DNA from: a virus | IMG/VR virus record: IMGVR_UViG_3300044732_000442 | Location: 32,001-96,000 of that record | Direction: 5' to 3' (one strand) | Length of the DNA stretch: 64,000 nt | Shown: piece after piece, positions 1-64,000 of the stretch | Layout of the letters: every line of letters begins with the position of its first letter | Position numbering within the stretch: position 1 is the first letter of the stretch | Program-made: the position numbers and the translations under genes | The notes under the pieces: model-generated | What the model was told of the DNA's origin: nothing | Databases searched by the model: none | What the model saw: the letters and a program-made list of their open reading frames with translations, nothing else

Positions 1-3
1 CAA

Positions 4-627
4 ATGGTAACAATAGAATTATTAACAGCAATGTGTCCAAAAACAAAACGCTCTATATTAGAGGGTTACGTTGAGCCACTAAACACAGTAGCAGAATACT
101 ATGAGATGTTTGAAAACCCACGCAGAGTTGCCGGCTTCTTAGCACAGATAGCACATGAGAGTGGTGGTTTTAATGCTGTCATTGAAAACTTAAATTACAG
201 TGCTAAAGGATTGATGGGTACGTTTAAAAAATATTTCCCCAATGAAGAACTAGCAAAGCAATATGAACGTAAACCAGAAATGATTGCTAATCGTGTTTAT
301 GCTAATCGTATGAAGAACGGCGATGAGAACAGTGGTGATGGATTCAGATTCAGAGGTCGTGGATTGATTCAATTGACCGGGCGTGACAACTATACACGTT
401 TTGCAGAAGCATTAGACATGAGTATTGAAGATACCGTAAGATATTTAGAAACACCAAATGGTGCTGTTGCAAGTGCTGGTTGGTTTTGGGATAACAATAA
501 ATTAAATCAGTTCTGTGACCGCGATGATTTTGTAACACTAACAAAACGTATCAATGGTGGTACTATTGGGTTAGAAGATAGAAAACATCACTATCACTTA
601 GCATTAGAAAATTTAGGCGCACATTAA
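4..627 (+). CDS. Glycoside hydrolase family 19 endolysin
   Basis: FLAQIAHESGGF, ENLNYS, FRGRGLIQLTGRDNY, TKRINGG are typical phage GH19 lysin motifs. Confidence 0.93.
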   Translation: MVTIELLTAMCPKTKRSILEGYVEPLNTVAEYYEMFENPRRVAGFLAQIAHESGGFNAVIENLNYSAKGLMGTFKKYFPNEELAKQYERKPEMIANRVYANRMKNGDENSGDGFRFRGRGLIQLTGRDNYTRFAEALDMSIEDTVRYLETPNGAVASAGWFWDNNKLNQFCDRDDFVTLTKRINGGTIGLEDRKHHYHLALENLGAH

Positions 628-628
628 T

Positions 629-3181
629 ATGGCACAACCAATTTGGAATACATCCGCCGGATCTATAGGAACATATCCTGCTACTATACCTATGCTATTT
701 CAATTATCAGCCTCAGCAGTATCTCCGGCAACATCAGTAACATATACATTATTAAGTGGAACATTACCATCTGGATTATCAATTAGTAGTTCTGGATTAA
801 TAAGTGGAACACCATCACTGGTAACAACTGATACTACAACTACTTTTACTGTTAGAGTTACAGATAATCTATCTAATTTACGTGATAGAACTTTTTCAAT
901 TACTTTATCTGGAGTAGCAATACCTGAATTTACTACGCCTGCAGGTAGTATTTTAAGTACATTAGACAGTGTTTGGATTGAATTACCAATAACATATTCA
1001 AATCCAGATAATACTAATGAAATTATAATAGAATTACAAGAAGGTTTATTACCACCTGGATTAGAAATTAATCCTGCAGGATTAATAAGAGGATATGCAA
1101 ATCCACCTACGGTTAATGTTACGTTAAATCAAATACAAACTAATGCTACTATAACCGAAAGTGTTAGCAATTTAATAACATGTACTAGCACCACCCAGTT
1201 TACAATAGGGCGTCCAATTGTTTTTACTAATACTGCATTTGGTGATATTGCTGAAGGAGATACATATTATATTAAAACTATTAATAGTAGTACTACTTTC
1301 ACTATAGCGGCTACGCAAAACGGAGATACATTTCCTTTAGCATCTGATACTGGATCAATGACAGTTACTTTACCTGCTATATCTGTAGGACAGCCCACAA
1401 TACGTACATATTCATTTGTATTAAGATTATCTAGTAATTTAGGTAGCGATACTGCAACATATAATATTACTGTAATAAATCAAAATACACCTGTAAGTCA
1501 AGGTGGTCCAGGCTATACTCCAAATTCACGTATACCCACCATACTTAATACTAGACCTAGAACATATATAATAACAGATACCGACCCATATTATGGTTAT
1601 TATTTGTTACCTCCTGTAGTGCCGACTGTTTCTGCTTATATAGGTACAATAAGAAGTGGAGAATACTTCACATTTAAAATAATAGGATATGATTTTGATG
1701 GTAATTCTTTAACATATGATTATGTTAATCTACCTACAGATTTAACAGGTGATCCAGATACTGGTTGGATAACCGGTACACCTACATTAAATTCAATTGG
1801 CTTAAGTACTTTTAATTTTGCAGTAAATGTATATAAAACTTCCAACCCTAGCATTGCTACAACTAATTTTAATTTTAGTTATAATTTAAGTAATAGTGTA
1901 ACAGATAACATATTATGGATAACACCATCAGATTTAGGCACATTATTTAATAGCACTATAAGTACATTAAATGTAATAGCAGTAGCAGATACAGAATTAT
2001 CATATAGAATTGTTAGTGGTAGTTTACCACCTAATTTATTATTATTAGACAATGGTGAAATAACAGGACGTGTTGCGGATCAACCATCAAGTTCATTATT
2101 AGAACAAAATGCAGAAACTGTATTTACGTTTACTGTTCAAGCATATTCACCTTTGTACCCAGTAATACAATCCCCCAAAACATTCAATATTACAATACTA
2201 CAAGAATATACTCAACCAACAGATACATTGTATATTAAAGCTTCCCCTAGTATAAATGATAGAAATATTATTAACGGTTTGTTAACAAATGACACATTAA
2301 TTCCAGAAGAAATGGTTTATAGACCTAATGATATATATTTTGGTAAAGCAACTAGTGTAATATATGAACATGCATATGGTATGTATGCTAGTAACATTGA
2401 TGAATATTTGGCTGCGGTTACACAAAATCATTATTGGAGAAATATTACTTTAGGGGAATTAAAAACTGCTGTAGCAAAAAATAATTTAGGTGAAATAATA
2501 TATGAGGTAGTATATAGTGAAGTTATTGACAATTTAGTTAACCCTTCAGGTATCAGTATACAACAAGAAATTCGTTGGCCTAGACTAATAGATTTACAAT
2601 TAGGTCCATGGTATACTAGTATTACAGATATCTTTACTAGTTATGAAACAGTGTTAGGACAAGATTATTATACAAGTTTAACTCCTGGTTATGCACAAAC
2701 GTTATATCCAAATAGTCTTTTCAATATGCGTAATCGTGTAGGACAAGTAGTTGGTCAAGTAAAAGATAGTAGATTATTACCATTATGGATGACTAGTCAA
2801 CAAGAAAATGGTGGAACATTAGGCTATACGCAAGCATGGGTTATTTGTTATACTAAACCTAGAATAGTTGTTAACGATGAGCCACTAACTTATGCTGAGT
2901 TTGAAGCAACTGGTTTAACAAGAGCAGATTATATGAGCTATGCTGAAACTATTAAAAATAACATACAAAATGATTGGCAATATACATTAAATGATATTAA
3001 TTTTAAAATTGATAGATTTAGTGTAAACAAGAGCGAAACATACAATTATGATAAACAACTAACACCTCCCGCATGGACAGGACTACCTAGCGCATATCCT
3101 GTACCTGACCCGATAGATAGTAAAGATTTTTATGTATTGTTCCCTAGACAAACAATTTTACCAGACCAATCGCAATACTAA
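629..3181 (+). CDS. Virion structural protein with putative Ig-like (He_PIG-type) repeats
   Basis: Repeated 'SGTLPSGLSISSSGLISGTP' / 'SGSLPPNLLLLDNGEITG' motifs; Thr/Ser-rich; 850 aa. Confidence 0.7.
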   Translation: MAQPIWNTSAGSIGTYPATIPMLFQLSASAVSPATSVTYTLLSGTLPSGLSISSSGLISGTPSLVTTDTTTTFTVRVTDNLSNLRDRTFSITLSGVAIPEFTTPAGSILSTLDSVWIELPITYSNPDNTNEIIIELQEGLLPPGLEINPAGLIRGYANPPTVNVTLNQIQTNATITESVSNLITCTSTTQFTIGRPIVFTNTAFGDIAEGDTYYIKTINSSTTFTIAATQNGDTFPLASDTGSMTVTLPAISVGQPTIRTYSFVLRLSSNLGSDTATYNITVINQNTPVSQGGPGYTPNSRIPTILNTRPRTYIITDTDPYYGYYLLPPVVPTVSAYIGTIRSGEYFTFKIIGYDFDGNSLTYDYVNLPTDLTGDPDTGWITGTPTLNSIGLSTFNFAVNVYKTSNPSIATTNFNFSYNLSNSVTDNILWITPSDLGTLFNSTISTLNVIAVADTELSYRIVSGSLPPNLLLLDNGEITGRVADQPSSSLLEQNAETVFTFTVQAYSPLYPVIQSPKTFNITILQEYTQPTDTLYIKASPSINDRNIINGLLTNDTLIPEEMVYRPNDIYFGKATSVIYEHAYGMYASNIDEYLAAVTQNHYWRNITLGELKTAVAKNNLGEIIYEVVYSEVIDNLVNPSGISIQQEIRWPRLIDLQLGPWYTSITDIFTSYETVLGQDYYTSLTPGYAQTLYPNSLFNMRNRVGQVVGQVKDSRLLPLWMTSQQENGGTLGYTQAWVICYTKPRIVVNDEPLTYAEFEATGLTRADYMSYAETIKNNIQNDWQYTLNDINFKIDRFSVNKSETYNYDKQLTPPAWTGLPSAYPVPDPIDSKDFYVLFPRQTILPDQSQY

Positions 3182-3184
3182 ATA
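3179..3184 (+). promoter_or_regulatory. T4-like late promoter core TAAATA
   Basis: acTAAATAta just upstream of the structural gene at 3205; same motif precedes many structural genes in the window. Confidence 0.5.
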
Positions 3185-3204
3185 TATAACGGAACAAAAA
3201 GAAT

Positions 3205-4488
3205 ATGAGCACAATTAATACAAACGGTATCAACGTAAATTATCCTGTACCAGGGGTTAATAATAATAGTCAAGGATTTAGAGATAACTTTGCGGCTATT
3301 AGAACTAACTTAAACACTGCAGGAACAGAAATAACAGACCTACAAAATAAAGTTGTAGTTAAATCCGCATTGGATAACTCTACTGTCAATAATGATATGG
3401 CTAATACACTTATTAGTAATGCATTAACCCGTAGCTTCCGTGCTAGTACTTATAATTTAGGTAATGCACTATCAGGTACAGTGTCAGTAAATGTATCACT
3501 CGGTGATGTACAATATGGTACTATTGCAGGTAATACAACAATTCAATTTACTGGTTGGGCTCCTACCGGTACACAAAGTAATGTCCAATTACAATTGGCA
3601 ATTGCAAGTAATAATGCCGGAAACACAGCAGTATTGTCATTCCCTAGTCAAGTTACTGATGGAGTAACAACATTAGAAAATTATGCTAACGTTGCAAACA
3701 CTAATACAGTTACTGTACCATATGGTGTAACTCAATTAGATTATAGATTTAGCACACTTGATTGCGGAAATACAATTACAGTAGAACCATTTAATAATGC
3801 TAGAATAGCATCACAAATACAAACACGCAATGTTATTCCTACTGGTAATCAGGGTGATATAGTGGGTGAGATAGCAGTAAGTACGGGTGTTAATCAGTTA
3901 TCAATCACTAGTACTAATGCATCGGACTACTTAAATACAGCCAATACAGTGCAATTATATACGGATATGCCAATAGTATTCACTGGTGTAAGTATGGAAG
4001 CTAATATTACAGTTGGTACAACTTACTATGTACGTAATGTTTCAGCTAATACATATTTTACTGTATCAACAGCATTAGGTGGTGCAAATGTTAACTTAGC
4101 TGGAAATGCTAGTCCAACACTTCCGATGTATGCTAACCCAGTATCTTACTTGTATGTGTGTACAGATGATTATAACTCTACTGCATATGAAAAATCTGTA
4201 TCTGCTACGAATAGTTCTGGGAATGTTACTTTAAATAATACTTCAGGTATAGAGAATGCAACTAATTCTCCTATTATATTTACTGGAACAACATTTGGCG
4301 GAATAACAGCAAATACAGTATATTATATTAAAGCAGTCGGTACTGGTGGTAATATTACTATCAGTCAATCTAGGACAAATGGCGTTGCAGATACGGTATT
4401 TACATTAACGTCTGCTAGTGGCACGTGTGTAGCAACCGCATATGTAGGTTCGGATATTTGGAAAAGAATTGCACTAACATCTTGGTAA
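3205..4488 (+). CDS. Virion/tail structural protein
   Basis: N-terminal YPVPGVNNNSQGFRDNF then coiled coil; beta-rich T/N/S composition; C-terminal WKRIAL typical of fibre/baseplate proteins. Confidence 0.65.
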   Translation: MSTINTNGINVNYPVPGVNNNSQGFRDNFAAIRTNLNTAGTEITDLQNKVVVKSALDNSTVNNDMANTLISNALTRSFRASTYNLGNALSGTVSVNVSLGDVQYGTIAGNTTIQFTGWAPTGTQSNVQLQLAIASNNAGNTAVLSFPSQVTDGVTTLENYANVANTNTVTVPYGVTQLDYRFSTLDCGNTITVEPFNNARIASQIQTRNVIPTGNQGDIVGEIAVSTGVNQLSITSTNASDYLNTANTVQLYTDMPIVFTGVSMEANITVGTTYYVRNVSANTYFTVSTALGGANVNLAGNASPTLPMYANPVSYLYVCTDDYNSTAYEKSVSATNSSGNVTLNNTSGIENATNSPIIFTGTTFGGITANTVYYIKAVGTGGNITISQSRTNGVADTVFTLTSASGTCVATAYVGSDIWKRIALTSW

Positions 4489-4499
4489 TAAATATTTGA

Positions 4500-4733
4500 A
4501 TGGAACACCCGTTCATTGCATCACTCTCAGATAAAACGTTAGAAGAACTACAGGGTTCCATAACGGACTTAACCAAAAAACTAAACTTTGCATATCGTAT
4601 GCAAAATGGTGCTATGATTCATCAATTGAATATGGTAATGGCAAGTTACCGAGCAGAGTATGGCCGCAAAATGGACGAGTTACTTAAAAAACAAGGTGAT
4701 AAAACACAAATCAATATTCAAAAAGAAAGTTAA
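4500..4733 (+). CDS. Hypothetical protein (coiled coil)
   Basis: ORF packed between neighbours, preceded by TAAATA. Confidence 0.6.
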   Translation: MEHPFIASLSDKTLEELQGSITDLTKKLNFAYRMQNGAMIHQLNMVMASYRAEYGRKMDELLKKQGDKTQINIQKES

Positions 4734-4735
4734 AA

Positions 4736-5335
4736 TTGACCACACGAATAGAACGAGAATTTTCATTTCAAGCAGGTGTTTACTTCCAAGAAGAATTTTT
4801 AATGAATCTATATACAATAACATTGTATATGGAAGTAGAAACTGAATCCATTAGAGAACAAAATGTTGCAATGGAACGAATAAAATATTTTTTAAATGAA
4901 TGTTTGGAAAATAGTATTTTTGTTCAAAATACTGAACAAAAAATTATTGAAAAATATAACTCATGTGGGTTTAAAGTATGTACAGTACCCGAAGAACCAT
5001 ACGACCAAATTATAACATTGTTATTACTAACTAAACTTAACAGCATTACTGAGGGTAGATTGATTATTACAGATATTACATTGGGTTCACGTATAAGTGA
5101 TGAGGTAAAATTTATATGTGACATTGAAAGCCCATTAGGACCTTTAGAATCACATGGCTGGTGGATGGATAATAGTACATCAATTGCTGACACTAAAAAA
5201 TCTGTAAAGAAAGATAAAATTGTTAAATTGTTCAAAACACCTACAACAGATTGGGCAGAATACAATTTAGTTTGGAAAGAAAAAGACCATACAGCTAATT
5301 GTGAAATCGTTTTTACGACTGAACAGGAAAAGTAA
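4736..5335 (+). CDS. Hypothetical protein, possible degenerate QueD/PTPS-like T-fold
   Basis: TTG start; N-terminus IEREFSFQAG resembles QueD K/R-F-x-F-x-A-A-H but lacks the metal-binding His residues. Confidence 0.45.
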   Translation: MTTRIEREFSFQAGVYFQEEFLMNLYTITLYMEVETESIREQNVAMERIKYFLNECLENSIFVQNTEQKIIEKYNSCGFKVCTVPEEPYDQIITLLLLTKLNSITEGRLIITDITLGSRISDEVKFICDIESPLGPLESHGWWMDNSTSIADTKKSVKKDKIVKLFKTPTTDWAEYNLVWKEKDHTANCEIVFTTEQEK

Positions 5336-5349
5336 TTATCCAAACATAT

Positions 5350-5378
5350 TGTATTTTAGTAACAGTTGTGCTATAATA
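5350..5378 (+). promoter_or_regulatory. Sigma70-type promoter (extended -10)
   Basis: ttgtat-N17-TATAAT with TG extension, immediately before ATG 5384 (near-leaderless). Confidence 0.55.
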
Positions 5379-5383
5379 CATGA

Positions 5384-5890
5384 ATGAAAACAGATAAGTA
5401 TGGTCAATTAATTTACAATCAGAACGATTTATGTGAATTGTTCTTGCAAGACCCTACACGTACAATCTCTAACGCATTAGTTGATAGTCCCATAGAATTT
5501 AATGGGTTTCTCTCATTAGAAAACATCCCAAATCTAAAACAATATACTGCTTCAGCCATTTCATTAGAAGAATTTGATAAAACAAATCAAGCAAAATGGC
5601 ATATGCCCAAAGAATACTATGAACTAGATATTGCTAAATGGGTATTGGATCAATGCAAAAATGAAGAAGAATTACAACGTGCCGGTGATGAACTAATTAA
5701 GTTCCAAGAACGTAATATGTTTGTGTTGTTACAGTATTTAAAATATTTGGTTGACACAATGCGAGAGAATAATATAGTATGGGGTGTAGGACGTGGTAGT
5801 AGTGTAGCAAGTTTTGTATTGTTTTTAATAGGTATACACCGTATAAATAGTTTATATTACCAATTAGATATTGGTGAATTTTTAAAATAA
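5384..5890 (+). CDS. DNA polymerase III alpha (DnaE)-like fragment
   Basis: WGVGRGSSVASFVLFLIGIHRIN matches DnaE GPGRGSAAGSLVAYxLGIT; only 168 aa. Confidence 0.8.
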   Translation: MKTDKYGQLIYNQNDLCELFLQDPTRTISNALVDSPIEFNGFLSLENIPNLKQYTASAISLEEFDKTNQAKWHMPKEYYELDIAKWVLDQCKNEEELQRAGDELIKFQERNMFVLLQYLKYLVDTMRENNIVWGVGRGSSVASFVLFLIGIHRINSLYYQLDIGEFLK

Positions 5891-5899
5891 GGAAATATT

Positions 5900-6244
5900 A
5901 TGGCTAATTACAGAACAGCAATGGGTAAATCAGTTGACATGGCAGCACTAACTGCAAAAAATGAAAAAACTAGAGCAGTGGGTAATATGAAAGTTAATGC
6001 ACGGGGTGATACTATTGATGCACATGGACGTATTCTACGTACCGCAACAACTAAAGTAAATGATTCATATAATAAAACTGTAGGGAATCGTTCAGCACAA
6101 CCGGTACGAAACAAACCAACTACACCACCTAAACCAACTATTGATCTATCACAATTAAATGAACTTGAACGTGAGATTGAAGGAAATTTAGAAGATGAAC
6201 TTGAAATTGAAAAAATTAAAGCACAGGAACTTAAAAAGAAATGA
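5900..6244 (+). CDS. Hypothetical protein
   Basis: RBS aagga; 114 aa ORF. Confidence 0.65.
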   Translation: MANYRTAMGKSVDMAALTAKNEKTRAVGNMKVNARGDTIDAHGRILRTATTKVNDSYNKTVGNRSAQPVRNKPTTPPKPTIDLSQLNELEREIEGNLEDELEIEKIKAQELKKK

Positions 6245-6618
6245 ACCAATATAGTAAGCCAGCATTTAGCCCCACCAAAGTAGATACAATGAGATTCTTT
6301 AAGGATCATATCATTGTATCTGAAATGCATTTTGATGAACGTATCAGTAAAGGTGGCATCATTATGCTTGATGATGATAAGAAAAGTTCGGGCATCCGTC
6401 CCCGCTGGGCAAAGATATATGGTTTAGGTCCAGATCAAGATGATCCGCAATTAGAGATAGGTAAATATATTCTTATCAGTCACGGTCGTTGGACACGGGG
6501 TATCACAGTTGAGACACCTTCGGGTAAACAGACATTGCGTAAAGTTGATCCCGGTGATATACTCTTAGTATCGGATGAGCCGATGGAAGATGAAACAATG
6601 AGTGATAAGGTATATTAA
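6241..6618 (+). CDS. groES: GroES-like co-chaperonin (T4 gp31 analogue)
   Basis: DHIIV...ERISKGGIIM...KIYGLGP...DILLV matches the Cpn10 pattern. Confidence 0.75.
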   Translation: MNQYSKPAFSPTKVDTMRFFKDHIIVSEMHFDERISKGGIIMLDDDKKSSGIRPRWAKIYGLGPDQDDPQLEIGKYILISHGRWTRGITVETPSGKQTLRKVDPGDILLVSDEPMEDETMSDKVY

Positions 6619-6908
6619 TGAAAAATTGGTTAAGACAAAAATTACAAAACTTTTTGTATCCGCTAGATACTAATGAGGTAGTAGAAACTAAAACTAATAG
6701 AGGGCGTGCTCTTATTAGAGGATCAAGCCTTGATAGTAGAGGGATGAGTTTCACTATACATCAAGCTAGTGGAGGATATGTATTAGAATACTCTGTATAC
6801 GATGACAAGACTGATAGACATAATCACAATTTACACATCATTCCATCTGATCAGGACATGGGTCAGGGCATAGCTCATATAATCACATTAGAAATGTTAA
6901 GAAAATGA
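6618..6908 (+). CDS. Hypothetical protein
   Basis: Overlapping start/stop with both neighbours. Confidence 0.6.
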   Translation: MKNWLRQKLQNFLYPLDTNEVVETKTNRGRALIRGSSLDSRGMSFTIHQASGGYVLEYSVYDDKTDRHNHNLHIIPSDQDMGQGIAHIITLEMLRK

Positions 6909-7834
6909 AAAATAGTCTTTGGGTAGAAAAATATCGTCCACAAACAGTAGCAGACTATGTGTTTGTAGATGAACGACAGAAGAATCAAGTAGAGGGTTGG
7001 GTTAAAGATGGCTCTATCCCTCATCTATTACTATCAGGTGATCCAGGTACTGGCAAGACAACTCTTGCTAAAGTATTGATCCATGAACTTGATGTAAGTG
7101 AATATGATGTATTGGAGATCAATGCATCACGTGAGAATAGTGTAGATGTTGTACGTAATAAGATTGTTAACTTTGTACAAACAATGCCATTTGGTAACTT
7201 CAAAGTTGTACTACTAGATGAAGCAGATTATTTGACACCAGCTGGACAAGCGGCATTGCGTAACGATATGGAAGCATATCATATGACCGCACGATTTATA
7301 TTAACTTGTAACTATCAGCATAGAATTATCCCTGCATTGAAGTCACGATGCCATGAGTTTCATATTACAAAAACAGATAAAACAGAGTTCACTGCGAGAG
7401 CGGCAACTGTGTTAGTAAGTGAGAACATTGTATTTGATTTAGATGATTTAGATAGTTATGTACGTGCTACATATCCAGACTTGCGTAAGTGTTTGAATCA
7501 GTTACAAGTTAATAGTAGTACAGGTAAACTATTGCCACCACATACTCAGGGATCTAGCGAAGATGAGTTGTTAGTAGAAGCAACTAATTTATTTAAGGCT
7601 GGTAAAGTCCTTGAAGGCAGACAACAGTTATTACAATATATTGCATTGTATCCCACACGTATTGAAGATACATATGCATGGATGTATCAGAATTTAGATT
7701 TATGGGGTAAGTCTAATGAAAAGCGTGATGCTAGTATTATTGTTATTAGAAATGGTTTAGCTAATTTAAGTATGGTGGGCATCCCTGAAATATCATTGGC
7801 AGCCACATTAGTAGAATTGACGAGTGATTTATGA
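6905..7834 (+). CDS. Clamp loader AAA+ subunit (RFC small / T4 gp44-like)
   Basis: LWVEKYRP, GDPGTGKTT, LLDEADYL, ALKSRC motifs. Confidence 0.93.
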   Translation: MKNSLWVEKYRPQTVADYVFVDERQKNQVEGWVKDGSIPHLLLSGDPGTGKTTLAKVLIHELDVSEYDVLEINASRENSVDVVRNKIVNFVQTMPFGNFKVVLLDEADYLTPAGQAALRNDMEAYHMTARFILTCNYQHRIIPALKSRCHEFHITKTDKTEFTARAATVLVSENIVFDLDDLDSYVRATYPDLRKCLNQLQVNSSTGKLLPPHTQGSSEDELLVEATNLFKAGKVLEGRQQLLQYIALYPTRIEDTYAWMYQNLDLWGKSNEKRDASIIVIRNGLANLSMVGIPEISLAATLVELTSDL

Positions 7835-8103
7835 GATATTTATTAATTACATTCATGAGAAAGCCCAATGGGCAAATTGATGAGCAAGTTGCAGTATCTA
7901 AAAAAGTCAAAGCCAGTGACTTTCAAACCTGCAATGTTATTTTAGATTATGCTAAGAAAAAAGTAGATAAATGTGTAATTGAAGGTAAGGCATTAGATAG
8001 AGATTGGGTTCAGATGCATGAATATTATGTAAAGATTTATCCTAATCTAATTGCACAACTTGAAAAAGAAGCAACTATTACTGAAAAGACAAATGGGGCC
8101 TAA
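7831..8103 (+). CDS. Hypothetical protein
   Basis: Coupled to clamp loader stop. Confidence 0.6.
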   Translation: MRYLLITFMRKPNGQIDEQVAVSKKVKASDFQTCNVILDYAKKKVDKCVIEGKALDRDWVQMHEYYVKIYPNLIAQLEKEATITEKTNGA

Positions 8104-8114
8104 GCCCCATTTTT
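8091..8114. terminator. Bidirectional intrinsic terminator
   Basis: aaatggggc-ctaa-gccccattt(tt) between convergent genes. Confidence 0.75.
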
Positions 8115-8895
8115 AACTATACAAGTTAAGTACATGCTCAATTATTTTATGTCGTTGAACATCTTTAAGTTCAAATTTACATAATTGCAATCCCGGAATC
8201 ACCCCCTTCCTCAATCGATTTTGTAAATCTAATAGCCCATTGTCGGCTGTTTTACGATCGGCTTGTTCAATATCGCCAGTAATTACAATCTTACTACCGA
8301 CGCCGATTCTGGTCATAATCATTTTGAGTTGACCCGGGGTTGCGTTTTGTGCCTCGTCTAATACTACCCAACTATGTTTGAAATTTCGTCCTCGACAAAA
8401 TGCTAGAGGTGCAATTTCCACTATCTGTTCTTCTAGCATGTGGGCTATTTCCTTTGTTGTGTAGTATTCACGCAGAACGTCTAATAACGGTCTAGTCCAG
8501 GGTTCCATCTTTTGATTGATATCCCCCGGTAAGAAACCGTGCTTTTCGTCATCAACACCTACTGCTGGCCTGGATAATATGATTCTTTCACATTCACCAT
8601 TACGCATAGCTTTTATGGCAGCAAGCATAGCTAAGTAAGTTTTACCAGTACCCGCAGGACCTGTGACTACGACAATATCTGTCTGCTCATCCAGTAGTGC
8701 GAGGATATAATTTTCTTGGTTAACTGACTTAGGGATAAGTTGAACGGGTTTTTTATTTACCCGCATTTCCCTCTGTGCTTGTGCGAAATCTATCGTTTTT
8801 GATTCATGTGTGTAGAAAGTTTGATTATCCTGTTTTTTATTGTGTGAAAACCGTGTGTCTTGTGTACGTAATGCGCTAGTTTTTCTTTTGCTCAA
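8113..8895 (-). CDS. phoH: PhoH-family ATPase
   Basis: GPAGTGKTYLA, GFLPGD, RGRNF, LDEAQN, GDIEQAD; TTG start with aggag RBS. Confidence 0.95.
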   Translation of the reverse strand: MSKRKTSALRTQDTRFSHNKKQDNQTFYTHESKTIDFAQAQREMRVNKKPVQLIPKSVNQENYILALLDEQTDIVVVTGPAGTGKTYLAMLAAIKAMRNGECERIILSRPAVGVDDEKHGFLPGDINQKMEPWTRPLLDVLREYYTTKEIAHMLEEQIVEIAPLAFCRGRNFKHSWVVLDEAQNATPGQLKMIMTRIGVGSKIVITGDIEQADRKTADNGLLDLQNRLRKGVIPGLQLCKFELKDVQRHKIIEHVLNLYS

Positions 8896-9066
8896 GTTAA
8901 TTCTCCTTTGTAGAGCGGTGAGTTCTCATAACACTCAAGTTTATTTAAGGTCAATATATACCAACATAGTAGCATACTTATTGAGTAATACCCTAGCATA
9001 AATATTAGGCTACGGTATGAAATATTGTTATTTGATGTATTCAAACTACAAAAGATAAATATATAT

Positions 9067-9675
9067 ATGAAAACCGCAGACGAATTTTTTGACAATGTTG
9101 ATTATGTAAGCATAATTGACACCGTAAAAGGTATATTTACCAGCGACGGATCAATGGCTGTATTACTAGACTACGAGCGAGTACTAGATGAAGCCGACTT
9201 ATATGCATTTAAGAACTGGGAATTGGGTGAATTAGTCCAAGGTCCTGATGTTAAACGCTATACAGTAGCATGTATATTCATGTATCCATACAAACTAATG
9301 CCAGACCCACGTGGTGCAAAACGTTTAGCTAGTGTGGGATGCAAAATTAAGTTTAAAAAGACAAAAATTAAAGTACCTGTAGCAGTAGAAAATCCAGATG
9401 ATTACATTCCCGGTACACGTTATCCTAAAACAGCTATGCGTGAAGTATGGCTAATATACATTGAAATGCCTAAAGAATTGATGGATGATATCCGTGAAGG
9501 TTCAATTGATTTAGCTGGTCAGAACATTGACTTAAATGAGCTAGATGATGCATATGATGATGACTTAGATAAAGAAGATACTGGTGAGGATGATGACCAG
9601 GAACAAGATATGATGGATCAAACGGGCACTGCAGCACCAGGCATGGGTATGCCTCCTCCATTACCACAAATGTAA
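9067..9675 (+). CDS. Hypothetical phage protein with acidic/Pro-rich tail
   Basis: ATG 9067 after gaTAAATA; in frame with ORF 9025..9675. Confidence 0.65.
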   Translation: MKTADEFFDNVDYVSIIDTVKGIFTSDGSMAVLLDYERVLDEADLYAFKNWELGELVQGPDVKRYTVACIFMYPYKLMPDPRGAKRLASVGCKIKFKKTKIKVPVAVENPDDYIPGTRYPKTAMREVWLIYIEMPKELMDDIREGSIDLAGQNIDLNELDDAYDDDLDKEDTGEDDDQEQDMMDQTGTAAPGMGMPPPLPQM

Positions 9676-9679
9676 TATT

Positions 9680-10237
9680 ATGACAAATAAAACAATATTA
9701 AATGAGGGATTAGAATATCATGACCTAGAGGGGCAAATGCTCCCTACAGTAACTGTGGATGAATATGCCGCACATATGGGTGATGATAGTGAAATTGTCA
9801 CATTGGCATTTACAGTTAAAAGTGCTGCCGCTGCCAATGATTTAGTTGATTGGTTTGAACGTGGTTATGATTGGGTACTTGATGCACAAGTTAGTGAAGG
9901 CGAAGTAAAGCCAGGTCAATATCTAGTGTTTGTTGAAATGAATCGTAGAAGTAGTGTACCTAAACGTATCATAGAATTATTAGATGATTTAGAAACATTA
10001 ACAGCCATACCAGTTAAAGATTGGACTATTGTTGTAGATGAAGAAGAACATTCTCCTGAAGAAGATATATTGAAACAAGTTATAACTATTAGTCCACATG
10101 ATTATCGTGAAACTGAAGAAGTTGAAGAAGAAGAAATTAATGAGATGCGTGAACGTGCTGGACTAGAAGTTAAACCAATTCATACAGATAAACAAGATGC
10201 TGATATCAAAGCATTTAAAGCAATGGCAGGATTATAA
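9680..10237 (+). CDS. Hypothetical protein, possible head-associated
   Basis: Starts MTNKTILNE (capsid-targeting-like); ends AMAGL. Confidence 0.6.
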   Translation: MTNKTILNEGLEYHDLEGQMLPTVTVDEYAAHMGDDSEIVTLAFTVKSAAAANDLVDWFERGYDWVLDAQVSEGEVKPGQYLVFVEMNRRSSVPKRIIELLDDLETLTAIPVKDWTIVVDEEEHSPEEDILKQVITISPHDYRETEEVEEEEINEMRERAGLEVKPIHTDKQDADIKAFKAMAGL

Positions 10238-10239
10238 AG

Positions 10240-10839
10240 ATGGCAACAATATTACCTAAAAAGGCTGGTTTTGAACAGCCCATGGCACTGGATGATGATC
10301 ACCATGAACTATTAGCGGCTGATCCTACAATACAACAATTTCCACAAGGTAGTACATTTGGAGCTCCCGTAACAAACAGTTTTGGTAATGCACCACTAGG
10401 AGGTAATAGTATGAACATGGGCGGTTTTAATTCACCAGGGTCGTTCTCAAGTCCAAGCTTCAATCAACAATCAAGTTCAGGGTTTGGAAGCACACAAAAT
10501 GTTAATCAATCAAACAGCAATCAACCAGTACTCACAGGTGCCGCTCCAACAAATGCCGCTAGTGGAGCAGATGTATTAGTAGCAAATGATAATACAGATT
10601 GGATTAACAAAAAATGGCGTCCGGTTATGGGTTGGATATATATGCTAACTTGTACAATGGACTTTGTTGTATTCCCGATATTATGGAGTTTGTTACAAGC
10701 AATGAGTAAAGGTAGTGTTACAATGCAATGGCAACCATTAACATTACAAGGTGCTGGACTATACCATATCGCTATGGGTGCTGTTCTTGGTATCGCAGCT
10801 TATGGGCGAACAAAAGAAAAAATTGAAGGAAAATCATAA
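10240..10839 (+). CDS. Holin-like membrane protein (3TM GTA-type) with long low-complexity N-terminus
   Basis: KWRPVMGW followed by hydrophobic helices and LGIAAYGRTKEK C-terminus. Confidence 0.7.
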   Translation: MATILPKKAGFEQPMALDDDHHELLAADPTIQQFPQGSTFGAPVTNSFGNAPLGGNSMNMGGFNSPGSFSSPSFNQQSSSGFGSTQNVNQSNSNQPVLTGAAPTNAASGADVLVANDNTDWINKKWRPVMGWIYMLTCTMDFVVFPILWSLLQAMSKGSVTMQWQPLTLQGAGLYHIAMGAVLGIAAYGRTKEKIEGKS

Positions 10840-10845
10840 TAAATA

Positions 10846-10874
10846 TTGACTTAACACACTAACTGTGTTACACT
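10846..10874 (+). promoter_or_regulatory. Sigma70-type promoter
   Basis: TTGACT-N17-TACACT upstream of dnaJ. Confidence 0.55.
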
Positions 10875-10881
10875 TGATATT

Positions 10882-11679
10882 ATGACAGATCATTACTCCA
10901 CATTAGGCGTTGGTAAAAATGCTAATGCCGAAGAAATTAAAAAAGCATATAGAAAATTAGCAGGTAAACATCACCCTGATAAAGGTGGTGATACTGCTAC
11001 ATTTCAAAAGATTGAAGAAGCATATCGCATTCTTTCTGATCCACAACAAAAACAACAATATGATAATCCTATGACTCAGGGTAATCCATTTCAAGGATTC
11101 CCGGGTGGAGGTTTCCAATTCAATATGAATGGGTTTAATATGGATGAAATATTTGGTCAAATGTTTAGACAACATAACCATCAACAACAAAATACATATA
11201 GAACTACATATTGGATTAGTTTAGAACAAGTATACAATGGCGGTGACGAAGTATTAAAACTACAAACTCCTACTGGATTACATATGGTTAAAGTAAATAT
11301 TCCAAAAGGGATACATGACGGTGGGCAAGTGCGTTATGAAAAAGTAGTTAATTCATCAGATTTGATTGTGGAATATAGAATACATAATCACTTAAAATAT
11401 GAAAGAAAAATGAATGATTTGTATGCCAATTATTCTATATCAATATTAGATTTAATTGTTGGCACATCATTTGAATTTACTACTATTAGTGGTAGAACTT
11501 TAGAAGTAACGGTAGCTCCAAAAACTCAACCATATATGCATTTAAAACTAAGTAATCATGGCATGCCAATACAAGGTACTAATGCGTATGGCGACCAAAT
11601 CATCTTGCTAAAAACCTATATGCCTGATATTATAGACAGTCGTATAACTGATAGCATTTTGCAATCTAAAACACAGTAA
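10882..11679 (+). CDS. dnaJ: DnaJ/CbpA-type co-chaperone
   Basis: J-domain with HPD, G/F region and C-terminal DnaJ_C domain; no Zn finger. Confidence 0.9.
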
Positions 11680-11703
11680 ATATTATTTTTAAAGGAACTG
11701 GAT

Positions 11704-13980
11704 GTGAATAATTCACCCGAAATTGAAGCCATTATTGAACAGGCTATAGAGTTGTCCAAACAACGTAAACATGAATATTGCACAATTGAACACTTACTAT
11801 TGTCTCTTATCACACATACTCCATTTAAAAAATGTTTAGATAGTTTTGGGTGTGATACTCAAACTATGGTAGTAGAGGTTACTTCATATATTGATAGTTT
11901 ACATGCTATCGTTGCAAAAGTAGATCCTGCTATTCAGGTGCAACCTAGAAAAACAAACAGTTTAGAACGGGTAATGAATCGTTCAGTAACTCAAGTACTC
12001 TTTACTGGGCGCAGGCAAGTAACTACTATTGATTTGTATTTAAGTATCGCAAGTGAAGGTAATAGTCATGCACATTACTTCTTACTAAAATACGGTATTC
12101 ATAAAAATGAATTTGTTGCACATTGGCAAAAAACTTATAAAGGTGCTGAATTTACTGCAAAACTTTCTGAAAGTCAAGCAGATGAAATCTTGGAAGAATA
12201 TACAACTAATCTAACTGATTTAGCACGTACAGGTAAATTAGAACCCTTGATTGGACGTAGCACAGAACTAGATGATATTGTTAACGTTCTTGCTAAAAGA
12301 TTCAAATCAAATGTATTGATGGTAGGTGATCCAGGTGTGGGTAAAACAGCAATTGCTGAAGGGCTTGCTACAATGATTGTAGATAAAACTGTACCTGAAT
12401 TCTTACACGGACATGAATTGTATTCACTTGAAGTGGGTGCATTACTTGCTGGAAGTAAATATCGTGGTGACTTTGAAGAAAAAGTCAAACAAGTATTAGA
12501 TGCATTGAACACTAAGAAAAATTCAGTATTGTTTATTGACGAAGCTCATACTATGAAGGGTAGTGGTTCATCTAGTAGTGGTTCAATTGATTTTGCTAAT
12601 ATGATTAAACCTGCAATCACTAAAGGTACATTGAAAGTTATTGCAAGTACTACTTGGGAAGAATACTACGAATCATTTGAAAAGGATCGTGCATTAATGC
12701 GTAGATTCTATCGTGTTTCTATTGACGAGCCCTCACATGATAGTACCATTCGTATCCTTAAAGGTCTAAGTACCCGATTGAATGATTTTCACAATGTTGA
12801 AATTAGTGAAGAAGCTGTTGTTGCAGCCGTAGATAGTTCAGCACGTTATATTCATGACCGAAAGAATCCAGACAAAAGTATTGACCTGTTAGATGCGGCT
12901 TGTGCAAAACAACGTGTTGCAGGTAATAAAGGTGCAATTATTACTAAAGACTTGATCCATGATCAGGTTGAACGATTCACTGGTGTCCCTGCTGATAAAC
13001 TTAATGGTGATAACTTTGACCGTATCAATAGCCTTGAAGTTAATATCAAAGGCAAACTATATGGACAAGATGAAACAGTTGAACAAGTGTTAGAACGTAT
13101 ATATGTTTCATTCGCTGGAATCGGTAATGAACATAAACCTACAGCAAGCTTTATCTTCTTAGGCCCAACTGGTACAGGTAAAACAGAATTGGCTAAGTTG
13201 TTAAGTAAAAATCTTGACATGCCATTACTCAAATATGATATGTCAGAGTATAGTGAGAAACACTCTGTATCAAGTTTGATTGGTCCTCCACCTGGCTATG
13301 TTGGGTTCGGTGATAGTCAAGTAGGTGGCGGACGATTAATTAATGATTTGAGCAAGAACCCACATAGTATATTGTTGTTTGATGAAGTTGAAAAAGCTCA
13401 TCCGGATATCTTTAATATCTTTTTACAAATGTTAGATGAAGGTCATATCACTGGAAGTAACGGTAAAGAAGTTAACTGCAAGAATACTATCATTATTATG
13501 ACTAGTAATTTGGGTAGTAGTGATAGTGAGAAGAACAATATTGGATTCGGTAGCCAAGAAAAGACAGGTGAAGATGATAAAGCAATTAAAGAGTTTTTCA
13601 AACCTGAATTCAGAAATCGTATTGATTTGATTTGTAAGTTTGGTAAACTTAATACTCTTGCTATTAAGAAGATTGTGGTTAAGTTTACAGAAGAATTAAA
13701 GAAAGCTTTACTAGAAAAACATAATATTAGTTTGAATTTAAGTGAGCCAGTAGTTGATTACTTGGCTGATAAAGGATATGATAAGAATATGGGTGCTCGT
13801 CCATTAAGTCGTAAGATTGATGAATTGATTCGTGTACCACTAAGTAAGAAAGTATTGTTTGAACGTATTAAAAATGCTAGTGTAACTTGTGTTTTAGTAG
13901 ATGAAAAAATTGAATTTACTGTTGTTCAAAAATCAATAGCGAAAGTAGGAGAAGATGGGATCATTGAAATTAGCAACTGA
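11704..13980 (+). CDS. clpA: ClpA/ClpB-family AAA+ chaperone
   Basis: Clp N-domain; two AAA modules (GDPGVGKT, GPTGTGKT, FDEVEKAH, MGARP); no ClpB middle domain. Confidence 0.92.
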   Translation: MNNSPEIEAIIEQAIELSKQRKHEYCTIEHLLLSLITHTPFKKCLDSFGCDTQTMVVEVTSYIDSLHAIVAKVDPAIQVQPRKTNSLERVMNRSVTQVLFTGRRQVTTIDLYLSIASEGNSHAHYFLLKYGIHKNEFVAHWQKTYKGAEFTAKLSESQADEILEEYTTNLTDLARTGKLEPLIGRSTELDDIVNVLAKRFKSNVLMVGDPGVGKTAIAEGLATMIVDKTVPEFLHGHELYSLEVGALLAGSKYRGDFEEKVKQVLDALNTKKNSVLFIDEAHTMKGSGSSSSGSIDFANMIKPAITKGTLKVIASTTWEEYYESFEKDRALMRRFYRVSIDEPSHDSTIRILKGLSTRLNDFHNVEISEEAVVAAVDSSARYIHDRKNPDKSIDLLDAACAKQRVAGNKGAIITKDLIHDQVERFTGVPADKLNGDNFDRINSLEVNIKGKLYGQDETVEQVLERIYVSFAGIGNEHKPTASFIFLGPTGTGKTELAKLLSKNLDMPLLKYDMSEYSEKHSVSSLIGPPPGYVGFGDSQVGGGRLINDLSKNPHSILLFDEVEKAHPDIFNIFLQMLDEGHITGSNGKEVNCKNTIIIMTSNLGSSDSEKNNIGFGSQEKTGEDDKAIKEFFKPEFRNRIDLICKFGKLNTLAIKKIVVKFTEELKKALLEKHNISLNLSEPVVDYLADKGYDKNMGARPLSRKIDELIRVPLSKKVLFERIKNASVTCVLVDEKIEFTVVQKSIAKVGEDGIIEISN

Positions 13981-14680
13981 TACCCCGGGTATTGATTTTT
14001 ACGATTATCGGGATAGTGATTACTATAACAAATACAAGTATCGTGTAAGATTCTCTATAGAGGGTGTTAGATATGCTATGTATGAGAAAAACTTTGATGG
14101 GTTAATGAAGCGATATAATGCTATAACTGGTTGGAAAAAAATAAGAGATGCAGATAGGCCAGTTGTCACAGATAATCTAGAGGCTCTAGGGAAGTTTATA
14201 GATTTTCGTAATATGCTTAAGGAAAATAATACTGGATTAGTTCGTATTGAGAGTAGTAAGATATCAATCTTTAGTAATGATTTAGCCTTATTAAAAACAA
14301 GTGAAAGTATTAAAGCTGGTATCTTTTATGATTATACAGAGGTTAAAACAAATAATTTTGTAGGAATAAAGTCATTTGTCAAAGATCCTAAATATAAGTA
14401 TAGGGTTTATTTGAAATCTAAAATGATTCAAGAATCATTTGTTACGCAATTAGATGATTTATTGAACCGATCAAAAGACTTACATCCTAGCCCTTCATTA
14501 AAATACTGGTTAAAGGGATACAATAATACTGCTCCTTCATGGAGTTGGAGATATCGTTTTACTAGTGCTACTCATTTTATTGATTATGATGATGAAAGTA
14601 CATTAAGCTATCTAGCATTAATGCACGGGGATTATCTCGGAAAACGCTATAAATTAGAAAAACGACCAGAAGCTATCTAA
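13955..14680 (+). CDS. Hypothetical protein
   Basis: 241 aa ORF with aggag RBS inside clpA end. Confidence 0.65.
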   Translation: MGSLKLATDTPGIDFYDYRDSDYYNKYKYRVRFSIEGVRYAMYEKNFDGLMKRYNAITGWKKIRDADRPVVTDNLEALGKFIDFRNMLKENNTGLVRIESSKISIFSNDLALLKTSESIKAGIFYDYTEVKTNNFVGIKSFVKDPKYKYRVYLKSKMIQESFVTQLDDLLNRSKDLHPSPSLKYWLKGYNNTAPSWSWRYRFTSATHFIDYDDESTLSYLALMHGDYLGKRYKLEKRPEAI

Positions 14681-14715
14681 AATGATAAATACTCTAATAA
14701 AATGGAGTATTTACC

Positions 14716-14880
14716 ATGGCAAAGATTGTAACAGAATCAATCGTAATCACTTTTAGTAAGATAGTAAAAGATAATGATGAGGGTACTAGTATTACTAGCC
14801 CTGATATCCAAGCGGCTTTAGAACAAGTAGCCCAAGAATTAATTGGCGATAGTGTCGTTGTTGAGGTTGTAAAAGCATAA
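14716..14880 (+). CDS. Small hypothetical protein (54 aa, MAKIVTESIVITFSK...)
   Basis: Not in ORF track; ggag RBS, upstream gaTAAATA, stop overlaps next ATG. Confidence 0.7.
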   Translation: MAKIVTESIVITFSKIVKDNDEGTSITSPDIQAALEQVAQELIGDSVVVEVVKA

Positions 14881-15266
14881 TGAGCCAATCAACTACTCTT
14901 ATCCTATTGCCACAAACAGCATATGTTAACCCAGGCAATGGGGCACCCTATACCGTAACTGGTAACAGTCAACCCGCTGCCGCATATTATTTAGGCAATA
15001 AAGACTTACAAACAGTTAATATTAATTTGACAAATTGTACCGGAAATATTACAATTGAAGCAAGTTTAGCTACTACACCAAGTAGTACAGATTGGTTCAA
15101 AGTATATGAGTTAGAAGCTAATGCAAATGCGGCAGCAAACTCTGCCCCTCAGATTGCAAGCAATGCTTCTGTTTACACAAATGTAAATGGTAACTTTGTT
15201 TATATGAGAGCTAAGGTAGTAGATTTTGAAGGTGGTCTAGTTAATTTTGTAAAGCTAAGTTATTGA
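14880..15266 (+). CDS. Hypothetical beta-rich (likely virion) protein
   Basis: 128 aa, late-gene context. Confidence 0.6.
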   Translation: MSQSTTLILLPQTAYVNPGNGAPYTVTGNSQPAAAYYLGNKDLQTVNINLTNCTGNITIEASLATTPSSTDWFKVYELEANANAAANSAPQIASNASVYTNVNGNFVYMRAKVVDFEGGLVNFVKLSY

Positions 15267-15267
15267 T

Positions 15268-16728
15268 ATGAGTACGATTGTTATAATGCCCGGAGGATTT
15301 CATCCCTTTCATGCTGGACATGCATCATTGTATCAATCCGCATTAAAAGCATTTTCGGGTGCTGATGTATATGTTGCGGCTACTAATGATACAAAGACAA
15401 GACCTTTCCCATTTGCTATTAAAGAAAAATTAGCTAAGGTAGCAGGTGTAGCTCCTGGACATTTTATACAAGTTAAAAGTCCCTTTCAACCTAGAGAAAT
15501 TACTGATAAGTTTAATCCAGAACAAGATGTAGTAATATTTGTTCGTAGTGAAAAGGATCGTAATGAGAGTCCTAAACCAGGTGGAACAAAGAAAGATGGT
15601 AGTCCAGCTTACTTTCAACCATATACAGGCAAAGATGTACAACCATTTGGCAAACATGCATATATGGCTTATTTACCTACAGTAGAATTTGGTCCTGGTA
15701 TTAGTAGTGCAACAGAGATACGTAATGCATGGCCTAAATTGAATGACAAACGTAAGACTGCAATGGTTATGAGTTTGTATCCAGCAACACAAAAGAATCC
15801 TAAATTAGCCGCTAACGTTGTTAAGATGTTAGATATGGGTATGGGTAATGAGTTAGCAGAAGGATTAATAAATGAATTTGTACCACCGAGTAGCGACAGA
15901 GGTGGCGGGGATGATAGAAGTCGTAGAATAAGAAAACTATTAGAAATTGCTATACAAGTAGCAAAGGAAAAAAATGTTGATGAATTGGGTATGATTCATG
16001 CTATGAATATGATAGCAGGTGATGAATTTTTCAATACAGCAGTTGAAGGTATACTACCAGATATAACAGATAAAGAATATATGTTTGTGCTACAGAGTGC
16101 TTATAAAACAGTAAAGCAAGGTTTGGCGGAAGGTGATGTTGTTCCATTCAAACAACCATCAAAAACATTAACGTGGCAACAAGTACCTAAAGATATTTTG
16201 ATGTTAGCAAATGATTGGTTTTGGGCAAGTGAAGATAACTCAGGTCTTGCCGCTACGATAGATCCTGATGGTTTCGGTAATGGTACTGCTAATGATGTAA
16301 AGTATAATGCCGCTAAACTTCAACAAAAAGGTTGGACAATTGATTTTAATGATGAATATGATGGGCCGGGTGAGTTCAATCTAAGACTTACTAACAATCG
16401 TGGACAAAATGTATTGTTGTCTATTGAAGATGCTCAGACATTTACTGGCTGGGCAAAGGGTACTAGTCAGTATGATTTAGAAGAAGGCCCTATAGTTAAA
16501 CGTATTGTTCATCCTAACAAGATTAATATCTATGTAAGACCAGGTGGTAATAAACCTCCTTTACTTGTCGCAACAGATATTCCTTATAAAATATTTGATA
16601 AGTATGTAAACAAAGCTATACAAAAATACCCACAGTTTAAACAAACTGATTTCTCATTCAAATCTTCAGATAAAATTAAGGAAGAAACTAATTTATCCGA
16701 AAGTGCTGATTACTTAGACGAAAATTAA
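15268..16728 (+). CDS. Cytidylyltransferase-like (HxGH) domain fused to extra modules
   Basis: PGGFHPFHAGH and ISSATEIR motifs; downstream segments delimited by ELAE/LINE/QGLAE/DLEE. Confidence 0.75.
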   Translation: MSTIVIMPGGFHPFHAGHASLYQSALKAFSGADVYVAATNDTKTRPFPFAIKEKLAKVAGVAPGHFIQVKSPFQPREITDKFNPEQDVVIFVRSEKDRNESPKPGGTKKDGSPAYFQPYTGKDVQPFGKHAYMAYLPTVEFGPGISSATEIRNAWPKLNDKRKTAMVMSLYPATQKNPKLAANVVKMLDMGMGNELAEGLINEFVPPSSDRGGGDDRSRRIRKLLEIAIQVAKEKNVDELGMIHAMNMIAGDEFFNTAVEGILPDITDKEYMFVLQSAYKTVKQGLAEGDVVPFKQPSKTLTWQQVPKDILMLANDWFWASEDNSGLAATIDPDGFGNGTANDVKYNAAKLQQKGWTIDFNDEYDGPGEFNLRLTNNRGQNVLLSIEDAQTFTGWAKGTSQYDLEEGPIVKRIVHPNKINIYVRPGGNKPPLLVATDIPYKIFDKYVNKAIQKYPQFKQTDFSFKSSDKIKEETNLSESADYLDEN

Positions 16729-16785
16729 AAATATTTTGATCACCTCGTTTTGATGTAAATATTACTATCTTAACAAGAGGATCAA

Positions 16786-17733
16786 ATGGCAACTAAGAAA
16801 ACAACTGAAAAGGCAATTGCAAAACCAGCAAAAGCCGCAACTAAAGCACCGGCTAAGGCTAAATCTACAAAAACAGTTCCTGTAGAAAAAATACAGGAAA
16901 TTGCCGCACAAGCAGCCGCAAATCCACCGGCAGCACCAGCTCCGGGACAAGTACAAGTTAATGTAGACTTTTTAAAAACTACTAAAGTACATATCGCTAT
17001 GCCATGTTATGGTGGTATGTTAACTGAATCAACATTCATGAGTTTCATCAAGTGGGCTAATACTGCCCGTCAACTTGGTATTGATTGGACATTAGAAACA
17101 ATGGTTAATGAATCACTCATTAGCCGAGCACGTAACACATTGACTGCTAAGTTCCTAGATATGCCAGAAGCAACACACTTATTCTTTGTTGACGCTGACA
17201 TTGGTTGGGAGCCATGGCACTTACTAGTATTATTGAACCGTGACGTAGATGTTATTGGTGGATTGTACCCAATGAAGACAATGCCAATCAAATGGGTTGT
17301 TAACGGATTTGAAGGTGCAGAAGAAGGTCCAGATGGACTACAAGAAGTATCTAAAGCAGGTACAGGTTTCTTGTTGATGAAGAAACATGTGTTTGAGAAA
17401 ATGAAGTCTCATCCAGCTGTTAAACAATATAAGAACGACATTGGATTAGATCCAAAGTTTGACCAACACTTGAAAACATATTTTGACACAGCAGTTCGTC
17501 AGAATCGTTATTATAGTGAAGATTGGACATTCTGTGAAAACTGGCGTGATATGGGTGGCAAGATTTGGATGGACAAACGTGTATTGTTACGTCATTCAGG
17601 ATCATATGTTTTCTGTATGGAGAATCAAGAACACTTGATGAAAACTGTAGGACCCATGTTCTTACAAGAACAACAAGAAAAGCACGGCATGAAGTTTATT
17701 GATAAAGACGGCAACGAAATTAAGAAACTATAA
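16786..17733 (+). CDS. Glycosyltransferase (GT-A-like) with K/A-rich N-terminal tail
   Basis: AMPCYGG, ESLISRARN, FFVDAD (DxD), GTGFLL, SEDWTFC. Confidence 0.75.
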   Translation: MATKKTTEKAIAKPAKAATKAPAKAKSTKTVPVEKIQEIAAQAAANPPAAPAPGQVQVNVDFLKTTKVHIAMPCYGGMLTESTFMSFIKWANTARQLGIDWTLETMVNESLISRARNTLTAKFLDMPEATHLFFVDADIGWEPWHLLVLLNRDVDVIGGLYPMKTMPIKWVVNGFEGAEEGPDGLQEVSKAGTGFLLMKKHVFEKMKSHPAVKQYKNDIGLDPKFDQHLKTYFDTAVRQNRYYSEDWTFCENWRDMGGKIWMDKRVLLRHSGSYVFCMENQEHLMKTVGPMFLQEQQEKHGMKFIDKDGNEIKKL

Positions 17734-17734
17734 C

Positions 17735-17756
17735 AAAAGCCCCGAAAGGGGCTTTT
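17735..17756 (+). terminator. Intrinsic terminator
   Basis: aaaagcccc-gaaa-ggggctttt. Confidence 0.85.
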
Positions 17757-17799
17757 AACTGGATTTGACTAAATACTACGTGAAAACAAAAGGAATATT

Positions 17800-18732
17800 A
17801 TGCAACTTGACAATGTAACTATTAGTGGTGGATTTGCTTATACAGTAGGAGCTCCCACTCAAGCAACAGCAGGATGGTATGGTGGAGGTAGAGCACCATC
17901 ATCTGTATCTACCGTGCAAAGAATAACTTTTGCAACTGACACCTCAACAGCAAGTGTACGTGGTCCATTAAGCTTCATCGTATCTCAATTTGCCGCGGCC
18001 GGCAATACAACTAACGGATGGTTTGGCGGAGGTTATACAGAGCCTGGACAAACATCTACAGTTCAACGAATAACATACGCAACAGATACAGCAACAGCGA
18101 CAGCACGTGGTCCTTTAAGTTTAACACTAAGTGGTTTAGTAGCCACCGGTAATACAACTGACGGTTGGTTTGGCGGAGCCTTTTCCATATCAACCGTAAA
18201 TAGGATCACTTATTCAACAGATACAGCAACTGCATCGGTTCGAGGTCCATTTAGCGCAAGTAAACTATTTTCGGCAGCAGCCGGTAATACAACTGACGGA
18301 TGGTTTTTTGGAGGCAGAGGATCTGAGTCGGTAGTAAATCGTATAACATATGCAACAGATACAAATACTGCAAGTGTACGTGGTCCGGTAAGTTTTGGTG
18401 TTGAGGCAGCAGCCGGTACCGGCAACACCACCGACGGATGGTTTGGAGGTGGTTATTCACCGGGCAATGGGAGGATTAGTACTATACAACGAATAACATA
18501 CTCAACAGATACAGCAACAGCAAGTGTTCGTGGTCCTTTAAGTGTAGCCGGGAGTTCCTGGTCTGCATCTAGTGACACCACATATGGATGGTTTGGTGGA
18601 GGTTATGTCGTTCCTAATATAATATCTACAATTCAACGAATAACTTTTGCAACAGATACTGTAACAGCGACAGCACGTGGACCGTTAAGTCTAGCAAGCC
18701 GACAGTTGGCCAGTGCATCCGGTATACAATAA
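17800..18732 (+). CDS. Repeat protein type A, six ~48-aa repeats (beta-propeller-like adhesin)
   Basis: 6x GWF/YGG...STVQRITYATDTATASVRGPLS. Confidence 0.75.
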   Translation: MQLDNVTISGGFAYTVGAPTQATAGWYGGGRAPSSVSTVQRITFATDTSTASVRGPLSFIVSQFAAAGNTTNGWFGGGYTEPGQTSTVQRITYATDTATATARGPLSLTLSGLVATGNTTDGWFGGAFSISTVNRITYSTDTATASVRGPFSASKLFSAAAGNTTDGWFFGGRGSESVVNRITYATDTNTASVRGPVSFGVEAAAGTGNTTDGWFGGGYSPGNGRISTIQRITYSTDTATASVRGPLSVAGSSWSASSDTTYGWFGGGYVVPNIISTIQRITFATDTVTATARGPLSLASRQLASASGIQ

Positions 18733-18735
18733 AAT

Positions 18736-19959
18736 ATGGACTTAAAAGAACTACATTCATTCAAAATGTCAGATGCAGTGACATTTCACGATAACCTCAA
18801 TCCAAAATTATTTCGTGGTCAGCACTTACAGCCTGAAGTAGAACTACAACTAAAAAATATAGCACAAGATTTCTTACAAGAGATGGGGATACATGATTTA
18901 GATGTACGAGATATCACTATCTCTGGAAGTAATGCAGCCTATAGCTACACAGACCATAGCGACTTAGATTTACATATATTAGTCAATATGAAGGATCTAC
19001 CAGACGATGACATTTACCATGAATTCTTCAAAGCTAAAAAAGATTTATACAACGATTCACATGATATCACTATCAATGGAATTCCAGTAGAATTGTATAT
19101 ACAGGATGCGGCAGAACCTGTAACTAGTTTAGGTGAATATAGTGTTAAAGATAAGAAATGGTTGCGTTTGCCAACTAAACGTAGAGCAAATTTTGACCAA
19201 ACAGCTACTAAAGCAAAATATACAAAACTATTAGATATTATTGATACAGCATTACAATCTAATAAAATAGGTAAAGTTAATAAAATATTAAAAAAGATTA
19301 AGCAATATCGTCAAGCTGGCTTAGATAAAGGTGGAGAGTTTGGACCTGAAAATCTAGCATATAAAGCATTACGTAGCCGTGGATATATTACAAAACTATA
19401 TGATTTAAGAGATAGATTACATAGCAAACATTTGAGTTTAGATAACATGTATGCTAATGTAGATGAAGATTATGATCCAAATGGACCTCCACCTGGTCCA
19501 GAGTTTAAGCCAACAATGCCTGCCGGTACAGTTAAAGTAGATGTAAGTGATGTATATGATTGGTATAAACTAGGTCAACATATTAGCAATCTTGATGGTT
19601 TAGGTAAACATGATTTTGGTCAAGGTCCTCCTAGCACTATTCTTGCGTTTGGCGATGAAGATACTGAACATAAATATATTAAAGATTTAGAAAAAACAGG
19701 ATTGACAACAACGGATATTGATCCAGTTGATATTAATCAGCCTAAAGGTATGAAACGTCAGAAGACTGATCCTACATACAATGTGGGCGAAGCCTCAGGT
19801 TATATACCATCTGAAAAAGAGAAAAAAGACCCACGTTTTAGTACAGCATTAACAGTAGATGTTAAGCCTGACAGCATCAAAAAGAACGCAAAAGCATTCT
19901 ATTGGAATACAAGTAGAGCGGGTATTCCACCAACAGCAAAGCCATCAGGCAAAATCTAA
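18736..19959 (+). CDS. Pol-beta-superfamily nucleotidyltransferase with appended modules
   Basis: GSNAAY...SDLDLH and VELYIQD catalytic pattern. Confidence 0.7.
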   Translation: MDLKELHSFKMSDAVTFHDNLNPKLFRGQHLQPEVELQLKNIAQDFLQEMGIHDLDVRDITISGSNAAYSYTDHSDLDLHILVNMKDLPDDDIYHEFFKAKKDLYNDSHDITINGIPVELYIQDAAEPVTSLGEYSVKDKKWLRLPTKRRANFDQTATKAKYTKLLDIIDTALQSNKIGKVNKILKKIKQYRQAGLDKGGEFGPENLAYKALRSRGYITKLYDLRDRLHSKHLSLDNMYANVDEDYDPNGPPPGPEFKPTMPAGTVKVDVSDVYDWYKLGQHISNLDGLGKHDFGQGPPSTILAFGDEDTEHKYIKDLEKTGLTTTDIDPVDINQPKGMKRQKTDPTYNVGEASGYIPSEKEKKDPRFSTALTVDVKPDSIKKNAKAFYWNTSRAGIPPTAKPSGKI

Positions 19960-20014
19960 TAAGTTTCCATATTATGGTATTTTGATAAATACACTATTAG
20001 TATGGAAATCCGTT

Positions 20015-20938
20015 ATGAAAATCAAACAAATCACTGAAACTACAACCGCAGGCTCAATAGCTACTGTAAATTCACCATTAGGTGGCACTCAAAGTAGGGG
20101 AAATACTAGCATATATGGTGGCAAAAAAGTAGGAACTCTATTCAAGGGTAAAAAGACTAGTGTCCCATATGCTAATAGCATCAATGAAAGTGCTGAACTT
20201 AGTGAAGCACAACTAGAAGAAGATGATGTTATTGTCGTTCCGGGACAAGGTCGCAAATCAAAAACTGGATTTGTTCCACATGGACAAAGTCGTATAGACC
20301 ATGAAGTTGAGATGGCACGTAGTGATTTATTCAGTGCCGCAAAGAATGCTCAACAAGTCTATTCAATGATTAAAGATGTTAGTGAAGATGAAGGTCTTGA
20401 TGGTTGGGTACAAGAAAAGATTATTAAAGCTAATGACTATCTAAACACAATACGTGAATACTTAGAAGGTAAACAAATTCAAGGTGTGAATGAAGGACCC
20501 GAGTTTGGTTCAAAGTATGCAGAAAAATTAGCACAATATGTTTATAATGTTAGACCTAATCTTAATAGTGAAGATGATGTTTTAAACATAGGATATAAAG
20601 TTGCTGTACAAGATTTAGCCAGTCAAACACGTGCTGTATCGTTGTTTAGCAGAGATCAAGATTTCCCTAGTGACTTTGTAAGTGCTTATAGATTCTTACA
20701 AAAAAGACGAGGTGTAACAGAAAACAACCAAAGAGGTGATTCACTTGTTACTGACTCATTAAAAATAATGCGTGGTGCAGAAGTAAGTGATGCTGTAAGA
20801 GCACTAACGACCGTACTAGGAAATAGAGAATACAATAGCCGTCGTGGTTTTTACAATTTCTATATTAAACAAATGATTGATATGTATAGACAACAAGGTG
20901 TGAATGAAGGTTCTAAGTCACCTAATAAGAAAGCGTAA
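20015..20938 (+). CDS. Modular internal head protein (putative)
   Basis: ATG 20015 MKIKQITE after gaTAAATA; QGVNE linkers. Confidence 0.6.
   Translation: MKIKQITETTTAGSIATVNSPLGGTQSRGNTSIYGGKKVGTLFKGKKTSVPYANSINESAELSEAQLEEDDVIVVPGQGRKSKTGFVPHGQSRIDHEVEMARSDLFSAAKNAQQVYSMIKDVSEDEGLDGWVQEKIIKANDYLNTIREYLEGKQIQGVNEGPEFGSKYAEKLAQYVYNVRPNLNSEDDVLNIGYKVAVQDLASQTRAVSLFSRDQDFPSDFVSAYRFLQKRRGVTENNQRGDSLVTDSLKIMRGAEVSDAVRALTTVLGNREYNSRRGFYNFYIKQMIDMYRQQGVNEGSKSPNKKA
20480..20910 (+). repeat. 17-nt direct repeat caaggtgtgaatgaagg (20480-20496 and 20894-20910)
   Basis: Exact repeat encoding the QGVNEG linker. Confidence 0.85.
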
Positions 20939-20939
20939 T

Positions 20940-23741
20940 ATGAGCAATATTCTTAAAGGTATAATAAACGAAACTAGTCCGCATAATTACGATAGTGATT
21001 GGGATTATCAGGATGCTTTAGCACGTAGTGGCAAATCACGTTCTAGCTATCGTTCACAAGAAGATGATACGTCTGATGCTGATATTGCATATTCTAAAAA
21101 GATGTATCAATTGGGTCAACAACAGAAGGCTGCTAAAGAGAAAGCTCAACGTGATAATGACCATGATAGATTAGCAACTGGTACAAATGAAGATGATAGT
21201 AATCAAACTAGAATGAGAATGAATGATTATTACGATTTAGCTGAGGCTCTTCAGGAAAAGCTTAGACAAGCAATTAAGATGGGTAATAACGAACTTGTAC
21301 ATAAATTATCCAAAGAACGTGCTGAATTAGATGCACGTGTTAAAAAATATGGATTAATGCCTGAATCAGAACAATTAGATGAAATCTCTAATGAGAAATT
21401 GGCACAATACAAAACAGCTGCCGCCGCCGACGCAGGCAAAGCTGATAAAGAGGGAGACTTTAAGCGTGGTGATAAACGTTTCAGTGGTATTGTTAAAGCA
21501 ACTAAGAAACAATTTGCAAATGATACAAAGAAATCTGGTATAGGTCAAGGTATTTCAGAAGATAGATTTAACAGTAAACAAGAAGTTATTAACCATTTTG
21601 TTAAAAATGGTAAAAGTGCGGCAGCAGGTGCGGCAGCATGGGAACGTGGTTATAGAGGTTCAAATCCTAACAAACCAATAGAAATAAAAAAGCCACCTCA
21701 AAGAAGTTACCATGATGATTTAGATGATAAACGTTATTCTAATACGTTTGAAAATTTAGGTGATCAACTAAAATCACAATCTCTAGAAGCATTACAACAA
21801 ATCAAACAACAAATTGAACAAAAACGTGCCGACGAATTAGCTCAATGGGAACAAGATTTTAGAAATAATGTTGCTGGCAAAATGAGAAGCCAACCAATAC
21901 GTTCACCGGAAGCAACACCGGTTGCACAACCTGGTGAGAAGCATTCAGTATTAAAAGCTAGATTAGCACAACTCAATAATGCTATACAAAAACAAGAACT
22001 ATTGGACAAGTTAATTGATAAAATTGACCGTAAAGGTTTGTTGACTCCAGCAATGCAGAACGATGCTGATACTAGAATGCATGTTAAGTATGGTGCAAAA
22101 GATAACTATCAATCATTGAATAAAAAGTTAGACAATTCTATTTCAATGTTACAGGATAGATTGTATATACGTAAAAAATCAGGTTTAAAAGAATCGCCTA
22201 AGAGAATTGATTATGATAGTGATACATATGATAATACTAGAATGGGTAGAGAGTATGGCAAGGCTAATCTATTTGTAGATCCGGGGTCAAATGAATTTAA
22301 AAAAGAAATACATCCTGGAGATCCTGAAGGTGAACGTGGTAGACCAAGAAATCTAAAAGGTATTTCAAAAAGGTTACCTGCTGATGCGTTTGGTCGTACT
22401 AGCGGAGTTGTTCCTGATAGTGCAAGACCTAAATCAAAAGAAGATCCTTTTAAAGGAGTAGATGAAGCTGATATGAACCGTAGAGGGTTTTTAGGACAAG
22501 CAGGCAAGGCTGCAGGTGCTGGCGCATTGGCTGCCGCAGGCTTAGGTGGTGCTAGCAATGCTCAAGCATTTAAGGGAACACTTCCTGCTCCTCGTATATC
22601 TGAAGATGAGGCTGAAGCTCAAATTAAAGAATTAAGAAGTAAAGCATATAAAGAGTTAGCAAGTATGATGTGGAATGTATGGCCTAAAATACTAGACACA
22701 ACATTTGGCGCAAATACTCCTCAAGATAAGCCAGCTACACCCGATGAAATTGGTAAAATGTTAGGCTACAGATTAGCTGAATATGCTGATGACTATAGAC
22801 AAAAAGTTAGAGCAATTAAAATAGCAGCCGGAGTAAGAGATCCTCAAAGTTTAAATAAAACAACTGCCGCAATTTATGTTAATGAACAAGAGATGGATGA
22901 GGGTTGGAGTCAAAAGTACAAGAGTAGTATCAACTGTAGTCATCCTAAAGGTTTTAGTCAAAAAGCTCATTGTGCAGGCAAGAAGAAACACAATGAAAGT
23001 ATTGACAATGTTATGGAAATGACATGTCCTGATTGTGGTATGTGTGAAACTCACGTAGACCATGCTAAGTTAGATGAAGCTTGTTGGAAAGGTTATCACA
23101 AAGAAGGTAACAAAAAAATGTTTGGCAAAACATATCCTAACTGTGTAAAGAATACTAACGAAGAACAACTAGATGAAAAATGCTGGGACACACATAAACA
23201 AGTTGGAATGAAAAACAAAGGTGGACGTATGGTCCCTAACTGTGTGCCTAAAGAAAGTGTAGAAGAACAACATTCACATAGTGAAAGTTGTCCGCATTGT
23301 GGTGGCGAGATGGTTAGTGAAGAACTAATGAATGAAAAGAAAGATGCTTGCTACTACAAAGTAAAGAGCCGTTATAAAGTATGGCCAAGTGCTTATGCAT
23401 CTGGTGCGTTAGTTAAGTGCCGCAATAAAGGCGCAAGTAACTGGGGTACAGGCGGAAAGAAAAATGAAAGCTCTATACTAGAAGGTATTGAACAAGCAGA
23501 CGAAAGTTTACATGATTGGTTCAATAAAGAAAAATGGGTTCGCATGGATACTAAAGGAAAGATTAAAGGTCCGTGTGCAAGAGAACCAGGCGAAGGTAAA
23601 CCAAAATGTTTGCCACAAAGTAAAGCACATAGTCTAGGTAAAAAGGGTCGTGCTAGTGCCGCTCAACGTAAGCGTAGAGAAGATCCTAATCCAGAACGTA
23701 GTGGCAAAGCCATTAATGTTGATACAAAAAAGAAAGATTAA
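20940..23741 (+). CDS. Large mosaic polyprotein, putative head-packaged
   Basis: MSNILKGIINE start; many short modules bounded by LDE/GISE/GVDE; internal Tat-like signal; Cys-rich C-terminal modules. Confidence 0.65.
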   Translation: MSNILKGIINETSPHNYDSDWDYQDALARSGKSRSSYRSQEDDTSDADIAYSKKMYQLGQQQKAAKEKAQRDNDHDRLATGTNEDDSNQTRMRMNDYYDLAEALQEKLRQAIKMGNNELVHKLSKERAELDARVKKYGLMPESEQLDEISNEKLAQYKTAAAADAGKADKEGDFKRGDKRFSGIVKATKKQFANDTKKSGIGQGISEDRFNSKQEVINHFVKNGKSAAAGAAAWERGYRGSNPNKPIEIKKPPQRSYHDDLDDKRYSNTFENLGDQLKSQSLEALQQIKQQIEQKRADELAQWEQDFRNNVAGKMRSQPIRSPEATPVAQPGEKHSVLKARLAQLNNAIQKQELLDKLIDKIDRKGLLTPAMQNDADTRMHVKYGAKDNYQSLNKKLDNSISMLQDRLYIRKKSGLKESPKRIDYDSDTYDNTRMGREYGKANLFVDPGSNEFKKEIHPGDPEGERGRPRNLKGISKRLPADAFGRTSGVVPDSARPKSKEDPFKGVDEADMNRRGFLGQAGKAAGAGALAAAGLGGASNAQAFKGTLPAPRISEDEAEAQIKELRSKAYKELASMMWNVWPKILDTTFGANTPQDKPATPDEIGKMLGYRLAEYADDYRQKVRAIKIAAGVRDPQSLNKTTAAIYVNEQEMDEGWSQKYKSSINCSHPKGFSQKAHCAGKKKHNESIDNVMEMTCPDCGMCETHVDHAKLDEACWKGYHKEGNKKMFGKTYPNCVKNTNEEQLDEKCWDTHKQVGMKNKGGRMVPNCVPKESVEEQHSHSESCPHCGGEMVSEELMNEKKDACYYKVKSRYKVWPSAYASGALVKCRNKGASNWGTGGKKNESSILEGIEQADESLHDWFNKEKWVRMDTKGKIKGPCAREPGEGKPKCLPQSKAHSLGKKGRASAAQRKRREDPNPERSGKAINVDTKKKD

Positions 23742-23750
23742 AGAGTAATT

Positions 23751-24191
23751 ATGTTGTCAGACAATCTAAAAGTATTACTAGCAAGCACACAAAGTTTTGC
23801 TATCAAAACACAAAACTTTCATTGGAACGTAGAGGGAAGTAACTTTCCACAATATCACGAATTCTTTAATACATTGTACGAAGATGTAAGTGCTACGATT
23901 GATCCTATTGCTGAATATATAAGAATACTAGGTCACTATACTCCTGGCAGTCTAACACGTTATGCTGAACTAAGTATCATACAAGACCAAATAAAGATTC
24001 CACGTGCTGAATTAATGTTTGTTGAATCATTACAAGATTGTGAAACAATGCTTCAGTTAGTAACAGCAATGTTTGATGAGGCAGCTGGTGAGAATCAACA
24101 TGGTATTGAAAACTATATGGCTGAACTACAAGACTTGTATGGTAAGAAAGCATGGTTCATTCGTTCTATATTAAAAAGAGAACGTGAATGA
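23751..24191 (+). CDS. dps: Dps / ferritin-like DNA-protecting protein
   Basis: KTQNFHWNVEG...FPQYHEFF...DPIAEYIR...KKAWF. Confidence 0.9.
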   Translation: MLSDNLKVLLASTQSFAIKTQNFHWNVEGSNFPQYHEFFNTLYEDVSATIDPIAEYIRILGHYTPGSLTRYAELSIIQDQIKIPRAELMFVESLQDCETMLQLVTAMFDEAAGENQHGIENYMAELQDLYGKKAWFIRSILKRERE

Positions 24192-25066
24192 GAGCAACAG
24201 AGTTTATTACCGAACAAGCAAATCCTAAAGTAGATTTGACTCCAAATTATCCTAACTATCAAGTGTTAGTGGGTGAGTTTGTCGGTATGAAAAAAAACAG
24301 AGCAAGATTTTTAATTGTAGCCTCTGAACTTAAACCAGGTGTGCGAGAGACTGATAAAATTTTTAGAGCTAGAACTACTAATACACCTATCAGTATTGAG
24401 ATTGGTAGGGTAAAAAATCGTAATGTAGTAGATGAAGATTTATCACGTAGAGGCTTCTTAGGTGGTTTAGCTGGTATGGCTGCACTAGGTACTAGAGATA
24501 CAAAACCTACTGTTAATAAAGATACACCAACGGCACCACAAAAAGAACCTACTGTAACTACATTGAGTAACAATCCTCAAATTGAGAGTTTATTACATAA
24601 AGCCGCTGTAGCTGCCGGTATAGTTGGTATTGAATTAGCACAGTTTATGGCTCAAACTAAACATGAATCCTGGAATTTTAGTAGACTAAAAGAAAAGGGT
24701 GTAGGTCAAGGCTATTTTGCTAAAAAGTATGACCGTCAATATGCACCACGTACTGCTAAGATATTGGGTAATAAGCAGATAGGTGATGGAGAAAAATATC
24801 ATGGTCGTGGATTTATTCAATTGACCGGTCGTGATAACTATCGTATGGCTAGTCAAAGTTTAGGTATTGATTTATTAAATGATCCTGATTTAGCAGAACG
24901 ACCAGATGTTGCAGCCAAGATTGCTATATGGTATTGGAAGACACGTGTTAAACCCTATATAAATAACTTCAACGATACGAAGGCAGTAACACAAAAGATT
25001 AATCCAGCACTACGTGGATTACAAGATAGACATGCAAAGTTTATTGACTACAAAAACATATTATAA
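24188..25066 (+). CDS. GH19 lysozyme-like domain preceded by capsid-targeting start and internal Tat-like motif
   Basis: MRATEFITE; DE|DLSRRGFLGG; FMAQTKHES, YHGRGFIQLTGRDNY. Confidence 0.85.
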   Translation: MRATEFITEQANPKVDLTPNYPNYQVLVGEFVGMKKNRARFLIVASELKPGVRETDKIFRARTTNTPISIEIGRVKNRNVVDEDLSRRGFLGGLAGMAALGTRDTKPTVNKDTPTAPQKEPTVTTLSNNPQIESLLHKAAVAAGIVGIELAQFMAQTKHESWNFSRLKEKGVGQGYFAKKYDRQYAPRTAKILGNKQIGDGEKYHGRGFIQLTGRDNYRMASQSLGIDLLNDPDLAERPDVAAKIAIWYWKTRVKPYINNFNDTKAVTQKINPALRGLQDRHAKFIDYKNIL

Positions 25067-25074
25067 AGAGAACC

Positions 25075-25512
25075 ATGAAGAAAATAATAACAATCATACT
25101 ATTAGCAATATCTACTATTGCATTTGCACAAAAACAAAAGCCAATGAATGTATATGATTTTACAATCACTAGAGTTATTGATGGAGATACAGTAGCATTT
25201 CAAGCAACATTTTTACCCCCACCATTAAAGCAAGAATTAAGTATTCGTGTGTTTGGTGTTGACACACCTGAAAAGGGTCATAGAGCAATGTGCCCCAGTG
25301 AAGCACAGCGTGGCGAGGCTGCTTCGGCCTTCACAAAAAATGCCATAGCTAAAGCACAGAAACGTCAAGTAGCTATAGCTGATTGGGATAAGTATGGTGG
25401 ACGTGTATTGGGTGATATATTACTTGATGGACAAAGTTTAAGAATGATGTTAATACAGAATGGATTTGCAAGAGAATACTACGGAGAAGCTAAAACTTCT
25501 TGGTGCAACTAA
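25075..25512 (+). CDS. Thermonuclease (SNase-like) with Sec signal peptide
   Basis: MKKIITIILLAISTIAFA signal; RVIDGDT, IRVFGVDTPE, DKYGGRVLG. Confidence 0.88.
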   Translation: MKKIITIILLAISTIAFAQKQKPMNVYDFTITRVIDGDTVAFQATFLPPPLKQELSIRVFGVDTPEKGHRAMCPSEAQRGEAASAFTKNAIAKAQKRQVAIADWDKYGGRVLGDILLDGQSLRMMLIQNGFAREYYGEAKTSWCN

Positions 25513-25513
25513 C

Positions 25514-25597
25514 ACCCTTAGGACCGTAACTTAGTTACGAGGGTAGGCGGCTTCTGCCTTAAGCAATCCAATTCGCTACTGGACCTTATAAGTGAGC
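25514..25597 (+). ncRNA. Candidate structured RNA (three hairpins, possible pseudoknot)
   Basis: GC-rich intergenic segment: accct/agggt enclosing cgtaac/gttacg; aggcgg/ctgcct; taag..tcca/tgga..ctta. Confidence 0.5.
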
Positions 25598-25609
25598 ATA
25601 AATACTAAT

Positions 25610-26185
25610 ATGAGAGCAATAGAACTATACGAATCGGCCGCAAGTGAACTAGCTAAGAAACTTCCTAGCTTAGAGAAACACGACTATAATACCATTGATA
25701 AGCTAATGAAAAACATAGCAAAGAAACATCGTATAACCGGTGATGCATTGCATGATTTGTTTGTTAGAAAATATCATAAGACTCCAGACAGTTGGATTAA
25801 AGATAAACTAGATGAGAGTGAACAAGAAGATTTGAATAACAATCCTATTGTACAGAAGTTTCTTGCTTGGACAAGTAAGAAGTTGAATTTAGAAAATACT
25901 CCAAAGATAGAGTTTAGTTATGATAGTGATGAAGCACAAGAAGGTCATCATACTGGTAGACACAATCCAGAGACGGGTGAAGTATGGGTTTATTGTGCTA
26001 ATAGAAATCTAGTAGATATATTACGTACTGTGTTCCATGAATTAACTCATGTACGCCAGGGTGAATTAAATATGATTAAGCCGGGTGATAGTTATCCAGG
26101 TAGTCCAATAGAAGCAGAAGCGGATGTAATGGCTGGCAAATATATTAAAATATTTGGTAAAGCACATCCAGAAATATTTCAATAA
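25610..26185 (+). CDS. Putative head-packaged protein with HExxH zincin-like domain
   Basis: ATG 25610 MRAIELYE after caTAAATA; LDESEQE linker; VFHELTHVRQ...EAEA. Confidence 0.7.
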   Translation: MRAIELYESAASELAKKLPSLEKHDYNTIDKLMKNIAKKHRITGDALHDLFVRKYHKTPDSWIKDKLDESEQEDLNNNPIVQKFLAWTSKKLNLENTPKIEFSYDSDEAQEGHHTGRHNPETGEVWVYCANRNLVDILRTVFHELTHVRQGELNMIKPGDSYPGSPIEAEADVMAGKYIKIFGKAHPEIFQ

Positions 26186-26197
26186 AGAGAATAAAAT

Positions 26198-27202
26198 ATG
26201 TCAATATCAATAACAGGTGGAATATCATTTAGTGGTGGAGTAGGAATAACTGCCGCACCACCATCAACTCCAACAGCAGGATGGTTTGCAGGTGGGTCTG
26301 ACGATTCTGGTGTTACTTCAACAGTACAACGAATAACATATGCAACTGATACCGCTACTGCAAGTGTTCGTGGACCATTAAACGGCACCAGATATCAAAA
26401 TGCCGGTACCGGTAATTTAAATTATGGATGGTTTGCTGGTTCACGCATTACAGTTGCTATTAGCTCAGTATCAAGGATCACCTATGCAACAGATACTGAT
26501 ACAGCAAGTAATCGCGGCCCACTAAGTTATAGTGCTTATAGTATTACTGCGAACGGCACAGATACATATGGATGGTTTGCAGGTGGTAAGGATCAATCAC
26601 CTAGTGATTATTCTACAGTATCCAGAATAACATACGCAACTGATACTGGTACTGCAAGTACAAGGGGATCATTATCCGGTTGTTCATATCAAGGTGCAGC
26701 ATCTACTGACAGCACTACATATGGCTGGATTGCAGTAGGATTTGATAACCCTAGTACTATCGGATACCGTAGTATCGTAACTAGGATAACATATGCCACT
26801 GATACAGTAACATCAACTATTAGAGGTCCATTAAGTTCAACTAGATCATCAATGGCCGGTACTGGTAGTACAAGTTATGGTTGGTTTGCCGGTGGATTTT
26901 TCGTCGGCCCGCCGACATGGGAGGGAATTTATTATTCTAGGGTAGATCGTATTGATTATGCAAATGATACCGCTACAGCAAGTGTTCGTGGTCCGTTAAC
27001 TAGAACTAATCAAGGTCAAGCAGCATCAACCGATGGAACAACATATGGTTGGTTTGGTGGAGGAAATAATTTTTCAACTCCTGCCGGTCCTTTTTCTTCC
27101 GTAGACAGAATAACATATGCTACTGATACTGTTACTGCGACTGCACGTGGCCCGTTAAGTTCCGGTAGGAGGGTTTTTGCTGCCTCATCCGGTATACAAT
27201 AA
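26198..27202 (+). CDS. Repeat protein type A (six repeats), paralog of 17800..18732
   Basis: 6x GWFAG...RITYATDT...RGPL; same C-terminal SGIQ. Confidence 0.75.
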   Translation: MSISITGGISFSGGVGITAAPPSTPTAGWFAGGSDDSGVTSTVQRITYATDTATASVRGPLNGTRYQNAGTGNLNYGWFAGSRITVAISSVSRITYATDTDTASNRGPLSYSAYSITANGTDTYGWFAGGKDQSPSDYSTVSRITYATDTGTASTRGSLSGCSYQGAASTDSTTYGWIAVGFDNPSTIGYRSIVTRITYATDTVTSTIRGPLSSTRSSMAGTGSTSYGWFAGGFFVGPPTWEGIYYSRVDRIDYANDTATASVRGPLTRTNQGQAASTDGTTYGWFGGGNNFSTPAGPFSSVDRITYATDTVTATARGPLSSGRRVFAASSGIQ

Positions 27203-27217
27203 TATAAAGGTTAAAAA

Positions 27218-27715
27218 ATGTCAATAACAATAACAGGTGGAATAACATTAAATGGTGGTGGTTGGACTATTGAGGCACCACCGGCGGGTATTAGGGCTAT
27301 ATTTGGTTATGGAAATGATGGATCAGTAACATCAATAACTAATTTAGTATCAACTACTGGTGTTGTTGCCACAGATACCGCAGGGGTAGGGACTGCTAGA
27401 TATGGATTGGCAGCCGCAGGATATGGCACAGATAAAGCTATATTTGGATATGGATATGCCTCTCCAAGCGCACGTTCAATCACCAATCTAGTATCAAATA
27501 CAGGTGTTGTTGCTACTGATACAGCAGGTGTAGGTACTGCTAGATATCAAATAGCCGCCGCAGTGTATGGCACAGATAAGGCTATATTTGGTTATGGATA
27601 CGGGGTTTCTTGGACATCAATAACTAACCTAGTATCAAACACCGGTGTAGTAGCAACAGATACAACAGGTGTTGGCACTGCTAGAGCTGAAATTGCGGCA
27701 GCAGCCTACGGTTAA
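27218..27715 (+). CDS. Repeat protein type B (3 repeats)
   Basis: AIFGYG...TNLVSNTGVVATDTxGVGTAR...AAAxYG x3. Confidence 0.75.
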   Translation: MSITITGGITLNGGGWTIEAPPAGIRAIFGYGNDGSVTSITNLVSTTGVVATDTAGVGTARYGLAAAGYGTDKAIFGYGYASPSARSITNLVSNTGVVATDTAGVGTARYQIAAAVYGTDKAIFGYGYGVSWTSITNLVSNTGVVATDTTGVGTARAEIAAAAYG

Positions 27716-27737
27716 TTATACAATAAAGGTTTTATAA

Positions 27738-28397
27738 ATGTCAATAACAATAACAGGTGGAATAACATTAAATAATGGTGGTTGGACTATAGTTGCACCA
27801 CCCGCAGGTAATAAAGCTATCTTTGGATACGGGACTGATGGTATTTCTCTATTAGCAATGACCAATCTAGTATCAAACACTGGTGTAGTAGCCAATGATA
27901 CTACAGGTGTTGGTACTGCTAGATTATACTTAGCAGCCGCCGGCTATGGAACAGATAAAGCTATTTTTGGATATGGGGTTACATACTCTCCAGGTTTCAC
28001 TCCTTACTCAATTACCAATCTTGTATCAAATACAGGTGTTGTTGCTACTGATACAACAGGTGTTGGAACTGCTAGAGGAACATTAGCAGCCGCAACCTAT
28101 GGCACTGATAAAGCTATATTTGGATACGGGTATAACGGAAGTACTAATGTATCAACTACTAATCTAGTATCAAACACAGGTGTTGTTGCTAGTAATACTA
28201 CAGGTGTTGGAACTATTAGAGGAACATTAGCAGCCTCAGGTTATAGCACTGATAAAGCTATATTTGGATATGGATTTGCCAATAGTGGCATAGTGTCAAT
28301 GACTAACCTAGTATCAAACACAGGTGTTGTTGCTACTGATACTACAGGTGTTGGAACTGCTAGAGAGGAATTAGCGGCCGCAAGTTACGGATCTTAA
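27738..28397 (+). CDS. Repeat protein type B (4 repeats)
   Basis: Same repeat x4. Confidence 0.75.
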   Translation: MSITITGGITLNNGGWTIVAPPAGNKAIFGYGTDGISLLAMTNLVSNTGVVANDTTGVGTARLYLAAAGYGTDKAIFGYGVTYSPGFTPYSITNLVSNTGVVATDTTGVGTARGTLAAATYGTDKAIFGYGYNGSTNVSTTNLVSNTGVVASNTTGVGTIRGTLAASGYSTDKAIFGYGFANSGIVSMTNLVSNTGVVATDTTGVGTAREELAAASYGS

Positions 28398-28440
28398 CAT
28401 TATGATTAACATAAATACATTTATTATAAAGGAAAATAAA

Positions 28441-28656
28441 ATGATAGACTTAGAAAACATGCCTGCTCCAACAGCAGAGGAAATTGCACAAGCAAGAGAA
28501 AATGCATTTAATGCAGAACATCCAGCATCATGGACATGGGATGAGGCAGCAACTACATATGTTGCTCCAGTTGCTATTCCAAGTGATGGTTATCCATACT
28601 TATGGGATGAAGCTACAACTAATTGGGTACCATTTCCAGATTATCCAAGAGAATAA
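28441..28656 (+). CDS. Small Trp/Pro-rich protein, fibre-associated type
   Basis: ATG 28441 with aagga RBS and upstream caTAAATA; internal WDEA(A)TT duplication. Confidence 0.6.
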   Translation: MIDLENMPAPTAEEIAQARENAFNAEHPASWTWDEAATTYVAPVAIPSDGYPYLWDEATTNWVPFPDYPRE

Positions 28657-28659
28657 AGA

Positions 28660-29583
28660 ATGTCGGTAACATTTAGTGGTGGCGGTGTAACAATATCAGG
28701 CGGAGGATGGACTCTTAGTCCTCCACCAGGTGGTAGTAAGGCTATCTTTGGATATGGTTATAACGGGACAAATTTGTCAATTACTAATTTAGTATCAAAC
28801 ACAGGTGTTGTTGCCAATGATACTACAGGTGTCGGTACTGCTAGATTTGGATTGGCGGCCGCAGGATATGGCACAGATAAAGCTATATTTGGATATGGAT
28901 TCGGAGCTAGTAGAACGTCAATAACTAACCTAGTATCAAATACAGGTGTAGTTGCTACTGATACTTCAGGAGTTGGAACTGTTAGAAGTGATTTAGGAGC
29001 CGCAGGATATGGTACTGATAAAGCTATATTTGGTTATGGATATACAGGTGGTGTCTCTTTTATATCAATAACCAATCTAGTATCAAATACGGGTGTGGTT
29101 TCCGGTGATACTGCAGGTGTTGGTACTGCTAGAGGTTATCTTGCAGCCGCAGGTTATGGCACTGACAAAGCTATTTTTGGATATGGTAACGGTAGCGGAT
29201 TGCAATCAATAACCAATCTAGTATCAAACACGGGGGTTGTTGGCAACAATGTTACAGGTGTAGGTACTGCTAGAGATAGTCTTGCAGCCGCTAGTTATGG
29301 TACTGATAAAGCTATATTTGGTTATGGATCTGGACCAACTGCAATAACTAACTTAGTATCAAACACAGGTGTAGTTGCTACTGATACAACAGGTGTTGGA
29401 ACTGCTAGATATTATCTTGCGGCCGCAGGATATGGGGTAGGTACAGCTATATTTGGATACGGTGAGAATGGTAGTATTAATGTATCAATGACCAACTTAG
29501 TATCAAACACCGGTGTAGTTGCTACAGATACTACAGGTGTCGGTACTGCTAGACAATTATTAGCGGCCGCAAGTTACGGTTAA
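28660..29583 (+). CDS. Repeat protein type B (6 repeats)
   Basis: Same repeat x6. Confidence 0.75.
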   Translation: MSVTFSGGGVTISGGGWTLSPPPGGSKAIFGYGYNGTNLSITNLVSNTGVVANDTTGVGTARFGLAAAGYGTDKAIFGYGFGASRTSITNLVSNTGVVATDTSGVGTVRSDLGAAGYGTDKAIFGYGYTGGVSFISITNLVSNTGVVSGDTAGVGTARGYLAAAGYGTDKAIFGYGNGSGLQSITNLVSNTGVVGNNVTGVGTARDSLAAASYGTDKAIFGYGSGPTAITNLVSNTGVVATDTTGVGTARYYLAAAGYGVGTAIFGYGENGSINVSMTNLVSNTGVVATDTTGVGTARQLLAAASYG

Positions 29584-29605
29584 TTATACAAAGAAAGAAT
29601 AAAGA

Positions 29606-30532
29606 ATGTCGGTAACATTAAACGGTGGTGTAACATTTGGCGGAGGGTTAACTCTTACTGCCGGACCAGCCGGTAATAAAGCTATATTTGGATACGGGTA
29701 CATTTCAGCAGTAGGAGAGACTGCAATAACCAATCTAGTAAGTAATACAGGCGTTGTAGCAACTGATACAGCTGGAGTAGGTACTACCAGAACTAACCTA
29801 GCGGCGGCTGGGTATGGTACTGATAAAGCCTTATTTGGTTATGGAGAAGGAAATGGTACTTATTTATCAATAACTAACAAAGTAAGTAATACAGGTGTGG
29901 TGGCTAATGATACTGCAGGTGTTGGTACTGGTAGAACTGGAATTGCAGCCGCAGGTTACGGGACTGATAAAGCTATATTTGGATATGGCTACGCCTCTGG
30001 CGGCAGAACAGCAATAACTAACAAAGTATCAAACACCGGAGTAGTTGCTACTGATACGACAGGTGTAGGTACTATTAGAAATGGACTAGCGGCCGCAGGC
30101 TATGGAACCGATAAAGCTATATTTGGATATGGGCAAAATTATCCCACTTATTATTCGTTAACCAATCTAGTAAGTAATACAGGTGTAGTAGCAACTGATA
30201 CAACTGGTGTTGGAACTATTAGAAGTGAGCTAGCGGCAGCAGGTTATGGTACGGATAAGGCTATATTTGGATATGGATATGCTTCCGACAATTCAAGTGT
30301 ATCAATGACCAACCTAGTATCAAACACAGGAGTAGTAGCAACAGATACGACTGGTGTTGGTACTGCTAGGTTTTATCTAGCTGCCGCTGTTTACGGCACT
30401 GATAAAGCTATATTTGGATATGGAGTAACAACAGCAGTAACTAATTTAGTATCAAATACAGGTGTGGTTGCTACAAATACTACTGGTGTTGGTACAGCAA
30501 GATATTCACTTGCGGCGGCCGCCTACGGTTAA
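29606..30532 (+). CDS. Repeat protein type B (6 repeats)
   Basis: Same repeat x6. Confidence 0.75.
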   Translation: MSVTLNGGVTFGGGLTLTAGPAGNKAIFGYGYISAVGETAITNLVSNTGVVATDTAGVGTTRTNLAAAGYGTDKALFGYGEGNGTYLSITNKVSNTGVVANDTAGVGTGRTGIAAAGYGTDKAIFGYGYASGGRTAITNKVSNTGVVATDTTGVGTIRNGLAAAGYGTDKAIFGYGQNYPTYYSLTNLVSNTGVVATDTTGVGTIRSELAAAGYGTDKAIFGYGYASDNSSVSMTNLVSNTGVVATDTTGVGTARFYLAAAVYGTDKAIFGYGVTTAVTNLVSNTGVVATNTTGVGTARYSLAAAAYG

Positions 30533-30552
30533 ACAATAATTAACCATAATCA

Positions 30553-30581
30553 TTGCAATACAAATCATTATATGCTATAAT
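30553..30581 (+). promoter_or_regulatory. Sigma70-type promoter (extended -10)
   Basis: TTGCAA-N17-TATAAT with TG extension, just before tilS. Confidence 0.55.
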
Positions 30582-30587
30582 GCATAA

Positions 30588-31184
30588 ATGATTAAGCTAA
30601 CAGTTCCATTACCCAAAAGTATCATAATCGCATGTAGCGGTGGTGTAGATAGCATGGCAGTAGTTGATTTTCTAAGCCGCAAACATGATATCACTATCGC
30701 CCATTTTAATCACAGAACACAAAACGGTGAAAAAGCCTCTAAGTTTGTTTCCAAATATTGTAGTGATAATAATATTCCTATGCTATATGGAACACCACGT
30801 AGTCAAAAAAATAGCAAAGAAAGCCAAGAAGAATACTGGCGTAGAGAACGCTATGATTTTTTAAGTGAACTTGGTCCAGTAATCACCTGTCATCATTTAG
30901 ATGATTGTGTTGAAACATATATCTGGTCAAGCTTACATGGCACACCCAAAGTTATCCCACTAACACGTAACAATGTTATTAGACCATTTCTAACTACTAG
31001 AAAACAAGATTTAATATATTGGTGCGAAAGTCATAATGTACCCTGGATTGAAGACGAATCCAATAAGAATTCCAGATATACCCGTAACTACATTCGCAAT
31101 GAACTAATGCCACATGCATTACATGTAAATCCCGGATTACCTAAATTGGTAAAAAAGATTGTAGAAGGTAAACAAAATACTTGA
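30588..31184 (+). CDS. tilS: tRNA(Ile)-lysidine synthetase-like PP-loop ATPase (catalytic domain only)
   Basis: SGGVDS, HFNH, RRERY, HHLDDCVET, RPFL, DESN...YTRNYIR. Confidence 0.85.
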   Translation: MIKLTVPLPKSIIIACSGGVDSMAVVDFLSRKHDITIAHFNHRTQNGEKASKFVSKYCSDNNIPMLYGTPRSQKNSKESQEEYWRRERYDFLSELGPVITCHHLDDCVETYIWSSLHGTPKVIPLTRNNVIRPFLTTRKQDLIYWCESHNVPWIEDESNKNSRYTRNYIRNELMPHALHVNPGLPKLVKKIVEGKQNT

Positions 31185-31209
31185 CTTCTCTACACAAACC
31201 AAGTATACT
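31181..31209 (+). promoter_or_regulatory. Sigma70-type promoter
   Basis: TTGACT-N17-TATACT upstream of the 31233/polymerase operon. Confidence 0.6.
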
Positions 31210-31232
31210 AACTAATTATTTAAGGAGAAACT

Positions 31233-31499
31233 ATGTCGGATTATAATAGAACGTTTAATGGTGAAGCAAAGATTAAACTAACACAATTAATCAATGAAGG
31301 GATGCATGTCCTACATGAAATTGATACATTGAATGGTGGATTAAACGACACTATTAAAGCGGTTGCTGAGGAGCTGGAAATCAAAGCTAGTACATTGAAG
31401 AAAGCCGTGCGTATTGCACACAAAGCAAGTCTCGGTCAGACTAACAAAGACCATGATGAACTCAACACAATCCTAGAAACTGTGGGAAAAACGCTTTGA
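31233..31499 (+). CDS. Small helical DNA-binding protein (T4 DsbA/GapR-like)
   Basis: 88 aa helical ORF with aaggag RBS; pattern IK.VAEELEI....LKK.VRI.HK. Confidence 0.55.
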   Translation: MSDYNRTFNGEAKIKLTQLINEGMHVLHEIDTLNGGLNDTIKAVAEELEIKASTLKKAVRIAHKASLGQTNKDHDELNTILETVGKTL

Positions 31500-34213
31500 G
31501 TTATGTGGATGCTATTCATAGTAGGGATGAGGATCGTATCTATGTAGTAGAACGATCTCCTGAGGGTAAACGATTGTATAAAGAATACCCTACTAACTAT
31601 GTATTGTATTATCCTGATAATAAAGGTAAACATCGTAGTATCTATGGCGATCCAGTCAGTCGTTTCAGTACTCGCAAACGACAAGAGTTTGAAAAAGAAA
31701 GACGCATACACTCAAATAAAAAACTATTTGAGAGTGATGTGCCAGTAGTCTTCCGTTGTCTAAGTGAAAACTATCTTGGCATTGATGCACCTAAACTTCA
31801 TACATGTTTCTTTGACATTGAGGTGGACTTTGATCCTGAAAAGGGATTCAGTCCTACAAGTGATCCATTCAATCCTGTTACAGCTATCAGTTGTTACTTA
31901 GATTGGCTAGATCAATGTATTACATTAGTGATTGCTCCTAAACATATGTCTAGTGAAACAGCACAAGAAATCACTAATGAGTTTGAGAATACAATGCTAT
32001 TCACAAACGAAAAAGAAATGTTTGATGTGTTCTTCCAACTCATTGAAGATGCAGATGTATTAACTGGTTGGAACTCAGAGGGCTATGATATACCCTATAT
32101 GGTCAATCGTGTTACTAGAGTAATGAGTAAAGATGACACACGCAAGTTCTGCTTGATGGGTCAACTACCTAAAGCTAGAGAATACGAACGATTTGGTAAG
32201 AGTGAAACAACTTATGACTTAGTAGGTCGTATTCACTTAGACTATCTACAACTATACAAAAAGTATAACTATGAATCACGCCATAGTTATAAACTTGATA
32301 GTATCGGTGAGATGGAAGTCGGGGAGAACAAAACACAATATGAAGGTACTCTTGACCAATTGTATAACAAAGACTTTAAAAAGTTCATTGAATATAACAG
32401 ACAAGATACAATGTTGTTAGTGAAGATTCACAACAAACTTAAGTTTTTAGAATTAGCTAATCAACTTGCACACGAAAACACAGTACTGCTTCCAACAGTT
32501 ATGGGTTCAGTAGCAATGATTGAGATGGCAATTTTTAATGAAGCACACGAACGTGGCTTAGTGGTTCCAGATAAAAAACGAAAGGTTGAAAATGAAGAAG
32601 ATGTCCAGCAGGCAGCAGGTGCCTTTGTTGCTACGCCGAAAAGAGGTATGCATGAATATGTCGGAGCAGTTGACATTAACTCACTCTATCCCTCGGTTAT
32701 TCGTGCCCTCAACATGGCAGGTGAAACCATCGTTGCTCAAGTCAGACAAACAATCACTGACAAATACATGCTTGACAAAGGTGTGCGATTAGCAAGTGAA
32801 AAGAAACGTCACAAAGAAGGTGATGATGCAGTTACAGGATCTATCTTATGGGAGAACCTGTTTGGTGCATTAGAATATACTGCTATTATGAACCAAGAAC
32901 GTGGTACTATTCTTACAGTTGATTTTGAAGATGGTCGTAGTGTAGAAATGTCAGCGGCAGAAATCTGGAAGATGGTCTTTGACAGTCATAAGCCCTGGAT
33001 GTTAAGTGCTAACGGTACTATCTTTACTTATGAAAAAGAAGGTGTCGTACCCGGTCTACTAACTCGTTGGTATACAGAACGTAAAGCTATCCAGAAACAA
33101 GCTAAAGAAGCATATGGTACTGATATGTTTGATTATTATGACAAGCGACAACTTGTTCGTAAGATTTTACTTAACTCAGCATACGGTGCATTGTTAAACG
33201 AACATTGCAGATTCTATGACAAACGTATCGGTCAAAGTGTTACACTATCTGGAAGACAAATCGTTAAACATATGATGAGTACTATCAATGAAACAGTTGA
33301 AGGTATCTATTCACATGAAGGTAATGCTATTGTGTATGGTGATACTGACAGTTGTTACTTCACTGCTTATCCAACATTAAAGCCGCAGATTGAATCTGGT
33401 CTATTAGATTGGAATAAAGAAACTTGTATTGGTTTGTATGATGGTATCGCTGAACAAGCAAATGAAAGTTTCCCAGCATTCATGGAACGTGCCTTTCATG
33501 CTCCAAGAAAGAACGGAGCTATCATTAAAGCTGGTCGTGAACTAATCGGTGATCGGGCGATCTTTATTGTTAAGAAGCGTTATGCTATTAACATCTTTGA
33601 TAAAGAGGGTAAGCGCAAAGATAGTGACGGACAACTAGGCGATATCAAAGCTATGGGTCTTGACTTGAAACGTGCTGATACACCTAAGTATGTACAAGAG
33701 TTTTTAATGAATGTACTACAAATGGTTCTTCAACAAGGTAAAGGTCGTGATGAAGTTATTGAAGCAGTAAAAGACTTCAAGCGGATATTAACTGCACAAG
33801 ATAGTTGGACAAAAGGTTCTCCTAAAGGTGTAAACAAACTTACGATGTACGGTGACTTAGAAGCTAAGAGTAGTACGGGCAGAGCTAACATGCCGGGGCA
33901 TGTACGTGCGGCATTGAACTACAACTATTTGCGTAGAGTAAACGGTGACCAGTATAGTCAAAAGATTATTGATGGTATGAAGGTTGTAGTATGTAAACTT
34001 AAACCCAATCCATTAGGGTTTACAAGTGTAGCATATCCTGTTGATGAATTACGACTACCCAAATGGTTTACAGAATTGCCATTTGATGATTCGGCAATGG
34101 AACAAACGTTAGTAGATGAGAAGATTGATAACTTATTGGGTGTATTAGATTGGGATATTCGTAGCAATACAGATACTAACAGTACATTTGATGACTTATT
34201 CAGTTTCGGTTAA
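31496..34213 (+). CDS. DNA polymerase family B (T4 gp43-like)
   Basis: Exo FDIE, WNSEGYD, YNRQD; pol DINSLYPS, KILLNSAYG, YGDTDS, KKRY. Confidence 0.97.
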   Translation: MSYVDAIHSRDEDRIYVVERSPEGKRLYKEYPTNYVLYYPDNKGKHRSIYGDPVSRFSTRKRQEFEKERRIHSNKKLFESDVPVVFRCLSENYLGIDAPKLHTCFFDIEVDFDPEKGFSPTSDPFNPVTAISCYLDWLDQCITLVIAPKHMSSETAQEITNEFENTMLFTNEKEMFDVFFQLIEDADVLTGWNSEGYDIPYMVNRVTRVMSKDDTRKFCLMGQLPKAREYERFGKSETTYDLVGRIHLDYLQLYKKYNYESRHSYKLDSIGEMEVGENKTQYEGTLDQLYNKDFKKFIEYNRQDTMLLVKIHNKLKFLELANQLAHENTVLLPTVMGSVAMIEMAIFNEAHERGLVVPDKKRKVENEEDVQQAAGAFVATPKRGMHEYVGAVDINSLYPSVIRALNMAGETIVAQVRQTITDKYMLDKGVRLASEKKRHKEGDDAVTGSILWENLFGALEYTAIMNQERGTILTVDFEDGRSVEMSAAEIWKMVFDSHKPWMLSANGTIFTYEKEGVVPGLLTRWYTERKAIQKQAKEAYGTDMFDYYDKRQLVRKILLNSAYGALLNEHCRFYDKRIGQSVTLSGRQIVKHMMSTINETVEGIYSHEGNAIVYGDTDSCYFTAYPTLKPQIESGLLDWNKETCIGLYDGIAEQANESFPAFMERAFHAPRKNGAIIKAGRELIGDRAIFIVKKRYAINIFDKEGKRKDSDGQLGDIKAMGLDLKRADTPKYVQEFLMNVLQMVLQQGKGRDEVIEAVKDFKRILTAQDSWTKGSPKGVNKLTMYGDLEAKSSTGRANMPGHVRAALNYNYLRRVNGDQYSQKIIDGMKVVVCKLKPNPLGFTSVAYPVDELRLPKWFTELPFDDSAMEQTLVDEKIDNLLGVLDWDIRSNTDTNSTFDDLFSFG

Positions 34214-34290
34214 ATTGGTGTTGCAATTCGTAATATATTCCATTATAATACGTATTACAACTACCTAAATAGTTAAAACAAAGGAAAAAC

Positions 34291-35022
34291 ATGAAAGATA
34301 ATTTACAAGATTTAATTCAACACACACATGGCTTAGGCTGTATTGATTTGATTAAGGTCAGTGGAACTGACACAGAGACAACTGTAAACGCAGTAGCAGA
34401 AGATAAGAGTGTTATTGTTAGTGGTGTGCTTAAACATCCTAGCGCAGAGTTTATTGGTGTGTTTGGTATGCCTAACTTAGGTAAACTAAAAACAATTCTA
34501 GGCTTTGATGACTATGATGAACATAGTAAAATCAATGTTACACGTGTAAACAAAGACGGTGTAAGTGTGCCAGAGTACATTCACTTTGAAACAAAAGCAG
34601 GTGATTTCGTTAACGATTATCGTTTGATGAGTAAAGCTATTGCTGATGAGAAAGTTAAAACCGTAATGTTCAAAGGCACTACGTGGGGTGTTGAGTTTGA
34701 ACCTACTATTGCTGGCATTCAACGACTAAAGCGTCAAGCAAGTGCTAATAGTGAAGAAAAGAATTTTACTACTAAAACGGAAAACGGTAACTTAATGGTT
34801 TACTTTGGTGACCCATCAACACATTCAGGTAACTTTGTGTTTCATCCCGGTGTTACTGGTACATTGAATAAAGCATGGATGTGGCCTGTTAAAGAGTTCT
34901 TAAGCATCATGGATCTTCCCGGCGATAAAATTATTCGTATCGGTGACGCAGGTGCAACAGAGATTGTAGTTGACAGTGGTCTAGCAGTTTATCGTTATTT
35001 ACTCCCAGCACAAGCAAAATGA
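34291..35022 (+). CDS. Sliding clamp (T4 gp45-like), putative
   Basis: 243 aa directly after PolB; clamp-like size, C-terminal beta strand YRYLLPA. Confidence 0.6.
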   Translation: MKDNLQDLIQHTHGLGCIDLIKVSGTDTETTVNAVAEDKSVIVSGVLKHPSAEFIGVFGMPNLGKLKTILGFDDYDEHSKINVTRVNKDGVSVPEYIHFETKAGDFVNDYRLMSKAIADEKVKTVMFKGTTWGVEFEPTIAGIQRLKRQASANSEEKNFTTKTENGNLMVYFGDPSTHSGNFVFHPGVTGTLNKAWMWPVKEFLSIMDLPGDKIIRIGDAGATEIVVDSGLAVYRYLLPAQAK

Positions 35023-35387
35023 TTAAGAGCATTCACTCTAGTAGTCCATTCTTAACTGTATCAGGTGGTAATCCAGGTTCTACTTATATTGGTAATTTTA
35101 ATGGTACTGGTGTGGGTAATATGCGATATAACCCTAACAGTCAGAACACAGAAGTATATGATGGTAGTACTTGGATTATTCTCTCGGCACATCACGCTAC
35201 TATAAACTTAAGTGATGAAGCAGTTGGTTTGTTACAGTGGGCACGACAAAAGCGTGATGAGGAACTTGAGATAGAAAAATTAGTACTAACTAATTCAACT
35301 ATCAAAGACCTCGTTATGCAAATTAAAGACAAACAAGAACAAATTAAAGTAGTTCAAACATTGATAAAAGAAGAAGTAAAAGTTTAA
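35019..35387 (+). CDS. Hypothetical protein
   Basis: Coupled ORF, C-terminal coiled coil. Confidence 0.6.
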   Translation: MIKSIHSSSPFLTVSGGNPGSTYIGNFNGTGVGNMRYNPNSQNTEVYDGSTWIILSAHHATINLSDEAVGLLQWARQKRDEELEIEKLVLTNSTIKDLVMQIKDKQEQIKVVQTLIKEEVKV

Positions 35388-36961
35388 TGGAACAAGATAA
35401 TCTATCACAAAAACAAAACCCAGATTGGGCATTGTTCTTACCCGCAGTCAGTAGTTTTTATATCTCTGGCTTGGGTAAACAACGTAAAGGTGAAGAGTAC
35501 TTTGATCCTGCACGTATCCCTGCTCAATTCAACGGTGATGTAGAGAAACTAAACTTTCTTAATAGTAAAGAAGGTCTCTATTATTACAAATGGGGCTTGT
35601 ACAGTGCTGGTCATGCTAACTTAGATACTACTAAAGACGATCCTAGTGAATCAATCATTAGAGAACGTGAAGAAGGTACATTTATGTTAGGTGACTCTGG
35701 TGGATTTCAAATTCTTAAAGGTCAATGGCCAGCTGATTGGAAAGATCCTAATTGCCCTAAAGCTATGATTAAGCGTAAAGCAGTATTGAACTGGATGGAC
35801 ACGTACATGGACTATGGCATGGTCCTTGATATTCCTTCACAATCAATAACTACTTTTAATATGAAGGATAAGAATGGTGTAAGTCTTCATGGTATCAGTA
35901 CTATCCAAGAAGCAATTACTGCTACCCATATTAACAATGAATACTTTATCAACAATCGTTCGGGCAAATGTAAGTTCTTAAATGTATTACAAGGTCGTAC
36001 ACATACCCAGTCAGATGAGTGGTACGATGAAATGAAGAAGTATTGTGATCCAAAACAATACCCAGACAATCACTTTAATGGTTGGGCTTTCGGTGGACAG
36101 AATAAGATTGATGTACACTTGATGTTAACAAGAATGATTGATATTATCCATGATGGGTTATTAGTAGAAGGTAAGCATGATTTAATTCACTGTTTGGGTA
36201 CAAGTATTTTAGAATATGCTGTATTGTTTACTGATATTCAACGTGCTATTCGCAAGTATCACAACCCTAAACTTAAAATTACATTTGATTGTGCAAGCCC
36301 ATTCTATAGTGCGGCTAAGGGTTTAGCATATTTCAATACTAATATTGAGCATAACAAGAAATGGTCATACAGTATGGAAAAGACTGCTGAAAAGAAAAGT
36401 TATGCTAATGACACCCGTAAATATAGGGATGCTGTATTAGCTGAAGGAATCCATAAACTCTTTACAGATAGTCCAGTAACTGATAAACTAGTGCTTAAGG
36501 ACTTGTGTTATCGTGGTCAAGGGTTCTTAGGACAACATGGTAAAGAAACTAAGACCAGTTGGGATACATTAAGTTATACATTGCTTCAAAGTCATAATGT
36601 ATGGATGCACATGAATGCCGTACAAGAGGCTAACCGTCAATATGATATAGGTATTGTACCTAAGATGTTGATGAATGAACAATTTGAACGTGTATTGTTT
36701 AAAGATGTTATTGACGAAATTTTCAGTAAGAAAACTAAACAGGAAGCAATTGATTTAATTGATGCTAACAGTAGATTATGGATGCAGTTTCAATCAGGTA
36801 GTCAGGGTATTAGTGGTAAACGAACAGTTAATGCATTGAGTAAGTTTGAAGAACTATTTGAAGTTCAGAATGAAATAGAGTTTGAAGAAGTAATAGAAGA
36901 TAGTGATGATGCTATGAATGAAGTATTACATGAAAAGGTAGATTTAGATGATGACAATTAA
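35387..36961 (+). CDS. dpdA: tRNA-guanine transglycosylase-fold protein, DpdA-like DNA 7-deazaguanine insertion enzyme
   Basis: TGT motifs DSGGFQ, MVLDIP, VLQG, GWAFGG, HCLGTS, FDCASP, HNV; clustered with folE/queD/queE. Confidence 0.78.
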   Translation: MEQDNLSQKQNPDWALFLPAVSSFYISGLGKQRKGEEYFDPARIPAQFNGDVEKLNFLNSKEGLYYYKWGLYSAGHANLDTTKDDPSESIIREREEGTFMLGDSGGFQILKGQWPADWKDPNCPKAMIKRKAVLNWMDTYMDYGMVLDIPSQSITTFNMKDKNGVSLHGISTIQEAITATHINNEYFINNRSGKCKFLNVLQGRTHTQSDEWYDEMKKYCDPKQYPDNHFNGWAFGGQNKIDVHLMLTRMIDIIHDGLLVEGKHDLIHCLGTSILEYAVLFTDIQRAIRKYHNPKLKITFDCASPFYSAAKGLAYFNTNIEHNKKWSYSMEKTAEKKSYANDTRKYRDAVLAEGIHKLFTDSPVTDKLVLKDLCYRGQGFLGQHGKETKTSWDTLSYTLLQSHNVWMHMNAVQEANRQYDIGIVPKMLMNEQFERVLFKDVIDEIFSKKTKQEAIDLIDANSRLWMQFQSGSQGISGKRTVNALSKFEELFEVQNEIEFEEVIEDSDDAMNEVLHEKVDLDDDN

Positions 36962-37175
36962 TCCATCACTTACACTGAAGTCAACAATGACCGGTGATAC
37001 TCAGGAATCTGTTATTACCTTTACCGGTGGTTCAGATGAGATGTTACGTATAGCAAAAGACGGGTTTTATATACGTGGTAAACGGGTACCTCAAGATGAC
37101 AAAGAAGCTGAAGTAGTGTATAATACATTTCATCAGTGGTTAACATGGGCAACACTTAATAGGGATTATAAATGA
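36948..37175 (+). CDS. Hypothetical protein
   Basis: Overlapping small ORF. Confidence 0.55.
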   Translation: MMTINPSLTLKSTMTGDTQESVITFTGGSDEMLRIAKDGFYIRGKRVPQDDKEAEVVYNTFHQWLTWATLNRDYK

Positions 37176-37627
37176 TAGAACAACATGAACATGCAATGCA
37201 CGAAAAACGTGTACGTATTAAACAACATGCATTACGTACAATCTTTGTACGTTTTCAAAAAGAAGGTATTCATAAATACCCAGCGGCAGCAACAGATCCA
37301 GCACTTGCTACAGGTGATGAGTATGATGTTAGCTTTTTAGGATCTCCACATAGACACATCTTTCATTTTGAAGTGTCTATTGAAGTATTTCACAACGACC
37401 GTGATATTGAGTTTATTCAGTTTAAAAGATGGTTAGAGAAACAATATTCTCAAGGCATACTAGAATTGAATTACAAAAGTTGTGAAATGATTAGTGATGA
37501 CCTCTATGATGTTATTGCAACTCGGTATCCAGATCGTAATATCGCTATTCAAGTATCGGAAGATAATGAGAATGGTGCTACTATTGTCTATAACACAAAC
37601 AAACCTTATCAACAACTAGCTATTTAA
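37172..37627 (+). CDS. QueD/6-pyruvoyltetrahydropterin synthase-like T-fold protein
   Basis: EGIH...HRHIFHF...IEFIQFKRWL...SCEMIS...VSED. Confidence 0.7.
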   Translation: MIEQHEHAMHEKRVRIKQHALRTIFVRFQKEGIHKYPAAATDPALATGDEYDVSFLGSPHRHIFHFEVSIEVFHNDRDIEFIQFKRWLEKQYSQGILELNYKSCEMISDDLYDVIATRYPDRNIAIQVSEDNENGATIVYNTNKPYQQLAI

Positions 37628-37638
37628 AGGAATATAAA

Positions 37639-37842
37639 ATGGCAAAACAACAACAATCTAACCCACGTGTTCAACAAATCTTTGAGGACCTAGAAAACTA
37701 TCTAATGTTCTGTCAGGACTATGGATACAAGTTTGATGAATCAACTCTATACGATATGCGTAGCTTTGCATATCGTCAGTTTACTAAGGCAGTAACTGGC
37801 AAGTGGGCTAAAGATCAGTGGCAGGAAGACGCACGTCCATGA
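37639..37842 (+). CDS. Hypothetical protein
   Basis: aagga RBS; 67 aa. Confidence 0.6.
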   Translation: MAKQQQSNPRVQQIFEDLENYLMFCQDYGYKFDESTLYDMRSFAYRQFTKAVTGKWAKDQWQEDARP

Positions 37843-38600
37843 ACGTTGTGTTAGTCACTGGTGGTTTTGATCCGCTACATAGTGGTCATATTGAATATTT
37901 CAAGGCTGCTAAGGCATTAGGATTTTTACTAATAGTAGGAATCAATAGTGACGCATGGTTGACCCGTAAAAAAGGACAACCTTTTATGCCTGTACAGGAA
38001 AGAAAAGCTATCATTGAGAATCTATACCAAGTACATAAGGTAATAGAATTTGATGATAGTGACGATACTGCTATTGATGCTATTCGTAAAGTCAAAGAGA
38101 TGCACCCACAAGCAAAGATAATATTTGCTAATGGGGGAGATAGAACTAAAGATAACATTCCCGAAATGGTTTTTCATGATGTTGAATTTGTTTTTGGAGT
38201 AGGTGGTGAAAACAAACTAAACAGTAGTAGTTGGATACTAGATGAATGGAAACATCCAAAAACATTGCGTGAGTGGGGGTATTATCGTATACTACATGAT
38301 GTAGATGGTTGTAAAGTTAAAGAATTAACTGTAGAGCCAGATAAAAGTTTAAGTATGCAACGACATTTTAAACGAAGTGAATACTGGTTAGTAACTGACG
38401 GTTCTTGCATTGTTTATAGACAAATGAATGGCGGGTATGCATTACCTCCCATGCAGTTAAGTAAACATCAAGAGTTTAAGATACCAGCTGATTCCTGGCA
38501 TCAACTATCTAATCCTTTTGATGAACCATGTAGTATTATAGAAATTCAATATGGTGAAAAATGTATTGAAGAAGATATTGAAAGAAAAACAAATGCGTAA
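37839..38600 (+). CDS. Cytidylyltransferase-like domain fused to mannose-6-phosphate isomerase-type cupin
   Basis: TGGFDPLHSGH, NSDAWL, ANGGDR; C-terminal WGYY...LSMQRH..RSEYW...IEIQYG. Confidence 0.85.
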   Translation: MNVVLVTGGFDPLHSGHIEYFKAAKALGFLLIVGINSDAWLTRKKGQPFMPVQERKAIIENLYQVHKVIEFDDSDDTAIDAIRKVKEMHPQAKIIFANGGDRTKDNIPEMVFHDVEFVFGVGGENKLNSSSWILDEWKHPKTLREWGYYRILHDVDGCKVKELTVEPDKSLSMQRHFKRSEYWLVTDGSCIVYRQMNGGYALPPMQLSKHQEFKIPADSWHQLSNPFDEPCSIIEIQYGEKCIEEDIERKTNA

Positions 38601-39771
38601 ATTATTTTATATGGGGCTAGAACCCTACAAAGCACGTTATACTCTACAACTACAAGAATGGAATGAACGTGTCTTTAAACGTAGAGGTATTAACTATGTT
38701 ATCGTTCCAGGCGAAACATTAAGTAATGACCAAGCTATTGTGACGGGACAAGTATTAGATGCACATGGTCGTACATACTTTGGTATGTCACAACTTATGA
38801 ATTTAGTTAAAATGATGAAGGCGGGTGAGTGTAGTGATGAAGATATTGTCTATTTTGAAGATATGTTTCAACCGGGTATTGAGAGTTTGCCGTATATACT
38901 TAAGCAAGTTCCTGCTAATCTCCGTCCTCGTATATTTGTCCGTTGTCTTGCTCAGTCAATCGATCCGGATGATTTCGTACATGTATGGGGAATGAGTGAA
39001 TTCATGGGTCACTATGAAAAGATGGTTGATTCATTCGTTGATGGCGTACTAGCTACAAATGAAGAAATGATTATGCATATGAAGATTGCGGGATGGAAGG
39101 CACCATTATATAACATTAGCGGTCTAGCATTTGGTAAAGATGAAGTGCGTGGTCGTATTGATGGTCCATTAAAACCCTTCAATCAACGTAAGATGCGTGT
39201 AGCATTTAGTGCAAGATGGGATCAAGAAAAACAACCAGACTTCTATATGGATTTGATTGAAACATTTCATTCTAGGTCTAATACTAAGGTAGAGTTCTGC
39301 GTGTTCAGTGGTAGTAAACTGAAAAGCAATAACGAAAGTTATATGGAACGTACACGTAAACTTCAAAGTGAAGGTAAACTAGTTATCTATGAAGATTTGG
39401 AAAAGAATGATTACTATCAACTATTAAATGATACTAGAGTATTGTTTAACTGTGCTTTGCAAGACTGGGTAAGTAATACAGTTAGTGAAGCAGATACATT
39501 GGGTTGTAATGTATTATATCCGGCATATCGTTCATTCCCAGAAACGTTTGCTAATGATAATACACGATTATATATTCCTTGGAGTATTGATGATGCTATG
39601 TCTAAATTACAAAATTTATTGATGGCACCACATAACTATCAAGGACGTATTAGTAAATACAATGATGGGACTATTGACCGTATCTGTGATATTATGGAAG
39701 GCAATGGAGAACAATATTTACGCATGACTAGTGATTATCGTAAATACACAAGAGAAACAAAATACTCATAA
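38593..39771 (+). CDS. Glycosyltransferase (GT-B fold)
   Basis: ARWDQEKQP and QDWVSNTVSEA (GT4-like motif); two-domain size. Confidence 0.72.
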   Translation: MRKLFYMGLEPYKARYTLQLQEWNERVFKRRGINYVIVPGETLSNDQAIVTGQVLDAHGRTYFGMSQLMNLVKMMKAGECSDEDIVYFEDMFQPGIESLPYILKQVPANLRPRIFVRCLAQSIDPDDFVHVWGMSEFMGHYEKMVDSFVDGVLATNEEMIMHMKIAGWKAPLYNISGLAFGKDEVRGRIDGPLKPFNQRKMRVAFSARWDQEKQPDFYMDLIETFHSRSNTKVEFCVFSGSKLKSNNESYMERTRKLQSEGKLVIYEDLEKNDYYQLLNDTRVLFNCALQDWVSNTVSEADTLGCNVLYPAYRSFPETFANDNTRLYIPWSIDDAMSKLQNLLMAPHNYQGRISKYNDGTIDRICDIMEGNGEQYLRMTSDYRKYTRETKYS

Positions 39772-39786
39772 CATAAAGGAAATAAA

Positions 39787-39981
39787 ATGAGCGCACAAAA
39801 TGATATTGAAACAAGCTTGGCAGCATATAATACTGAGAATGATAAGTTTAACAAAGGTAATGCAGCCGCTGGTACACGGGCTCGTAAGGCATTAGCAGAA
39901 CTAGCTAAAGCGGTTAAAGCACGCCGTAATGAAATTACAGCAGAAAAAGCCGCACGTGCAGAAGCAAAAGCTAAGGCTTAA
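39787..39981 (+). CDS. Histone H1-like (Hc1-type) small protein
   Basis: KGNAAAGTRARKALAEL motif. Confidence 0.7.
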   Translation: MSAQNDIETSLAAYNTENDKFNKGNAAAGTRARKALAELAKAVKARRNEITAEKAARAEAKAKA

Positions 39982-39983
39982 CC

Positions 39984-40211
39984 ATGGCTCGCAAGAAAAT
40001 TCAACTTGCAGAAGTTAGTTCATTGCCAGACTCAGTACAAAAAGGTAGTCACTTAACGGTGACTACTTATCCTGATGGCAAAACAGAATTAGAATGGGAT
40101 TGGGACGCATTAGTTAATGAGGTACGTGAAGCCTGCGCTAGTGTTGAACTTGCCAATACAAAGCCGGCAGTTAAGGCTAAATCAAAAAAATCAGTTGCTA
40201 AAACAAAGTGA
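39984..40211 (+). CDS. Hypothetical protein
   Basis: 75 aa ORF. Confidence 0.55.
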   Translation: MARKKIQLAEVSSLPDSVQKGSHLTVTTYPDGKTELEWDWDALVNEVREACASVELANTKPAVKAKSKKSVAKTK

Positions 40212-40277
40212 TAAATACTTGTGTTACACAACGGTAACACAATATCAAAACAAAACCATCACAAAGGAAGGTTATCT

Positions 40278-40961
40278 ATGAGTTATAATAAAACAAAAAC
40301 CGATCCAGTACTGGGTCTACAAGTACACGAACACTTAGTTAGAATGGGTGTTGAGACTCCTACAATCAAGTCTTTGGTTCCGGATCGTAAAGATAAGATT
40401 GCGGTCATTGAGCCGTTATTTGCCGAGATTATGAAAACACTTGGTTTAGATTTATCTGATGATAGTCTTATTGAAACACCTAAACGTGTTGCCAAGATGT
40501 ATGTCAATGAAATATTTTGGGGTCTCGATTATGAAGCATTCCCTAAATGTACAACAGTTGACAATAAGATGCAATACAACGAAATGGTTGTAGAGCGTAA
40601 TGTTAATGTTCAATCTAACTGCGAACATCATTTTGTAGTCATTGATGGATTGGCTACAGTAGCTTATGTCCCTAAACAAAAGGTGTTAGGGCTTAGTAAG
40701 ATAAACCGTATTGTAGAATATTTTAGCAAAAGACCTCAAATTCAAGAGAGGTTAACAGAGCAAATTTTTCACACCTTACAGTTCATCCTTGATACAGAAG
40801 ATGTTGCAGTTATGATTGACGCACAACACTATTGTGTAAAATCACGCGGCGTAGAAGATACAGGTAGTAGCACTGTTACTTGTCGTTTAGGTGGTGGTTT
40901 CAAAACTGATCCATCAGCACGACAAGAGTTCTTACAAATTGCTAACAAAGGTTGCAAATAA
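40278..40961 (+). CDS. folE: GTP cyclohydrolase I
   Basis: [40 protein letters not shown]. Confidence 0.96.
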
Positions 40962-41197
40962 TGGGCTTTCGTAAACAAATGGACTATAACAGTGTTCATC
41001 ATCAAATCTATATGAGTGGTGTAGAACTACATAGTAACTATAATGACGGATTTAATCAATTTGAAATCAAAAAAGACTTACATCGGATCAAATGGCTATT
41101 GGATGAGATTATAGCCGATAGTCCTACATTTGCCGGTGAAGATGAATTCTTAAAAGAACACGAACAAACTAAGATGTGGAGAACTCTTTCAAAATGA
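40961..41197 (+). CDS. Hypothetical protein
   Basis: ATG overlaps folE stop. Confidence 0.55.
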   Translation: MGFRKQMDYNSVHHQIYMSGVELHSNYNDGFNQFEIKKDLHRIKWLLDEIIADSPTFAGEDEFLKEHEQTKMWRTLSK

Positions 41198-41667
41198 TTT
41201 TCAATCACATTAAAGAACTAAAAGCACAAGGTAAAAAGATTGGTATCACTTTCAGTACATTTGACTTGCTACATGCAGGGCATGTTGCTATGTTAAGTGA
41301 AGCTAAGAATCATTGTGACTATTTGATTTGTGGGTTGCAAACTGATCCTACTATTGATAGACCTGACACTAAGAATAAACCCATTCAAAGTATTGTAGAG
41401 CGACAGATTCAACTTGCGGCTTGTCGTTATGTTGATGAAGTTGTTGTCTATCAAACTGAACAGGACCTTATTGACCTATTACTTATTCTACCATTAGATG
41501 TTCGCATTTTGGGTGTAGAGTATGCAGATAAAGAGTTTACTGGAAGATGGGAGGGCGGTGAGCGTGGCATTGAACTTGTGTTCAATGGTCGTGACCATAG
41601 TTTCAGTAGCAGTAGTTTACGTAAACGGGTAGCTGATGCCCAAATCATTAACACTCTTAATAAATAA
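41194..41667 (+). CDS. tagD: Glycerol-3-phosphate cytidylyltransferase-like
   Basis: STFDLLHAGH, CRYVDEV, RDHSFSSSSLR. Confidence 0.8.
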   Translation: MIFNHIKELKAQGKKIGITFSTFDLLHAGHVAMLSEAKNHCDYLICGLQTDPTIDRPDTKNKPIQSIVERQIQLAACRYVDEVVVYQTEQDLIDLLLILPLDVRILGVEYADKEFTGRWEGGERGIELVFNGRDHSFSSSSLRKRVADAQIINTLNK

Positions 41668-41671
41668 GATA

Positions 41672-41737
41672 ACCGGTCTCTTTGGGCTCATCCCGGTATA
41701 CAAACTCTGCGTCCTATGCTATAATATAACATAGGAG
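41672..41737 (+). promoter_or_regulatory. preQ1-I-like riboswitch candidate plus RBS-sequestering hairpin upstream of queD
   Basis: ACCGG-UCUCUUUGGGCUCAU-C-CCGGU-AUACAAA-CUC; then UCCUAUG/CAUAGGA hairpin covering the SD. Confidence 0.55.
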
Positions 41738-41743
41738 AACACA

Positions 41744-42226
41744 ATGGCAAACAAAAAATTCTTTTCAACAAAAACATACAGACAAATAGGTCCTGTCGCA
41801 TATCGTCAATGGCGTGCTGACAGTCATTGTAACTTAATTCATGGCTATGCTATGAGTTTTCACTTTGAATTTGAAGCAGATACATTAGATGCCCGTAACT
41901 GGGTAACTGACTTCGGTGGATTACGACCACTTAAAGATAAACTAGAAGAATGGTTTGACCATACATTATTAGTCGCACAAGATGACCCAATGCGTGAACA
42001 TCTATTAGAACTAGGTCGTTTAAAACTAGCAAAGATTACAGAAGTAGAACGTACTGGTTGTGAGGGTATTGCTGACTTCTTATATGAATACATTAACACA
42101 ATCTTTTTACCTAACTGCGGTAGTGAAGAAGCAAAACGTGTATGGTGCTGTAGAGTAGAGGTCCGTGAGACTGATAGTAACATGGCAGGACGAGGTGGTC
42201 ACAGGGAAGACGGAGAGTTTGCATAA
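41744..42226 (+). CDS. queD: 6-carboxytetrahydropterin synthase
   Basis: SHCNLIHGY, DFGGL, FDHTLL, TGCE, VEVRET. Confidence 0.88.
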   Translation: MANKKFFSTKTYRQIGPVAYRQWRADSHCNLIHGYAMSFHFEFEADTLDARNWVTDFGGLRPLKDKLEEWFDHTLLVAQDDPMREHLLELGRLKLAKITEVERTGCEGIADFLYEYINTIFLPNCGSEEAKRVWCCRVEVRETDSNMAGRGGHREDGEFA

Positions 42227-43074
42227 TGGCACAACTAAAAATTTCAGAACTATTCTATAGTATACAAGGAGAAGGCCGATATATGGGAGTTCCCTCCGTG
42301 TTCCTAAGAACATTTGGTTGTAACTTTACATGTGCAGGCTTTGGCATGCCTAAAGGTGAAGTAAGTAAAGAAGTAGAAGATATTGCCGCAAGGGTTCACT
42401 ATTATGATGATTATAAAAAACTACCGTTGGTCAGTACAGGGTGTGACAGTTATGCTTCATGGGATCCTAGGTTTAAGCATCTTAGTCCTGTTCGCCCCAC
42501 CGATGATATTGTTGACGACATTATGGCTATGCTTCCTCACAATCGCTGGATGGATGAGCACCTTGTCATCACTGGCGGTGAACCTCTTCTTGGATGGCAA
42601 AGAGCGTATCCAGAACTGCTTTCAAACGAGAAGATGAGGTCATTGAAAGAGATTACATTTGAAACTAATGGTACACAAGAACTAAGTCAAGACCTCTCTA
42701 TCTATCTACAACAATGGAAGATTAACAGAGAAAAGAATGCACTTACATTTAGTGTTAGCCCTAAACTAAGTATCAGTGGTGAGAAGTGGGAAGAAGCAAT
42801 TTGTCCTAGTATTATTCGTCAATATGAAAGTATTGGCTTTGTATATTTAAAGTTTGTTATCGCTACTAAAGAAGATGCATTAGAAGCTGATAAGGCAGTA
42901 CAAGAGTTTCGTAATGGTGGATTTAGAGGCCCTGTATACTTTATGCCATGTGGTGGTGTAGAAAGTATCTATAGTTTGAATGCTAAGAATGTTGCTATTG
43001 AAGCAATGAATCGTGGTTATCGTTATAGTGATAGACTTCAAGTCCCACTGTTTAAAAACGAGTGGGGCACATAA
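42226..43074 (+). CDS. queE: 7-carboxy-7-deazaguanine synthase (radical SAM)
   Basis: ELFYSIQGEG, FLRTFGCNFTC...GCDS, ITGGEP, ETNGT, VSPK, RLQV. Confidence 0.92.
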   Translation: MAQLKISELFYSIQGEGRYMGVPSVFLRTFGCNFTCAGFGMPKGEVSKEVEDIAARVHYYDDYKKLPLVSTGCDSYASWDPRFKHLSPVRPTDDIVDDIMAMLPHNRWMDEHLVITGGEPLLGWQRAYPELLSNEKMRSLKEITFETNGTQELSQDLSIYLQQWKINREKNALTFSVSPKLSISGEKWEEAICPSIIRQYESIGFVYLKFVIATKEDALEADKAVQEFRNGGFRGPVYFMPCGGVESIYSLNAKNVAIEAMNRGYRYSDRLQVPLFKNEWGT

Positions 43075-43086
43075 AATAGTCTCTAC

Positions 43087-43320
43087 ATGTTAGATTATCC
43101 AATAGATGATGATGTATTTTACAACAATGCATTAATGAGAGGTCTAGGATCAACTCTTAAGTTTGCATGGTTGCCTAAAAGATGTGTGTTAACCGGTAAG
43201 TTGATTTGGTTAACATATGGTTATAGGGTTACAGCAATGTGGTCAGGGCCAGGTGAGTCCATATTTGAACACAAATGGCATTCTAAGAATGCCCACATTA
43301 TGTGGTTATTAAAAAGGTAA
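43087..43320 (+). CDS. Hypothetical protein
   Basis: FAWLPKRC..TGKLIWL motif of small phage proteins. Confidence 0.55.
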   Translation: MLDYPIDDDVFYNNALMRGLGSTLKFAWLPKRCVLTGKLIWLTYGYRVTAMWSGPGESIFEHKWHSKNAHIMWLLKR

Positions 43321-43324
43321 ATAT

Positions 43325-43498
43325 ATGTATGAATTAAGATATCTTGTCCGAAACGGTTATGACGGACCAGAAAAAGTGTTACAATATAGAACACAAAGTG
43401 AAGTAACTGATTATAGTACAACTACCCTTAACGGCAGTTTTACTAAAAAGCGTGAGTGGACTGAATGGCAAGATGTACCTACTGTAAAAGATAAATGA
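43325..43498 (+). CDS. Small hypothetical protein (57 aa, MYELRYLVR...WQDVPTV)
   Basis: Not in track; aagg RBS; stop overlaps next ATG. Confidence 0.6.
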   Translation: MYELRYLVRNGYDGPEKVLQYRTQSEVTDYSTTTLNGSFTKKREWTEWQDVPTVKDK

Positions 43499-44832
43499 GA
43501 ACATACGATAAACGAATTGGCTTCTTAGTAAGCTATCAAACATTAATACCACATGGTGGGATAGGGCAATTTACAAAAAGCTTCTGTGAACTAATGGACC
43601 AACATAATATTAAAGTTGATATCATTACCGATAAAGAACCACAAGATACTGAGTTTGTTAAATCTATCAAAGCAAATGTTATTGCCCCATTAGAATCACT
43701 AAAATATACTGACCACAGCAATATCTTTATGTATGGGGATACATTCTGTTATGAACGAATGGCTAATTTCCGTACAGCAATTGTAGAAGCACTGGAACAT
43801 AATTTGTATGATGTACTGATATGCAACACATATGAAACTGTGCAGGTAGCTAGTACTATGGGACTTGAAGATGTGATTCAAATCATTGCATATACTCATT
43901 TAGAAAGTCAGATATTCACAGACACCAAGAATCCCTTCTTGTCTAACACTAATGTAGCAATGCGTCACCAATTAAGCTTAACGAATATTGATGTGGGTAC
44001 ACAGAGTAAATTCAATCAAGTACATTTAGATGAATCTTCATATCACTTGCCTATTCCTATTACAGAACGTGGATTACTGGAAGAACATCATAAGACACGT
44101 GAAGGTATATTGTTTGTTGGACGATGGGAAGAAGGTAAGAATCCTGAGTTGTTCTTAGACTTGATTGAACAAACAAACCTTCCAGCAAAAGTAATGACTA
44201 GTGCAAATGGTGCAAAGAAGTTTGAAGATAGACTACAGAAGATAGGTGTACCTTACGAAATTCGTGTAGGTATCATTGGTCAAGAGAAAGTTAACTTTAT
44301 GACAAGTGCTAGAATTGCATTCAATCCTAGTATTGTTGAGAGTTATGGTATGGCATTCTATGAACAACATATTCAAATGCCTACATTAGTGTTAGAACAT
44401 CAACGTTGGACTAATAACTTTAACAAAGATTTCTTTTATACTTGTACTAAAAAAGACATGGCAAGTAAAGCAAAAGAATTGTACGATATTTTTGAAAAAG
44501 CAGAAAGATGGTATAACTTGGGAGCATTGCAACATGCACAAGAACAAGAAGCTACTGTCTTTCATAAATGGAACAACTGTTTTAATGATTTTGAACCTAG
44601 AAAATCTAACAGTAATACAGCAAAAATATGCAATGAGACTACAATTAAACACGTTGATTTTATCAGTGATTTGAACCGTAGTATTATTTGTATTGATGAT
44701 GTACGTAGTGTTTTAACCAATAAACATAAATTTAGGGTTATCTATACAGATGACGATACATACTTAACAAAAGATCCAAACTTTGAACCAATAGAAGAAG
44801 CAGAAGGTCTATCATTATTTGAGGGTTTATGA
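43495..44832 (+). CDS. Glycosyltransferase (GT-B, GT4-like)
   Basis: PHGGIG, FVGRWEEGKNP, PSIVESYGMAFYE. Confidence 0.82.
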   Translation: MRTYDKRIGFLVSYQTLIPHGGIGQFTKSFCELMDQHNIKVDIITDKEPQDTEFVKSIKANVIAPLESLKYTDHSNIFMYGDTFCYERMANFRTAIVEALEHNLYDVLICNTYETVQVASTMGLEDVIQIIAYTHLESQIFTDTKNPFLSNTNVAMRHQLSLTNIDVGTQSKFNQVHLDESSYHLPIPITERGLLEEHHKTREGILFVGRWEEGKNPELFLDLIEQTNLPAKVMTSANGAKKFEDRLQKIGVPYEIRVGIIGQEKVNFMTSARIAFNPSIVESYGMAFYEQHIQMPTLVLEHQRWTNNFNKDFFYTCTKKDMASKAKELYDIFEKAERWYNLGALQHAQEQEATVFHKWNNCFNDFEPRKSNSNTAKICNETTIKHVDFISDLNRSIICIDDVRSVLTNKHKFRVIYTDDDTYLTKDPNFEPIEEAEGLSLFEGL

Positions 44833-45662
44833 AAAAGATTTTAATTACAGGATGCTCAGGATACATTGGCAGTCATCTATGCAAAATGCTTGAGAATGAA
44901 TATGAAGTTCATGGCTTAGATATTGATGAACCACAAGCGCCATTGAATGAGTTTTATCGTTGCGATATCAATAGACAATTTGCTATTCCGGGTGATATTG
45001 AATATGATTGTGTAATCCATTTAGCGGCATTAGTTCGTGTAGGTGAAAGCGAGCAGATGCCTATCAAATACTATATCACTAACTTGAATGGTACAATGAA
45101 TGTAGTTAACAAGATAAAGACAAAGAACTTTATCTTTGCTAGTACAGGTGCCGCACAAGATTGTGCTAGTGCTTATGGTATCAGCAAACGTGCCGCAGAA
45201 GATGTGGTCAGAGAATATTGTACAACCCATCGTCAAACACCATATACAATCTTTAGATTTTATAATGTTATTGGAAGCACCGTCGTGGCTCCCACTAACC
45301 CCGATGGGTTAATGTACAATTTAATTAAAGCTAAAGAGTCGGGTGAGTTTACTATTTACGGTAATGATTATGATGTGTCCGTTATTGATGGTACATGTAT
45401 ACGTGATTATGTACATGTTAATGAGATATGTGATGCATTGATGCAAGCAATTGAAAAGCCTAGCAATAGCTTTGAATGCTTAGGACATGGTGTAGGATAT
45501 ACTGTACAGGAGATTGTTGATTTATTTCAAAAAGTCAATGAGTGTAGTTTTGATGTAAAATACGGCCCAAGGAGAAAGGGTGATTTACCTAGTTCTGTAC
45601 TAGCTAATGTATCACCCTATATGCGTAATCTATACACTATGGAAGATTTATTGAAGGTTTAG
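44829..45662 (+). CDS. galE: NAD-dependent nucleotide-sugar epimerase (GalE-like)
   Basis: TGCSGYIGSH, HLAA, YGISK, RFYNV, DGTCIRDYVHV. Confidence 0.88.
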   Translation: MKKILITGCSGYIGSHLCKMLENEYEVHGLDIDEPQAPLNEFYRCDINRQFAIPGDIEYDCVIHLAALVRVGESEQMPIKYYITNLNGTMNVVNKIKTKNFIFASTGAAQDCASAYGISKRAAEDVVREYCTTHRQTPYTIFRFYNVIGSTVVAPTNPDGLMYNLIKAKESGEFTIYGNDYDVSVIDGTCIRDYVHVNEICDALMQAIEKPSNSFECLGHGVGYTVQEIVDLFQKVNECSFDVKYGPRRKGDLPSSVLANVSPYMRNLYTMEDLLKV

Positions 45663-47032
45663 TGTTTCAATAATAATGTAGACAATACATCTTGTCTATT
45701 AGCACTGATATCACCCTCACCTGGTGCAATGATAACATTCCATTTCTTAATGTTATTCTTTTGTGGAGTAGCCATCATCTCATTATAATCAATGATACTA
45801 TCACGTTTTAAATTATATTGATTTGCCAATCTGTCTTTTAATTCTTCTAATGCGGCTGCGTCTTTTGGTTGCCAAGCACCATCAGCGGTCTTATCTAACT
45901 TACCATCCTTATCCTTCTTCAATAAGTCATAGAATAACTTACTTGGAACAATACGACTATTCTTAGTTACATCTAGTTGTGGATCTTGTTGTTTAACTTG
46001 TTTCTCTTGACTAGTACTTGCACCCTCACTCCAATTAACAATAAAGTTACTTGGCTTTTGACCTAAGGCTGCATCCGCTATTTTTGTATAAGCATAGAAC
46101 TTAACATCAGGATGTGATGCCGCTAATTTGAATGCCAAATCCATATATTCTGGACTAAAGAAATCACCAGCATCATGCCAACGAATAGTTAGATTGTAAC
46201 CACCCTTTTGTGCTAGCTTTTCTTCTTTTGTGATTTCTGCACTTAGTTGATTAAAGAATCCATCTGGATCATTCAATAAGAAAGTAAGAATTCTTCCGTC
46301 ACTTAACCAAGGACCTTCAAACTGAACCTTACCACCCTTCATAGCGAAACAATCTACTTTACATGATCCAGCACCCGGACATGTATTAACTACTATGAGT
46401 TCGTTTGTACCTTCATCTAATGCTATACCGACTAGTGCGGCAAAACCAATGTTATAGAATTGTTCTAGTTCACCATTAGAATGTTTCATCTTCTCATTTT
46501 GTTTAAGAAGTTTCTTTGGGCGAACACCTAATGCTGTTTTGATTTGGTCTGTATCGTAGCGTTTACCTTCTTCATTGTAGTATTTGACTACACTTGAGCG
46601 ATGGATGTAAGGAAGTTTATATTTGTCTGTTTTACCCTTTTCACGATTACGAATTCTATCTAAGTAATCATCTAGTTCTTGGCCTTTTAGTTCACGTGTT
46701 TGTGCTGGTAGTTTTGTTGCTTCTGCTACAGGTTGTTGTTTAGTAGCAGGTTCCATTGTAGCACGAATCTTGCCGATAGCTTGACCTATACCAGCGGCTC
46801 TTTTTTCAGCCTTTTTAAATTGATTTTTAGGATCTTGTTTAAGTCTATCTCTAGCATCTGTATTAGATTTTCTAACATAGCTTGCTAATGTTTGAGGAGA
46901 CAATTCATCTAATTGTTCATCGGGCAAATCATCAGATTGAGCCAGAAACTGATCCATGCTCATAACTTTGATGCCACCTACAGCACCCGGTAATTTGGGT
47001 GTTGCACCCTCAAATAGTTCTACAAAATTCAT
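45659..47032 (-). CDS. GP88-like Cys-cluster (radical-SAM-like) domain behind capsid-targeting start and small modules
   Basis: MNFVELFE; EQLDE and PVAE linkers; CPGAGSCKVDC, RWHDAGDF, FYAYTK. Confidence 0.7.
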   Translation of the reverse strand: MNFVELFEGATPKLPGAVGGIKVMSMDQFLAQSDDLPDEQLDELSPQTLASYVRKSNTDARDRLKQDPKNQFKKAEKRAAGIGQAIGKIRATMEPATKQQPVAEATKLPAQTRELKGQELDDYLDRIRNREKGKTDKYKLPYIHRSSVVKYYNEEGKRYDTDQIKTALGVRPKKLLKQNEKMKHSNGELEQFYNIGFAALVGIALDEGTNELIVVNTCPGAGSCKVDCFAMKGGKVQFEGPWLSDGRILTFLLNDPDGFFNQLSAEITKEEKLAQKGGYNLTIRWHDAGDFFSPEYMDLAFKLAASHPDVKFYAYTKIADAALGQKPSNFIVNWSEGASTSQEKQVKQQDPQLDVTKNSRIVPSKLFYDLLKKDKDGKLDKTADGAWQPKDAAALEELKDRLANQYNLKRDSIIDYNEMMATPQKNNIKKWNVIIAPGEGDISANRQDVLSTLLLKH

Positions 47033-47925
47033 TTCTTAAGATTCCTAATATATTGTTCAGCTAGCATTACTAATTCTTCCATTTGCTCTACACTCTCGCA
47101 ATTCCATCTACGTAGTGCTAATGCTTTAGGGGTAGGTTTACCATTAGGCTTTTTCATAGGACCTTTGTTACCACTCATACGAGCACAAAAACTCTTGCGG
47201 CGTTTGGCAGCTTTTGATCCAGGCTTTAATTTACTAGGTTTGGTAGTAACTGCTGTTTGCAATTTGCTGCCTGGATTTTCCCTACGATATGCTTTCACTG
47301 CTTTACGGCTCATGCCGGACGTTTTGTCTTTCTTATTGACTTTGTTCCAGTCTTCATCGATACCTTGCTGAGGTGTTGTACCATAATGGCTCATATTATC
47401 ATAGGTTGACCTACCTAAATGTGTGTTGATTAAAAACATCTGAGCATCCTTAAGACTCTTATGATTCATTTGTTTTATAAAATTACCATCTTTTCTTCTA
47501 GTTGTAAAGGGAGGTTGACCTGTCCTACTATATATATGTCCTATTTTTTGACCATCGTATATAAATTCATATTCTTTCCATGGATCTTTTGCTTCATTCA
47601 TACCCTGTTGACCTAGTGGAATATTAGCAATATCATTTACAGTAATATTAACTAAATTAGTTGTTCCATTTGCTATACGGGCAAAGTGTCCCTGATTGTG
47701 TAAATTCATCATTGCGTAATAAAGATAGTTTGGGTCAATAACATCAGTTTTTACAACTTTAATGCCAATCCTTGATGGATCAAATTCTTTGAGAGGCTTA
47801 CCCACAGTCTTATCACTACCCTTACGCACTAACCAAAAGTCAGCGTCTGGCATATTAGTAGCAATTTTTGCTATGTCTTTTAGTCTGGTTCCTGAACTCT
47901 CTGATATAATTTCGGTAAATCTCAT
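47029..47925 (-). CDS. Modular head-packaged protein: HsdS/TRD-like fragment plus basic RRKSFCARM module
   Basis: MRFTEIISE; LKDIAKI...PNYLYY...GTTNLVNIT...IPL; QGMNE and QGIDE linkers. Confidence 0.65.
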   Translation of the reverse strand: MRFTEIISESSGTRLKDIAKIATNMPDADFWLVRKGSDKTVGKPLKEFDPSRIGIKVVKTDVIDPNYLYYAMMNLHNQGHFARIANGTTNLVNITVNDIANIPLGQQGMNEAKDPWKEYEFIYDGQKIGHIYSRTGQPPFTTRRKDGNFIKQMNHKSLKDAQMFLINTHLGRSTYDNMSHYGTTPQQGIDEDWNKVNKKDKTSGMSRKAVKAYRRENPGSKLQTAVTTKPSKLKPGSKAAKRRKSFCARMSGNKGPMKKPNGKPTPKALALRRWNCESVEQMEELVMLAEQYIRNLKK

Positions 47926-47944
47926 TTTGTTATCCGTAAATAGT

Positions 47945-47988
47945 TGACTTTATTGTGTAAATATGTTACACTACATCTATTATTTATC
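47945..47988. promoter_or_regulatory. Divergent promoters: sigma70-type (+) and late TAAATA (-)
   Basis: TTGACT-N17-TACACT on + (47945-47973); gaTAAATA on - (47981-47988). Confidence 0.55.
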
Positions 47989-48004
47989 ACTTTGGACTAT
48001 TACT

Positions 48005-49030
48005 TTGACAAATCAATCTATCAAACGCATCGGCTTTGCTTGTAAATGGGCAGAAATCAACAGTAAAGGCGAGATTGTCTCTGCTGAAGGCCTTAACACA
48101 GGCGGTACAACTCAAGCATGGGCAAAACGTAATAACCGTAGTGTAGTGGAAGAAAAGATTATGGATGTTGCTAAACGCAATATTATGAATACTCACGCAT
48201 TGGTTAAGCGTGTTGCTACATTAGAACCCGAATTGCGTATGGTTCGTCTTACTAGTGATATGCTTAGTTTTTATACTATGGATGGATACAAAGAATTTTG
48301 GCAAAGTACTGATGTACAAAATAGTTTACAACGATGGTTTGCACCCATCGGTGAGACAGCTAGAGCAAATGATGTACGTCTTTCATTTCATCCCGATCAA
48401 TTTGTAGTTTTAGCAAGCGACCGTGATGAGGTAGTAAATAAGAGTATAGAGGAGTTTGAATATCATGCAGATATGGCCAGATGGATGGGGTTCGGTAGAA
48501 ATTTCCAGGATTTTAAGATTAATATACACATATCTGGGCGTAGAGGCCCACAAGGAATCAGAGATGTTTACGGAAGACTCAGCCCCGAAGCAAGAAACAC
48601 ACTAACACTAGAAAATGAGGAATACACACATGGACTTACAGACTGCTTATCATTATCTGATCTCGTACCTACAGTCATGGACATACACCATAATTGGATA
48701 CGTGAAGGAGAATATATTTCCGCAAATGATGACCGGGTTAAGATGGTTATTGATAGTTGGCGCGGTGTTAGGCCTACTTTACATTACTCCGTCAGCCGTG
48801 AAGATATACTTGTCGGACATCCCGGATCACAATTACCCTCTCATGGTGCGTTGATTGAAGCAGGACATAGTAAACAGAAGCTTCGGGCACATTCCGACTA
48901 CTATTGGAACGATGCTGTGAACGATTGGGCATTGACATTTATTGATAACTTTGATATGATGTGTGAATCAAAGGCAAAGAATCTTGCCAGCTTTAAACTA
49001 TACGAAAGATACAAATGTTTGAAAAATTAA
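48005..49030 (+). CDS. uvsE: UV damage endonuclease
   Basis: RIGFACK, RLSFHPDQF, LENEE, DIHH, HYS, AHSDY, CESKAK; start probably TTG 48005. Confidence 0.92.
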   Translation: MTNQSIKRIGFACKWAEINSKGEIVSAEGLNTGGTTQAWAKRNNRSVVEEKIMDVAKRNIMNTHALVKRVATLEPELRMVRLTSDMLSFYTMDGYKEFWQSTDVQNSLQRWFAPIGETARANDVRLSFHPDQFVVLASDRDEVVNKSIEEFEYHADMARWMGFGRNFQDFKINIHISGRRGPQGIRDVYGRLSPEARNTLTLENEEYTHGLTDCLSLSDLVPTVMDIHHNWIREGEYISANDDRVKMVIDSWRGVRPTLHYSVSREDILVGHPGSQLPSHGALIEAGHSKQKLRAHSDYYWNDAVNDWALTFIDNFDMMCESKAKNLASFKLYERYKCLKN

Positions 49031-49440
49031 AGAACTTATTTAAGAAACAAGAGGATGCCCCTGTTGTTAAGAAAGAGCCTAAGCCTAAACAAGTTAAAGC
49101 TAAGACTGAACTTACTGAAAAAGAAAAAGCAACGGCGGCAGGTGAACCATACATTGCTATTACTAAGGTAGAAATCAATCCTGAGAATATCAATGATGGT
49201 GCATTTGATTTAGATTTCAATGACAAGTTTGTATTGAATCTTATCAAAGCAGGTTATAGACAACGTGAAGATGATACAGATGTAATCATAGTTGATAGAT
49301 GGTTTCAGACAGTATGTCGGAATGTAGCATTAGAGATGTATGAACAGCAGGTAGCTGATCCGGAGAACCGTACAGAAAGCCGTGATGCAAGAGTTATTCG
49401 TACAAAAGATTTAGGTAACGGTAGAACAGAGGTAAGTTAA
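49015..49440 (+). CDS. Hypothetical phage protein
   Basis: 141 aa ORF. Confidence 0.65.
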   Translation: MFEKLKNLFKKQEDAPVVKKEPKPKQVKAKTELTEKEKATAAGEPYIAITKVEINPENINDGAFDLDFNDKFVLNLIKAGYRQREDDTDVIIVDRWFQTVCRNVALEMYEQQVADPENRTESRDARVIRTKDLGNGRTEVS

Positions 49441-50022
49441 ATGTTAAAAAATATTGATTTGTTTAATCCAGATTTTGTGATAGATTGCTCAAAATTAAAA
49501 AATTGTAGAGATATCTATGCAATTATGAGACACAATGGCATTGTGAAATCATATGTTTACGGTATGTGTTTTAAGCCAGGTCCATTGTCATATGACTTTT
49601 CAAAGGTTGGAATGAGTTCACCTAGTCTTGGTAATAAGAGACAATATCAAGTTGGTGAGCGTATTACTCGACAATTAAGTTGGGTACCTGGATGGGAAGA
49701 ACTACATGTCCGTAGTTCACATGGTGCTGATTTTTGGGGAGGCATTGAAAATTATTTAATTCCACAAGGACTTTTGCCAGCATCATTCAACAAGAATGAT
49801 GTAACTATTGCAGTTTGGGATGTTTCTACAAGAATGGTTTTTTCAAATGTCCATGAAAGTGATGAATTGAAGGCTACTACCTGGGCCGAGGGTGAATTAG
49901 CAAAGCAATACAAAGCTACGTTTGGTAGATTACCTTATCTCAATGTACAAGACCCTACTAATACCAAGCACTATAGAGGTGGATATATACCTAAATCTGT
50001 GTATAATTTGTTTGGAATGTAG
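49441..50022 (+). CDS. Hypothetical protein, possibly GIY-YIG-like
   Basis: YVYG...KVGMS...ER...E...N ordering loosely fits GIY-YIG. Confidence 0.45.
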   Translation: MLKNIDLFNPDFVIDCSKLKNCRDIYAIMRHNGIVKSYVYGMCFKPGPLSYDFSKVGMSSPSLGNKRQYQVGERITRQLSWVPGWEELHVRSSHGADFWGGIENYLIPQGLLPASFNKNDVTIAVWDVSTRMVFSNVHESDELKATTWAEGELAKQYKATFGRLPYLNVQDPTNTKHYRGGYIPKSVYNLFGM

Positions 50023-50044
50023 TAAAAATACAACATTCTCATAG

Positions 50045-50073
50045 TTGACAATAAATGGAAAAGGTGCTATAAT
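50045..50073 (+). promoter_or_regulatory. Strong early promoter
   Basis: TTGACAataaatgg...tgcTATAAT, 17-nt spacer. Confidence 0.8.
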
Positions 50074-50103
50074 TAACTATTAAATCGCATAACGGACTAT
50101 ATT

Positions 50104-50895
50104 ATGGCAGCTATATCATTCAAACTGTTCAAAAACTCATGTGAGGAACGTGGGTATACCGAACGTGTTTACGAGGAACAAAACAACTGCGTACTATATA
50201 CCAACAACGGTGTAAAGTGTGAAATTAAAAAGAACCACTATACTGTGGGCTGGCTTGCACTTCCAGAAGATGTTGCCGAAATGCGTAAACAAATCCTAGG
50301 TCAAGGATTTACTGAGAAAACAGGTAAACGTTCCGAATCACGCAAAGATGCAAAGGACTTTATTAATATCCCTTTTGATGGTGATATACTTGAAAACTTT
50401 TGGGTCATTGTCGGTACCATTGAAGCTATTGAAACTATTGTACGTAAGGTACGTGGTCAAGCTATCAAACCGATTCCACGTGAAGTATCCGAACGTAATA
50501 TCTTTGAAAAGATTGCCAAACGTTTCAAGTATTTTATTGATAATGAAGATGGGTTTGGTTTAGAAAATACTAGAGCATTACTTGAGGGCGATAGTATTGA
50601 CCACTTAATTACCATCGGTCAAAGTATTAAACGCACTAAAGAAAATACTTATCGTGAACATATCGTTCCTTGTATTTTAATTTATAATCAAGCGGTTACA
50701 ATGACTATGGAAAAACGTAGTGTAACTGAAGTAGCACAAATGATTAAAAACAATTTGGCTATTGTATTGATTACTAATGAGGAAGCTGAATTGCTTGACA
50801 ATGAACTGGACATGCAAACAAGTATGCCCGACGGATGGACATTCGGCAATGATGTTTTTGCTCGATTAACAACTGCCCAAATACAATTGAAATAA
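50104..50895 (+). CDS. Hypothetical protein, C-terminal His-Me/HNH-like motif
   Basis: YREHIVP...ITNEE motif. Confidence 0.5.
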   Translation: MAAISFKLFKNSCEERGYTERVYEEQNNCVLYTNNGVKCEIKKNHYTVGWLALPEDVAEMRKQILGQGFTEKTGKRSESRKDAKDFINIPFDGDILENFWVIVGTIEAIETIVRKVRGQAIKPIPREVSERNIFEKIAKRFKYFIDNEDGFGLENTRALLEGDSIDHLITIGQSIKRTKENTYREHIVPCILIYNQAVTMTMEKRSVTEVAQMIKNNLAIVLITNEEAELLDNELDMQTSMPDGWTFGNDVFARLTTAQIQLK

Positions 50896-50921
50896 TCTAA
50901 ATAGTAGTATATAATAAACAT

Positions 50922-51920
50922 ATGAAATACGCACTAATTGACACAGCTAACACATTCTTTCGTGCCCGGCACGTTGCTTCCCGAAACTCAGATACATGGG
51001 AAAAAATCGGGATGGCACTACATCTTACACTTGCATCATGCAATCAAATAGTTCGCAAATTTGGCATTGACCACGTTGTGTTCTGTCTCGAAGGCAGAAG
51101 CTGGCGCAAAGACTATTACGAGCCATATAAGAAAAATCGTGTTGTGGATACACAAGCACAGACTCAAGCTGAAAAAGAAGAAAATGAAATGTTCTGGGAA
51201 ACATATGAAAAATTCACAACTTTTTTGCGTGAGAAAACTAACGTATCAGTATTGCGTGATCCTAAAGCAGAAGCTGATGACTTGATTGCTAGATTTATTC
51301 ACTTGCACCCTGATGATGAACATTTCATTATCAGTAGCGATAGTGATTACATTCAACTGATTACAGAAAATGTAAAACAGTATAATGGCATTAGCAATCA
51401 ATTAATTACACTTGAGGGTTATTTTGACGATAAAGGCAAAATTGTCAAGGATAAGAAAACTAGTGAGCCAAAACTGTTAGGTGACCCACAATATATTCTA
51501 TTTGAGAAATGTATGCGTGGTGATAGTACTGACAATGTGTTTAGTGCATATCCCGGTGTACGTAGTAAAGGTACACAAAAGAAAGCAGGATTGATGGAAG
51601 CTTATGCTGACCGTAACAAACAGGGCTTTGATTGGAATAACATGATGTTACAAAGATGGGTAGACCATAATGATGTGGAACATCGTGTACGTGACGATTA
51701 TGAACGCAATCGGGTATTGATTGATTTGACTAGACAACCTGATCAAGTTAAACTATCAGTAGATACAAACATTCGTGAGGGTGTACGTACAACGATTACT
51801 CCTCAGGTTGGCATTCATTTTATGAAATTCTGTGGTAAGTATGAATTGACTAAGATTAGTGAACAAGCAGATACATATGCTAAATGGTTGAACAATCCTT
51901 ATAAGGGTAATTTGGCATGA
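50922..51920 (+). CDS. rnh: RNase H / 5'-3' flap exonuclease (T4 rnh-like)
   Basis: LIDTAN, WRK..Y..YK.NR, EADD, SSDSD, GDSTDNV. Confidence 0.9.
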   Translation: MKYALIDTANTFFRARHVASRNSDTWEKIGMALHLTLASCNQIVRKFGIDHVVFCLEGRSWRKDYYEPYKKNRVVDTQAQTQAEKEENEMFWETYEKFTTFLREKTNVSVLRDPKAEADDLIARFIHLHPDDEHFIISSDSDYIQLITENVKQYNGISNQLITLEGYFDDKGKIVKDKKTSEPKLLGDPQYILFEKCMRGDSTDNVFSAYPGVRSKGTQKKAGLMEAYADRNKQGFDWNNMMLQRWVDHNDVEHRVRDDYERNRVLIDLTRQPDQVKLSVDTNIREGVRTTITPQVGIHFMKFCGKYELTKISEQADTYAKWLNNPYKGNLA

Positions 51921-52144
51921 ACTTTACTAAACCGGACAAAACTATTAAAACAATTCGTCCAGGCGATCCGGACTTTATGATTTACAATGGAAACTTTATG
52001 GCTGCACGTGCTGGATTTGAGATTAGCCAACAATGCCCGAACAGTTACAAAAAAATAATACAAGAATGTATCAGTCATGGGTGGTTAAAGCCTGTGGCAT
52101 ATATAAAAGAAGTTGATTATACTTGGGAAAAATTAGGAGAATAA
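51917..52144 (+). CDS. Hypothetical protein
   Basis: Coupled ORF. Confidence 0.55.
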   Translation: MNFTKPDKTIKTIRPGDPDFMIYNGNFMAARAGFEISQQCPNSYKKIIQECISHGWLKPVAYIKEVDYTWEKLGE

Positions 52145-52145
52145 A

Positions 52146-52343
52146 ATGACAAGAGATTACAAAAACCTTCAATATATCTTAAACAAGAATCCACAAGAAT
52201 TGTTTGAGTGGTGGAACTCATTGAATGATGAGGATCAAGCTTATGCTTTGGAAATCATTACAGAATATCGTAAAATCCTAGAAGAACCAGTGGTAGAGGA
52301 CTTGTCTTTAGCATATGATTTGCTAAAACAATTTATGTTATAA
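52146..52343 (+). CDS. Hypothetical protein
   Basis: aggag RBS. Confidence 0.55.
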   Translation: MTRDYKNLQYILNKNPQELFEWWNSLNDEDQAYALEIITEYRKILEEPVVEDLSLAYDLLKQFML

Positions 52344-52582
52344 TGGCAAGTTTAGCTGAGTATTTTAATGCAAACCGATACATGGGTAAATACAGTATAG
52401 GTGACCGTGTTATTGGTAAATGGAATAAGATTCCATTTGTCGGTACTGTGGGAAATGACACATTAATTAATGAGATTGAAGGACCAAGAATTAGTGTGTG
52501 TTTGGATTTACCTATTAAATATAAAGATAATATACATCGTGTTATAATTGTCAAACACAAGGATGTGAAATTATTTAAATAA
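52343..52582 (+). CDS. Hypothetical protein (SH3-like beta barrel possible)
   Basis: IGDRV...GTV pattern. Confidence 0.55.
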   Translation: MASLAEYFNANRYMGKYSIGDRVIGKWNKIPFVGTVGNDTLINEIEGPRISVCLDLPIKYKDNIHRVIIVKHKDVKLFK

Positions 52583-52591
52583 AGGATAAAC

Positions 52592-52807
52592 ATGGATAAT
52601 GAAAAACTAACAAAATTAGCAGAACAATGTATTACTGACGATCAATTTGCGGTAGGTGCATTTGCAAAGATATTAATAGATGAATGTATATTAGCATTAG
52701 ATAGTACGGAGAAACCGCATGTACATACTACATTTGACCAATCACAACATGAAAGTAGTATTGCAGAAGCAAAGAAAGCAATTAAGAAGCATTTTGGATT
52801 TGAATGA
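52592..52807 (+). CDS. Small protein of the 'FAELIVxEC...HFGVE' family
   Basis: KLAEQC...FAKILIDEC...IKKHFGFE. Confidence 0.6.
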   Translation: MDNEKLTKLAEQCITDDQFAVGAFAKILIDECILALDSTEKPHVHTTFDQSQHESSIAEAKKAIKKHFGFE

Positions 52808-53088
52808 ATAAGATATCTACCCCCACTCCTTTGCTTAATTATACCTTACGGTATAATATGTTAAAAGATGCTATGGAATTATCAAAGGTCCGAGATATTG
52901 CAACGGCTCAAGATTTAGAAAAAGAAAAGATATTAAAAGCACAATCCTCAAGACGATTAGAACAAGATAGAGATTTCCAACATCATGTTGAAGAAATAAA
53001 ACGTTACGAATCATTAAAACTTACCCGAGAATACCAAGAGTACCAATATCTGTATAATCTTGGTAAAACGGTTGACATGTACATTTAA
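52804..53088 (+). CDS. Hypothetical protein
   Basis: Coupled ORF. Confidence 0.55.
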   Translation: MNKISTPTPLLNYTLRYNMLKDAMELSKVRDIATAQDLEKEKILKAQSSRRLEQDRDFQHHVEEIKRYESLKLTREYQEYQYLYNLGKTVDMYI

Positions 53089-53100
53089 ACATAGTATACT
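53072..53100 (+). promoter_or_regulatory. Sigma70-type promoter
   Basis: TTGACA-N17-TATACT before gene 53118. Confidence 0.65.
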
Positions 53101-53117
53101 TACACAGAGGAATAAAA

Positions 53118-53579
53118 ATGACTAAAACACTAATTGCAAAACCCGTAGTAAAGAATCAATTCTGGATTGTTACTGATGGTAAAGAAAAAGTTGGTAACGT
53201 GCTAGCAGACGGTTCAGGATTTGAAGTTAAATTGAATGGCAATAAGAGCCATTATAAAAATACTACAGCTATTAAACGTAAGACAAATATTGAGTTTGAA
53301 ACTGTACAAAAAGCAGATAAAACTAAACATGATTTACCCTTTAAAGTATATCCTACCACTGATAAAGTCTTTAATAGTATGTTAGATATTAAACGTAAAC
53401 TACATTTATTTACAACTGGAGCTAAAAGCAAATGTTATCATGCGGCAGGTTGGTTTATAATCCAACAAGGACATGAAAAAGAAACAGTTTTTTGCCCTAA
53501 ATATATCTTTATTCAGCGTTATCCATATCAAGGACCATATAAAACTGAAAATGAGGCTAAAAAAGCGATAAATACTTGA
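53118..53579 (+). CDS. Hypothetical phage protein
   Basis: gagga RBS; 153 aa. Confidence 0.65.
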   Translation: MTKTLIAKPVVKNQFWIVTDGKEKVGNVLADGSGFEVKLNGNKSHYKNTTAIKRKTNIEFETVQKADKTKHDLPFKVYPTTDKVFNSMLDIKRKLHLFTTGAKSKCYHAAGWFIIQQGHEKETVFCPKYIFIQRYPYQGPYKTENEAKKAINT

Positions 53580-53779
53580 TGTTACATATTAAACGATTTA
53601 TAGACAAAGTATCCGTTATGGAGAGTAGACAGGGAAAAGATGTGGTCATTCCCATTAGTGAGGCTAGGATATTGCGTGATGAATTAAGTAAATTAATTAT
53701 TGATAACTATGAATTGTTGCAAAATAAGGTTGTAGCAGAACCTGTATTACAGGTAGAATTAAACGGCGGTAGATTTTAA
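53579..53779 (+). CDS. Hypothetical protein
   Basis: Coupled ORF. Confidence 0.55.
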   Translation: MLHIKRFIDKVSVMESRQGKDVVIPISEARILRDELSKLIIDNYELLQNKVVAEPVLQVELNGGRF

Positions 53780-54072
53780 TGAGTAGAACACAACCCAAGG
53801 TACTACTTGAACTAGTAGACAAAGTAACATATAAATGTGATCAAATTGTAGAAGCCGCTGGCATATGGGCTGTGTTTTATGATGGTCAACCTATTAATCT
53901 AAAAAGCCAACATTACTTAGATAATGAAGCAACACCTAAGTACAAAAAGACAAGTTTTAGTAATCCGGGACATGCACGTAATCTATGTCGCAAATTAAAT
54001 GTACAATTTAAAACCGATAAGTTTACTGTGGTGTTTATGAATTCAGGTAGAGTTGTCTACCCAGATGAGTAA
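53779..54072 (+). CDS. Hypothetical phage protein
   Basis: KYKKTSFSNPGHA motif; coupled ORF. Confidence 0.6.
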   Translation: MSRTQPKVLLELVDKVTYKCDQIVEAAGIWAVFYDGQPINLKSQHYLDNEATPKYKKTSFSNPGHARNLCRKLNVQFKTDKFTVVFMNSGRVVYPDE

Positions 54073-54472
54073 ACGTAAGACCCTTAAAGAAACTATTACA
54101 GAAGTTGTATTGGCTCAACTTCCTGACTCTCTCAATCAAGAAAAAATTATACCGATAGATAAACTGTTGTTCAAGTGGTGGATGACTGGTCGCCAAGATG
54201 GATTACGTTTAACGGACACCGGGGATTTAGCATTTAGAATGGCAGAGATAGAATTTTATCAATATGAGTTAAAATTACAGCCAGAAACTCAATATCATGC
54301 TTATATATTAGAACTTAATAAAAAAATCAAATGCCCCTATTATATGGGGGTAAATAAAGATGGGAAGAAAAGCTTTCCTTATATACGATTTTATGATAGC
54401 AAAATAGCTATGATGGTAAGTTTATATGGAAACGTTAATGAATATTTAGATAGCATAAAGGTGAAAAGATGA
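54065..54472 (+). CDS. Hypothetical protein
   Basis: ATG 54065 overlaps upstream gene. Confidence 0.6.
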   Translation: MSKRKTLKETITEVVLAQLPDSLNQEKIIPIDKLLFKWWMTGRQDGLRLTDTGDLAFRMAEIEFYQYELKLQPETQYHAYILELNKKIKCPYYMGVNKDGKKSFPYIRFYDSKIAMMVSLYGNVNEYLDSIKVKR

Positions 54473-54636
54473 CAGAAGAAAAGAAAAGTAAGAATCCATT
54501 TATTAATTTAGCTAATGCCGCTAAGAAAGATAATAAGCATCCTGGATTAGGTAAAGCACCAAAATCACAAGGTCCTAAACCTACTAAGGGTAATGGTGGT
54601 GCAAGTGTTGTACGTAGAACAGGTAGGGGTGGTTAA
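54469..54636 (+). CDS. Small basic protein (55 aa, MTEEKKSKNPF...RRTGRGG)
   Basis: Not in track; aggtg RBS, ATGA overlap. Confidence 0.6.
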   Translation: MTEEKKSKNPFINLANAAKKDNKHPGLGKAPKSQGPKPTKGNGGASVVRRTGRGG

Positions 54637-55115
54637 TACCACTCACCCTCATTACGCATACGTTTAATGAAGGTTAAATAGGTGCTACATACACCGTAGC
54701 ATCTTAATTGTACAGTACTAAACAATGCTCTGTCTTTTATTTCAGGTAGAACAATAATACTAGTATTGTTAACCGGGACTGTCCCGGGTGTCCATAACTT
54801 ATCGCTACTAGTTAATGCATTGACCATGCTGTTGGGCTGATAAAAGTAGTTAGGATATAGTTTTATTGATTGTGTAGTAAACCAATCATATGTGTCCTGA
54901 TTACCACATTTAATCCAAAAACGATTACCCTGTAGATATTTGTCAGTTACCGGAATAGGAGCAGCTTCTGGTCCAACACAAAGTGTATTATTTATTCTCC
55001 AAACATCTACCATACAAGCAAATCCATTGTTAAAGGATTTACCTATTTGGTCAGGCGTATTGGCATATTCATAGTTTTGCCCGTCGTAAATTCCCTGATA
55101 AGATATATATAACAT
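54633..55115 (-). CDS. Degenerate PLC-like/GDPD phosphodiesterase-like protein
   Basis: ISYQG...NTPDQI...VDVW...GVCS resembles phage ISHRGN family lacking the His. Confidence 0.5.
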   Translation of the reverse strand: MLYISYQGIYDGQNYEYANTPDQIGKSFNNGFACMVDVWRINNTLCVGPEAAPIPVTDKYLQGNRFWIKCGNQDTYDWFTTQSIKLYPNYFYQPNSMVNALTSSDKLWTPGTVPVNNTSIIVLPEIKDRALFSTVQLRCYGVCSTYLTFIKRMRNEGEWY

Positions 55116-55204
55116 AATGTATTTATGTCAACGAAACAGTTGGCTACCGCGTTATATATATGTAGACTGTAAAATCTACTTCATTAACTTAAAGGAAACT
55201 TAAA

Positions 55205-55453
55205 ATGAAAACATTAGCAATCGTAATCCTATCAGCATTGTCATTAACAGCATTTGCCCAAACCGCAACTCCTGCCGCTAAGCCAGCGACCCCTGCTCCG
55301 GCTGCTACTGCACCTGCTAAAGCAGAGGCGCCAAAAGAAGAAATGAAATTGGCTAAGAAAAAGGATGCTCCCAAGGCAGATACCAAAAGTGAAACCAAGC
55401 CTGCTAGTCCTGCAAAAGCCGACGATAAAAAAGCCGAAGCTTCTAAGAAGTAA
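55205..55453 (+). CDS. Secreted Ala/Pro/Lys-rich low-complexity protein
   Basis: MKTLAIVILSALSLTAFA signal peptide; aagga RBS. Confidence 0.7.
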   Translation: MKTLAIVILSALSLTAFAQTATPAAKPATPAPAATAPAKAEAPKEEMKLAKKKDAPKADTKSETKPASPAKADDKKAEASKK

Positions 55454-55731
55454 TCCATACAGACTCATAGCAATTAGGACCTGGGGACTTGATCCTAATC
55501 AGGTTCTAGTTAGTGATGAGGATATATTAGTTAATTCCCGTCGTATTATATTAAAGATTGAAACCTCTTTAAATAACGATGAGGAATTGACTGATTATGT
55601 CAAGTTAAGATTATTTCTAGCCAGAGAATTGGCTATGTCAAAATATAGAGAAATCTATCAGACGGCATAAATATATATGAAGTTACGGGTTCTTCATAAA
55701 AACCCACTTTAAACACACACAGGAGAAAATT

Positions 55732-56019
55732 ATGTTTAACACAGCAACTTACGCCTTTATTGACGGCGTTTCAGACTTTAAAAAGAAATTCGTAGAACAA
55801 ACAGTTCAACACGAAGGCATCAAAACAGCAATGAATACATTTGTTGATGCACAATCAAAATACACAAAAGCAGCCGCAGATGCAGGAATGCAATCTATGA
55901 TGGCTTTGGGTATGATTTTCACAAGCAAAACATTCTATGATGAAATGAGCAGCCAGTTCAAGACAATGGTTCCTGCTTTCAACACTGCTAAAACTGCAAA
56001 ATCTACAAAGGCTAAGTAA
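55732..56019 (+). CDS. Helical protein, phasin-like (tentative)
   Basis: aggag RBS; amphipathic Ala/Met/Phe-rich helices. Confidence 0.5.
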   Translation: MFNTATYAFIDGVSDFKKKFVEQTVQHEGIKTAMNTFVDAQSKYTKAAADAGMQSMMALGMIFTSKTFYDEMSSQFKTMVPAFNTAKTAKSTKAK

Positions 56020-56020
56020 T

Positions 56021-56188
56021 ATGAAGAAACTTCTAGGGATGCTATTAGTGTTCCTAGGTTTCTCTACAGATACCTATGGCACTGAGTTAGAAAGATATAT
56101 TGTTGGCCGAAATCCAAAAGATGCAGGCGACATTGAGCGATTGACCTACGAGTTCCATCGCAAACAATCAGATTGGAGATTTCTATGA
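56021..56188 (+). CDS. Small protein (55 aa, MKKLLG...LERYIVGRNPKDAGDIERL)
   Basis: Not in track; open frame coupled to neighbours. Confidence 0.55.
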   Translation: MKKLLGMLLVFLGFSTDTYGTELERYIVGRNPKDAGDIERLTYEFHRKQSDWRFL

Positions 56189-56343
56189 ACACACTTAAAC
56201 AACTATTCAACAGCCTACTAGAGGCAATACAGTCTATCAAAGACTACAAAGCGAGTAAAATGAAATGACATTTTCCCGAAAGATTTGAACAACTTAAAAA
56301 AATGTTTTATACTATATAAACATTAACACACTAAGGAAATATA

Positions 56344-56616
56344 ATGTCAGACTATACACCAAAACTACCCGAAGTTAAATTTAATAAAAATGGCTATGAA
56401 CTGCGTACTGATATTTTAGCTATGGCTAAAGACATGGTACAACAAGAATACTCAAGTAAATTTGCTGGTTGGGAACTAACAGCAAAACGTGATGAAAAAA
56501 CGGGTCAACTTGTTTCAACAGTCACAATGCCAGAGTTTCCCGGTCTAGACAAAATCCTTGAAACTGCTGAAAAAATGTACGGTTTTGTTAATCAAAGTAC
56601 TAATACTAAAAAGTAA
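56344..56616 (+). CDS. Hypothetical phage protein
   Basis: aagga RBS; NGYELRTDILAMAK motif. Confidence 0.65.
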   Translation: MSDYTPKLPEVKFNKNGYELRTDILAMAKDMVQQEYSSKFAGWELTAKRDEKTGQLVSTVTMPEFPGLDKILETAEKMYGFVNQSTNTKK

Positions 56617-56636
56617 TACTTTTAGTTCTCAAAAAT

Positions 56637-56658
56637 GCCCCGTTTTTGGGGCTTTTTT
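56637..56658 (+). terminator. Intrinsic terminator
   Basis: gcccc-gttttt-ggggc-tttttt. Confidence 0.75.
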
Positions 56659-56669
56659 ACACCCAAAAT

Positions 56670-56698
56670 TTGACAATAAATGGATCTTCTGCTACAAT
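56670..56698 (+). promoter_or_regulatory. Strong early promoter (repeat copy 1)
   Basis: TTGACAataaatgg...tgcTACAAT. Confidence 0.8.
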
Positions 56699-56730
56699 AG
56701 AATCTTATACAGTTAGATAAAGGACACGAA

Positions 56731-57066
56731 ATGACTACATTCATCAAAGGCAACTTCTACGGTACTGAGTACGTTGATTACACAAACCCAGTTGACGGTA
56801 CTACAAAATTTGTAGCCCGTTTCAAGTATGCTAAAAGTAGCAAAAATAGTTTCCTTACATTCCTTACAAAGAACTTTACAGTTGAGGAATACTTTGGTCG
56901 CTTGGAAAAGAGTGAATCCCCACTTGAAATCTTGAAATCCAAAGGCTTTATTCAACCCCATATCAAAAAAATGCTCAAAGCACAGGGTTACCCGATTACT
57001 CTTGCTGGATTTGAGCAATTAGTACAAGATAATGTTGCAAAAACGCAACAAAGATTAGCCGCTTAA
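56731..57066 (+). CDS. Hypothetical early protein
   Basis: Follows promoter; aagga RBS. Confidence 0.65.
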   Translation: MTTFIKGNFYGTEYVDYTNPVDGTTKFVARFKYAKSSKNSFLTFLTKNFTVEEYFGRLEKSESPLEILKSKGFIQPHIKKMLKAQGYPITLAGFEQLVQDNVAKTQQRLAA

Positions 57067-57068
57067 AT

Positions 57069-57097
57069 TTGACAATAAATGGCTTTGGGTATATAAT
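57069..57097 (+). promoter_or_regulatory. Strong early promoter (repeat copy 2)
   Basis: TTGACAataaatgg...TATAAT. Confidence 0.8.
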
Positions 57098-57130
57098 AGA
57101 ATCTTAAACAGTTAAACAACGGAGTTAAAC

Positions 57131-57397
57131 ATGAAAGCATTACAAAAATTCATTGACCAGAAGAATCACTGGAACAGTATTTTCAAAGGTGAGCAGTACG
57201 AAATCACCACTCATGCTGGTCGTCAACGTGTTGCAGATATGATTGATTCGGCTTTGAGTCCAGAGAATCTTACTTGCGATGGTGAACTGCCCCGTGCAGA
57301 AGTTAACCGTCGCTACAAAGAATTGATGACTGCCGCTAAACAACTAAAACAGTTGGATCCATCTGTTAAGTTTTACGAATACGAAACTGAAGTTTAA
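57131..57397 (+). CDS. Hypothetical early protein
   Basis: LSPENLTCDGE motif; ggag RBS. Confidence 0.65.
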   Translation: MKALQKFIDQKNHWNSIFKGEQYEITTHAGRQRVADMIDSALSPENLTCDGELPRAEVNRRYKELMTAAKQLKQLDPSVKFYEYETEV

Positions 57398-57407
57398 GGA
57401 GAAGAAC

Positions 57408-58148
57408 ATGCACGGATTTGCTAACGTATCAAATATGACTAGTCGTCAAATTCAACGTATGGGTCATGCTGATGATTCTACTCCATATCGTGCTAAAACT
57501 AGAACGCAAAAGGTTACGGTTAATCACAATGCCGATGATGTGTGGAGTGCGGCATGTGCGGCTCAACGTATCAATGGTAGTTATATCAAGTTTACTATGA
57601 TTAGCGAATCAGATCCTGCAGTGACAAAACTATCCAATCGTATGATTGTTGAACAATTATTGGCTGATACATTTATTATTACCGATCAGGATCGTGAGCA
57701 AGGTAAAAAGGTTCGTGCGTTTTATCAGGCATACACATTCAAAATCTTGCAAGGTAAACAACTAAATGATTTTGACAACACCACAATGTTGATTGCTAAT
57801 CGTGATGTTATTACTAGCACCTATGATATTGCTGTTATTGCTAGTTTGCCATCATGCTATGAGCGTGGTGTTGTACGTCAATCGGCAGATCAACGTATTA
57901 ACTTTGCTACAGGTGGTTTTATTGGTAAAGCTAATGATAAGGTAACGGCTTCTATTGAAGTATTGAAATCAGTATTTTCAATGAAATGGAATACAAACTA
58001 TGTTACTGGTATTACTACTGATGACCAAGTAGTGTTCTTTGCTTATAAAGAAGCATTGGATATTGGTAAAGTGTTAAACATTACAGGTACTGTTAAAGCA
58101 CATAGAGATAACAGTACCCAACTTAATCGTGTAAAGGTAATTGCGTGA
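57408..58148 (+). CDS. Hypothetical protein with C-terminal OB-fold-like domain
   Basis: C-terminal GTVKAH...TQLNRVK pattern. Confidence 0.55.
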   Translation: MHGFANVSNMTSRQIQRMGHADDSTPYRAKTRTQKVTVNHNADDVWSAACAAQRINGSYIKFTMISESDPAVTKLSNRMIVEQLLADTFIITDQDREQGKKVRAFYQAYTFKILQGKQLNDFDNTTMLIANRDVITSTYDIAVIASLPSCYERGVVRQSADQRINFATGGFIGKANDKVTASIEVLKSVFSMKWNTNYVTGITTDDQVVFFAYKEALDIGKVLNITGTVKAHRDNSTQLNRVKVIA

Positions 58149-58372
58149 ATACAGAATTGATTCAAAAGTTAAAGGCACAATGTATCTTCCGTGAAATGCG
58201 TGGTACTAATGCGTTTGACAATTATATGGTAGATCGGTTCGATAGTGAGAAGTTTGCAGAACTGATTGTACGTGAGTGTGACCGTTATGCCCGTAGTGTA
58301 TGGGAACATGGTCCGTTGTTAGGTAGAGACTTGTTAATACATTTTGGAGTTGAGGAGATGAGTGATGAATAA
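58145..58372 (+). CDS. 'FAELIVxEC...HFGVE' family small protein
   Basis: EKFAELIVREC...HFGVEE. Confidence 0.6.
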   Translation: MNTELIQKLKAQCIFREMRGTNAFDNYMVDRFDSEKFAELIVRECDRYARSVWEHGPLLGRDLLIHFGVEEMSDE

Positions 58373-58595
58373 AGATATTGAAAAACTTTTTAAAGAAGCC
58401 AAAGGTTATGTTGAAGTAGACGGTGAAGGTAATCGTTCTACATATACATATGATTTTGACCCTGACGCTTTTGCTAGTTTGATTGTAGAAAAGTGTATTC
58501 AAACATTAGTCAATCATGGCTATACAGATGCGGCAACTGTTTTAAAAACAGAGTATGCTGAAGATTGGCAAAAATTAGAATTTCCGGAAATTTAA
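58365..58595 (+). CDS. 'FAELIVxEC' family small protein
   Basis: AFASLIVEKC. Confidence 0.55.
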   Translation: MNKDIEKLFKEAKGYVEVDGEGNRSTYTYDFDPDAFASLIVEKCIQTLVNHGYTDAATVLKTEYAEDWQKLEFPEI

Positions 58596-58596
58596 A

Positions 58597-58725
58597 ATGA
58601 CAAATTTATTAATAGGCTTTGTTCTTGGCATTGTAGTATCAACCGTGGGCTTTAGTGGCATTGCTAAAATAGCTGACAGCGGTGTAGAGAAAGTTAAACA
58701 GGTAACTGTTGATCAGGCTAAGTGA
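58597..58725 (+). CDS. Small membrane peptide (42 aa)
   Basis: Not in track; MTNLLIGFVLGIVVSTVGFSGIA hydrophobic helix. Confidence 0.55.
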   Translation: MTNLLIGFVLGIVVSTVGFSGIAKIADSGVEKVKQVTVDQAK

Positions 58726-58754
58726 AATATAAACGTAAAAAAGTGGAGAATATT

Positions 58755-59183
58755 ATGGGACTAGATATGTATGCGTATGTTGCTAAAAAAAGAGGGCAAT
58801 ATAATGACTTCTACGACACCGCAGAGTTGGATGCCAATGGTGATGAGTTTGTGAGTCAGACGGTCACCAAGCCACATGAACTTGCTTATTGGCGTAAGCA
58901 TCCTAACTTACATGGTTGGATGGAACAACTTTGGGTTAGTAAAGGTCGTCCAAGGCAAAGTGTTGGTTGGCCTATATTCAACGGCATTGAGTTAGAACTA
59001 ACTTGGGATGATTTAGATAACCTTGAACGAGCTATTCGTACCGGACAACTTCCGGATACTGAGGGTTTCTTCTTTGGTAGTCCGGCAGACAATCATTACT
59101 ATGAACAAGACCTTGAGTTTGTCAACAACGCTAAGGCAGAAGTGTTCTTGGGGTTGAAAGTATTTTATAATAGTAGCTGGTAG
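58755..59183 (+). CDS. Hypothetical phage protein (MGLDMY...YWRK family)
   Basis: ATG 58755 with ggag RBS; YWRKHPNLHGWM. Confidence 0.65.
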   Translation: MGLDMYAYVAKKRGQYNDFYDTAELDANGDEFVSQTVTKPHELAYWRKHPNLHGWMEQLWVSKGRPRQSVGWPIFNGIELELTWDDLDNLERAIRTGQLPDTEGFFFGSPADNHYYEQDLEFVNNAKAEVFLGLKVFYNSSW

Positions 59184-59209
59184 CTAAATACCCCGTAAGG
59201 GGTAACATC

Positions 59210-59392
59210 ATGGACACAATTAAAACAATAATTATAACAATACTGGTAGTCGTAGGAATGGTTTGGTTTGTAAGAGAAGGTACAGACGATCCTGATTATG
59301 TTGTCATAGAATATCAATGTTCCAAACTAGATACATATGAACATGTACCCAATGAAGTAACTGAAGAATGTAATAAACGTAAGGCAAAATAA
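59210..59392 (+). CDS. Small membrane-anchored protein with two Cys
   Basis: N-terminal hydrophobic helix; C...C in the soluble part. Confidence 0.55.
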   Translation: MDTIKTIIITILVVVGMVWFVREGTDDPDYVVIEYQCSKLDTYEHVPNEVTEECNKRKAK

Positions 59393-59877
59393 TGGCTATC
59401 TTATATCGTATCAAACCCTCTGATAAAAAATCAGTAGAAGCATACTATGATGTTTTCAGTAAAGATGAACAAGGCAATGTACGTGGTTGGAGTGTAACTG
59501 AACTGTATCGTTGGGGTCAAGGGTTTGTTGAAGATGAATCTGAGTTACCCTTTAGTGATGATAGGTATCATTGTGTCGATCCTACAATTGGTTGGGGTTG
59601 TGAACTTGAGGACCTTTGTGCAGTAGACTTTGAGTTTGATGATAGTTTTACCGATGAAGAAAAAGAAGAAATTGAACAACTTTGGGCAGACGGTGGCGCG
59701 GGTTGGCTCTATGACGGTGAACATAATTGGGAAGTTGAAGAAGATACTATTACTATTTTGGGTCCGTTTACTGTTGACAAAATTGACGAGGACGTGTATA
59801 ATGAGAGTATTGAAACAGTAGAACTTAAACCCCGTCCACCTTTTGTCGCAACAACGGCGTGGCCATTCTCAGGATAA
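59392..59877 (+). CDS. Acidic hypothetical protein
   Basis: D/E/W-rich, 161 aa. Confidence 0.6.
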   Translation: MAILYRIKPSDKKSVEAYYDVFSKDEQGNVRGWSVTELYRWGQGFVEDESELPFSDDRYHCVDPTIGWGCELEDLCAVDFEFDDSFTDEEKEEIEQLWADGGAGWLYDGEHNWEVEEDTITILGPFTVDKIDEDVYNESIETVELKPRPPFVATTAWPFSG

Positions 59878-59880
59878 AAT

Positions 59881-60099
59881 ATGAACGAACGATTTAAAAC
59901 ATTGTGCAAAGAAGCATTTACTGAAGCACACGAATCTAGGATAGGACCCGATGGTCTAATTAGATCCGATGGAAATCCATATATCTTTTATGAAAAGTTA
60001 GCCAAGTTGATTGTTCTTAAATGTGCCGAGATTGCTGATACTGCGGAACCATTCCTTGCTTCGGATTTGATTAAAGAACATTTTGGAGTTGAAGAATGA
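59881..60099 (+). CDS. 'FAELIVxEC...HFGVE' family small protein
   Basis: MNER...EKLAKLIVLKC...IKEHFGVEE. Confidence 0.6.
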   Translation: MNERFKTLCKEAFTEAHESRIGPDGLIRSDGNPYIFYEKLAKLIVLKCAEIADTAEPFLASDLIKEHFGVEE

Positions 60100-61430
60100 G
60101 TGCAAGTTGGATTAATAAACTAAACGAATCAGATAGCCGCCTGCACAAGGAAGATGTCATTTTACAGGCGCTTGAGGCAAGTGTCCTAGGTAGCACTAAT
60201 GCTCAGATTTTTCTGGGTTTGACAAAAGCTTGTTACAATCCTTATGTGACATTCGGTGTGCGAAAAGTTTCTGATACAGTAGGTATCATTGATGCTGAAA
60301 ATCCTTGGAGTGATTTTAATACATTACTGACTATGTTATCACACCGTGATTTGTCAGGTAATGCCGCACTTGATGCTATCAATGAAATGAGTGAACGTTT
60401 TGATAGTATAGAATGGAATACATTCTGTGCTCCTGTTATTCGTAGAGATTTACGTGCAGGTATTTCAGACAAAACAATTAATAAAATCTGTAAGAAAACA
60501 GAATATGAAATTCCAATCTTTGGTTGTCAACTAGCAACTAATAGTGAGGGTCGTCCTGAGATGAAAGGCACTAAACGTCTAGAGCCTAAACTTGATGGTG
60601 TACGTGTATTGTTGATGGTTATCCCTGGTGCGAGTGAGGGTGTAACTACTATATGTTTCAGTCGTAATGGTAAAGTGTTTGATAACTTTACACATATTGA
60701 ACAACAGGTTAGCGACAACTTTGTTAAGATTGCTAGAGGACATCAGAACGCATTGATTAACGGATTTGTATTAGATGGAGAAGTGATCGGTAATACATTT
60801 CAAGAACTTATGCGACAAGCACGCCGTAAGACTGATGTACAAGCAGATGATAGTGTATTCAACATATTTGATATTATTCCATTAAGTGATTTCCGTGAAG
60901 GTCATTGGAATGCTCAACTACGTAAACGTATTGCTATACTTGAACATATTCGTCATGTAGTTGACACTATGCCTAACGTTGAACTACTACCACATATTAT
61001 GGTTGATTTAGATACAGCCGCAGGTAAGGATCAACTTGAACGTTATGCTAAGGATCAAGTTAATGCAGGATTTGAAGGCATTATGATTAAAGAATTAGAA
61101 GCTCCATACATCTGTAAACGTAGTACTGATTGGATGAAATGGAAGCCAACGTTAACTGTAGACTTGGAGGTCGTAGGTGTTGAAGAAGGTACTGGTAGAA
61201 ATTTGGGAAGACTTGGAGCATTGGTTTGTCATGGAGTTGACGACGGGAAAGAAATTACAGTCAATGTGGGTAGTGGCTTTAGTGATGATGATAGAGATGA
61301 CTATTGGAATAATCGTAATTTGGTCATTGGTCGTACTGCTGAAGTCTTATGTGATGTGATTACACAGAACCAAGATGGTACTTACAGTTTGCGTTTCCCA
61401 CGCTTTGTTAGATTTAGGGATGACAAATGA
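60096..61430 (+). CDS. lig: ATP-dependent DNA ligase
   Basis: EPKLDGVR (motif I), LDGE, FDII, EGIMIK, KWKP, SLRFPRF. Confidence 0.95.
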   Translation: MSASWINKLNESDSRLHKEDVILQALEASVLGSTNAQIFLGLTKACYNPYVTFGVRKVSDTVGIIDAENPWSDFNTLLTMLSHRDLSGNAALDAINEMSERFDSIEWNTFCAPVIRRDLRAGISDKTINKICKKTEYEIPIFGCQLATNSEGRPEMKGTKRLEPKLDGVRVLLMVIPGASEGVTTICFSRNGKVFDNFTHIEQQVSDNFVKIARGHQNALINGFVLDGEVIGNTFQELMRQARRKTDVQADDSVFNIFDIIPLSDFREGHWNAQLRKRIAILEHIRHVVDTMPNVELLPHIMVDLDTAAGKDQLERYAKDQVNAGFEGIMIKELEAPYICKRSTDWMKWKPTLTVDLEVVGVEEGTGRNLGRLGALVCHGVDDGKEITVNVGSGFSDDDRDDYWNNRNLVIGRTAEVLCDVITQNQDGTYSLRFPRFVRFRDDK

Positions 61431-61660
61431 ATGATTTAAAATTTACCACCGCAGGTGATTATATGAACACTAACGAACGAATTAGAGAACTTGCTGAACA
61501 TGCTGGCTGGGACAATCATCACTCAAAATTTGATACTAGGATTAAAAAGTTCGCCGAGTTGATTGTGGCAGAAATGTTGCAGACTTGTGAGGATCATCCA
61601 GGATGGTCGGGTCGAATGATTGGTGAGCAGATTAAACAACATTTCGGAGTTAAAGAATGA
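61427..61660 (+). CDS. 'FAELIVxEC...HFGVE' family small protein
   Basis: NERIRELA...KFAELIV...IKQHFGVKE; alternative start at 61463. Confidence 0.6.
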   Translation: MNDLKFTTAGDYMNTNERIRELAEHAGWDNHHSKFDTRIKKFAELIVAEMLQTCEDHPGWSGRMIGEQIKQHFGVKE

Positions 61661-61800
61661 CATTCAATGATTGGGTTTATTTTATTAGTGGTATAATTTG
61701 GGGCGGATGGATGGTTCGTCCTCTAGTAGATACAGTAGTAGATATAGTAAAGAAAATTTACCAGAACGCTAAGGAGGCACAAAATGGTAACAATAGTTAA
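61657..61800 (+). CDS. Small membrane peptide (47 aa)
   Basis: Not in track; ggag RBS, ATGA overlap; hydrophobic N-terminus. Confidence 0.5.
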   Translation: MTFNDWVYFISGIIWGGWMVRPLVDTVVDIVKKIYQNAKEAQNGNNS

Positions 61801-63037
61801 ACACGAATGGCATCAACATGATAGACAATATGCTATTGAAATTGATGAAGCATTACTCAGTGAAATCTATCCTGACAAGGAAGAAGATGAGATTAAAGTA
61901 ATACTAGATGGTATTATTGATGGTACATATGATTATGAAGATGTTATCAATGATGCTTATGAGAATGATGTAGAAATTGAATGGGAGTTTCAGTATGATG
62001 ATTGTTGGACTGACCGCAAAGGTGGTTACGATGTTACCTACGAACTAGGCGATGAATCTAGTTGGCATAGTGAACCCGAGCCTCCACCACATACTCATAA
62101 ATGTACTAAATGTAAATGGACAGGTCAAAGTTATGATACTGAATGGTTATGGCCTGAAGATGACGAGACTGGTGAGAAAGAAGCCAAAAAAGTTTGTCCA
62201 ATGTGTGATAGTGACACTGAATTAACAGAAGCCGGCGTTAAAGAAGAACAAGAACGTAAAGAGCGTATGGCACGTTGGGATAAAGAAAATATCATTAATG
62301 AAGAAGATGAAGAACTAGTTGATGAAAATGAACTAGAAGAAGCATTGGAAGAACTTAAGGCAGAGTTTGAGACACTTATTGCAGAACCAGATTTATTGCC
62401 TAACTATCCAGCTGGCGAATATACAATACGTATCTGGGGTCGTACACGTGAGATTGGCGTACACAAGATTAAGAAAGCTCAATACGAGTATTGGAGTGAT
62501 GAGGACCACGAAGATGATTTGAGTGATGCTCTTAATGAGAGTTATGACTACGATGAGAATGAAACTCCCAAAGCGGCACGATTTGATTTGCCATACTATG
62601 AGTATCAAGGTAAACATTCATTCTGGGGCTTTGACCAAGATGATACTCACATGACTATCACCAATAGTGAGGGTGAAGAAATCTATGAAGGTGATTTAGA
62701 ATCATTTATTGCTGAAGCACACGGAGAAGAAGATAGTCGTTGGGAAGCTACAGAAGAATTAGAAGAACTATATCCTGAATACTTAGGTAAAGGTTATTGG
62801 CTGATGTGGACACAAGGTGGTAAAGGATCATGTATTCAAACTACCATTGAGATTGCTGAAGGTGAGGAGTTTGATCCTCGCAAACTTAAAGTATTGAACT
62901 GGGATGTTCAAGGTACAAGTGTTGTCACCCGATTAGTATATGATGGTGAAGAACTTGATGATGAAGGAATGGACAGTGAGCATGATAACTGGCGAGGTCA
63001 ATGGGCACAGTTTGATGTACACCATAATACAAAATGA
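61784..63037 (+). CDS. Very acidic multi-domain protein with Zn-ribbon
   Basis: CTKC...CPMC; D/E-rich; aggagg RBS. Confidence 0.65.
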   Translation: MVTIVKHEWHQHDRQYAIEIDEALLSEIYPDKEEDEIKVILDGIIDGTYDYEDVINDAYENDVEIEWEFQYDDCWTDRKGGYDVTYELGDESSWHSEPEPPPHTHKCTKCKWTGQSYDTEWLWPEDDETGEKEAKKVCPMCDSDTELTEAGVKEEQERKERMARWDKENIINEEDEELVDENELEEALEELKAEFETLIAEPDLLPNYPAGEYTIRIWGRTREIGVHKIKKAQYEYWSDEDHEDDLSDALNESYDYDENETPKAARFDLPYYEYQGKHSFWGFDQDDTHMTITNSEGEEIYEGDLESFIAEAHGEEDSRWEATEELEELYPEYLGKGYWLMWTQGGKGSCIQTTIEIAEGEEFDPRKLKVLNWDVQGTSVVTRLVYDGEELDDEGMDSEHDNWRGQWAQFDVHHNTK

Positions 63038-63246
63038 ACGCATATACCTTAGTAGGACAATCCTATGTATTTGAAGATGGCAATAAGATTGAAATAATAC
63101 AGGTAAAAAAGACTGATGAGGATCGTGGTGATTATTTAGTTACATATCACGTTACTCACGGACCCAGTATACCTCAAAAACTAGTTTTACCTGTAAAAGA
63201 ATTTCTTAGTTATTATAGTCACTTATTTGATGTAGATATAGACTAA
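63034..63246 (+). CDS. Hypothetical protein
   Basis: Coupled ORF. Confidence 0.55.
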   Translation: MNAYTLVGQSYVFEDGNKIEIIQVKKTDEDRGDYLVTYHVTHGPSIPQKLVLPVKEFLSYYSHLFDVDID

Positions 63247-63253
63247 ATATTAG

Positions 63254-64000
63254 ATGCGCCTTAAATTTTTATCATTCTCAAATCTCACACTATTAGTAGC
63301 ACTCTGTCTTAGTTCGGTAGCTGCCTGGTATAGTATTATTGGCTTAACCGCTATCTTTGCAGGTGCGGTTATTCCTGTTATCATCATGGGTGGTATCCTT
63401 GAAATAGGAAAGATTACCACCACTGTTTGGCTACGTAAGTATTGGCACCGAGCAGGTTGGTTATTAAAACTATATCTTGTGCCTGCTGTGATTGCACTAG
63501 CATTACTTACTAGCATGGGTATATTCGGCTTCTTAAGTAAAGCACACATGGAGCATGGTATCAGTACCGGTGATAGTCAAGCCAAACTGTCATTATACGA
63601 TGAGAAGATTAAAACACAACGAGACAATATTGAGTTAGCACGTAAAGCATTAACTCAAATGGACAATCAAGTTGACCAACGTTTAAGTCGTGGTGATAGT
63701 GAGAATAGTGCTGAACGTGCTGTTCAAATTCGTAGGCAACAAGCCGGTGAACGTACTAAACTACAAAAAGATATTGGTAATGCTCAGAAAGAAATTGCTA
63801 AACTTAATGAAGAACGAGCACCTATTGCGGCTGAAAATCGTAAAGTAGAAGCAGAAGTTGGACCTATCAAGTATATTGCCGCATTGATATATGGTGATAC
63901 TGCTGATAACAATACATTAGAATCTGCCGTTCGCTGGGTTATTATCTTATTAGTTATTGTATTTGATCCGTTAGCTATTGCATTAGTGTTAGCTGCCAAT
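63254..64000 (+). CDS. Multi-pass membrane protein with coiled coil (partial, runs off window)
   Basis: Open + frame MRLKFLSFSNLTLLVALCLSSVAAWYSIIGL...SMGIFGFLSKAH...VFDPLAIAL; upstream acTAAATA. Confidence 0.75.
   Translation, partial: MRLKFLSFSNLTLLVALCLSSVAAWYSIIGLTAIFAGAVIPVIIMGGILEIGKITTTVWLRKYWHRAGWLLKLYLVPAVIALALLTSMGIFGFLSKAHMEHGISTGDSQAKLSLYDEKIKTQRDNIELARKALTQMDNQVDQRLSRGDSENSAERAVQIRRQQAGERTKLQKDIGNAQKEIAKLNEERAPIAAENRKVEAEVGPIKYIAALIYGDTADNNTLESAVRWVIILLVIVFDPLAIALVLAAN

Follow-up and report, generated by a model that had tools for sequence, protein, structure and literature searches.

How could a twin-arginine (Tat) signal peptide act when it is encoded in the middle of a long phage protein? 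The question arises from a 64,000-nt stretch of DNA of an uncultured giant T4-related phage (positions 32,001 to 96,000 of IMG/VR record IMGVR_UViG_3300044732_000442; the whole stretch is called the window here), in which a modular open reading frame houses a Tat-type segment whose RR pair forms residues 514-515 of the 933-aa product (Table 1). The best explanation is that this signal and the cargo behind it form a unit inside a virion-borne, modular protein of the T4 internal-protein kind; the placement of the signal behind a head-protease-type site suggests, as far as sequence can tell, that cutting would uncover an address for export on a protein that travels with the phage DNA.

Table 1. 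Features of the modular gene and of the neighbouring GH19 gene (window coordinates)
Feature	Position	Strand	Basis
Modular 'polyprotein' ORF, 933 aa	20940..23741	+	ORF list and alignment to relatives
N-terminal tag MSNILKGIINE, ending I-N-E; candidate capsid-targeting/propeptide sequence	20940..20972	+	conservation
Junction V-D-E, head-protease-type [VIL]-x-E site immediately preceding the signal	22458..22466	+	comparison of homologues
Tat-type signal peptide, 34 aa: n-region ADMN, RR (22479-22484), G-F-L-G, Ala/Gly/Leu core, c-region N-A-Q-A	22467..22568	+	TIGR01409, alignment, composition
Cargo, about 105 aa, predicted helical hairpin, ending Y-V-N-E	22569..22885	+	AlphaFold2
Basic C-terminal modules containing Cys pairs; homologues in T4-GC119 virion proteins of cyanophages	22886..23741	+	tblastn
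Second case, GH19 gene: MRATEFITE tag, 75-aa module, VVDE, Tat-like segment, Pro/Thr linker, GH19 muramidase	24188..25066	+	
Tat-like segment of the GH19 gene	24437-24490, RR 24446-24451	+	in-ORF motif

The modular open reading frame

The ORF-list program alone runs the modular frame upstream to ATG 20904. The start is most likely ATG 20940, where the relatives begin with MSNILKGIINE, rather than 20904. The frame is uninterrupted in about 27 relatives, with products of 774-1174 aa that have gained and lost modules at x-x-E junctions; megablast against cultured phages gave no match. The tag pattern MS[NK]ILKG[IL][IL]NE is kept in nearly all full-length homologues. We infer that the tag targets the protein to the capsid, its resemblance to the T4 capsid-targeting sequence (CTS) MKTYQEFIAE being confined to its length and its [IL]-x-E end. 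The number of [LIVM]-x-E motifs in the frame (21) carries no evidential weight, because composition predicts about as many, and a multiple alignment of 25 polyproteins, in which unrelated modules were forced together, had too much noise to yield a clean statistic on junctions. Some junctions in the modular protein read T-N-E or I-S-E, and one reads D-D-K.

A Tat-type signal deep inside the protein

In the frame of the long ORF, G-V-D-E at 22455-22466 is followed by ADMNRRGFLG, the remainder of the signal and, from 22569, F-K-G. The initial annotation had proposed a complete Tat signal at 22473-22568, with RRxFL, an Ala/Gly core and an AQA site, lying directly behind a junction glutamate, and both points hold. 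Against TIGR01409 (TAT_signal_seq; cut-off 16.7) the segment reaches 17.5 bits. It agrees with the twin-arginine consensus (S/T)-R-R-x-F-L-K, reading N-R-R-G-F-L-G and having a Lys four positions later. It is the sole uncharged run of at least 14 residues in the 933-aa protein and also its most hydrophobic 17-residue window. The 16-residue Ala/Gly/Leu core has a mean Kyte-Doolittle value of 1.2, against 2.7 in the Sec-type signal of the adjacent nuclease, a low hydrophobicity that is counted as typical of Tat, and this weakly hydrophobic h-region leads to a signal-peptidase site, A-Q-A before F. The signal is nearly invariant across four aligned relatives. The whole 116-kb contig has only two in-ORF RRxF[LIVM] motifs, both reading VDE-x3/4-RRGFLG; for RRxF[LIVM] followed by 18 mostly uncharged residues, 0.012 sites are expected per shuffled proteome.

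Judged by its anatomy, then, the segment is a Tat-type signal peptide, forming one mobile module with the cargo of about 105 aa. As encoded it lies 510 residues inside the protein, away from the N-terminal placement expected of Tat precursors, which would be reached only by cleavage at the junction glutamate or by internal initiation.

The signal and its cargo move as one unit

The helical cargo of about 105 aa ending in YVNE, as first described, is confirmed in its end (22885), and AlphaFold2 predicts a helical hairpin for it (helices 12-46 and 58-86) at a pLDDT of 76.7. Profile searches returned no Pfam or NCBIfam family for it, Foldseek no PDB match at E <= 0.001, and the ESM Atlas no useful lead; among 1.84 billion proteins the family comprises only five representative clusters.

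Signal and cargo occur as one unit in 27 of the 31 long homologues, so that the loss of the motif from homologous modules, named at the outset as a sign against the proposal, is mostly not seen. The RR pair ranges from residue 99 to residue 823 and follows at least nine different, unrelated upstream modules. Throughout these long homologues the residues preceding the signal are nearly always [VIL]-x-E and those following the junction A-D-M; eleven upstream contexts end in VDE, IDE, LKE, VEE or VKE, and one in DDK. One relative (L003) lacks the preceding module, with the break precisely at the Glu and the junction GLKE followed by ADM, and in another protein (P0005) a 13-aa tag with the end I-V-N-E precedes this signal and cargo. 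RR-G-F-L-G remains invariant while cargo identities fall to 33-56%. The cargo is not strictly dependent on the signal, since three homologues (P0003, P0152 and P0153) have the cargo without the signal. When the signal by itself was used as query, all matches belonged to the one cargo family, and no other cargos bearing this particular signal came up. The VDE may belong to the mobile module rather than being an independent site.

The alternative route to an N-terminal signal is translation from ATG 22473, which would make an ordinary Tat precursor, starting MNRRGFLG, as a product of its own. Members of the polyprotein family keep a Met in front of N/S-RR (as E-A-D-M), and the AGGAG noted in the initial annotation does lie 14 nt upstream in the window. 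This spacing, however, falls outside the 5-9 nt usual in the genome, and the AGGAG is encoded by K-G-V of the module that precedes the signal in the window; neither L003 nor L010 has it. Moreover, P0005 has no Met at that position, the GH19 gene has D-L-S before its RR with no start codon near the motif, and no enrichment of internal promoter-like or terminator sequences was found. On spacing, on the absence of AGGAG in relatives and on the GH19 case, an internal start was rejected as a general explanation; for this gene, too, it is given a low probability.

A second case in the neighbouring GH19 gene

The second RRGFLG motif of the contig lies in the GH19 gene, where the Pfam TAT_signal profile gives 13.9 bits, under its cut-off. 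The same arrangement recurs widely: [LIVMF]-x-[ED] stands right before D-[IL]-[ST]-RRGF in 98 of the 101 RR-bearing GH19 clusters, and right before D-[IL]-S-RRGF in all 67 long GH19 forms. With the GH19 layout in about 100 protein clusters and the signal in 27/31 long homologues of the modular protein, the initial suggestion of a recurrent system rather than chance is upheld. In the GH19 tree the N-terminal architecture has changed at least 9-20 times with the RR retained, and AxA-type ends are retained in the clusters as well. In the 34 short GH19 forms the signal comes immediately after a MRATEFIxE tag, which resembles the T4 CTS MKTYQEFIAE. Their RR lies 12-19 residues from the start, which makes an ordinary N-terminal Tat signal without need of cleavage, so the tag of the short forms could be merely the n-region of that signal. 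The Tat-GH19 part is missing from the gene at the GH19 locus in L003 and L010, and the GH19 gene is evidently dispensable, because it is absent from a complete relative. Against cultured phages, tblastn of the GH19 gene matched the catalytic domain only, with no tag-Tat layout, and in the literature searched there was no phage endolysin that depends on Tat and has this arrangement.

It might be asked whether the segment is an export signal at all, rather than a weak membrane anchor or pore-forming ejection helix, a flexible Ala/Gly linker, or a decaying relic left by the capture of a secreted protein. Weakly hydrophobic helices rich in Ala and Gly are found also in SAR domains and in linkers; a non-RR, GWKDW-type hydrophobic segment takes the place of the RR in some GH19 homologues, and the three signal-less homologues with the cargo do without the segment. 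Such roles would nevertheless leave unaccounted for an RR-G-F-L-G that is invariant over cargos of 33-56% identity and over about 100 GH19 clusters, with AxA-type ends kept and a profile score above the cut-off; a relic, for its part, would decay. We consider a non-export role improbable.

Head machinery and an indirect link to the virion

A complete relative of 348.7 kb (G001) encodes T4-type head proteins: Portal_T4 (347 bits), Peptidase_S77/gp21 (97 bits; at 8532-9185 of locus L017) and Gp23 (329 bits), with a capsid-protein propeptide that ends L-L-A-E. In the window's own contig, which is 34% complete, no head protease gene was found. The C-terminal modules of the modular protein have tblastn matches in 372 cyanophage records, and three of them are shared, in a different order, with SSM1_115 of cyanophage S-SM1 (E 1e-18, 5e-17 and 5e-7). 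That protein, T4-GC119, has been detected in purified S-SM1 virions with 13 peptide counts (PMC3037559, Table S8). For the modular protein itself this is an indirect link to the virion, and its S-SM1 counterpart lacks a Tat signal. Cys is scarce in the tagged and modular proteins, as it is in the virion proteins of the window's contig. The T4 late promoter TATAAATA is depleted (2 sites against 11.7 expected) and thus gives no clue to timing.

If gp21 did not make the cut, some other peptidase could do so in the cytoplasm, either of the cell that produces the phage or of one newly infected, for example the small HExxH (zincin-like) protein at 25610-26185, which lies three genes downstream, bears a MRAIELYES tag and is modular in L003. 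Such processing would match what Iyer et al. (2017) are said to have proposed in their polyvalent-protein concept for phages and conjugative elements. The HExxH protein, a putative peptidase, has, however, no Pfam match, whereas Glu-specific cutting after [LIV]-x-E is a known habit of gp21-type proteases, one of which is present in the complete relative. Processing by another peptidase accordingly has a low probability in our estimate.

The junction might, finally, not be cut at all. TatBC would then bind the internal signal as a hairpin in the producing cell, the N-terminal 510 or so residues would stay in the cytoplasm, and the whole downstream part, cargo and Cys-pair modules together, would be exported and released by signal peptidase after AQA. 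Tat substrates of thylakoids tolerate extensions at the N-terminus. Nucleases with Sec signals, hence periplasm-directed products, are encoded at the locus as well, and across homologues Cys makes up 7 of 15,981 residues upstream of the signal and 173 of 8,837 downstream, as expected of a split between cytoplasm and periplasm. In dual Sec-Tat membrane proteins, too, internal Tat motifs are functional (PMC5449189). The Cys asymmetry was nonetheless discounted as a mark of topology, given that Cys-pair modules occur also in cyanophage virion proteins without any signal and that low Cys is general in tagged and virion proteins here. Export without cleavage would furthermore leave unexplained the [VIL]-x-E placed 3-4 residues before the RR, the Glu ends of all modules and the tags resembling the T4 CTS, and a folded chain of at least six modules would be a heavy load for Tat. 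This reading is regarded as unlikely.

A proposed two-step address

The reading that we prefer, at a rough probability of 0.4, is a two-step address code in giant T4-related phages, in which a tag loads a chain of effector modules into the head, the head protease unmasks a Tat signal on some of them and the Tat system of the new host exports these. The MSNILKGIINE tag would carry the precursor into the prohead, where the gp21-family protease would cleave after [VIL]-x-E junctions to give many small proteins, one of them with ADMNRRGFLG as its new N-terminus. Ejected with the DNA, the pieces would enter the cytoplasm of the next host; its Tat translocase would move this one cargo to the periplasm, and signal peptidase would cleave after A-Q-A. 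Tag targeting, junction cleavage, ejection into the cytoplasm, Tat export and a periplasmic role of the cargo are all steps that we infer from the layout of the genes.

If this is true, it would be the first case of virion-delivered proteins being re-routed by a host export pathway; a literature search found no paper linking twin-arginine signals with ejected phage proteins. Phages would be able to aim pre-made proteins at the periplasm of a new host within seconds of injection, before phage gene expression, and the periplasm is relevant to superinfection exclusion, cell-wall remodelling and envelope-based defence. There would, too, be a natural example of a Tat signal unmasked by a protease, and the concept of T4 internal proteins would grow from single anti-restriction proteins to include multi-effector chains that are processed. 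With a tag of 11 aa, a junction of 3 aa and a signal of 34 aa, the components are small and portable, and engineered phages could use them to deliver proteins.

Comparison with known systems

The closest model is provided by the internal proteins of T4, which are targeted by the CTS, processed by gp21 and ejected with the DNA (PMC3012670). Like the proteins described here, IPI, IPII, IPIII and Alt are accessory proteins that evolve fast and have little in common beyond a short tag at the N-terminus with an [IL]-x-E end (PMC3012670); both groups are basic and Cys-poor, and in the lineage of the present phage the complete relative encodes a gp21-family protease. The T4 proteins are cut once and act in the cytoplasm, whereas the chains here, of 5-15 modules, would be cut at many points, and one module, with its Tat signal, would go on to the periplasm. 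With the cyanomyovirus T4-GC119 proteins (S-SM1 SSM1_115 and P-SSM2 PSSM2_123) the modular protein has at least three C-terminal modules in common, in shuffled order, and both are basic and modular. The T4-GC119 gene lies in the structural region and its product was detected in virions (PMC3037559, Table S8), but the cyanophage proteins lack the Tat signal, the helical cargo and the MSNILKG tag.

The RR-x-F-L core, weak Ala/Gly h-region and AxA c-region are shared with bacterial Tat signals (TIGR01409/PF10518), in contrast to which the present one is phage-encoded and lies 510 residues inside its protein, or up to 823 in relatives. A functional twin-arginine motif away from the N-terminus is likewise found in dual Sec-Tat membrane proteins such as the actinobacterial Rieske proteins (PMC5449189, PMC3471235), function being only predicted for ours. 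Their motifs, however, follow Sec-inserted transmembrane helices, and nothing hydrophobic precedes this one: upstream of residue 514 there is no uncharged run of at least 14 residues and no hydrophobic window, which sets the protein apart from that class. The GH19 gene, lastly, is comparable to exported endolysins (SAR and signal-peptide types) in that a host pathway is predicted to take a muramidase across the inner membrane with no holin involved. The known exported endolysins use Sec and N-terminal signals, whereas the GH19 gene has a Tat-type signal placed behind a tag or a whole module.

An internal Tat-type signal in the polyprotein

The middle of the modular polyprotein reads exactly as the initial annotation gave it: after G-V-D-E come A-D-M-N-R-R-G-F-L-G, then an Ala/Gly/Leu core with N-A-Q-A behind it, and finally a cargo ending in Y-V-N-E. 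Since relatives begin the ORF at MSNILKGIINE, its true start is most likely at 20940, with its end at 23741 (933 aa), which makes the RR pair residues 514-515. The signal segment scores 17.5 bits against the NCBIfam Tat model TIGR01409, above the cut-off of 16.7 bits. It is the sole uncharged run of at least 14 residues in the polyprotein and also its most hydrophobic window. Its core is only weakly hydrophobic (1.2) compared with the Sec-type signal that the second gene downstream, a nuclease gene, encodes (2.7). Such a site is expected 0.012 times per shuffled contig proteome, and the only two in-ORF RRxF[LIVM] motifs in 116 kb are both VDE-x3/4-RRGFLG; the complete relative G001 has one. 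That the segment is not an export signal is unlikely because RRGFLG is invariant, and we give a probability of about 0.7 to its working as a Tat-type signal for export, whichever way it is exposed. The alternative originally allowed for, internal translation from ATG 22473 behind an AGGAG, is weak: the AGGAG belongs only to the upstream module of the window, its spacing to the ATG is atypical, and the second case, in the GH19 muramidase gene, lacks a start codon.

Features of the window and their counterparts in relatives
Feature	Window position	Strand	Counterpart
GH19-like ORF, 207 aa	4-627		G001 311327-311797
Repeat-built paralogues	17800-18732; 26198-30532
phrog_36119 protein	18736-19959		L003:2277-3191; L010:1655-2995
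Modular protein preceding polyprotein	20015-20938
TTTAGSIATVN	20039-20071		L017:10460-10492
Tat-type signal	22467-22568	+
Cargo, ~105 aa	directly after signal, to 22885	+
Dps/ferritin-like gene	23751-24191		L003, L010
GH19 gene with tag and Tat-like segment	24188-25066	+
Staphylococcal-nuclease-like gene	25075-25512		L003:8260-9072 (different gene)
Tagged HExxH protein	25610-26185		L003:9146-10129

Signal and cargo as a mobile unit

Searching 1.84 billion representative proteins retrieved only five clusters, and a second search gave 31 long homologues. The motif is mostly kept in these homologous modules: 27 of the 31 have the signal ahead of the cargo, with RR lying between residues 99 and 823 and at least nine unrelated modules upstream. 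The residues ahead of A-D-M are VDE, IDE, LKE, VEE or VKE, and DDK once. In L003, a close relative with 89% identity across the finding, the signal-preceding module of the window is absent and the join is exactly GLKE then ADM. In P0005 (173 aa) a 13-residue tag ending I-V-N-E is all that precedes a signal and cargo of this kind. The cargo directly follows another module, with no signal, in P0003, P0152 and P0153, and the signal used alone as query retrieved only this cargo family. Structure prediction agrees with the helical cargo first proposed, giving a helical hairpin (pLDDT 76.7) for which searches turned up neither a family nor a matching fold, and no Atlas lead. Judged from these sequences, signal and cargo move together as a single unit, which is sited at a module junction.

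As a rival to junction cleavage, the signal could also be used within the uncut polyprotein, Tat engaging it as a hairpin while the N-terminal half of the polyprotein stays in the cytoplasm. Internal Tat motifs are known in dual Sec-Tat membrane proteins (PMC5449189), and Cys is almost limited to the stretch after the signal (7 of 15,981 residues upstream versus 173 of 8,837 downstream in the polyprotein and homologues P0126-P0151); however, cyanophage virion proteins contain the Cys modules but no signal, and there is no hydrophobic stretch upstream. Cys is usually 0 in the 500-800 aa upstream of the signal in homologues and mostly paired downstream, where the Cys-bearing modules may coordinate zinc or be disulfide-bonded.

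The GH19 gene as a second case

The GH19 gene encodes, in order, MRATEFITE, a 75-aa module, V-V-D-E, D-L-S-R-R-G-F-L-G-G, a short Ala/Gly core, a Pro/Thr linker and the muramidase domain. Among its 120 best homologous clusters RR[GN]F is present in 101, comprising 34 short forms with RR 12-19 residues from the start, directly after MRATEFIxE, and 67 long forms with RR at 43-162, in which tag and signal are set apart by a module, of which there are at least five kinds. [LIVMF]-x-[ED] directly precedes D-[IL]-[ST]-RRGF in 67/67 long forms and 98/101 overall. In a quick maximum-likelihood tree built from the region between RR and the end, at least 20 changes of N-terminal architecture occurred, at least nine of them forced by well-supported branches, with RR kept throughout. 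The suggestion of a recurrent system rather than chance thus holds, for this gene generalises the rule of a junction Glu followed by RRGFLG. Some 12 homologues instead have a non-RR hydrophobic segment (GWKDW…ADAK) right after [LIV]-x-E, so that two kinds of signal-like peptide follow the junction Glu; [LIV]-x-E followed by GWKDWVAGA…LGAAAL…ADAK is seen in P0051, P0057, P0080, P0083, P0093, P0094, P0100, P0104, P0105 and P0109-P0111.

In two related loci, L003 and L010, this gene lacks the Tat-GH19 part, the ORF ending just ahead of it, and each of these phages has another weak GH19-like gene; the window lysozyme is therefore accessory cargo and not the essential endolysin. The 207-aa ORF matches GH19 only weakly (14-18 bits) and is conserved in G001; it may serve as the ordinary lysozyme of the phage.

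Tat signals are textbook knowledge, and so are T4 internal proteins. In the searched literature no virion-type phage protein turned up with a Tat signal placed after a capsid tag or a protease junction, and tblastn of the GH19 gene against cultured phages found no phage with the tag-Tat layout.

The source phage and the case for virion cargo

The window (bases 32001-96000 of a 116-kb IMG/VR viral contig, 34% complete by CheckV) has nearly all genes on the + strand, G+C of ~36% and no tRNAs found. Its tail sheath shares 43-47% identity with the sheaths of two jumbo myoviruses, PA5oct and Atu_ph07, and G001, the 348.7-kb contig in which L003 is located (rated 100% complete), has a T4-type head module (Portal_T4 347 bits, Peptidase_S77 (gp21) 97 bits, Gp23 329 bits), which together make this an uncultured giant T4-related phage. 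In the G001 capsid protein the predicted N-terminal propeptide ends L-L-A-E, and the conserved N-arm of the mature protein comes right after it. Across the window the T4 late-promoter core TATAAATA is underrepresented (2 matches versus 11.7 expected from shuffles), so late transcription signals must differ from those of T4.

The GH19 tag resembles the T4 capsid-targeting sequence MKTYQEFIAE, which in T4 is removed by gp21 and is all that is conserved among the internal proteins, diverse as these are elsewhere (PMC3012670). Several unrelated ORFs of the contig open with similar tags, and large indels between homologous polyproteins mostly start after GTNE, GI[SN]E, GLKE, [IM]DE, QLDE and similar motifs. 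Cys makes up 0-0.3% of tagged and modular proteins, which in this resemble the sheath and the rest of the structural proteins; in contig enzymes it makes up 1-3.6%. The C-terminal modules of the polyprotein are homologous to cyanomyovirus T4-GC119 proteins, whose gene lies between gp15 and gp16/gp17, and three modules align in different order with S-SM1 SSM1_115 (E 1e-18, 5e-17, 5e-7). Purified S-SM1 virions yielded 13 peptide counts for T4-GC119 (Sullivan et al. 2010, PMC3037559, Table S8), which is the only experimental anchor for virion cargo, and an indirect one.

The most economical reading, offered tentatively and at somewhat under even odds for the whole chain, infers each biochemical step; what is shown is the anatomy, the conservation and the presence of head machinery in a relative. 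The N-terminal tag would load the polyprotein into the head, a gp21-type protease would cut after the junction Glu and, after ejection, the host Tat system would export this one module, signal peptidase then cleaving after AQA. Another candidate for cutting the polyprotein is the tagged HExxH protein, a small protein starting MRAIELYES… with the motif HELTH, for which no Pfam family matched; in L003 it has an inserted module resembling sigma-70 region 4 (…LRFWYDMTLQQIG…IRQIEAKGLRRLR). This protein may act as a processing peptidase or as an effector in the cytoplasm.

Neighbouring genes

The nuclease-like gene, with a classical Sec-type signal, adjoins the GH19 gene, and a different secreted nuclease-like gene occupies the same place in L003, so the locus collects periplasm-directed products. 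The Dps/ferritin-like gene (PF00210, 62 bits) lies between the polyprotein and GH19 genes. The preceding modular protein starts MKIKQITE, then TTTAGSIATVN, which matches 9/11 residues of the G001 capsid protein (pairwise E-value 0.036) just past the predicted propeptide cut (…LLAE, then SSAG-TTTAGNIATLN), and may mimic the capsid N-arm or match by chance. The phrog_36119 protein (MDLKELHS…) undergoes module swapping behind …NVDE / …NVSE junctions, its insert differing in the window, L003 and L010. The modular-protein cluster is flanked by many paralogous genes that start MSITITGG, have no Cys and are built of ~47-52-aa repeats (GWFGGG…RITYATDT or KAIFGYG…NLVSNTGVVATDT).

Follow-up and report, generated by a model that had tools for sequence, protein, structure and literature searches.

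In the window, by which we mean the whole stretch of 64,000 nucleotides analysed here, a GH19 muramidase gene of an uncultured phage encodes a twin-arginine (Tat-type) segment at residues 87-88 of its translated product and not at the N-terminus. The segment lies behind a tag resembling the capsid-targeting peptide of T4, a mobile folded module and a hydrophobic-x-Glu motif of the kind cut by T4-type prohead proteases. The best fit to these features is a chain of events, with a probability of roughly 0.4, in which the protein would be packaged into the phage head, cut there, ejected with the DNA and exported by the Tat system of the next host.

The open reading frame at 24188-25066 is composed of four parts (Table 1), namely a 9-residue tag, a folded module of 74 residues (module A), the twin-arginine segment from D84 onwards, and a Pro/Thr linker with an intact GH19 muramidase domain. 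A preliminary description had reported the start MRATEFITE and a GH19 enzyme, and both are confirmed. PF00182 is matched over aa 149-256 (1.4e-16; 61.4 bits against a cut-off of 25.5), the phrog_181 endolysin family is matched at 2e-39, and the solved relatives of the domain are phage GH19 lysins (PDB 7r6s, 9ms7 and 4ok7). Protein matches in cultured phages are restricted to the GH19 domain. The residues E160 (in H-E-S) and E169, which we take from family knowledge to be the catalytic pair, are invariant in 43 aligned homologues, and the whole protein of 292 aa contains no cysteine. The description also placed the VVDE and twin-arginine segment directly before the GH19 domain; the segment is present, but a linker of about 25-30 residues rich in Pro, Thr and Gln intervenes. 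The tag and the E83-D84 junction are disordered in the structure model and therefore accessible. An internal translation start for this gene was considered and rejected, as no ATG, GTG or TTG is found in frame between V52 and M97, the latter being located inside the hydrophobic stretch downstream of the twin arginine. This agrees with the earlier remark that no methionine lies near the RR motif.

Table 1. Features of the GH19 gene and its surroundings (positions refer to the window).
Feature	Position	Strand	Remarks
Second GH19, 207 aa, without tag and signal	4..627	+	phrog_181 3.3e-74
Modular polyprotein, 933 aa from conserved M-S-N-I-L-K-G start	20940..23741	+	second internal Tat cassette
Second cassette: V-D-E, A-D-M-N-R-R-G-F-L-G, Gly/Ala h-region, N-A-Q-A, then F	22458..22568	+	TIGR01409 17.4 bits vs 16.7
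GH19 ORF	24188-25066	+	292 aa; start M-R-A-T-E-F-I-T-E
N-terminal 9-residue tag M-R-A-T-E-F-I-T-E	24188..24214	+	T4 capsid-targeting-like; ends I-T-E; disordered in model
Module A (aa 10-83), small, beta-rich, ends V-V-D-E	24215..24436	+	AF2 pLDDT 87; mobile
Presumed prohead-protease site E83/D84	24434..24439	+	117-homologue comparison; cleavage predicted
Tat-type signal segment D84-T102	24437..24493	+	R87-R88 at 24446-24451; Gly/Ala-rich h-region G89-G101
Pro/Thr/Gln-rich linker (~aa 103-128)	24494..24571	+	low-confidence, disordered in model; highly variable in homologues
GH19 muramidase domain including stop codon	24572..25066	+	E160/E169 invariant; without Cys
Tagged ORF, M-R-A-I-E-L-Y-E-S start, H-E-x-x-H module	25610..26185	+	same tagged gene cluster

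The twin arginine R87-R88 stands in the context VVDE/DLSRRGFLGG and is followed by 14 uncharged residues (G89-T102). Compared with the Tat consensus S/T-R-R-x-F-L-K, the S-R-R-G-F-L-G of the window deviates at the last position, where lysine is replaced by glycine. Open reading frames of at least 80 aa in all six frames of the 64 kb contain only two RR-x-F-[L/A] motifs with a long uncharged stretch, one in the GH19 ORF and the other around aa 514 of the neighbouring polyprotein, and the motif of the GH19 ORF is more than a chance occurrence. The only profiles outside GH19 that match the ORF are Tat-signal models, and their alignments begin at the predicted new N-terminus (D84/L85 in the window copy). 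The fragment from the window reaches 15.7 bits in PF10518 (cut-off 22.7) and 14.5 bits in TIGR01409 (cut-off 16.7); the latter cut-off is exceeded by the polyprotein cassette (17.4) and by L009 (18.8), one of the short homologues treated below. With a mean Kyte-Doolittle value of 1.5, the h-region is less hydrophobic than the Sec signal that the phage itself places on the adjacent nuclease (2.2), as expected for Tat signals. In the homologues the uncharged stretch comprises 14-26 residues (median 19; window copy 14), and an A-x-A site follows it in 66 of 117. The window copy has no clear A-x-A, its sole small-residue candidate being A-L-G/T. This deficiency, together with scores under both Tat cut-offs, counts against the head-cargo model.

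The phage's other exported proteins carry ordinary N-terminal Sec or lipoprotein signals, and no Tat-type motif at a plain N-terminus was found in the phage genome or in 33 related loci, in both of which such motifs are confined to positions following a tag or a cut motif. Taken by itself, the twin-arginine segment probably has a real export function at some stage. Neither TatC nor TatA was found in the five phage records examined; export would therefore need the Tat system of the host.

A survey of homologues for a conserved E/xxRRxFL, which the preliminary description had suggested as a check, finds the motif in 117 of 120 close homologues. In 89 distinct sequence contexts with overall identities of 59-100%, RRGF is invariant and is preceded by S or T in 88, while the columns of the h/c region of the signal each show a variation of over 2 bits. 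This pattern bears on the possibility that the segment is a relic, left over from a bacterial Tat-exported GH19 enzyme that was captured and fused behind phage modules and now acts as a cytoplasmic endolysin released by a holin. Such an origin would suit the window copy, with its subthreshold profile scores and missing A-x-A, and GH19 endolysins are common. We nevertheless regard it as very improbable in view of the strict constraint on the Tat positions over all 89 contexts, the retention of the same cassette in an unrelated polyprotein family, and the presence of a separate, signal-less GH19 in the phage. The second GH19 is the likelier candidate for the ordinary endolysin of the phage. It is located among tail-fibre-like genes.

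The presumed cut site is likewise constrained. In the 117 homologues P3 is always V or I and P1' always D, while P1 is occupied by E in 107 sequences and by D in the other 10, and this hydrophobic-x-Glu-type motif is found 3-4 residues upstream of the twin arginine throughout (with Asp at P1 in about 10). In T4, an aspartate at P1 blocks processing (PMC9026906), and the roughly 10 of 117 homologues with Asp in this position count against the head-cargo model. The same applies to the chance frequency of hydrophobic-x-Glu, which amounts to about 2 occurrences per 100 residues.

A sister class of the same GH19, represented at six loci, has no twin arginine. Its members display [I/V/L]-[D/E]-E followed by G-W-K-[D/E], a Gly/Ala-rich stretch and A-x-A, and this segment looks Sec-like. 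The Tat system therefore cannot be the general rule, and the class counts against the head-cargo model. It rather agrees with a different interpretation, in which the protein is packaged and processed as an ejection protein, but its hydrophobic segment serves Tat-independent membrane insertion or anchoring near the tail tip and the enzyme opens the wall locally at the inner membrane and periplasm during DNA delivery. The non-RR Gly/Ala-rich segment behind a similar Glu motif would then indicate that the hydrophobic stretch is more widespread than the twin arginine. GH19 domains are also present inside large virion proteins of T4-like cyanophages, and ejected wall-cutting proteins exist, T7 gp16 being an example. 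A plain anchor, however, needs neither an invariant S/T-R-R-G-F-L while the hydrophobic part drifts, nor the A-x-A that 66 of the 117 homologues have behind the stretch, and Tat-signal profiles match the segment. Moreover, the internal proteins of T4 reach the cytoplasm (PMC9026906). We consider this interpretation unlikely, while packaging and processing alone, which it has in common with the head-cargo model, appear on balance probable.

Insight into the origin of the internal position of the signal is provided by length variants of the gene. More distant relatives, at ten loci in viral contigs, are short forms of about 214 aa. In these, the tag leads directly into D-[I/L]-[S/T]-R-R-G-F-L-G with the RR at residue 12-14, which has the appearance of an ordinary N-terminal Tat signal. 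Because the tag adjoins the Tat signal in the short forms, the window protein is best described as a short form with a mobile module of 74 residues inserted between tag and signal. The preliminary description had noted an unrelated module of about 75 aa at this place, which is recovered here as module A. In long forms, shuffled modules amounting to 75-260 residues separate the tag from the signal. Upstream of module A, other homologues have an additional 20-185 residues of unrelated modules, and in these the RR is found at residue 105, 185, 207-211 or 268-270.

Module A is predicted as an independent fold (AF2 pLDDT 87). An exhaustive search recovers it in 24 representative proteins of 106-1106 aa, at any position, and it recurs in unrelated polyproteins with the Glu motif at its borders. 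Hydrophobic-x-Glu is present at its two borders in 16 of 19 and at least 14 of 17 contexts, compared with 14% and 6% expected, an enrichment that is inflated by the common ancestry of the module ends. The fold has no convincing match, with BFVD E-values of at least 0.25 and a best PDB Z of 4.1 to small SH3/Sm/KOW-like barrels, which lies within noise.

The earlier statement that the signal can only be exposed by proteolysis is overstated, as the RR at residue 12-14 is exposed in the short forms and internal Tat signals function elsewhere, i.e., in dual Sec-Tat membrane proteins (PMC5449189, PMC3471239). Alternatively, the Tat segment would work uncut in the producing cell, being near-N-terminal in the short forms and inserted as an internal loop in the long ones. 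The N-terminal modules would stay in the cytoplasm, and a late GH19 in the periplasm would be an accessory or early-acting enzyme of lysis or wall remodelling, membrane-tethered where A-x-A is missing, much like a SAR endolysin. The RR of the short forms lies within the normal reach of Tat recognition, the h-region is Gly/Ala-rich and weakly hydrophobic (1.5 vs 2.2), and the tagged cluster appears to be expressed late, all of which would be compatible with export from the producing cell. By contrast, the known internal Tat signals come after Sec-inserted membrane helices and not after soluble folded domains, and the phage's exported proteins otherwise use ordinary N-terminal Sec signals. Export of this kind also leaves unexplained the tag common to many unrelated proteins, the hydrophobic-x-Glu 3-4 residues before the RR in two unrelated families, and the signals located 350-900 residues deep in polyproteins. 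We judge it to be rather unlikely, if worth keeping in mind.

The second of these families is the modular polyprotein encoded next to the GH19 gene. Its cassette is equipped with an A-x-A site. In 26 polyprotein homologues, all of which begin with the M-S-N-I-L-K-G leader, the cassette is found at aa 352-916 and always behind [V/I]-[D/E]-E, while the upstream modules change. An in-frame ATG two codons before the RR, with AAAGGAG 14 nt upstream, is a candidate internal start for the polyprotein cassette; the protein-level context upstream of the cassette is not conserved among the homologues.

The tag is not a peculiarity of the GH19 gene. In related loci, at least 20 ORFs that are otherwise unrelated begin with the pattern M-R-A-x-E-F-[I/L]-x-E and are often direct neighbours, and several further tagged ORFs are present in the window's own genome. 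Its codons vary synonymously, so that the tag is conserved as a peptide and not as DNA, from which a constraint on the tag peptide follows. The tag thus behaves like the capsid-targeting peptide of T4, with which the preliminary description had compared it. In T4, the capsid-targeting sequence (given in PMC8442874) is a 10-residue leader common to unrelated internal proteins (PMC9026906; PMC12373910), whose genes are clustered in ip loci (PMC12373910). The leader is removed by gp21 after L/I-x-E, and the cargo is injected with the DNA (PMC9026906).

One of the tagged neighbours encodes an H-E-x-x-H module (25610..26185), and in three other loci a homologue of this module is joined to GH19 on its N-terminal side. 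A late-promoter-like ATAAATAC is located 6 nt upstream of the start of this ORF, and the tagged cluster appears to be late-expressed. The T4 late-promoter octamer TATAAATA is not enriched (2 observed vs 11.7 expected).

A prohead protease of the gp21 type (Peptidase_S77) is encoded in two relatives, both of which also possess the tag and tagged GH19 genes, and is likewise present in the cultured relative RaK2. RaK2 lacks the strict tag pattern, which counts against the head-cargo model. In the window's own 116-kb record, which is estimated to be about 34% complete, no prohead protease was found, and this also counts against the model. PF03420 and PF07068 have no match in the own record, a result that is uninformative for a fragment.

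The source of the window is this IMG/VR viral record, and its size of 116 kb at 34% completeness implies that the full phage genome is probably about 340 kb long. The PolB of the phage shares 43-48% identity with its counterparts in Sinorhizobium phage Phosso, Agrobacterium phage Atu_ph07 and Klebsiella phage RaK2, which on sequence grounds places the phage among the T4-related jumbo myoviruses, as an uncultured member; no close DNA relatives were found among cultured phages. Near-identical DNA is present in 23 metagenome runs from lake water, and there are no RNA runs among the listed holders of such DNA.

The architecture of the GH19 gene, its conservation and modularity, the tag family and the kinship with T4 are established by these comparisons. 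We interpret them as an indication that the GH19 gene product is a head-cargo precursor of a T4-related jumbo phage. The 9-residue tag would direct the protein into the prohead core, where a gp21-type prohead protease would cut after hydrophobic-x-Glu, both behind the tag and behind module A between E83 and D84. Module A would thereby be set free, along with a fragment of about 209 residues that would now begin with D-L-S-R-R-G-F-L-G-G, the start of a Tat signal. Ejected with the DNA into the cytoplasm of the next host, the fragment could fold there, since it is free of cysteine and has no known cofactor. The host Tat system would then carry it to the periplasm, where the GH19 domain would cut peptidoglycan. 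In most homologues the A-x-A site would allow signal peptidase to free the enzyme, and the window copy, without a clear A-x-A, may remain tethered to the membrane.

We favour the head-cargo model because of the kinship with T4, the occurrence of S77 proteases in tagged relatives, the tag family, the series of short and long forms and the Glu motifs at module borders. Further reasons are the invariant RRGF, the Tat-profile alignments that open at the predicted new N-terminus, the same layout in polyproteins, the ordinary Sec or lipoprotein signals on the other exported proteins, the disordered junction and the spare, signal-less GH19. Packaging, cleavage, ejection, Tat export and a purpose in early wall cutting are what we infer from these patterns. 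An early periplasmic muramidase is of no evident benefit to the phage, and this counts against the model. Of the sequence of packaging, cutting and Tat export sketched in the preliminary description, the tag, the T4 kinship, the S77 protease of tagged relatives, the Glu motif upstream of the RR and the invariant Tat positions speak in its favour; the exclusive role given to proteolysis, the Asp residues in about 10 of 117 homologues and the non-RR sister class do not. More generally, and still more tentatively, T4-related environmental phages might use a two-step address, in which a capsid tag and prohead cuts are followed by export of the injected effectors by the new host via Tat, or via a Sec-like route in the sister class.

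T4-type tagged cargo, Glu-specific prohead proteases, Tat signals and GH19 lysins are each known, but their combination was not found in the literature searched. In particular, the search retrieved no paper in which ejected or internal proteins of the head are linked to twin-arginine signals, nor any endolysin that naturally depends on Tat. The present analysis adds the series of short and long forms, which shows that modules have been inserted between the tag and the Tat signal, and the finding that module A is mobile, together with the second cassette in the 933-aa polyprotein, the non-RR sister class and the signal-less second GH19. To our knowledge, all injected phage proteins described so far act in the cytoplasm, for instance against restriction or as modifiers of RNA polymerase. 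If the head-cargo model is true, the phage pre-loads an enzyme and leaves its export to the periplasm to the newly infected cell, by means of a signal that is silent until head maturation. This would extend the reach of injected proteins beyond the cytoplasm and add a new compartment to the early take-over of the host. It would also be a naturally occurring case of Tat targeting in bacteria that is unmasked by a protease, and would show head cargo to consist of shuffled modules with protease sites at their joints. The design of tag plus signal could be usable for periplasmic protein delivery with T4-type particles.

Among known wall-degrading phage proteins, the SAR and signal-peptide endolysins (P1 Lyz, phage 21 R, fOg44 Lys44) likewise have an export or anchor segment before the muralytic domain, weakly hydrophobic and rich in Gly and Ala. 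It is located at their true N-terminus, uses Sec and has no twin arginine, tag or upstream modules, whereas the segment of the GH19 protein described here comes after a folded module, at aa 89-101, and bears a Tat-type RR. Virion-associated hydrolases and lysins of the same catalytic family, i.e., the GH19 domains in virion proteins of T4-like cyanophages and the lysins 7r6s, 4ok7 and 9ms7, differ in being either soluble endolysins or structural components of the tail or particle, and they lack the arrangement of tag plus signal.

Two addresses in series are known from the bipartite transit peptides of the thylakoid lumen, in which proteolytic removal of the first uncovers a Tat signal for passage across a second membrane. 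The likeness to the GH19 precursor is conceptual only, as the first address there serves import into a eukaryotic organelle and not loading of a capsid, and the two systems are not homologous. A twin-arginine signal inside the polypeptide is shared with dual Sec-Tat proteins such as the actinobacterial Rieske protein, in which it is functional (PMC5449189, PMC3471239). There, however, the signal follows Sec-inserted helices and is not cut, in contrast to its position after soluble folded modules and a protease-type motif in the phage protein. Many of the head proteins of phiKZ, 201phi2-1 and SPN3US undergo cleavage behind Glu by a protease related to gp21 before they are ejected (PMC9026906, PMC5694885). 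These phages belong to another lineage, their cut motif is S/A/G-x-E, and no export signals have been reported for their ejected proteins.

[quoted passage not shown] They likewise possess a short N-terminal tag, with a basic residue followed by E-F-I-x-E and ending in L/I-x-E, which is common to unrelated proteins clustered in variable loci, and the phage of the window belongs to a T4-related lineage with S77 in its relatives. The T4 cargo is cytoplasmic and devoid of export signals, whereas the cargo described here is multi-modular and polyprotein-like, and its predicted post-cleavage fragment would start with a Tat signal.

Directly downstream, the lysozyme gene with the GH19 muramidase domain is adjoined by the gene for a staphylococcal-nuclease-type protein, whose N-terminus is an ordinary Sec-type signal; the product is apparently a phage nuclease that is secreted or resides in the periplasm. 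On its upstream side, a Dps/ferritin-like gene separates it from the gene of the 933-aa modular polyprotein. The stop codon of the Dps/ferritin-like gene and the start codon of the GH19 gene overlap in ATGA, and because of this overlap both genes are probably co-transcribed.

Features in the neighbourhood of the GH19 gene (window coordinates)
Feature	Position	Strand	Match or motif
ClpA/B-like ATPase and DnaJ-like start	within 10882-13980		ClpA/B-like: phrog_4871, 2e-234
486-aa modular protein	15268-16728	+	G-G-F-H-P-F-H-x-G-H start
Paralogous repeat proteins, in a run	17800-18732 and 26198-30532	+	phrog_19111
ORF with repeated linkers	19859-20938	+	G-V-x-E|G
Dps/ferritin-like protein	23751-24191	+	PF00210, 9e-17; phrog_3636
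Staphylococcal-nuclease-type protein	25075-25512	+	PF00565, 1.2e-11
Tagged 191-aa protein	25610-26185	+	H-E-x-x-H

No Pfam family was found for the tagged H-E-x-x-H protein; in more distant phages (loci L033-L035) a homologous module is fused N-terminally to a GH19 domain. The repeat proteins, of which further paralogous copies lie upstream of the window, carry G-W-F-G-G or A-I-F-G-Y-G repeats and probably form beta-propellers. In the 486-aa protein a nucleotidyltransferase-like N-terminus is followed by modules connected by linkers, and its relatives sharing this start (P0157, P0166, P0169, P0171) contain internally module A, the beta-rich module of the GH19 protein. The repeated linkers of the ORF at 19859-20938 resemble those at the borders of other modules.

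A recurring motif, [G/C]ATAAATAC, is present at 14685, 19985, 25598, 40211 and 53568, in some cases 6-25 nt 5' of a start codon, e.g., in front of the tagged ORFs that begin at 25610 and 20015, and may represent a late promoter of the phage. The T4 octamer in its exact form, TATAAATA, shows no enrichment. The repeated-linker ORF probably starts at M53 (20015; M-K-I-K-Q-I-T-E), downstream of the promoter-like motif at 19985.

A set of genes for protein quality control seems to be present in the phage. The ClpA/B-like ATPase and the DnaJ-like start belong to the window itself; judged by N-terminal motifs only, ClpX-, DnaK-, small-Hsp-, ClpS- and ClpP-like ORFs follow downstream of it (about 98500-107100 of the window's own record, G000:C1).

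Six related loci (L019-L022, L024, L026) possess a sister class of tagged GH19 genes without twin arginine. Here [I/V/L]-[D/E]-E is followed by G-W-K-[D/E], by a hydrophobic stretch rich in Gly and Ala, and by A-x-A, which makes this class look Sec-like. The D-E-G-W motif of this class is also present within the polyprotein. Both the GH19 family and the Tat cassette of the polyprotein display an invariant Asp three residues upstream of the twin arginine, a position outside the Tat consensus.

Follow-up and report, generated by a model that had tools for sequence, protein, structure and literature searches.

A phiST/ACP17-type 7-deazaguanine DNA-modification module with a putative glycosylation arm in a viral genome

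The window analysed here is a 64,000-nucleotide stretch of a viral genome. Between positions 35387 and 45662, on the + strand, every gene named in an initial annotation of the sequence is present at its coordinates, and the assignment of this region as a 7-deazaguanine DNA-modification cluster is supported (Table 1). The cluster is located in a replication and nucleotide-metabolism module, outside the structural module.

Table 1 Features of the modification cluster and its upstream neighbour
Feature	Position in the window	Strand	Basis or remark
243-aa protein	34291..35022	+	After PolB; accompanies the module; "clamp" unconfirmed
DpdA-like DNA transglycosylase candidate, 524 aa	35387..36961	+	TGT TIM-barrel fold; long ACP17/X1/PA5oct type
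DpdL, QueD paralogue, proposed CDG decarboxylase	37172..37627	+	Motif and homology
Small conserved ORF, 67 aa	37639..37842	+	Directly 3' of dpdL
Cytidylyltransferase-like domain fused to PMI-type cupin (CT-cupin)	37818..38600	+	PF01467 E=4e-13; PF01050 E=3e-21
GT1, GT4-type GT-B glycosyltransferase	38551..39771	+	AlphaFold2/Foldseek; homology
Hc1-type histone-like DNA-binding protein	39787..39981	+	PF07432 E=6e-12; within the cluster
FolE, GTP cyclohydrolase I	40221..40961	+	NF006824 equivalog; PF01227 E=5e-61
CT2, small nucleotidyltransferase (RfaE-domain-II/TagD-like)	41176..41667	+	PF01467 E=1e-11
QueD, CxxxHGY variant	41744..42226	+	PF01242 E=9e-16; phrog_2389 E=3e-41
QueE-like radical SAM (CDG synthase)	42226..43074	+	phrog_2076 E=6e-52
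GT2, second GT4-type GT-B glycosyltransferase	43495..44832	+	PF00534 E=3e-5, below gathering threshold
GalE-like extended SDR (NDP-sugar epimerase or dehydratase)	44829..45662	+	PF01370 E=9e-35

FolE exceeds the cut-off of NF006824 in NCBIfam (318 bits against 202), and the top NCBIfam matches of the QueE-like protein are five QueE models, each under its cut-off. QueD bears the motif C29-NLI-H33-G-Y35; CxxxHGY is common to 34 of 34 QueDs of the fetched loci and to the QueD of phiST, and this variant is typical of DpdL-type modules. The gene initially described as a second QueD-like gene is real and is refined here to dpdL by its motif and its homology to ACP17 and phiST. In particular, its product matches the published LxxxHRHxF signature exactly (L56-GSP-H60-R-H62-I-F64), a signature carried by 117 of 117 DpdL-family ORFs of the fetched loci, and is 57, 59 and 30% identical to the DpdL of ACP17, PA5oct and phiST, respectively.

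QueC, QueF and an amidotransferase were found neither in the 116-kb contig nor in a complete 348.7-kb relative, bearing out the earlier remark that QueC is missing. A PP-loop ATPase does occur at 30588-31184; it is a TilS N-domain protein and not QueC. The phiST/ACP17-type pathway to plain 7-deazaguanine (dDG) is composed of DpdA3, DpdL, FolE, QueD and QueE, with no QueC, and dDG, measured in phiST, is the only DpdL-pathway product with a measurement (Cui et al. 2023, NAR 51:9214, PMC10516641). With this pathway the window shares FolE, the CxxxHGY QueD, QueE, the LxxxHRHxF DpdL, a divergent TGT-fold transglycosylase, the absence of QueC and a position next to the replicative polymerase; besides DpdL, ACP17 encodes homologues of the window's QueD (71% identity), FolE (62%) and GT1. 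Since QueC is missing and DpdL is present, the core is the known phiST-type pathway, with dDG as product and not CDG or preQ0. Therefore, the substrate base proposed initially (CDG, or preQ0 made by a host QueC) is unlikely. The predicted role of DpdL as a CDG decarboxylase is a published proposal. Cui et al. failed to reconstitute dDG from ACP17 dpdA and dpdL and suggested a need for extra enzymes (PMC10516641), which would fit a part for the GT described below.

The 524-aa DpdA-like protein matches nothing in sequence searches of Pfam, PHROG, NCBIfam and the PDB. Its AlphaFold2 model (pLDDT 89.5, pTM 0.88) is nevertheless that of a TGT: the best 50 Foldseek matches in the PDB are all TGTs (probability 1.0), with VIA Z of 18-19 across ~305 residues, and the BFVD matches include phage DpdA/TGT proteins and the DpdA3 of phiST. 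The earlier DpdA/TGT call was thus right at the level of the fold, though the sequence libraries are silent. The family has invariant residues D103-S104-G105/G106-x-Q108, D148, H268 and D301, is without the zinc cluster that is canonical for TGTs and does not satisfy the Pfam TGT model. By hhalign, the protein scores 96.6% against ACP17 ASD50403, which occupies the DpdA slot, 95.9% against an X1 protein annotated "queuine tRNA-ribosyltransferase", 93.7% against a BUCT-ZZ01 protein and 66% against phiST DpdA3. It is twice the length of DpdA3; DpdA-like proteins of GT-bearing modules have 416-549 aa, compared with 259 aa in phiST, which is without the GT.

Most homologues of GT1 are 392 aa long, and the true start of GT1 is probably ~14 codons downstream of 38551. 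Both GTs score under the gathering threshold of Pfam Glycos_transf_1. The AlphaFold2 model of GT1 (pLDDT 74) matches BshA, MshA, PimA, PglA and glycogen synthase with a probability of 1.0 and E ~1e-12; the T4 alpha- and beta-glucosyltransferases are absent from its best 50 structural matches. Atlas neighbours, which for GT2 are viral and bacterial GT4 clusters, back a GT4-type identity for both proteins. The initial call of two GT-B enzymes therefore stands, by AlphaFold/Foldseek and atlas neighbours for GT1 and by atlas neighbours for GT2. GT1 homologues include ACP17 ASD50404 (E=4e-18), PA5oct EST35_0317 (E=2e-11), a 358-aa protein of a second lineage (lineage 2) and a BUCT-ZZ01 GT that adjoins dpdL (64% identity). 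GT2 is 41 to 92% identical among close relatives, and its BUCT-ZZ01 homologue (37% identity, 95% coverage) lies in the que/dpdL cluster, with FolE on one side and the DpdA-like gene on the other.

The sugar-nucleotide genes are less constant. The CT-cupin fusion, carried by only ~40% of close relatives, appears to be a variable accessory gene with a predicted role in sugar activation. CT2, a candidate sugar-1-phosphate activation enzyme, scores 80 bits against TIGR02199 and 54 bits against TIGR01518, and the GalE-like SDR scores 156 bits against TIGR01179 (cut-off 262). At two independent loci (L142 and L147), CT2 and the GalE-like gene are again beside GT1, whereas the lineage 2 cluster has a UDP-sugar dehydrogenase, a DegT aminotransferase, a phosphomannomutase, SDRs of other subtypes and a B12-radical SAM enzyme. 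This set of genes is accessory and lineage-specific, and what is conserved is the GT.

The composition of this gene set bears on the initial proposal, in which CDG or preQ0 (from a host QueC) enters the DNA and there receives sugar and/or glycerol phosphate by way of TagD-like activation. In chemical terms, attachment to the CDG carboxylate or to a preQ1 amine would be easy, the cluster has two cytidylyltransferase-like genes, and decarboxylation by DpdL is, as stated, a proposal. However, DpdL is invariant in every module, the genes for QueC, QueF and an amidotransferase are missing as described above, and the CT genes are missing from most GT-bearing modules. Glycerol-phosphate transfer finds no specific support: CT2 is matched better by ADP-heptose synthase domain II than by TagD, with neither score reaching its cut-off, and a glycerophosphotransferase of the TagB/TagF type is not among the genes found. 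We therefore regard this proposal as very unlikely.

In a survey of 50,697 phage records, the GT1 family is matched in 23, all from cultured phages, and 18 of the 23 also have DpdL, at a distance of 4 to 2765 bp from GT1 (Fisher p=6e-58, inflated by relatedness). The pairing spans at least seven independent cultured phage groups in which gene order is otherwise shuffled. A GT1 homologue directly adjoins the dpdA-like gene or dpdL in ACP17, PA5oct, Phosso, X1, BUDD, BCSR5, BUCT-ZZ01 and lineage 2; in the cultured cyanophage BUCT-ZZ01 the module recurs with both GT1 and GT2 within the que/dpdL cluster. In a third clade, of uncultured loci, GT1 is downstream of dpdL in 39 of 43, and the other four stop <1.1 kb past dpdL, leaving 39 of 39 informative loci. 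GT1 is thus beside dpdL in nearly every phage having the long DpdA-like form, and syntenic with dpdL and the dpdA-like gene in every examined lineage with this module type. This is the reverse of the outcome that the initial annotation had named as counting against it, i.e., GTs not syntenic with dpdA in relatives. Its claim that sugar machinery is tied to the module is upheld by this synteny and by the differing nucleotide-sugar genes inside the cluster elsewhere. Judged from gene content and order, GT1 is a core partner of DpdL and the DpdA-like gene. DpdL occurs without a GT1-type GT in the phiST group, RHph_I1_18, Ahp1 and Bakedbeans, indicating that a deazaguanine can be made without it.

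Those phages raise an alternative, namely that the DNA contains only plain dDG, as in Cellulophaga phage phiST and vibriophage VP1, and that the GTs and the genes for sugar nucleotides work on another target (virion proteins, part of the host envelope or a soluble metabolite), lying near dpdL merely through a shared early/middle transcription unit of the replication module. In phiST, DpdL and a DpdA3-type enzyme yield dDG without a GT (PMC10516641), and in VP1 the replacement by dDG is complete. In addition, dDG has no substituent at C7 (no hydroxyl, amine or carboxyl) as a handle for a sugar, the structural neighbours of GT1 use non-nucleic-acid acceptors, and the accessory sugar genes are gained and lost among close relatives in a moron-like manner. 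However, chance does not explain a GT1 within ~3 kb of dpdL in so many very different cultured groups and in all informative uncultured loci; the only GT4 branch found without dpdL has a different, BshA/BshB/GlmS-like context; and the genes belong to the replication and nucleotide-metabolism module rather than to the structural one. We consider this alternative rather unlikely, but deserving of weight.

On balance, we lean towards reading the region as a phiST/ACP17-type module with its own glycosylation arm. FolE, QueD and QueE would convert GTP to 7-carboxy-7-deazaguanine, a step well supported by homology, and DpdL would process this compound, by the published proposal through decarboxylation to 7-deazaguanine. 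The DpdA-like enzyme, by homology, would put the deazapurine into phage DNA in exchange for guanine. GT1, a retaining-type GT4 enzyme, may then move a sugar from an NDP-sugar to the deazapurine, on DNA or on the free base ahead of insertion, as its conserved neighbourhood suggests, and GT2 may add a second or alternative sugar. In this lineage the donors would be made or diversified by the CT-cupin protein, CT2 and the GalE-like SDR; in other lineages this place is taken by other genes of sugar-nucleotide metabolism or by none, in which case NDP-sugars of the host are presumably used. Virion DNA is expected to contain a sugar-decorated 7-deazaguanine, which would block restriction, and modification-dependent host nucleases and glycosylases may drive sugar variation between lineages.

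The basis for the role of the GTs is entirely comparative. This jumbo-phage deazaguanine cluster and a GT travel together in many unrelated phages, and a sugar-decorated deazaguanine is therefore probable. Such a base is strongly suggested, but its chemistry is unproven, since dDG offers no evident acceptor atom: a glycosidic link to it would need unprecedented chemistry, an extra step or another DpdL product. The nearest structural neighbours of the modelled GT1 (BshA, MshA and PimA) also act on small molecules or lipids, not DNA. If the reading is true, the base is of a new kind; our literature search, like the initial annotation, found no description of a glycosylated deazaguanine in DNA. 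The conserved GT4, which is added to the phiST gene set in the window, ACP17, PA5oct, X1, Phosso and BUCT-ZZ01, is unmentioned by Cui et al., in whose text "glycosyl" occurs 0 times (PMC10516641); the window lineage further adds the second GT and nucleotide-sugar genes. A modified G, as yet uncharacterised, occurs in the Pseudomonas jumbo phage PA5oct (Wroclawvirus), whose DNA is resistant to G-site restriction enzymes and targeted by END nucleases (PMC12191111). This phage shares the backbone of PolB, 243-aa protein, DpdA-like protein (35%), GT1 homologue, DpdL, QueE and RNase H, but has no second GT, nucleotidyltransferases or GalE-like gene in the region examined.

The structural neighbours of GT1 would also suit action upstream, on a small molecule such as the free deazapurine base or an intermediate of the pterin type. 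The enlarged DpdA-like enzyme would then insert the sugar with the base, or the sugar would act as a temporary carrier or protecting group that is gone by the time of insertion. The best structural matches, BshA and MshA, glycosylate small-molecule acceptors, and the long DpdA-like proteins would fit a larger substrate than that of phiST. Many modules encode a purine phosphoribosyltransferase, indicating that free-base metabolism is active, and the reconstitution that failed lacked the GT (PMC10516641). On the other hand, the 7-substituent is usually buried in TGT-family pockets, and if the sugar remains on the inserted base this scheme merges with the one we favour. We judge it improbable.

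T-even phages use alpha- and beta-glucosyltransferases of the GT-B fold to glucosylate 5-hydroxymethylcytosine in DNA. The module would follow the same logic, in which GT-B enzymes and NDP-sugars decorate a non-canonical base after its synthesis, sometimes in two successive transfers, and the sugar differs between related phages under type IV restriction pressure. It differs in that the base is a purine analogue, the GTs are GT4-like, with T4 AGT and BGT outside the best structural matches, and the window lineage encodes its own donor-synthesis genes. The T-even precedent could be taken to mean that the GTs here glycosylate hydroxymethylated pyrimidines, apart from the deazaguanine pathway. 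However, the sole thymidylate-synthase-family gene of the complete relative exceeds two ThyA equivalog cut-offs, no hydroxymethylase was found in that relative or the 116-kb contig, and GT1 follows dpdL, not any pyrimidine-modification gene, making this extremely improbable. With this gene a genuine ThyA, no competing acceptor pathway is left there, which favours the deazaguanine as acceptor. A second parallel is vertebrate GTDC1, which belongs to CAZy family GT4, GT1 and GT2 being GT4-type as well. In vertebrate tRNA, GTDC1 makes mannosyl-queuosine and B3GNTL1 galactosyl-queuosine (Zhao et al. 2023, cited in bioRxiv 10.64898/2026.03.22.713446). In that case too, a TGT-inserted 7-deazaguanine derivative in nucleic acid is glycosylated from an NDP-sugar, but the substrate is RNA and the sugar is on the queuosine cyclopentenediol, a group that is out of reach here with none of QueC, QueF, QueA and QueG present.

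Three further genes accompany the module. The 67-aa ORF matched no family; it occupies the same slot in lineage 2 (28-34% identity) and in most close relatives. Conservation of the Hc1-type protein among relatives is partial. The 243-aa protein, initially labelled a clamp, has no match in Pfam or the PDB and falls in phrog_12062, of unknown function, so the label is not confirmable by sequence; its Phosso homologue is annotated as a sliding clamp. It is kept beside the module in PA5oct (31% identity), Phosso (32%) and lineage 2 (52%). Mass spectrometry underlies the annotation of its PA5oct homologue as a virion protein.

The contig from which the window was taken (bases 32001-96000) is an IMG/VR viral contig 116,115 bp long, with a completeness of 34% by CheckV. 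Close relatives of the window's phage sit on contigs of up to 349–360 kb, indicating that this contig is a jumbo-phage fragment. The gene order around the cluster is PolB, a 243-aa protein, the cluster itself, and a 5'-3' exonuclease/RNase H. The same backbone is present in the Pseudomonas jumbo phage PA5oct (PolB identity 47–48%). All genes listed in the initial annotation were found in place on the plus strand. FolE scores over an equivalog cut-off of NCBIfam, and Pfam and PHROGs clearly identify both QueD and QueE. Identities are likewise clear for the GalE-like SDR, for the fusion of cytidylyltransferase and cupin, and for the second small nucleotidyltransferase. The term clamp, which had been applied to the 243-aa protein, is without sequence support. 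The region is very probably a deazaguanine DNA-modification module, and its core belongs to a type of system already known. Encoded in the middle of the cluster is a histone-like protein of 64 aa, of the chlamydial Hc1 type and partly conserved among relatives. A minus-strand pair of genes breaks the plus-strand run directly after the cluster.

Positions of the features discussed, in nucleotides of the window
Feature	Position	Strand	Remark
PP-loop protein, 198 aa	30588-31184	+	just upstream of PolB
243-aa protein	34291-35022		
DpdA-like protein, 524 aa	35387-36961	+	
DpdL, 151 aa	37172-37627	+	
Cytidylyltransferase-cupin fusion	37818-38600	+	
Glycosyltransferase GT1	38551-39771	+	
Hc1-type histone-like protein	39787-39981	+	PF07432, E = 6e-12
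Small nucleotidyltransferase CT2	41176-41667	+	
Riboswitch candidate	41661-41746		upstream of queD
Glycosyltransferase GT2	43495-44832	+	
457-aa protein, GP88 domain	within 45659-47925	-	
298-aa protein, DUF6321 C-terminal domain	within 45659-47925	-	
UvdE UV-endonuclease	47963-49030		after minus-strand pair

The gene initially described as a second QueD-like gene is present, and its identity is more specifically DpdL, based on an exact motif match and on homology to the DpdLs of Acidovorax phage ACP17 and phage phiST. DpdL is a QueD paralogue, defined by LxxxHRHxF in place of the QueD motif CxxxHGH, that is proposed to decarboxylate 7-carboxy-7-deazaguanine (CDG) to 7-deazaguanine. It is found in phages with DpdA, FolE, QueD, and QueE but without QueC, and dpdL genes have been cloned from ACP17 and phiST (Cui et al. 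2023, PMC10516641). The motif of the window protein reads L56-G-S-P-H60-R-H62-I-F64, and LxxxHRHxF is present in 117/117 DpdL-family ORFs of the fetched loci. The protein is 57% identical to ACP17 DpdL (ASD50405; E = 3e-47) and about 30–32% identical to phiST DpdL (gp040; E = 2e-11). It is the best-conserved protein of the cluster between lineages, with 52–74% identity versus 35–42% for the DpdA-like protein, and its invariant residues include H34, H60-R-H62, and C104-E105. The true QueD of the window carries CxxxHGY, as do all 34 QueDs of the fetched loci and the QueD of phiST, indicating that the variant is typical of this type of pathway and is no defect. In Vibrio phage Bakedbeans, DpdL is the C-terminal part of a 383-aa protein (gp176; L105 5215-6366), seemingly fused to an N-terminal domain of ~260 aa.

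QueC, which is not recognisable in the window, is also missing beyond it. No protein of the 116-kb contig scores above the cut-off of PF06508, and the best score in G001, a CheckV-complete relative of 348.7 kb, is 16.5 bits, below the cut-off. The identity of DpdL and the absence of QueC together indicate that the core is the phiST-type pathway, already known, for which plain 7-deazaguanine in DNA (dDG, a 267 Da species) was measured as the product, with full replacement of G (Cui et al. 2023, PMC10516641). DNA of phage VP1 also contains dDG. From the gene content, the expected inserted base is 7-deazaguanine; CDG or preQ0, which the initial annotation had favored, is unsupported.

The PP-loop protein was considered as a substitute for QueC. 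This was ruled out, as the protein is a stand-alone TilS N-terminal domain above the equivalog-domain cut-off (TIGR02432, 131 bits against 93.6). The C-terminal tRNA-binding domains of TilS are absent from it, and no tRNA genes are found in the window. The protein is kept in most close relatives and is not beside the module in PA5oct or in lineage 2, a second uncultured lineage with a related cluster. The que/dpdL module of Xanthomonas phage X1 also holds a PP-loop gene, of the PAPS-reductase family and unrelated to that of the window, with the SGGxDS motif as the sole common feature. A candidate preQ1-I riboswitch upstream of queD is without Rfam support, no match having been found in 14 kb at E ≤ 1 or in 201 nt at E ≤ 10; the interval contains a 5-bp hairpin (ACCGG...CCGGT).

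By sequence, the weakest assignment of the initial annotation was the DpdA/TGT-like protein of 524 aa. It is not recognised by Pfam, PHROGs, NCBIfam, or phmmer against the PDB, nor by a 60-sequence profile against PDB sequences, and PF01702 matches neither the protein, nor any of 60 family members, nor anything elsewhere in the contig; Pfam as a whole was silent on these 60 members. The family itself is large (>6,500 clusters at 90% identity; 857 representatives at 50%). Identification succeeded solely through structure and profile-profile comparison. The AlphaFold2 model, built with 60 diverse homologues (pLDDT 89.5, pTM 0.88), contains a TGT-type (beta/alpha)8 barrel. The best 50 Foldseek matches in the PDB are all tRNA-guanine transglycosylases (probability 1.0), and VIA-align gives Z of 18–19 over ~305 residues with bacterial, archaeal, and eukaryotic TGTs. 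Matches in the viral structure library BFVD include phage proteins named DpdA/TGT or queuine tRNA-ribosyltransferase, and a 259-aa phiST protein.

In an alignment of 60 sequences (26–89% identity), no variation is seen at residues D103, S104, G106, D148, H268, G271, and D301, and almost none at G105 and Q108. The stretch D103-S104-G105-G106-x-Q108 reproduces the TGT motif DSGG(F/Y)Q and aligns with DSGGLQ of the proteins of ACP17, X1, and cyanophage BUCT-ZZ01. Residues D103, D148, and D301 are positioned at or slightly beyond the ends of barrel strands in the model, and we take them to be equivalent to D102, D156, and D280 of Z. mobilis TGT. The zinc site of TGTs (CxCxxC...H) has no counterpart as a conserved Cys cluster in the alignment, the sole such columns being C374 (60%) and H403 (82%). 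Residues 473–524 form a low-confidence, strongly acidic tail (17 D/E versus 4 K/R among 52 residues), a surprising feature in an enzyme that binds DNA.

By profile comparison (hhalign), the family is connected with the DpdA-slot proteins of ACP17 (ASD50403; 96.6%, E = 5e-10), X1 (95.9%; annotated queuine tRNA-ribosyltransferase), and BUCT-ZZ01 (93.7%). The link to CGPG_00065 of phiST (gp042, DpdA3) is weak (66% probability, E = 6e-5, 82 columns). The Foldseek match to the phiST protein M4SLA5 in BFVD has a probability of 0.99 (E = 4e-3), and BLASTP of lineage-2 members against phiST DpdA3 gives E = 0.004. The 259-aa phiST protein is the DpdA3 of Cui et al. (PMC10516641), and the window protein is twice as long. 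The genomic context matches the DpdA3 type, with FolE, QueD, QueE, and DpdL present and QueC absent. Because of the predicted fold, the motif, the profile links, and the non-conserved zinc cluster, we place the protein in the TGT superfamily as putatively DpdA-like, closest to the ACP17/DpdA3 branch, and not as a demonstrated DpdA3.

The AlphaFold model of glycosyltransferase GT1 (pLDDT 74, pTM 0.76) shows a GT-B fold of two Rossmann domains. Its nearest structures by Foldseek are the retaining GT4 enzymes BshA, MshA, PimA, PglA, and glycogen synthase (probability 1.0, E 1e-12 to 1e-9). Both GT1 (19.8 bits) and the second glycosyltransferase, GT2 (24.2 bits), fall under the Pfam Glycos_transf_1 gathering cut-off of 26.4, and GT2 is termed GT4-like from its GT4 neighbours in the atlas alone. 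Residues R222, K227, E313, A314, and G318 are invariant in the GT1 family (18–95% identity). We read them as the GT4 donor motifs R-x4-K and E-A-x3-G of EX7E, the first acid of which is presumably D305. Judged by these residues, GT1 would be compatible with an intact donor site.

GT1 is part of the module, which is our main new result. Homologues of GT1, encoded by genes of 342–358 aa, adjoin the DpdA-like gene or dpdL in ACP17 (ASD50404; E = 4e-18), PA5oct (E = 2e-11), lineage 2, Phosso, X1, BUDD, and BCSR5. In BUCT-ZZ01, the product of the gene after dpdL is 64% identical to GT1 across 97% of its length, and a GT2 homologue lies within the cluster (37% identity, 95% coverage), the order being QueE, phosphoribosyltransferase, unknown gene, QueD, FolE, GT2, DpdA-like, DpdL, and GT1. 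A search with the ACP17 member matched 23 of 50,697 phage records. DpdL is carried by 18 of the 23, with a gap between the glycosyltransferase gene and dpdL of 4 to 2765 bp; the other five belong to one group of Xanthomonas/Erwinia jumbo phages with a weaker GT4 in a BshA/BshB/GlmS-like context. In that group, Xanthomonas phage PhiXhv-15 (L106 6747-9981) has consecutive genes for GlmS, a BshB-like GlcNAc-malate deacetylase, and a BshA-like GT4. The vicinity is free of que genes, and the three genes may represent a separate phage glycosylation or thiol-cofactor-like pathway.

The same linkage holds in 43 uncultured loci of a third clade, fetched with cyanophage DpdL as query. GT1 is found in 39 of them, following dpdL everywhere except in one locus, where it lies shortly before dpdL, and the four loci without GT1 stop <1.1 kb past dpdL. 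A virion- or envelope-directed glycosyltransferase that was placed in the cluster by coincidence is hard to reconcile with adjacency to dpdL in cyanophage, Kyanoviridae-type, Busanvirus, and several jumbo-phage backbones. GT1 is thus probably coupled functionally to the module. The proposal of the initial annotation that sugar machinery is tied to the deazaguanine pathway is far more strongly supported by this adjacency than could be told from the window. The phiST group, RHph_I1_18, Ahp1, and Bakedbeans have DpdL and no GT1-type glycosyltransferase, indicating that the glycosyltransferase is a frequent partner of the long DpdA-like form and is not needed to make deazaguanine. As far as we can tell, this conserved glycosyltransferase arm is previously unreported, and the near-obligate pairing of DpdL with a glycosyltransferase is a feature of the pathway that needs explanation even should the sugar have another target.

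Genes for sugar nucleotides are accessory and differ from lineage to lineage. The cluster is conserved among 80 close relatives with three kinds of variation: the cytidylyltransferase-cupin fusion is present in just ~40% of them, GT1 is absent from a few, and GT2 varies from 41 to 92% identity. The lineage-2 cluster, with a DpdA-like protein 37–42% identical to that of the window, has a gene set of its own, made up of two SDR genes, one of them GDP-mannose-dehydratase-like, and of genes for a UDP-glucose/GDP-mannose dehydrogenase, a phosphomannomutase, a DegT-type aminotransferase, and a B12-binding radical SAM enzyme. In two lineage-2 modules (L094 14865-16670 and L092 7625-9948), the B12-binding radical SAM enzyme, of 601 aa, and the UDP-sugar dehydrogenase are found, and the DegT aminotransferase is apparently split into two ORFs of 194 and 201 aa. 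These three enzymes hint at another amino or deoxy sugar, or at C-methylation. In the third clade, GalE-like and CT2-like genes are again directly beside GT1, for example in L142 (GT1-GalE-CT2) and L147. PA5oct and ACP17 have GT1 and no sugar-nucleotide genes in the region. Such a pattern would arise if the donor of GT1 is an NDP-sugar that some lineages make or change by themselves.

A gene for a xanthine-guanine phosphoribosyltransferase-like protein is a frequent member of the DpdL/GT1 module in the third clade, occurring in BUCT-ZZ01 (L102 3447-3908) and in >20 of the loci L108–L150, and is absent from the 116-kb fragment. The enzyme could salvage guanine released by transglycosylation or make deazapurine nucleotides.

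We weighed what GT1 and GT2 might glycosylate. A hydroxymethyl-pyrimidine acceptor (hmC or hmU), as in T4, is unlikely and was set aside: in G001 the sole TS-family gene codes for a ThyA that passes equivalog cut-offs, no TS-family gene occurs in the contig, and neither holds a TS-like hydroxymethylase. A glycosylated deazapurine in DNA is, by a slight margin, the end product we favor. The initial interpretation is supported in part, in its link between the sugar machinery and deazaguanine, and is not supported in the base it proposed or in the idea of decoration with glycerophosphate. A serious difficulty for a sugar on the base is that dDG lacks a conventional acceptor. Attachment to a ring atom or to N2/O6 could resolve it, as could a further step that has escaped recognition, such as hydroxylation. 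In the presence of the glycosyltransferase, DpdL might also yield a product different from dDG. Alternatively, the free base might be glycosylated before insertion, which would fit the small-molecule-acting structural neighbours of GT1 and the long DpdA-like proteins of glycosyltransferase-bearing modules.

To our knowledge, eight natural 7-deazaguanine DNA modifications have been described to date, all with small C7 substituents, and we know of sugars in phage DNA solely on hydroxymethyl-pyrimidines. In the literature searched, which leaves most subscription journals outside its coverage, we found no report of glycosylated 7-deazaguanine in DNA and nothing on DpdA3 follow-ups or on BUCT-ZZ01 DNA. 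In vertebrate tRNA, the glycosylated 7-deazaguanines manQ and galQ are made by GTDC1 and B3GNTL1, according to a preprint (bioRxiv 10.64898/2026.03.22.713446). Expression of dpdA and dpdL of ACP17 or phiST in E. coli yielded no dDG, and further enzymes may be needed; glycosyltransferases are not mentioned in that work (Cui et al., PMC10516641). The glycosyltransferase beside ACP17 dpdL is an obvious candidate for the missing enzyme. PA5oct DNA resists several G-site restriction enzymes and is targeted by END nucleases, and the phage has QueE and PTPS genes and an uncharacterised modification (PMC12191111).

We put at even odds the broader reading that a large and widespread phage group glycosylates the 7-deazaguanine of its genomic DNA by a dedicated GT4 encoded beside dpdL. 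Candidate members are freshwater jumbo phages, PA5oct-like Pseudomonas phages, ACP17, Xanthomonas phages X1 and BUDD, Burkholderia phage BCSR5, Sinorhizobium phage Phosso, and a T4-like cyanophage; several cultured phages have the module. The sugars would then be lineage-specific, of mannose or heptose type in the window's lineage and, in lineage 2, amino or deoxy sugars. If true, the base would be the first purine analogue with a sugar in DNA and would represent a new chemical class, and a new way of attaching sugar to the deazapurine ring, or a product of DpdL besides plain 7-deazaguanine, would be required. This reading could identify the modified G of PA5oct, a therapeutic candidate phage, and could explain the failed reconstitution of dDG from ACP17 dpdA and dpdL, the partner enzyme having been omitted. 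The enzymes could possibly be used for site-selective DNA labelling. T-even phages have diversified between glucosyl- and arabinosyl-hmC. By analogy, the lineage-specific sugar pathways of the clusters suggest that sugars have diversified here too, under pressure from type IV nucleases, END nucleases, and antiviral DNA glycosylases.

Follow-up and report, generated by a model that had tools for sequence, protein, structure and literature searches.

The window analysed here is a 64,000-nucleotide stretch of the IMG/VR virus record IMGVR_UViG_3300044732_000442 (positions 32,001 to 96,000 of that record), read 5′ to 3′ on one strand. The record itself, 116 kb long and estimated to be 34% complete, belongs to an uncultured jumbo phage. 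A leader of 76 nucleotides separates a cytidylyltransferase-like gene from a queD-like gene in the following run of genes:

40221–40961, + strand: folE, upstream in the same gene run, with a small ORF next to it
41176–41667, + strand: cytidylyltransferase-like gene directly upstream of the leader, ending in a TAA stop codon at 41665–41667
41744–42226, + strand: QueD-like gene (PTPS family, PHROG 2389), with its ATG at 41744
42226–43074, + strand: QueE-like radical SAM gene directly after the queD-like gene (PHROG 2076 at 6e-52)

The QueD-like protein matches Pfam PF01242 at 8.7e-16 and PHROG 2389 at 3e-41, and falls below the NCBIfam QueD cut-off (35.5 versus 89 bits). Genes of the 7-deazaguanine route found in the record, which covers about one third of the genome, are folE, queD-like and queE-like; QueC and a Pfam-detectable TGT are absent from this third. 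Searches with Pfam TGT, PHROGs and PDB sequences did not confirm a DpdA gene. The sole pointer to TGT-like proteins is an Atlas lead for a 524-residue ORF at 35387–36961. A megablast comparison with GenBank phages gave zero matches, and distant blastn returned short coding matches only.

The leader and its immediate borders contain the following elements, named here as parts of the predicted RNA fold and of the candidate promoters that overlap it:

41660–41666, + strand: ATAAATA box resembling a T4-type late promoter (TAAATA at 41661–41666), ending 5 nucleotides before P1 and overlapping the upstream stop codon
41672–41676, + strand: P1 5′ strand, ACCGG, with its partner at 41693–41697
41677–41683, + strand: L1, UCUCUUU, in which the first base is variable, the following CU constant and the remainder U-rich and variable in length
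41684–41690, + strand: P2 5′ strand, GGGC-U-CA, with U41688 unpaired; it covaries with its partner at 41708–41714 (duplex −6.0 kcal/mol)
41691–41692, + strand: L2, UC, in which C41692 is invariant and the candidate ligand-pairing base
41693–41697, + strand: P1 3′ strand, CCGGU, with its partner at 41672–41676
41698–41707, + strand: L3, AUACAAACUC, A-rich, which together with T41697 doubles as a −35-like TATACA
41708–41714, + strand: P2 3′ strand, UG-C-GUCC, overlapping the 5′ arm of the Shine–Dalgarno (SD) hairpin
41712–41718 and 41730–41736, + strand: SD-masking hairpin UCCUAUG/CAUAGGA, 7 base pairs, covering AGGAG at 41733–41737
41717–41725, + strand: extended −10 element TGcTATAAT of a putative internal σ70-type promoter, 17 nucleotides from TATACA (41697–41702)
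41733–41737, + strand: Shine–Dalgarno sequence AGGAG, 6 nucleotides ahead of the ATG at 41744 and 19 nucleotides downstream of P2

An earlier note on this DNA, made from the letters alone, had proposed a preQ1-I-like riboswitch candidate in front of queD, and every sequence feature that it quoted (TAAATA, the five-base-pair stem, C41692, AUACAAA, the hairpin and TGcTATAAT) lies where it had been placed. In the window, P1 is a 5-base-pair stem with a 16-nucleotide loop, followed by the A-rich AUACAAA. Folding of the 100-nucleotide leader as a single sequence gave a minimum free energy (MFE) of −13.6 kcal/mol, not above chance relative to shuffled sequences (z = −0.13). The case for a non-chance element is therefore comparative: the stem, loop ends, tail and hairpin recur with compensating changes.

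Altogether 277 copies of the motif, representing at least 160 distinct aptamers, were found in uncultured viral contigs, almost always directly upstream of a QueD-like (PHROG 2389) gene whose product is 29–100% identical to that of the window. The first set comprised 80 viral loci picked by QueD protein similarity alone (92–100% identity); in their 45 distinct leaders the stem persists through compensating changes, even though the upstream gene is not the same at all loci. In relatives the upstream neighbour is another gene or a promoter, and a stop-codon read-through or frameshift signal of the upstream gene was accordingly rejected as a candidate. A second set of 80 loci, for which similarity to a 40%-identical QueD-like protein was the sole criterion, contains 58 that match the covariance model and about 18 with a shortened ‘mini’ form of the knot; 2 others are cut by the contig end and 2 are without the motif. 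Scanning with a 22-nucleotide degenerate pattern derived from the 3′ half of the motif (approximately 33 bits of information) found at least 120 stretches of viral sequence, almost every one immediately 5′ of a PTPS/QueD-like ORF (29–100% identity), and all ORFs tested downstream of pattern matches belong to PHROG 2389. The same pattern gave 103 matches in 596 Gb of cellular genomes, where our own estimate from its information content predicts about 108 by chance; among the 80 of these loci that were listed and scored with the covariance model, the full motif is present in only two, both small contigs of metagenome-assembled genomes (L220 and L277). The motif is thus found almost solely in viral contigs, and there is one copy in the window and one in the 116-kb record.

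The genes 3′ of queD in other phages are diverse, encoding a DAO oxidoreductase, a DAHP/KDO8P-synthase family protein, FolE2, a Rieske protein or a phosphoribosyltransferase. Because the downstream genes vary between phages, the constant partner of the RNA is the QueD-like gene itself. The element is very probably a real and conserved leader pseudoknot specific to phages, and no description of this motif was found in the literature on phage, queD, 7-deazaguanine or dpdA riboswitches and pseudoknots.

Covariation supports an H-type pseudoknot composed of P1 and P2, as predicted from the aligned leaders. The earlier note had asked for covariation in the leaders of queD homologues from related phages; this check was run, and both helices covary. 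P1 occurs in the compensating variants ACCGG/CCGGU, AGCGG/CCGCU, AGAGG/CCUCU, AGUGG/CCACU, AUCGG/CCGAU and UGCGG/CCGCA, in which the top two pairs are invariably G–C and the other three alternate between AU, UA and GU, between GC, CG and UA, and between CG, AU and UA. Four leaders (L087, L120, L185 and L097) have a weakened P1. The second helix emerged from an alignment made by MAFFT with no structure fitting (A1), in which the two P2 strands are 77.7% paired, compared with 40–51% when one strand is slid along the other; up to six standard pair types occur per position, the pairs of the GUCC part take four to six types, and alignment columns 26 and 51, for example, pair as UA in 41 leaders, AU in 27, CG in 16 and GC in 7. 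The alignment of the second, unbiased set (A2) gave 100% pairing for P1 and 86% for P2, compared with 33–50% for slid strands, a level reached by 0 of 500 shuffles; the sequences are related, so that such shuffle statistics overstate their independence and are not true probabilities, and the P1 counts are pairing-filtered in A1 and model-fitted in A2. When P2 strands were swapped between leaders, the mean duplex energy weakened from −5.89 kcal/mol for cognate pairs to −4.66 ± 0.16 kcal/mol, and 0 of 300 swaps reached the observed value. Frequent G–U pairs indicate that the structure is strand-specific and belongs to the sense RNA.

P2 is 6–9 base pairs long and contains a constant U/C mismatch. 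Within P2, the invariant ‘CA’ of the loop is paired to ‘UG’ from an equally invariant UCUGC, and the change of A to G is accompanied by a change of U to C (44 AU and 3 GC in A2; CG/CG replaces CA/UG in 4 of 163 parsed aptamers). Pairing of UCUGC with the loop as one block was also considered and rejected, as the block has no complement and only its UG pairs. The pseudoknot had been drawn in the earlier note as GGG with CUC, and this register gave way to another: CUC or UUC stays constant while its loop partner varies, and the pairing that covaries is that of 41684–41690 with 41708–41714.

With the CA/UG step counted within P2, only two bases separate P2 from the P1 3′ strand. In the 163 parsed aptamers, a number that includes three discarded afterwards as chance matches, these L2 bases are UC in 116, CC in 28 and AC in 9, with UUC or CUC in the remaining 10; the terminal C was demanded by the parser, and the first, queD-based set shows no exception to it either. 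L1 begins with xCU, x being U in 71, C in 48 and A in 41 aptamers, and the third-base U, which the parser did not require, is present in 160 of 160. L3 is 10 nucleotides long where P1 has 5 base pairs and 7–8 nucleotides long in the mini variants, where P1 has 3–4, as would follow from L3 running alongside P1. The L3 sequence varies in step with the third P1 pair, and its last two bases are an invariant UC. Even among deeply diverged leaders, about 15 of the unpaired positions do not vary. The mini variants measure approximately 35 nucleotides, as do class I preQ1 aptamers.

The 3′ strand of P2 runs directly into the sequences that control ribosome access. The SD-masking hairpin pointed out in the earlier note is borne out by a compensating variant in relatives, and it is one of four unrelated platform designs that share a single masking strand. 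In the window type, the P2 3′ strand continues into UCCUAUG, paired to CAUAGGA over the SD, with CCUAUA/UAUAGG as the compensating variant in two leaders (L182 and L133). In a second type (‘CAAACUU’), UGUCGUC pairs with GAUGGCA over the start codon; in a third (L074), UGUCUUC pairs with GGAGACA; and in the mini type GCCAUAU pairs with AUAUGGC, the AU-rich portion covarying. In the MFE structure of the platform, the SD and/or AUG region is base-paired to the P2 3′ strand in 157 of 157 leaders, and this masking pairing (6.5 pairs, −8.7 kcal/mol) exceeds that obtained with the P2 3′ strand shuffled (4.0 pairs, −5.6 kcal/mol).

As the masking helix uses the P2 3′ strand for its 5′ arm, knot and mask are mutually exclusive, and the two states are close in energy in the window (−7.9 kcal/mol for the hairpin as the platform MFE, −6.0 kcal/mol for P2). 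The arrangement has the general layout of a riboswitch, a conserved aptamer in the 5′ untranslated region coupled to a mutually exclusive platform. Because the strand sequestered in the knot is the anti-SD or anti-start strand, formation of the knot should free the ribosome site, which would make the element an ON switch. This departs from the earlier note, which had proposed negative feedback on deazaguanine synthesis. The ON direction, modelled from these competing pairings, is favoured with modest confidence overall. Counting against it, biosynthetic genes are not usually preceded by an ON switch, and there is no obvious ligand to account for one; the ON sign would suit a signal from the substrate side better than one from the end product.

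Two putative promoters flank or overlap the sensor, and the recurrence of both among relatives lends support to the dual-promoter bypass that the earlier note had envisaged. The internal promoter consists of TATACA and TGcTATAAT at a spacing of 17 nucleotides. In relatives its −10 hexamer is TATAAT (56), TAAAAT (16), TACAAT (3) or another sequence, kept as TAnnnT in the hairpin loop, and lies 17 (63 cases) or 18 (20 cases) nucleotides from a −35-like TATACA or TTTACA. The presence of this −10 is tied to a C in L3 that improves the −35 (73/7 versus 7/58; Fisher 3e-24, uncorrected for phylogeny). Part of the sequence conservation of L3 and of the hairpin loop serves the internal promoter and not the RNA. 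Judging from the position of the −10, transcription would begin about 7 nucleotides after it, near 41732, and would give a leader that has neither the sensor nor the masking arm.

Upstream of P1, TAAATA occurs within 20 nucleotides in 63 of the 102 window-type (group 1) leaders, most commonly at a distance of 5 nucleotides, and ATAAATA is rarer in the window than expected (21 versus 37.6); the box may act as a promoter. The mini group carries a near-consensus TTGACA-17-TATAAT upstream of P1 instead, its −10 ending 10–18 nucleotides before the stem, and such promoters just upstream of P1 place the motif in a 5′ untranslated region.

The architecture invites comparison with the class I preQ1 riboswitches. 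These form an H-type knot in which P1 is topped by a G–C pair and its minor groove takes up the A-rich L3; the base ahead of the specificity C is U in type I and A in types II and III; types I and III have UU on the 5′ strand of P1; and P2 contains SD bases (PMC11625349). The earlier expectation of a conserved, structured, riboswitch-like leader of preQ1-I-like architecture is supported by its 5-base-pair P1 capped by two G–C pairs, invariant C, A-rich L3 and H-type knot. The phage motif resembles class I in its H-type knot with covariation-supported P1 and P2, in a loop that pairs with bases downstream of the A-rich L3, in the 5-base-pair P1 with G–C on top, in the C that abuts the P1 3′ strand and, as in type I, follows a U, in the coupling of P2 to the ribosome site and in its placement within the leader of a gene from the queuosine/7-deazaguanine pathway. 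It differs in that L1 begins with xCU followed by a U-rich stretch in place of UU, and in that P2 holds the anti-SD or anti-start strand and not the SD, so that the sign is ON and not OFF. Its L1, P2 and L3 are also longer than those of class I; P2 has 6–9 base pairs with the U/C mismatch, L2 has 2 nucleotides and L3 has 10 ending in UC, and the invariant UCUGC and U-CA are without counterpart in the class I consensus (PMC11625349).

Searches with covariance models gave the same picture. Rfam at gathering threshold found nothing in the whole window, and its PreQ1 families gave no match at E ≤ 10 in a 301-nucleotide slice (41560–41860), in a mini variant (L336) or in the AGAGG variant (L074), so that the membership in the Rfam PreQ1 models that the earlier note had led one to look for did not materialize. 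Across the whole record RF00522 scores no higher than 12.8 bits, and that at a different site, compared with a gathering threshold of 39 bits; as a positive control, the same model recovered B. subtilis. Known members of class I (RF00522, types I–III) include those of B. subtilis queC, T. tengcongensis, C. antarcticum and E. coli. Five Firmicutes genomes were searched for real preQ1-I sequences to be used in a reverse test, and none was found. Chance matches of Rfam at E ≤ 10 were PsrR1, sR9, several miRNA families and freshwater-2, the last through the SD region (E = 0.78). Since the PreQ1 models do not recognize the phage motif, its putative binding pocket can be likened to that of preQ1-I on architectural grounds only. 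With xCU in place of UU, the anti-SD strand in P2 and the failure of the Rfam model, the motif is filed as one that would work like a preQ1-I-type knot yet is not a member of RF00522.

Other known systems share single aspects with it. The class II and class III preQ1 riboswitches (RF01054 and RF02680) are likewise pseudoknotted sensors in front of queuosine-pathway or salvage genes, but both are larger folds, class II with an embedded hairpin and class III with an HLout knot and a distant platform, and neither matched the phage motif in Rfam. In the adenine (add) riboswitch, the ligand-stabilized aptamer draws away an anti-SD strand so that the ribosome site becomes accessible, which is the same ON logic in an unrelated fold, a three-way junction, and in another pathway. 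The leader of T4 gene 32 contains a phage 5′-leader pseudoknot that binds gp32 and represses translation, with no sequence or architectural likeness to the present motif beyond being a pseudoknot.

The leader RNA of the queD-like gene forms a small H-type pseudoknot, in which the A-rich L3 runs along P1 and the two-base junction ends in C41692, and which would act as a sensor. A small ligand, most likely, would bind at the P1/P2 junction and stabilize the knot; the ribosome site would then be freed and the QueD-like protein made. P2 can form before the SD arm is transcribed. Only long transcripts, arising by read-through or from the TAAATA box, would carry the sensor, and the internal σ70-type promoter, starting inside the hairpin, would supply short unregulated transcripts. 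From the invariant C beside the P1/P2 junction, the ligand may be expected to present a guanine-like face; preQ0, preQ1, CDG, guanine or a pterin (H2NTP or CPH4) may be considered as candidates. That the element is a ligand-sensing riboswitch of some kind appears probable. A ligand-sensing ON-switch pseudoknot is, on balance, the best explanation of the data as a whole; the data establish the fold, its conservation and the exclusion of one structure by the other, whereas the dependence on ligand, the kind of ligand, the direction in vivo and the activity of the promoters are inferred.

The evidence for covariation and for the wiring of the switch would also apply if the knot were a binding site for a protein that sets translation, be it the QueD-like enzyme itself or an early or late phage factor, and T4 gp32 provides a precedent. 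The restriction of the motif to phages and its tie to one gene family agree with such a site, as does the variation of the downstream genes, which leaves the QueD-like protein and not a complete pathway as the common denominator. However, the invariant bases cluster at the P1/P2 junction (CU in L1, U-CA-YC and UC-UG-C) of an RNA of 35–57 nucleotides, a pattern of small-molecule pockets such as that of preQ1-I, and the RNA core is nearly constant while the downstream proteins diverge to 29% identity, which would be unusual for a co-evolving RNA–protein pair; we regard a protein site as unlikely. A fixed, temperature-dependent or kinetics-dependent control of translation that needs no ligand, or a structure that protects the 5′ end of the long transcript, agrees with the closeness in energy of the two states and with the unremarkable z-score of the single-sequence fold, but the 15 or so invariant unpaired positions are hard to explain without a tertiary pocket or a partner, and such a ligand-independent RNA seems improbable.

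A canonical preQ1-I-type OFF riboswitch, through which preQ1, preQ0 or CDG would repress queD, draws on the class I architecture, with the type I feature of UC ahead of the P1 3′ strand and with G–C atop P1 (PMC11625349), and on the gene context of folE, queD-like and queE-like. It would have to accommodate an anti-SD or anti-start strand in P2 in all 157 leaders, which reverses the sign, as well as the longer L1, P2 and L3, the additional invariant UCUGC and U-CA and the silence of the PreQ1 families at E ≤ 10 for three variants when their model recovers B. subtilis; this reading, too, is improbable. The good σ70-type promoter that overlaps L3 and the hairpin loop, and the position of the stem just after a stop codon in the window, could be taken to mean that the element acts at the DNA level only, the stem being a terminator or operator of the upstream gene and the remainder a promoter. 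Yet no U-run follows the stem, a terminator scan did not list it, the upstream genes differ among loci and the motif is kept in groups that have no internal −10; in addition, the covarying strands of P2 lie in the loop and in the promoter spacer, and its G–U pairs are specific to one strand. The comparative data thus largely rule out an element of DNA only, and we consider it very improbable.

Returning to the ligand-sensing ON switch, its most specific form would be a new, phage-specific riboswitch class, distantly preQ1-I-like, that senses a guanine-face heterocycle of the route from GTP to 7-deazaguanine (H2NTP/CPH4, CDG, preQ0 or preQ1) and turns translation of the QueD-like protein ON, early transcripts bypassing the sensor by means of the built-in promoter; in this full form, the proposal is evenly balanced between being right and wrong. 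Phage-encoded riboswitches are, to our knowledge, rare, and we know of no phage-specific riboswitch class. If the proposal is true, the sign of the switch would be opposite to that of every known preQ1 riboswitch, and the knot may present a new ligand or a new mode of deazapurine or pterin recognition, for which the mini form of about 35 nucleotides would be amenable to in-line probing and crystallography. The sharing of bases between an RNA sensor and a DNA promoter would constitute an unusually compact case of dual coding, and the switch would control the entry enzyme of the 7-deazaguanine route, with its role in DNA modification and anti-restriction, in many uncultured phages.

The 116-kb record (G000) holds folE together with genes for QueD-like and QueE-like proteins. 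Neither QueC (PF06508) nor a Pfam-detectable TGT was found in this record, which is ~34% of the genome, so that the genome may still encode either protein. The 524-residue product of an open reading frame upstream of folE had no match in Pfam, PHROG or PDB sequence searches; the ESM Atlas gave a lead only (0.93), to a TGT-like protein cluster, and the protein is possibly the DpdA of the gene cluster. The window features are:

35387–36961 (+), 524-residue open reading frame, candidate DpdA
37818–38600, sugar-type gene
38551–39771, sugar-type gene
40211–40217, ATAAATA site 5′ of folE
41176–41667 (+), sugar-type gene, cytidylyltransferase-like
41744–42226 (+), QueD-like gene behind the motif
43495–44832, sugar-type gene
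44829–45662, sugar-type gene

The word ATAAATA, exemplified by the site 5′ of folE, is rarer in the window than expected (21 sites versus 37.6), with 16 of the 21 on the + strand. Such scarcity and strand bias are the pattern of a T4-late-like promoter word that is functional where it occurs and shunned at other places, and ATAAATA is a candidate for such a word.

Canonical QueD/PTPS proteins carry the signature CxxxHGH; CxxxHGY is present in the QueD-like protein of the window and in the products of the open reading frames downstream of the motif at four other loci (L163, L184, L099 and L171). Motif-associated QueD-like proteins reach only 30–36 bits against the NCBIfam QueD equivalog model, the cut-off of which is 89, and their chemistry may differ from that of bona fide QueD.

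In a few phages (L069:2574–2995, L132 and L143:4372–5160) the first gene after the motif is not queD. In L069 and L132 it encodes a 113-residue cupin and is followed by queD; in L143 it is an open reading frame of 243 residues, which had no match in NCBIfam, the sole library searched. Genes 3′ of the QueD-like gene at six loci (L163, L177, L149, L114, L164 and L170) are diverse. Their products are a DAO-type FAD oxidoreductase together with a radical SAM protein; a member of the DAHP/KDO8P-synthase family; UvdE; a methyltransferase together with a protein resembling GDP-mannose dehydratase; a phosphoribosyltransferase; FolE2; and a Rieske protein. A plain preQ0 operon is not always the setting of the QueD-like gene.

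Among the 80 match loci listed from the cellular-genome collection, the full motif occurs only in a 5.5-kb contig of an uncultured Bacteroidetes bin (L220, 51 bits) and a 6.3-kb contig of a Crocinitomicaceae metagenome-assembled genome (L277, 48 bits), which represent either misbinned phage DNA or a pointer to a Bacteroidota host.

Of the five sugar-type genes of the window, two encode cytidylyltransferase-like proteins, one of which is fused to a cupin/mannose-6-phosphate isomerase domain; two others encode GT-B-like glycosyltransferases, and the fifth encodes a nucleotide-sugar epimerase. Their interleaving with the deazaguanine genes suggests a sugar-bearing modification.
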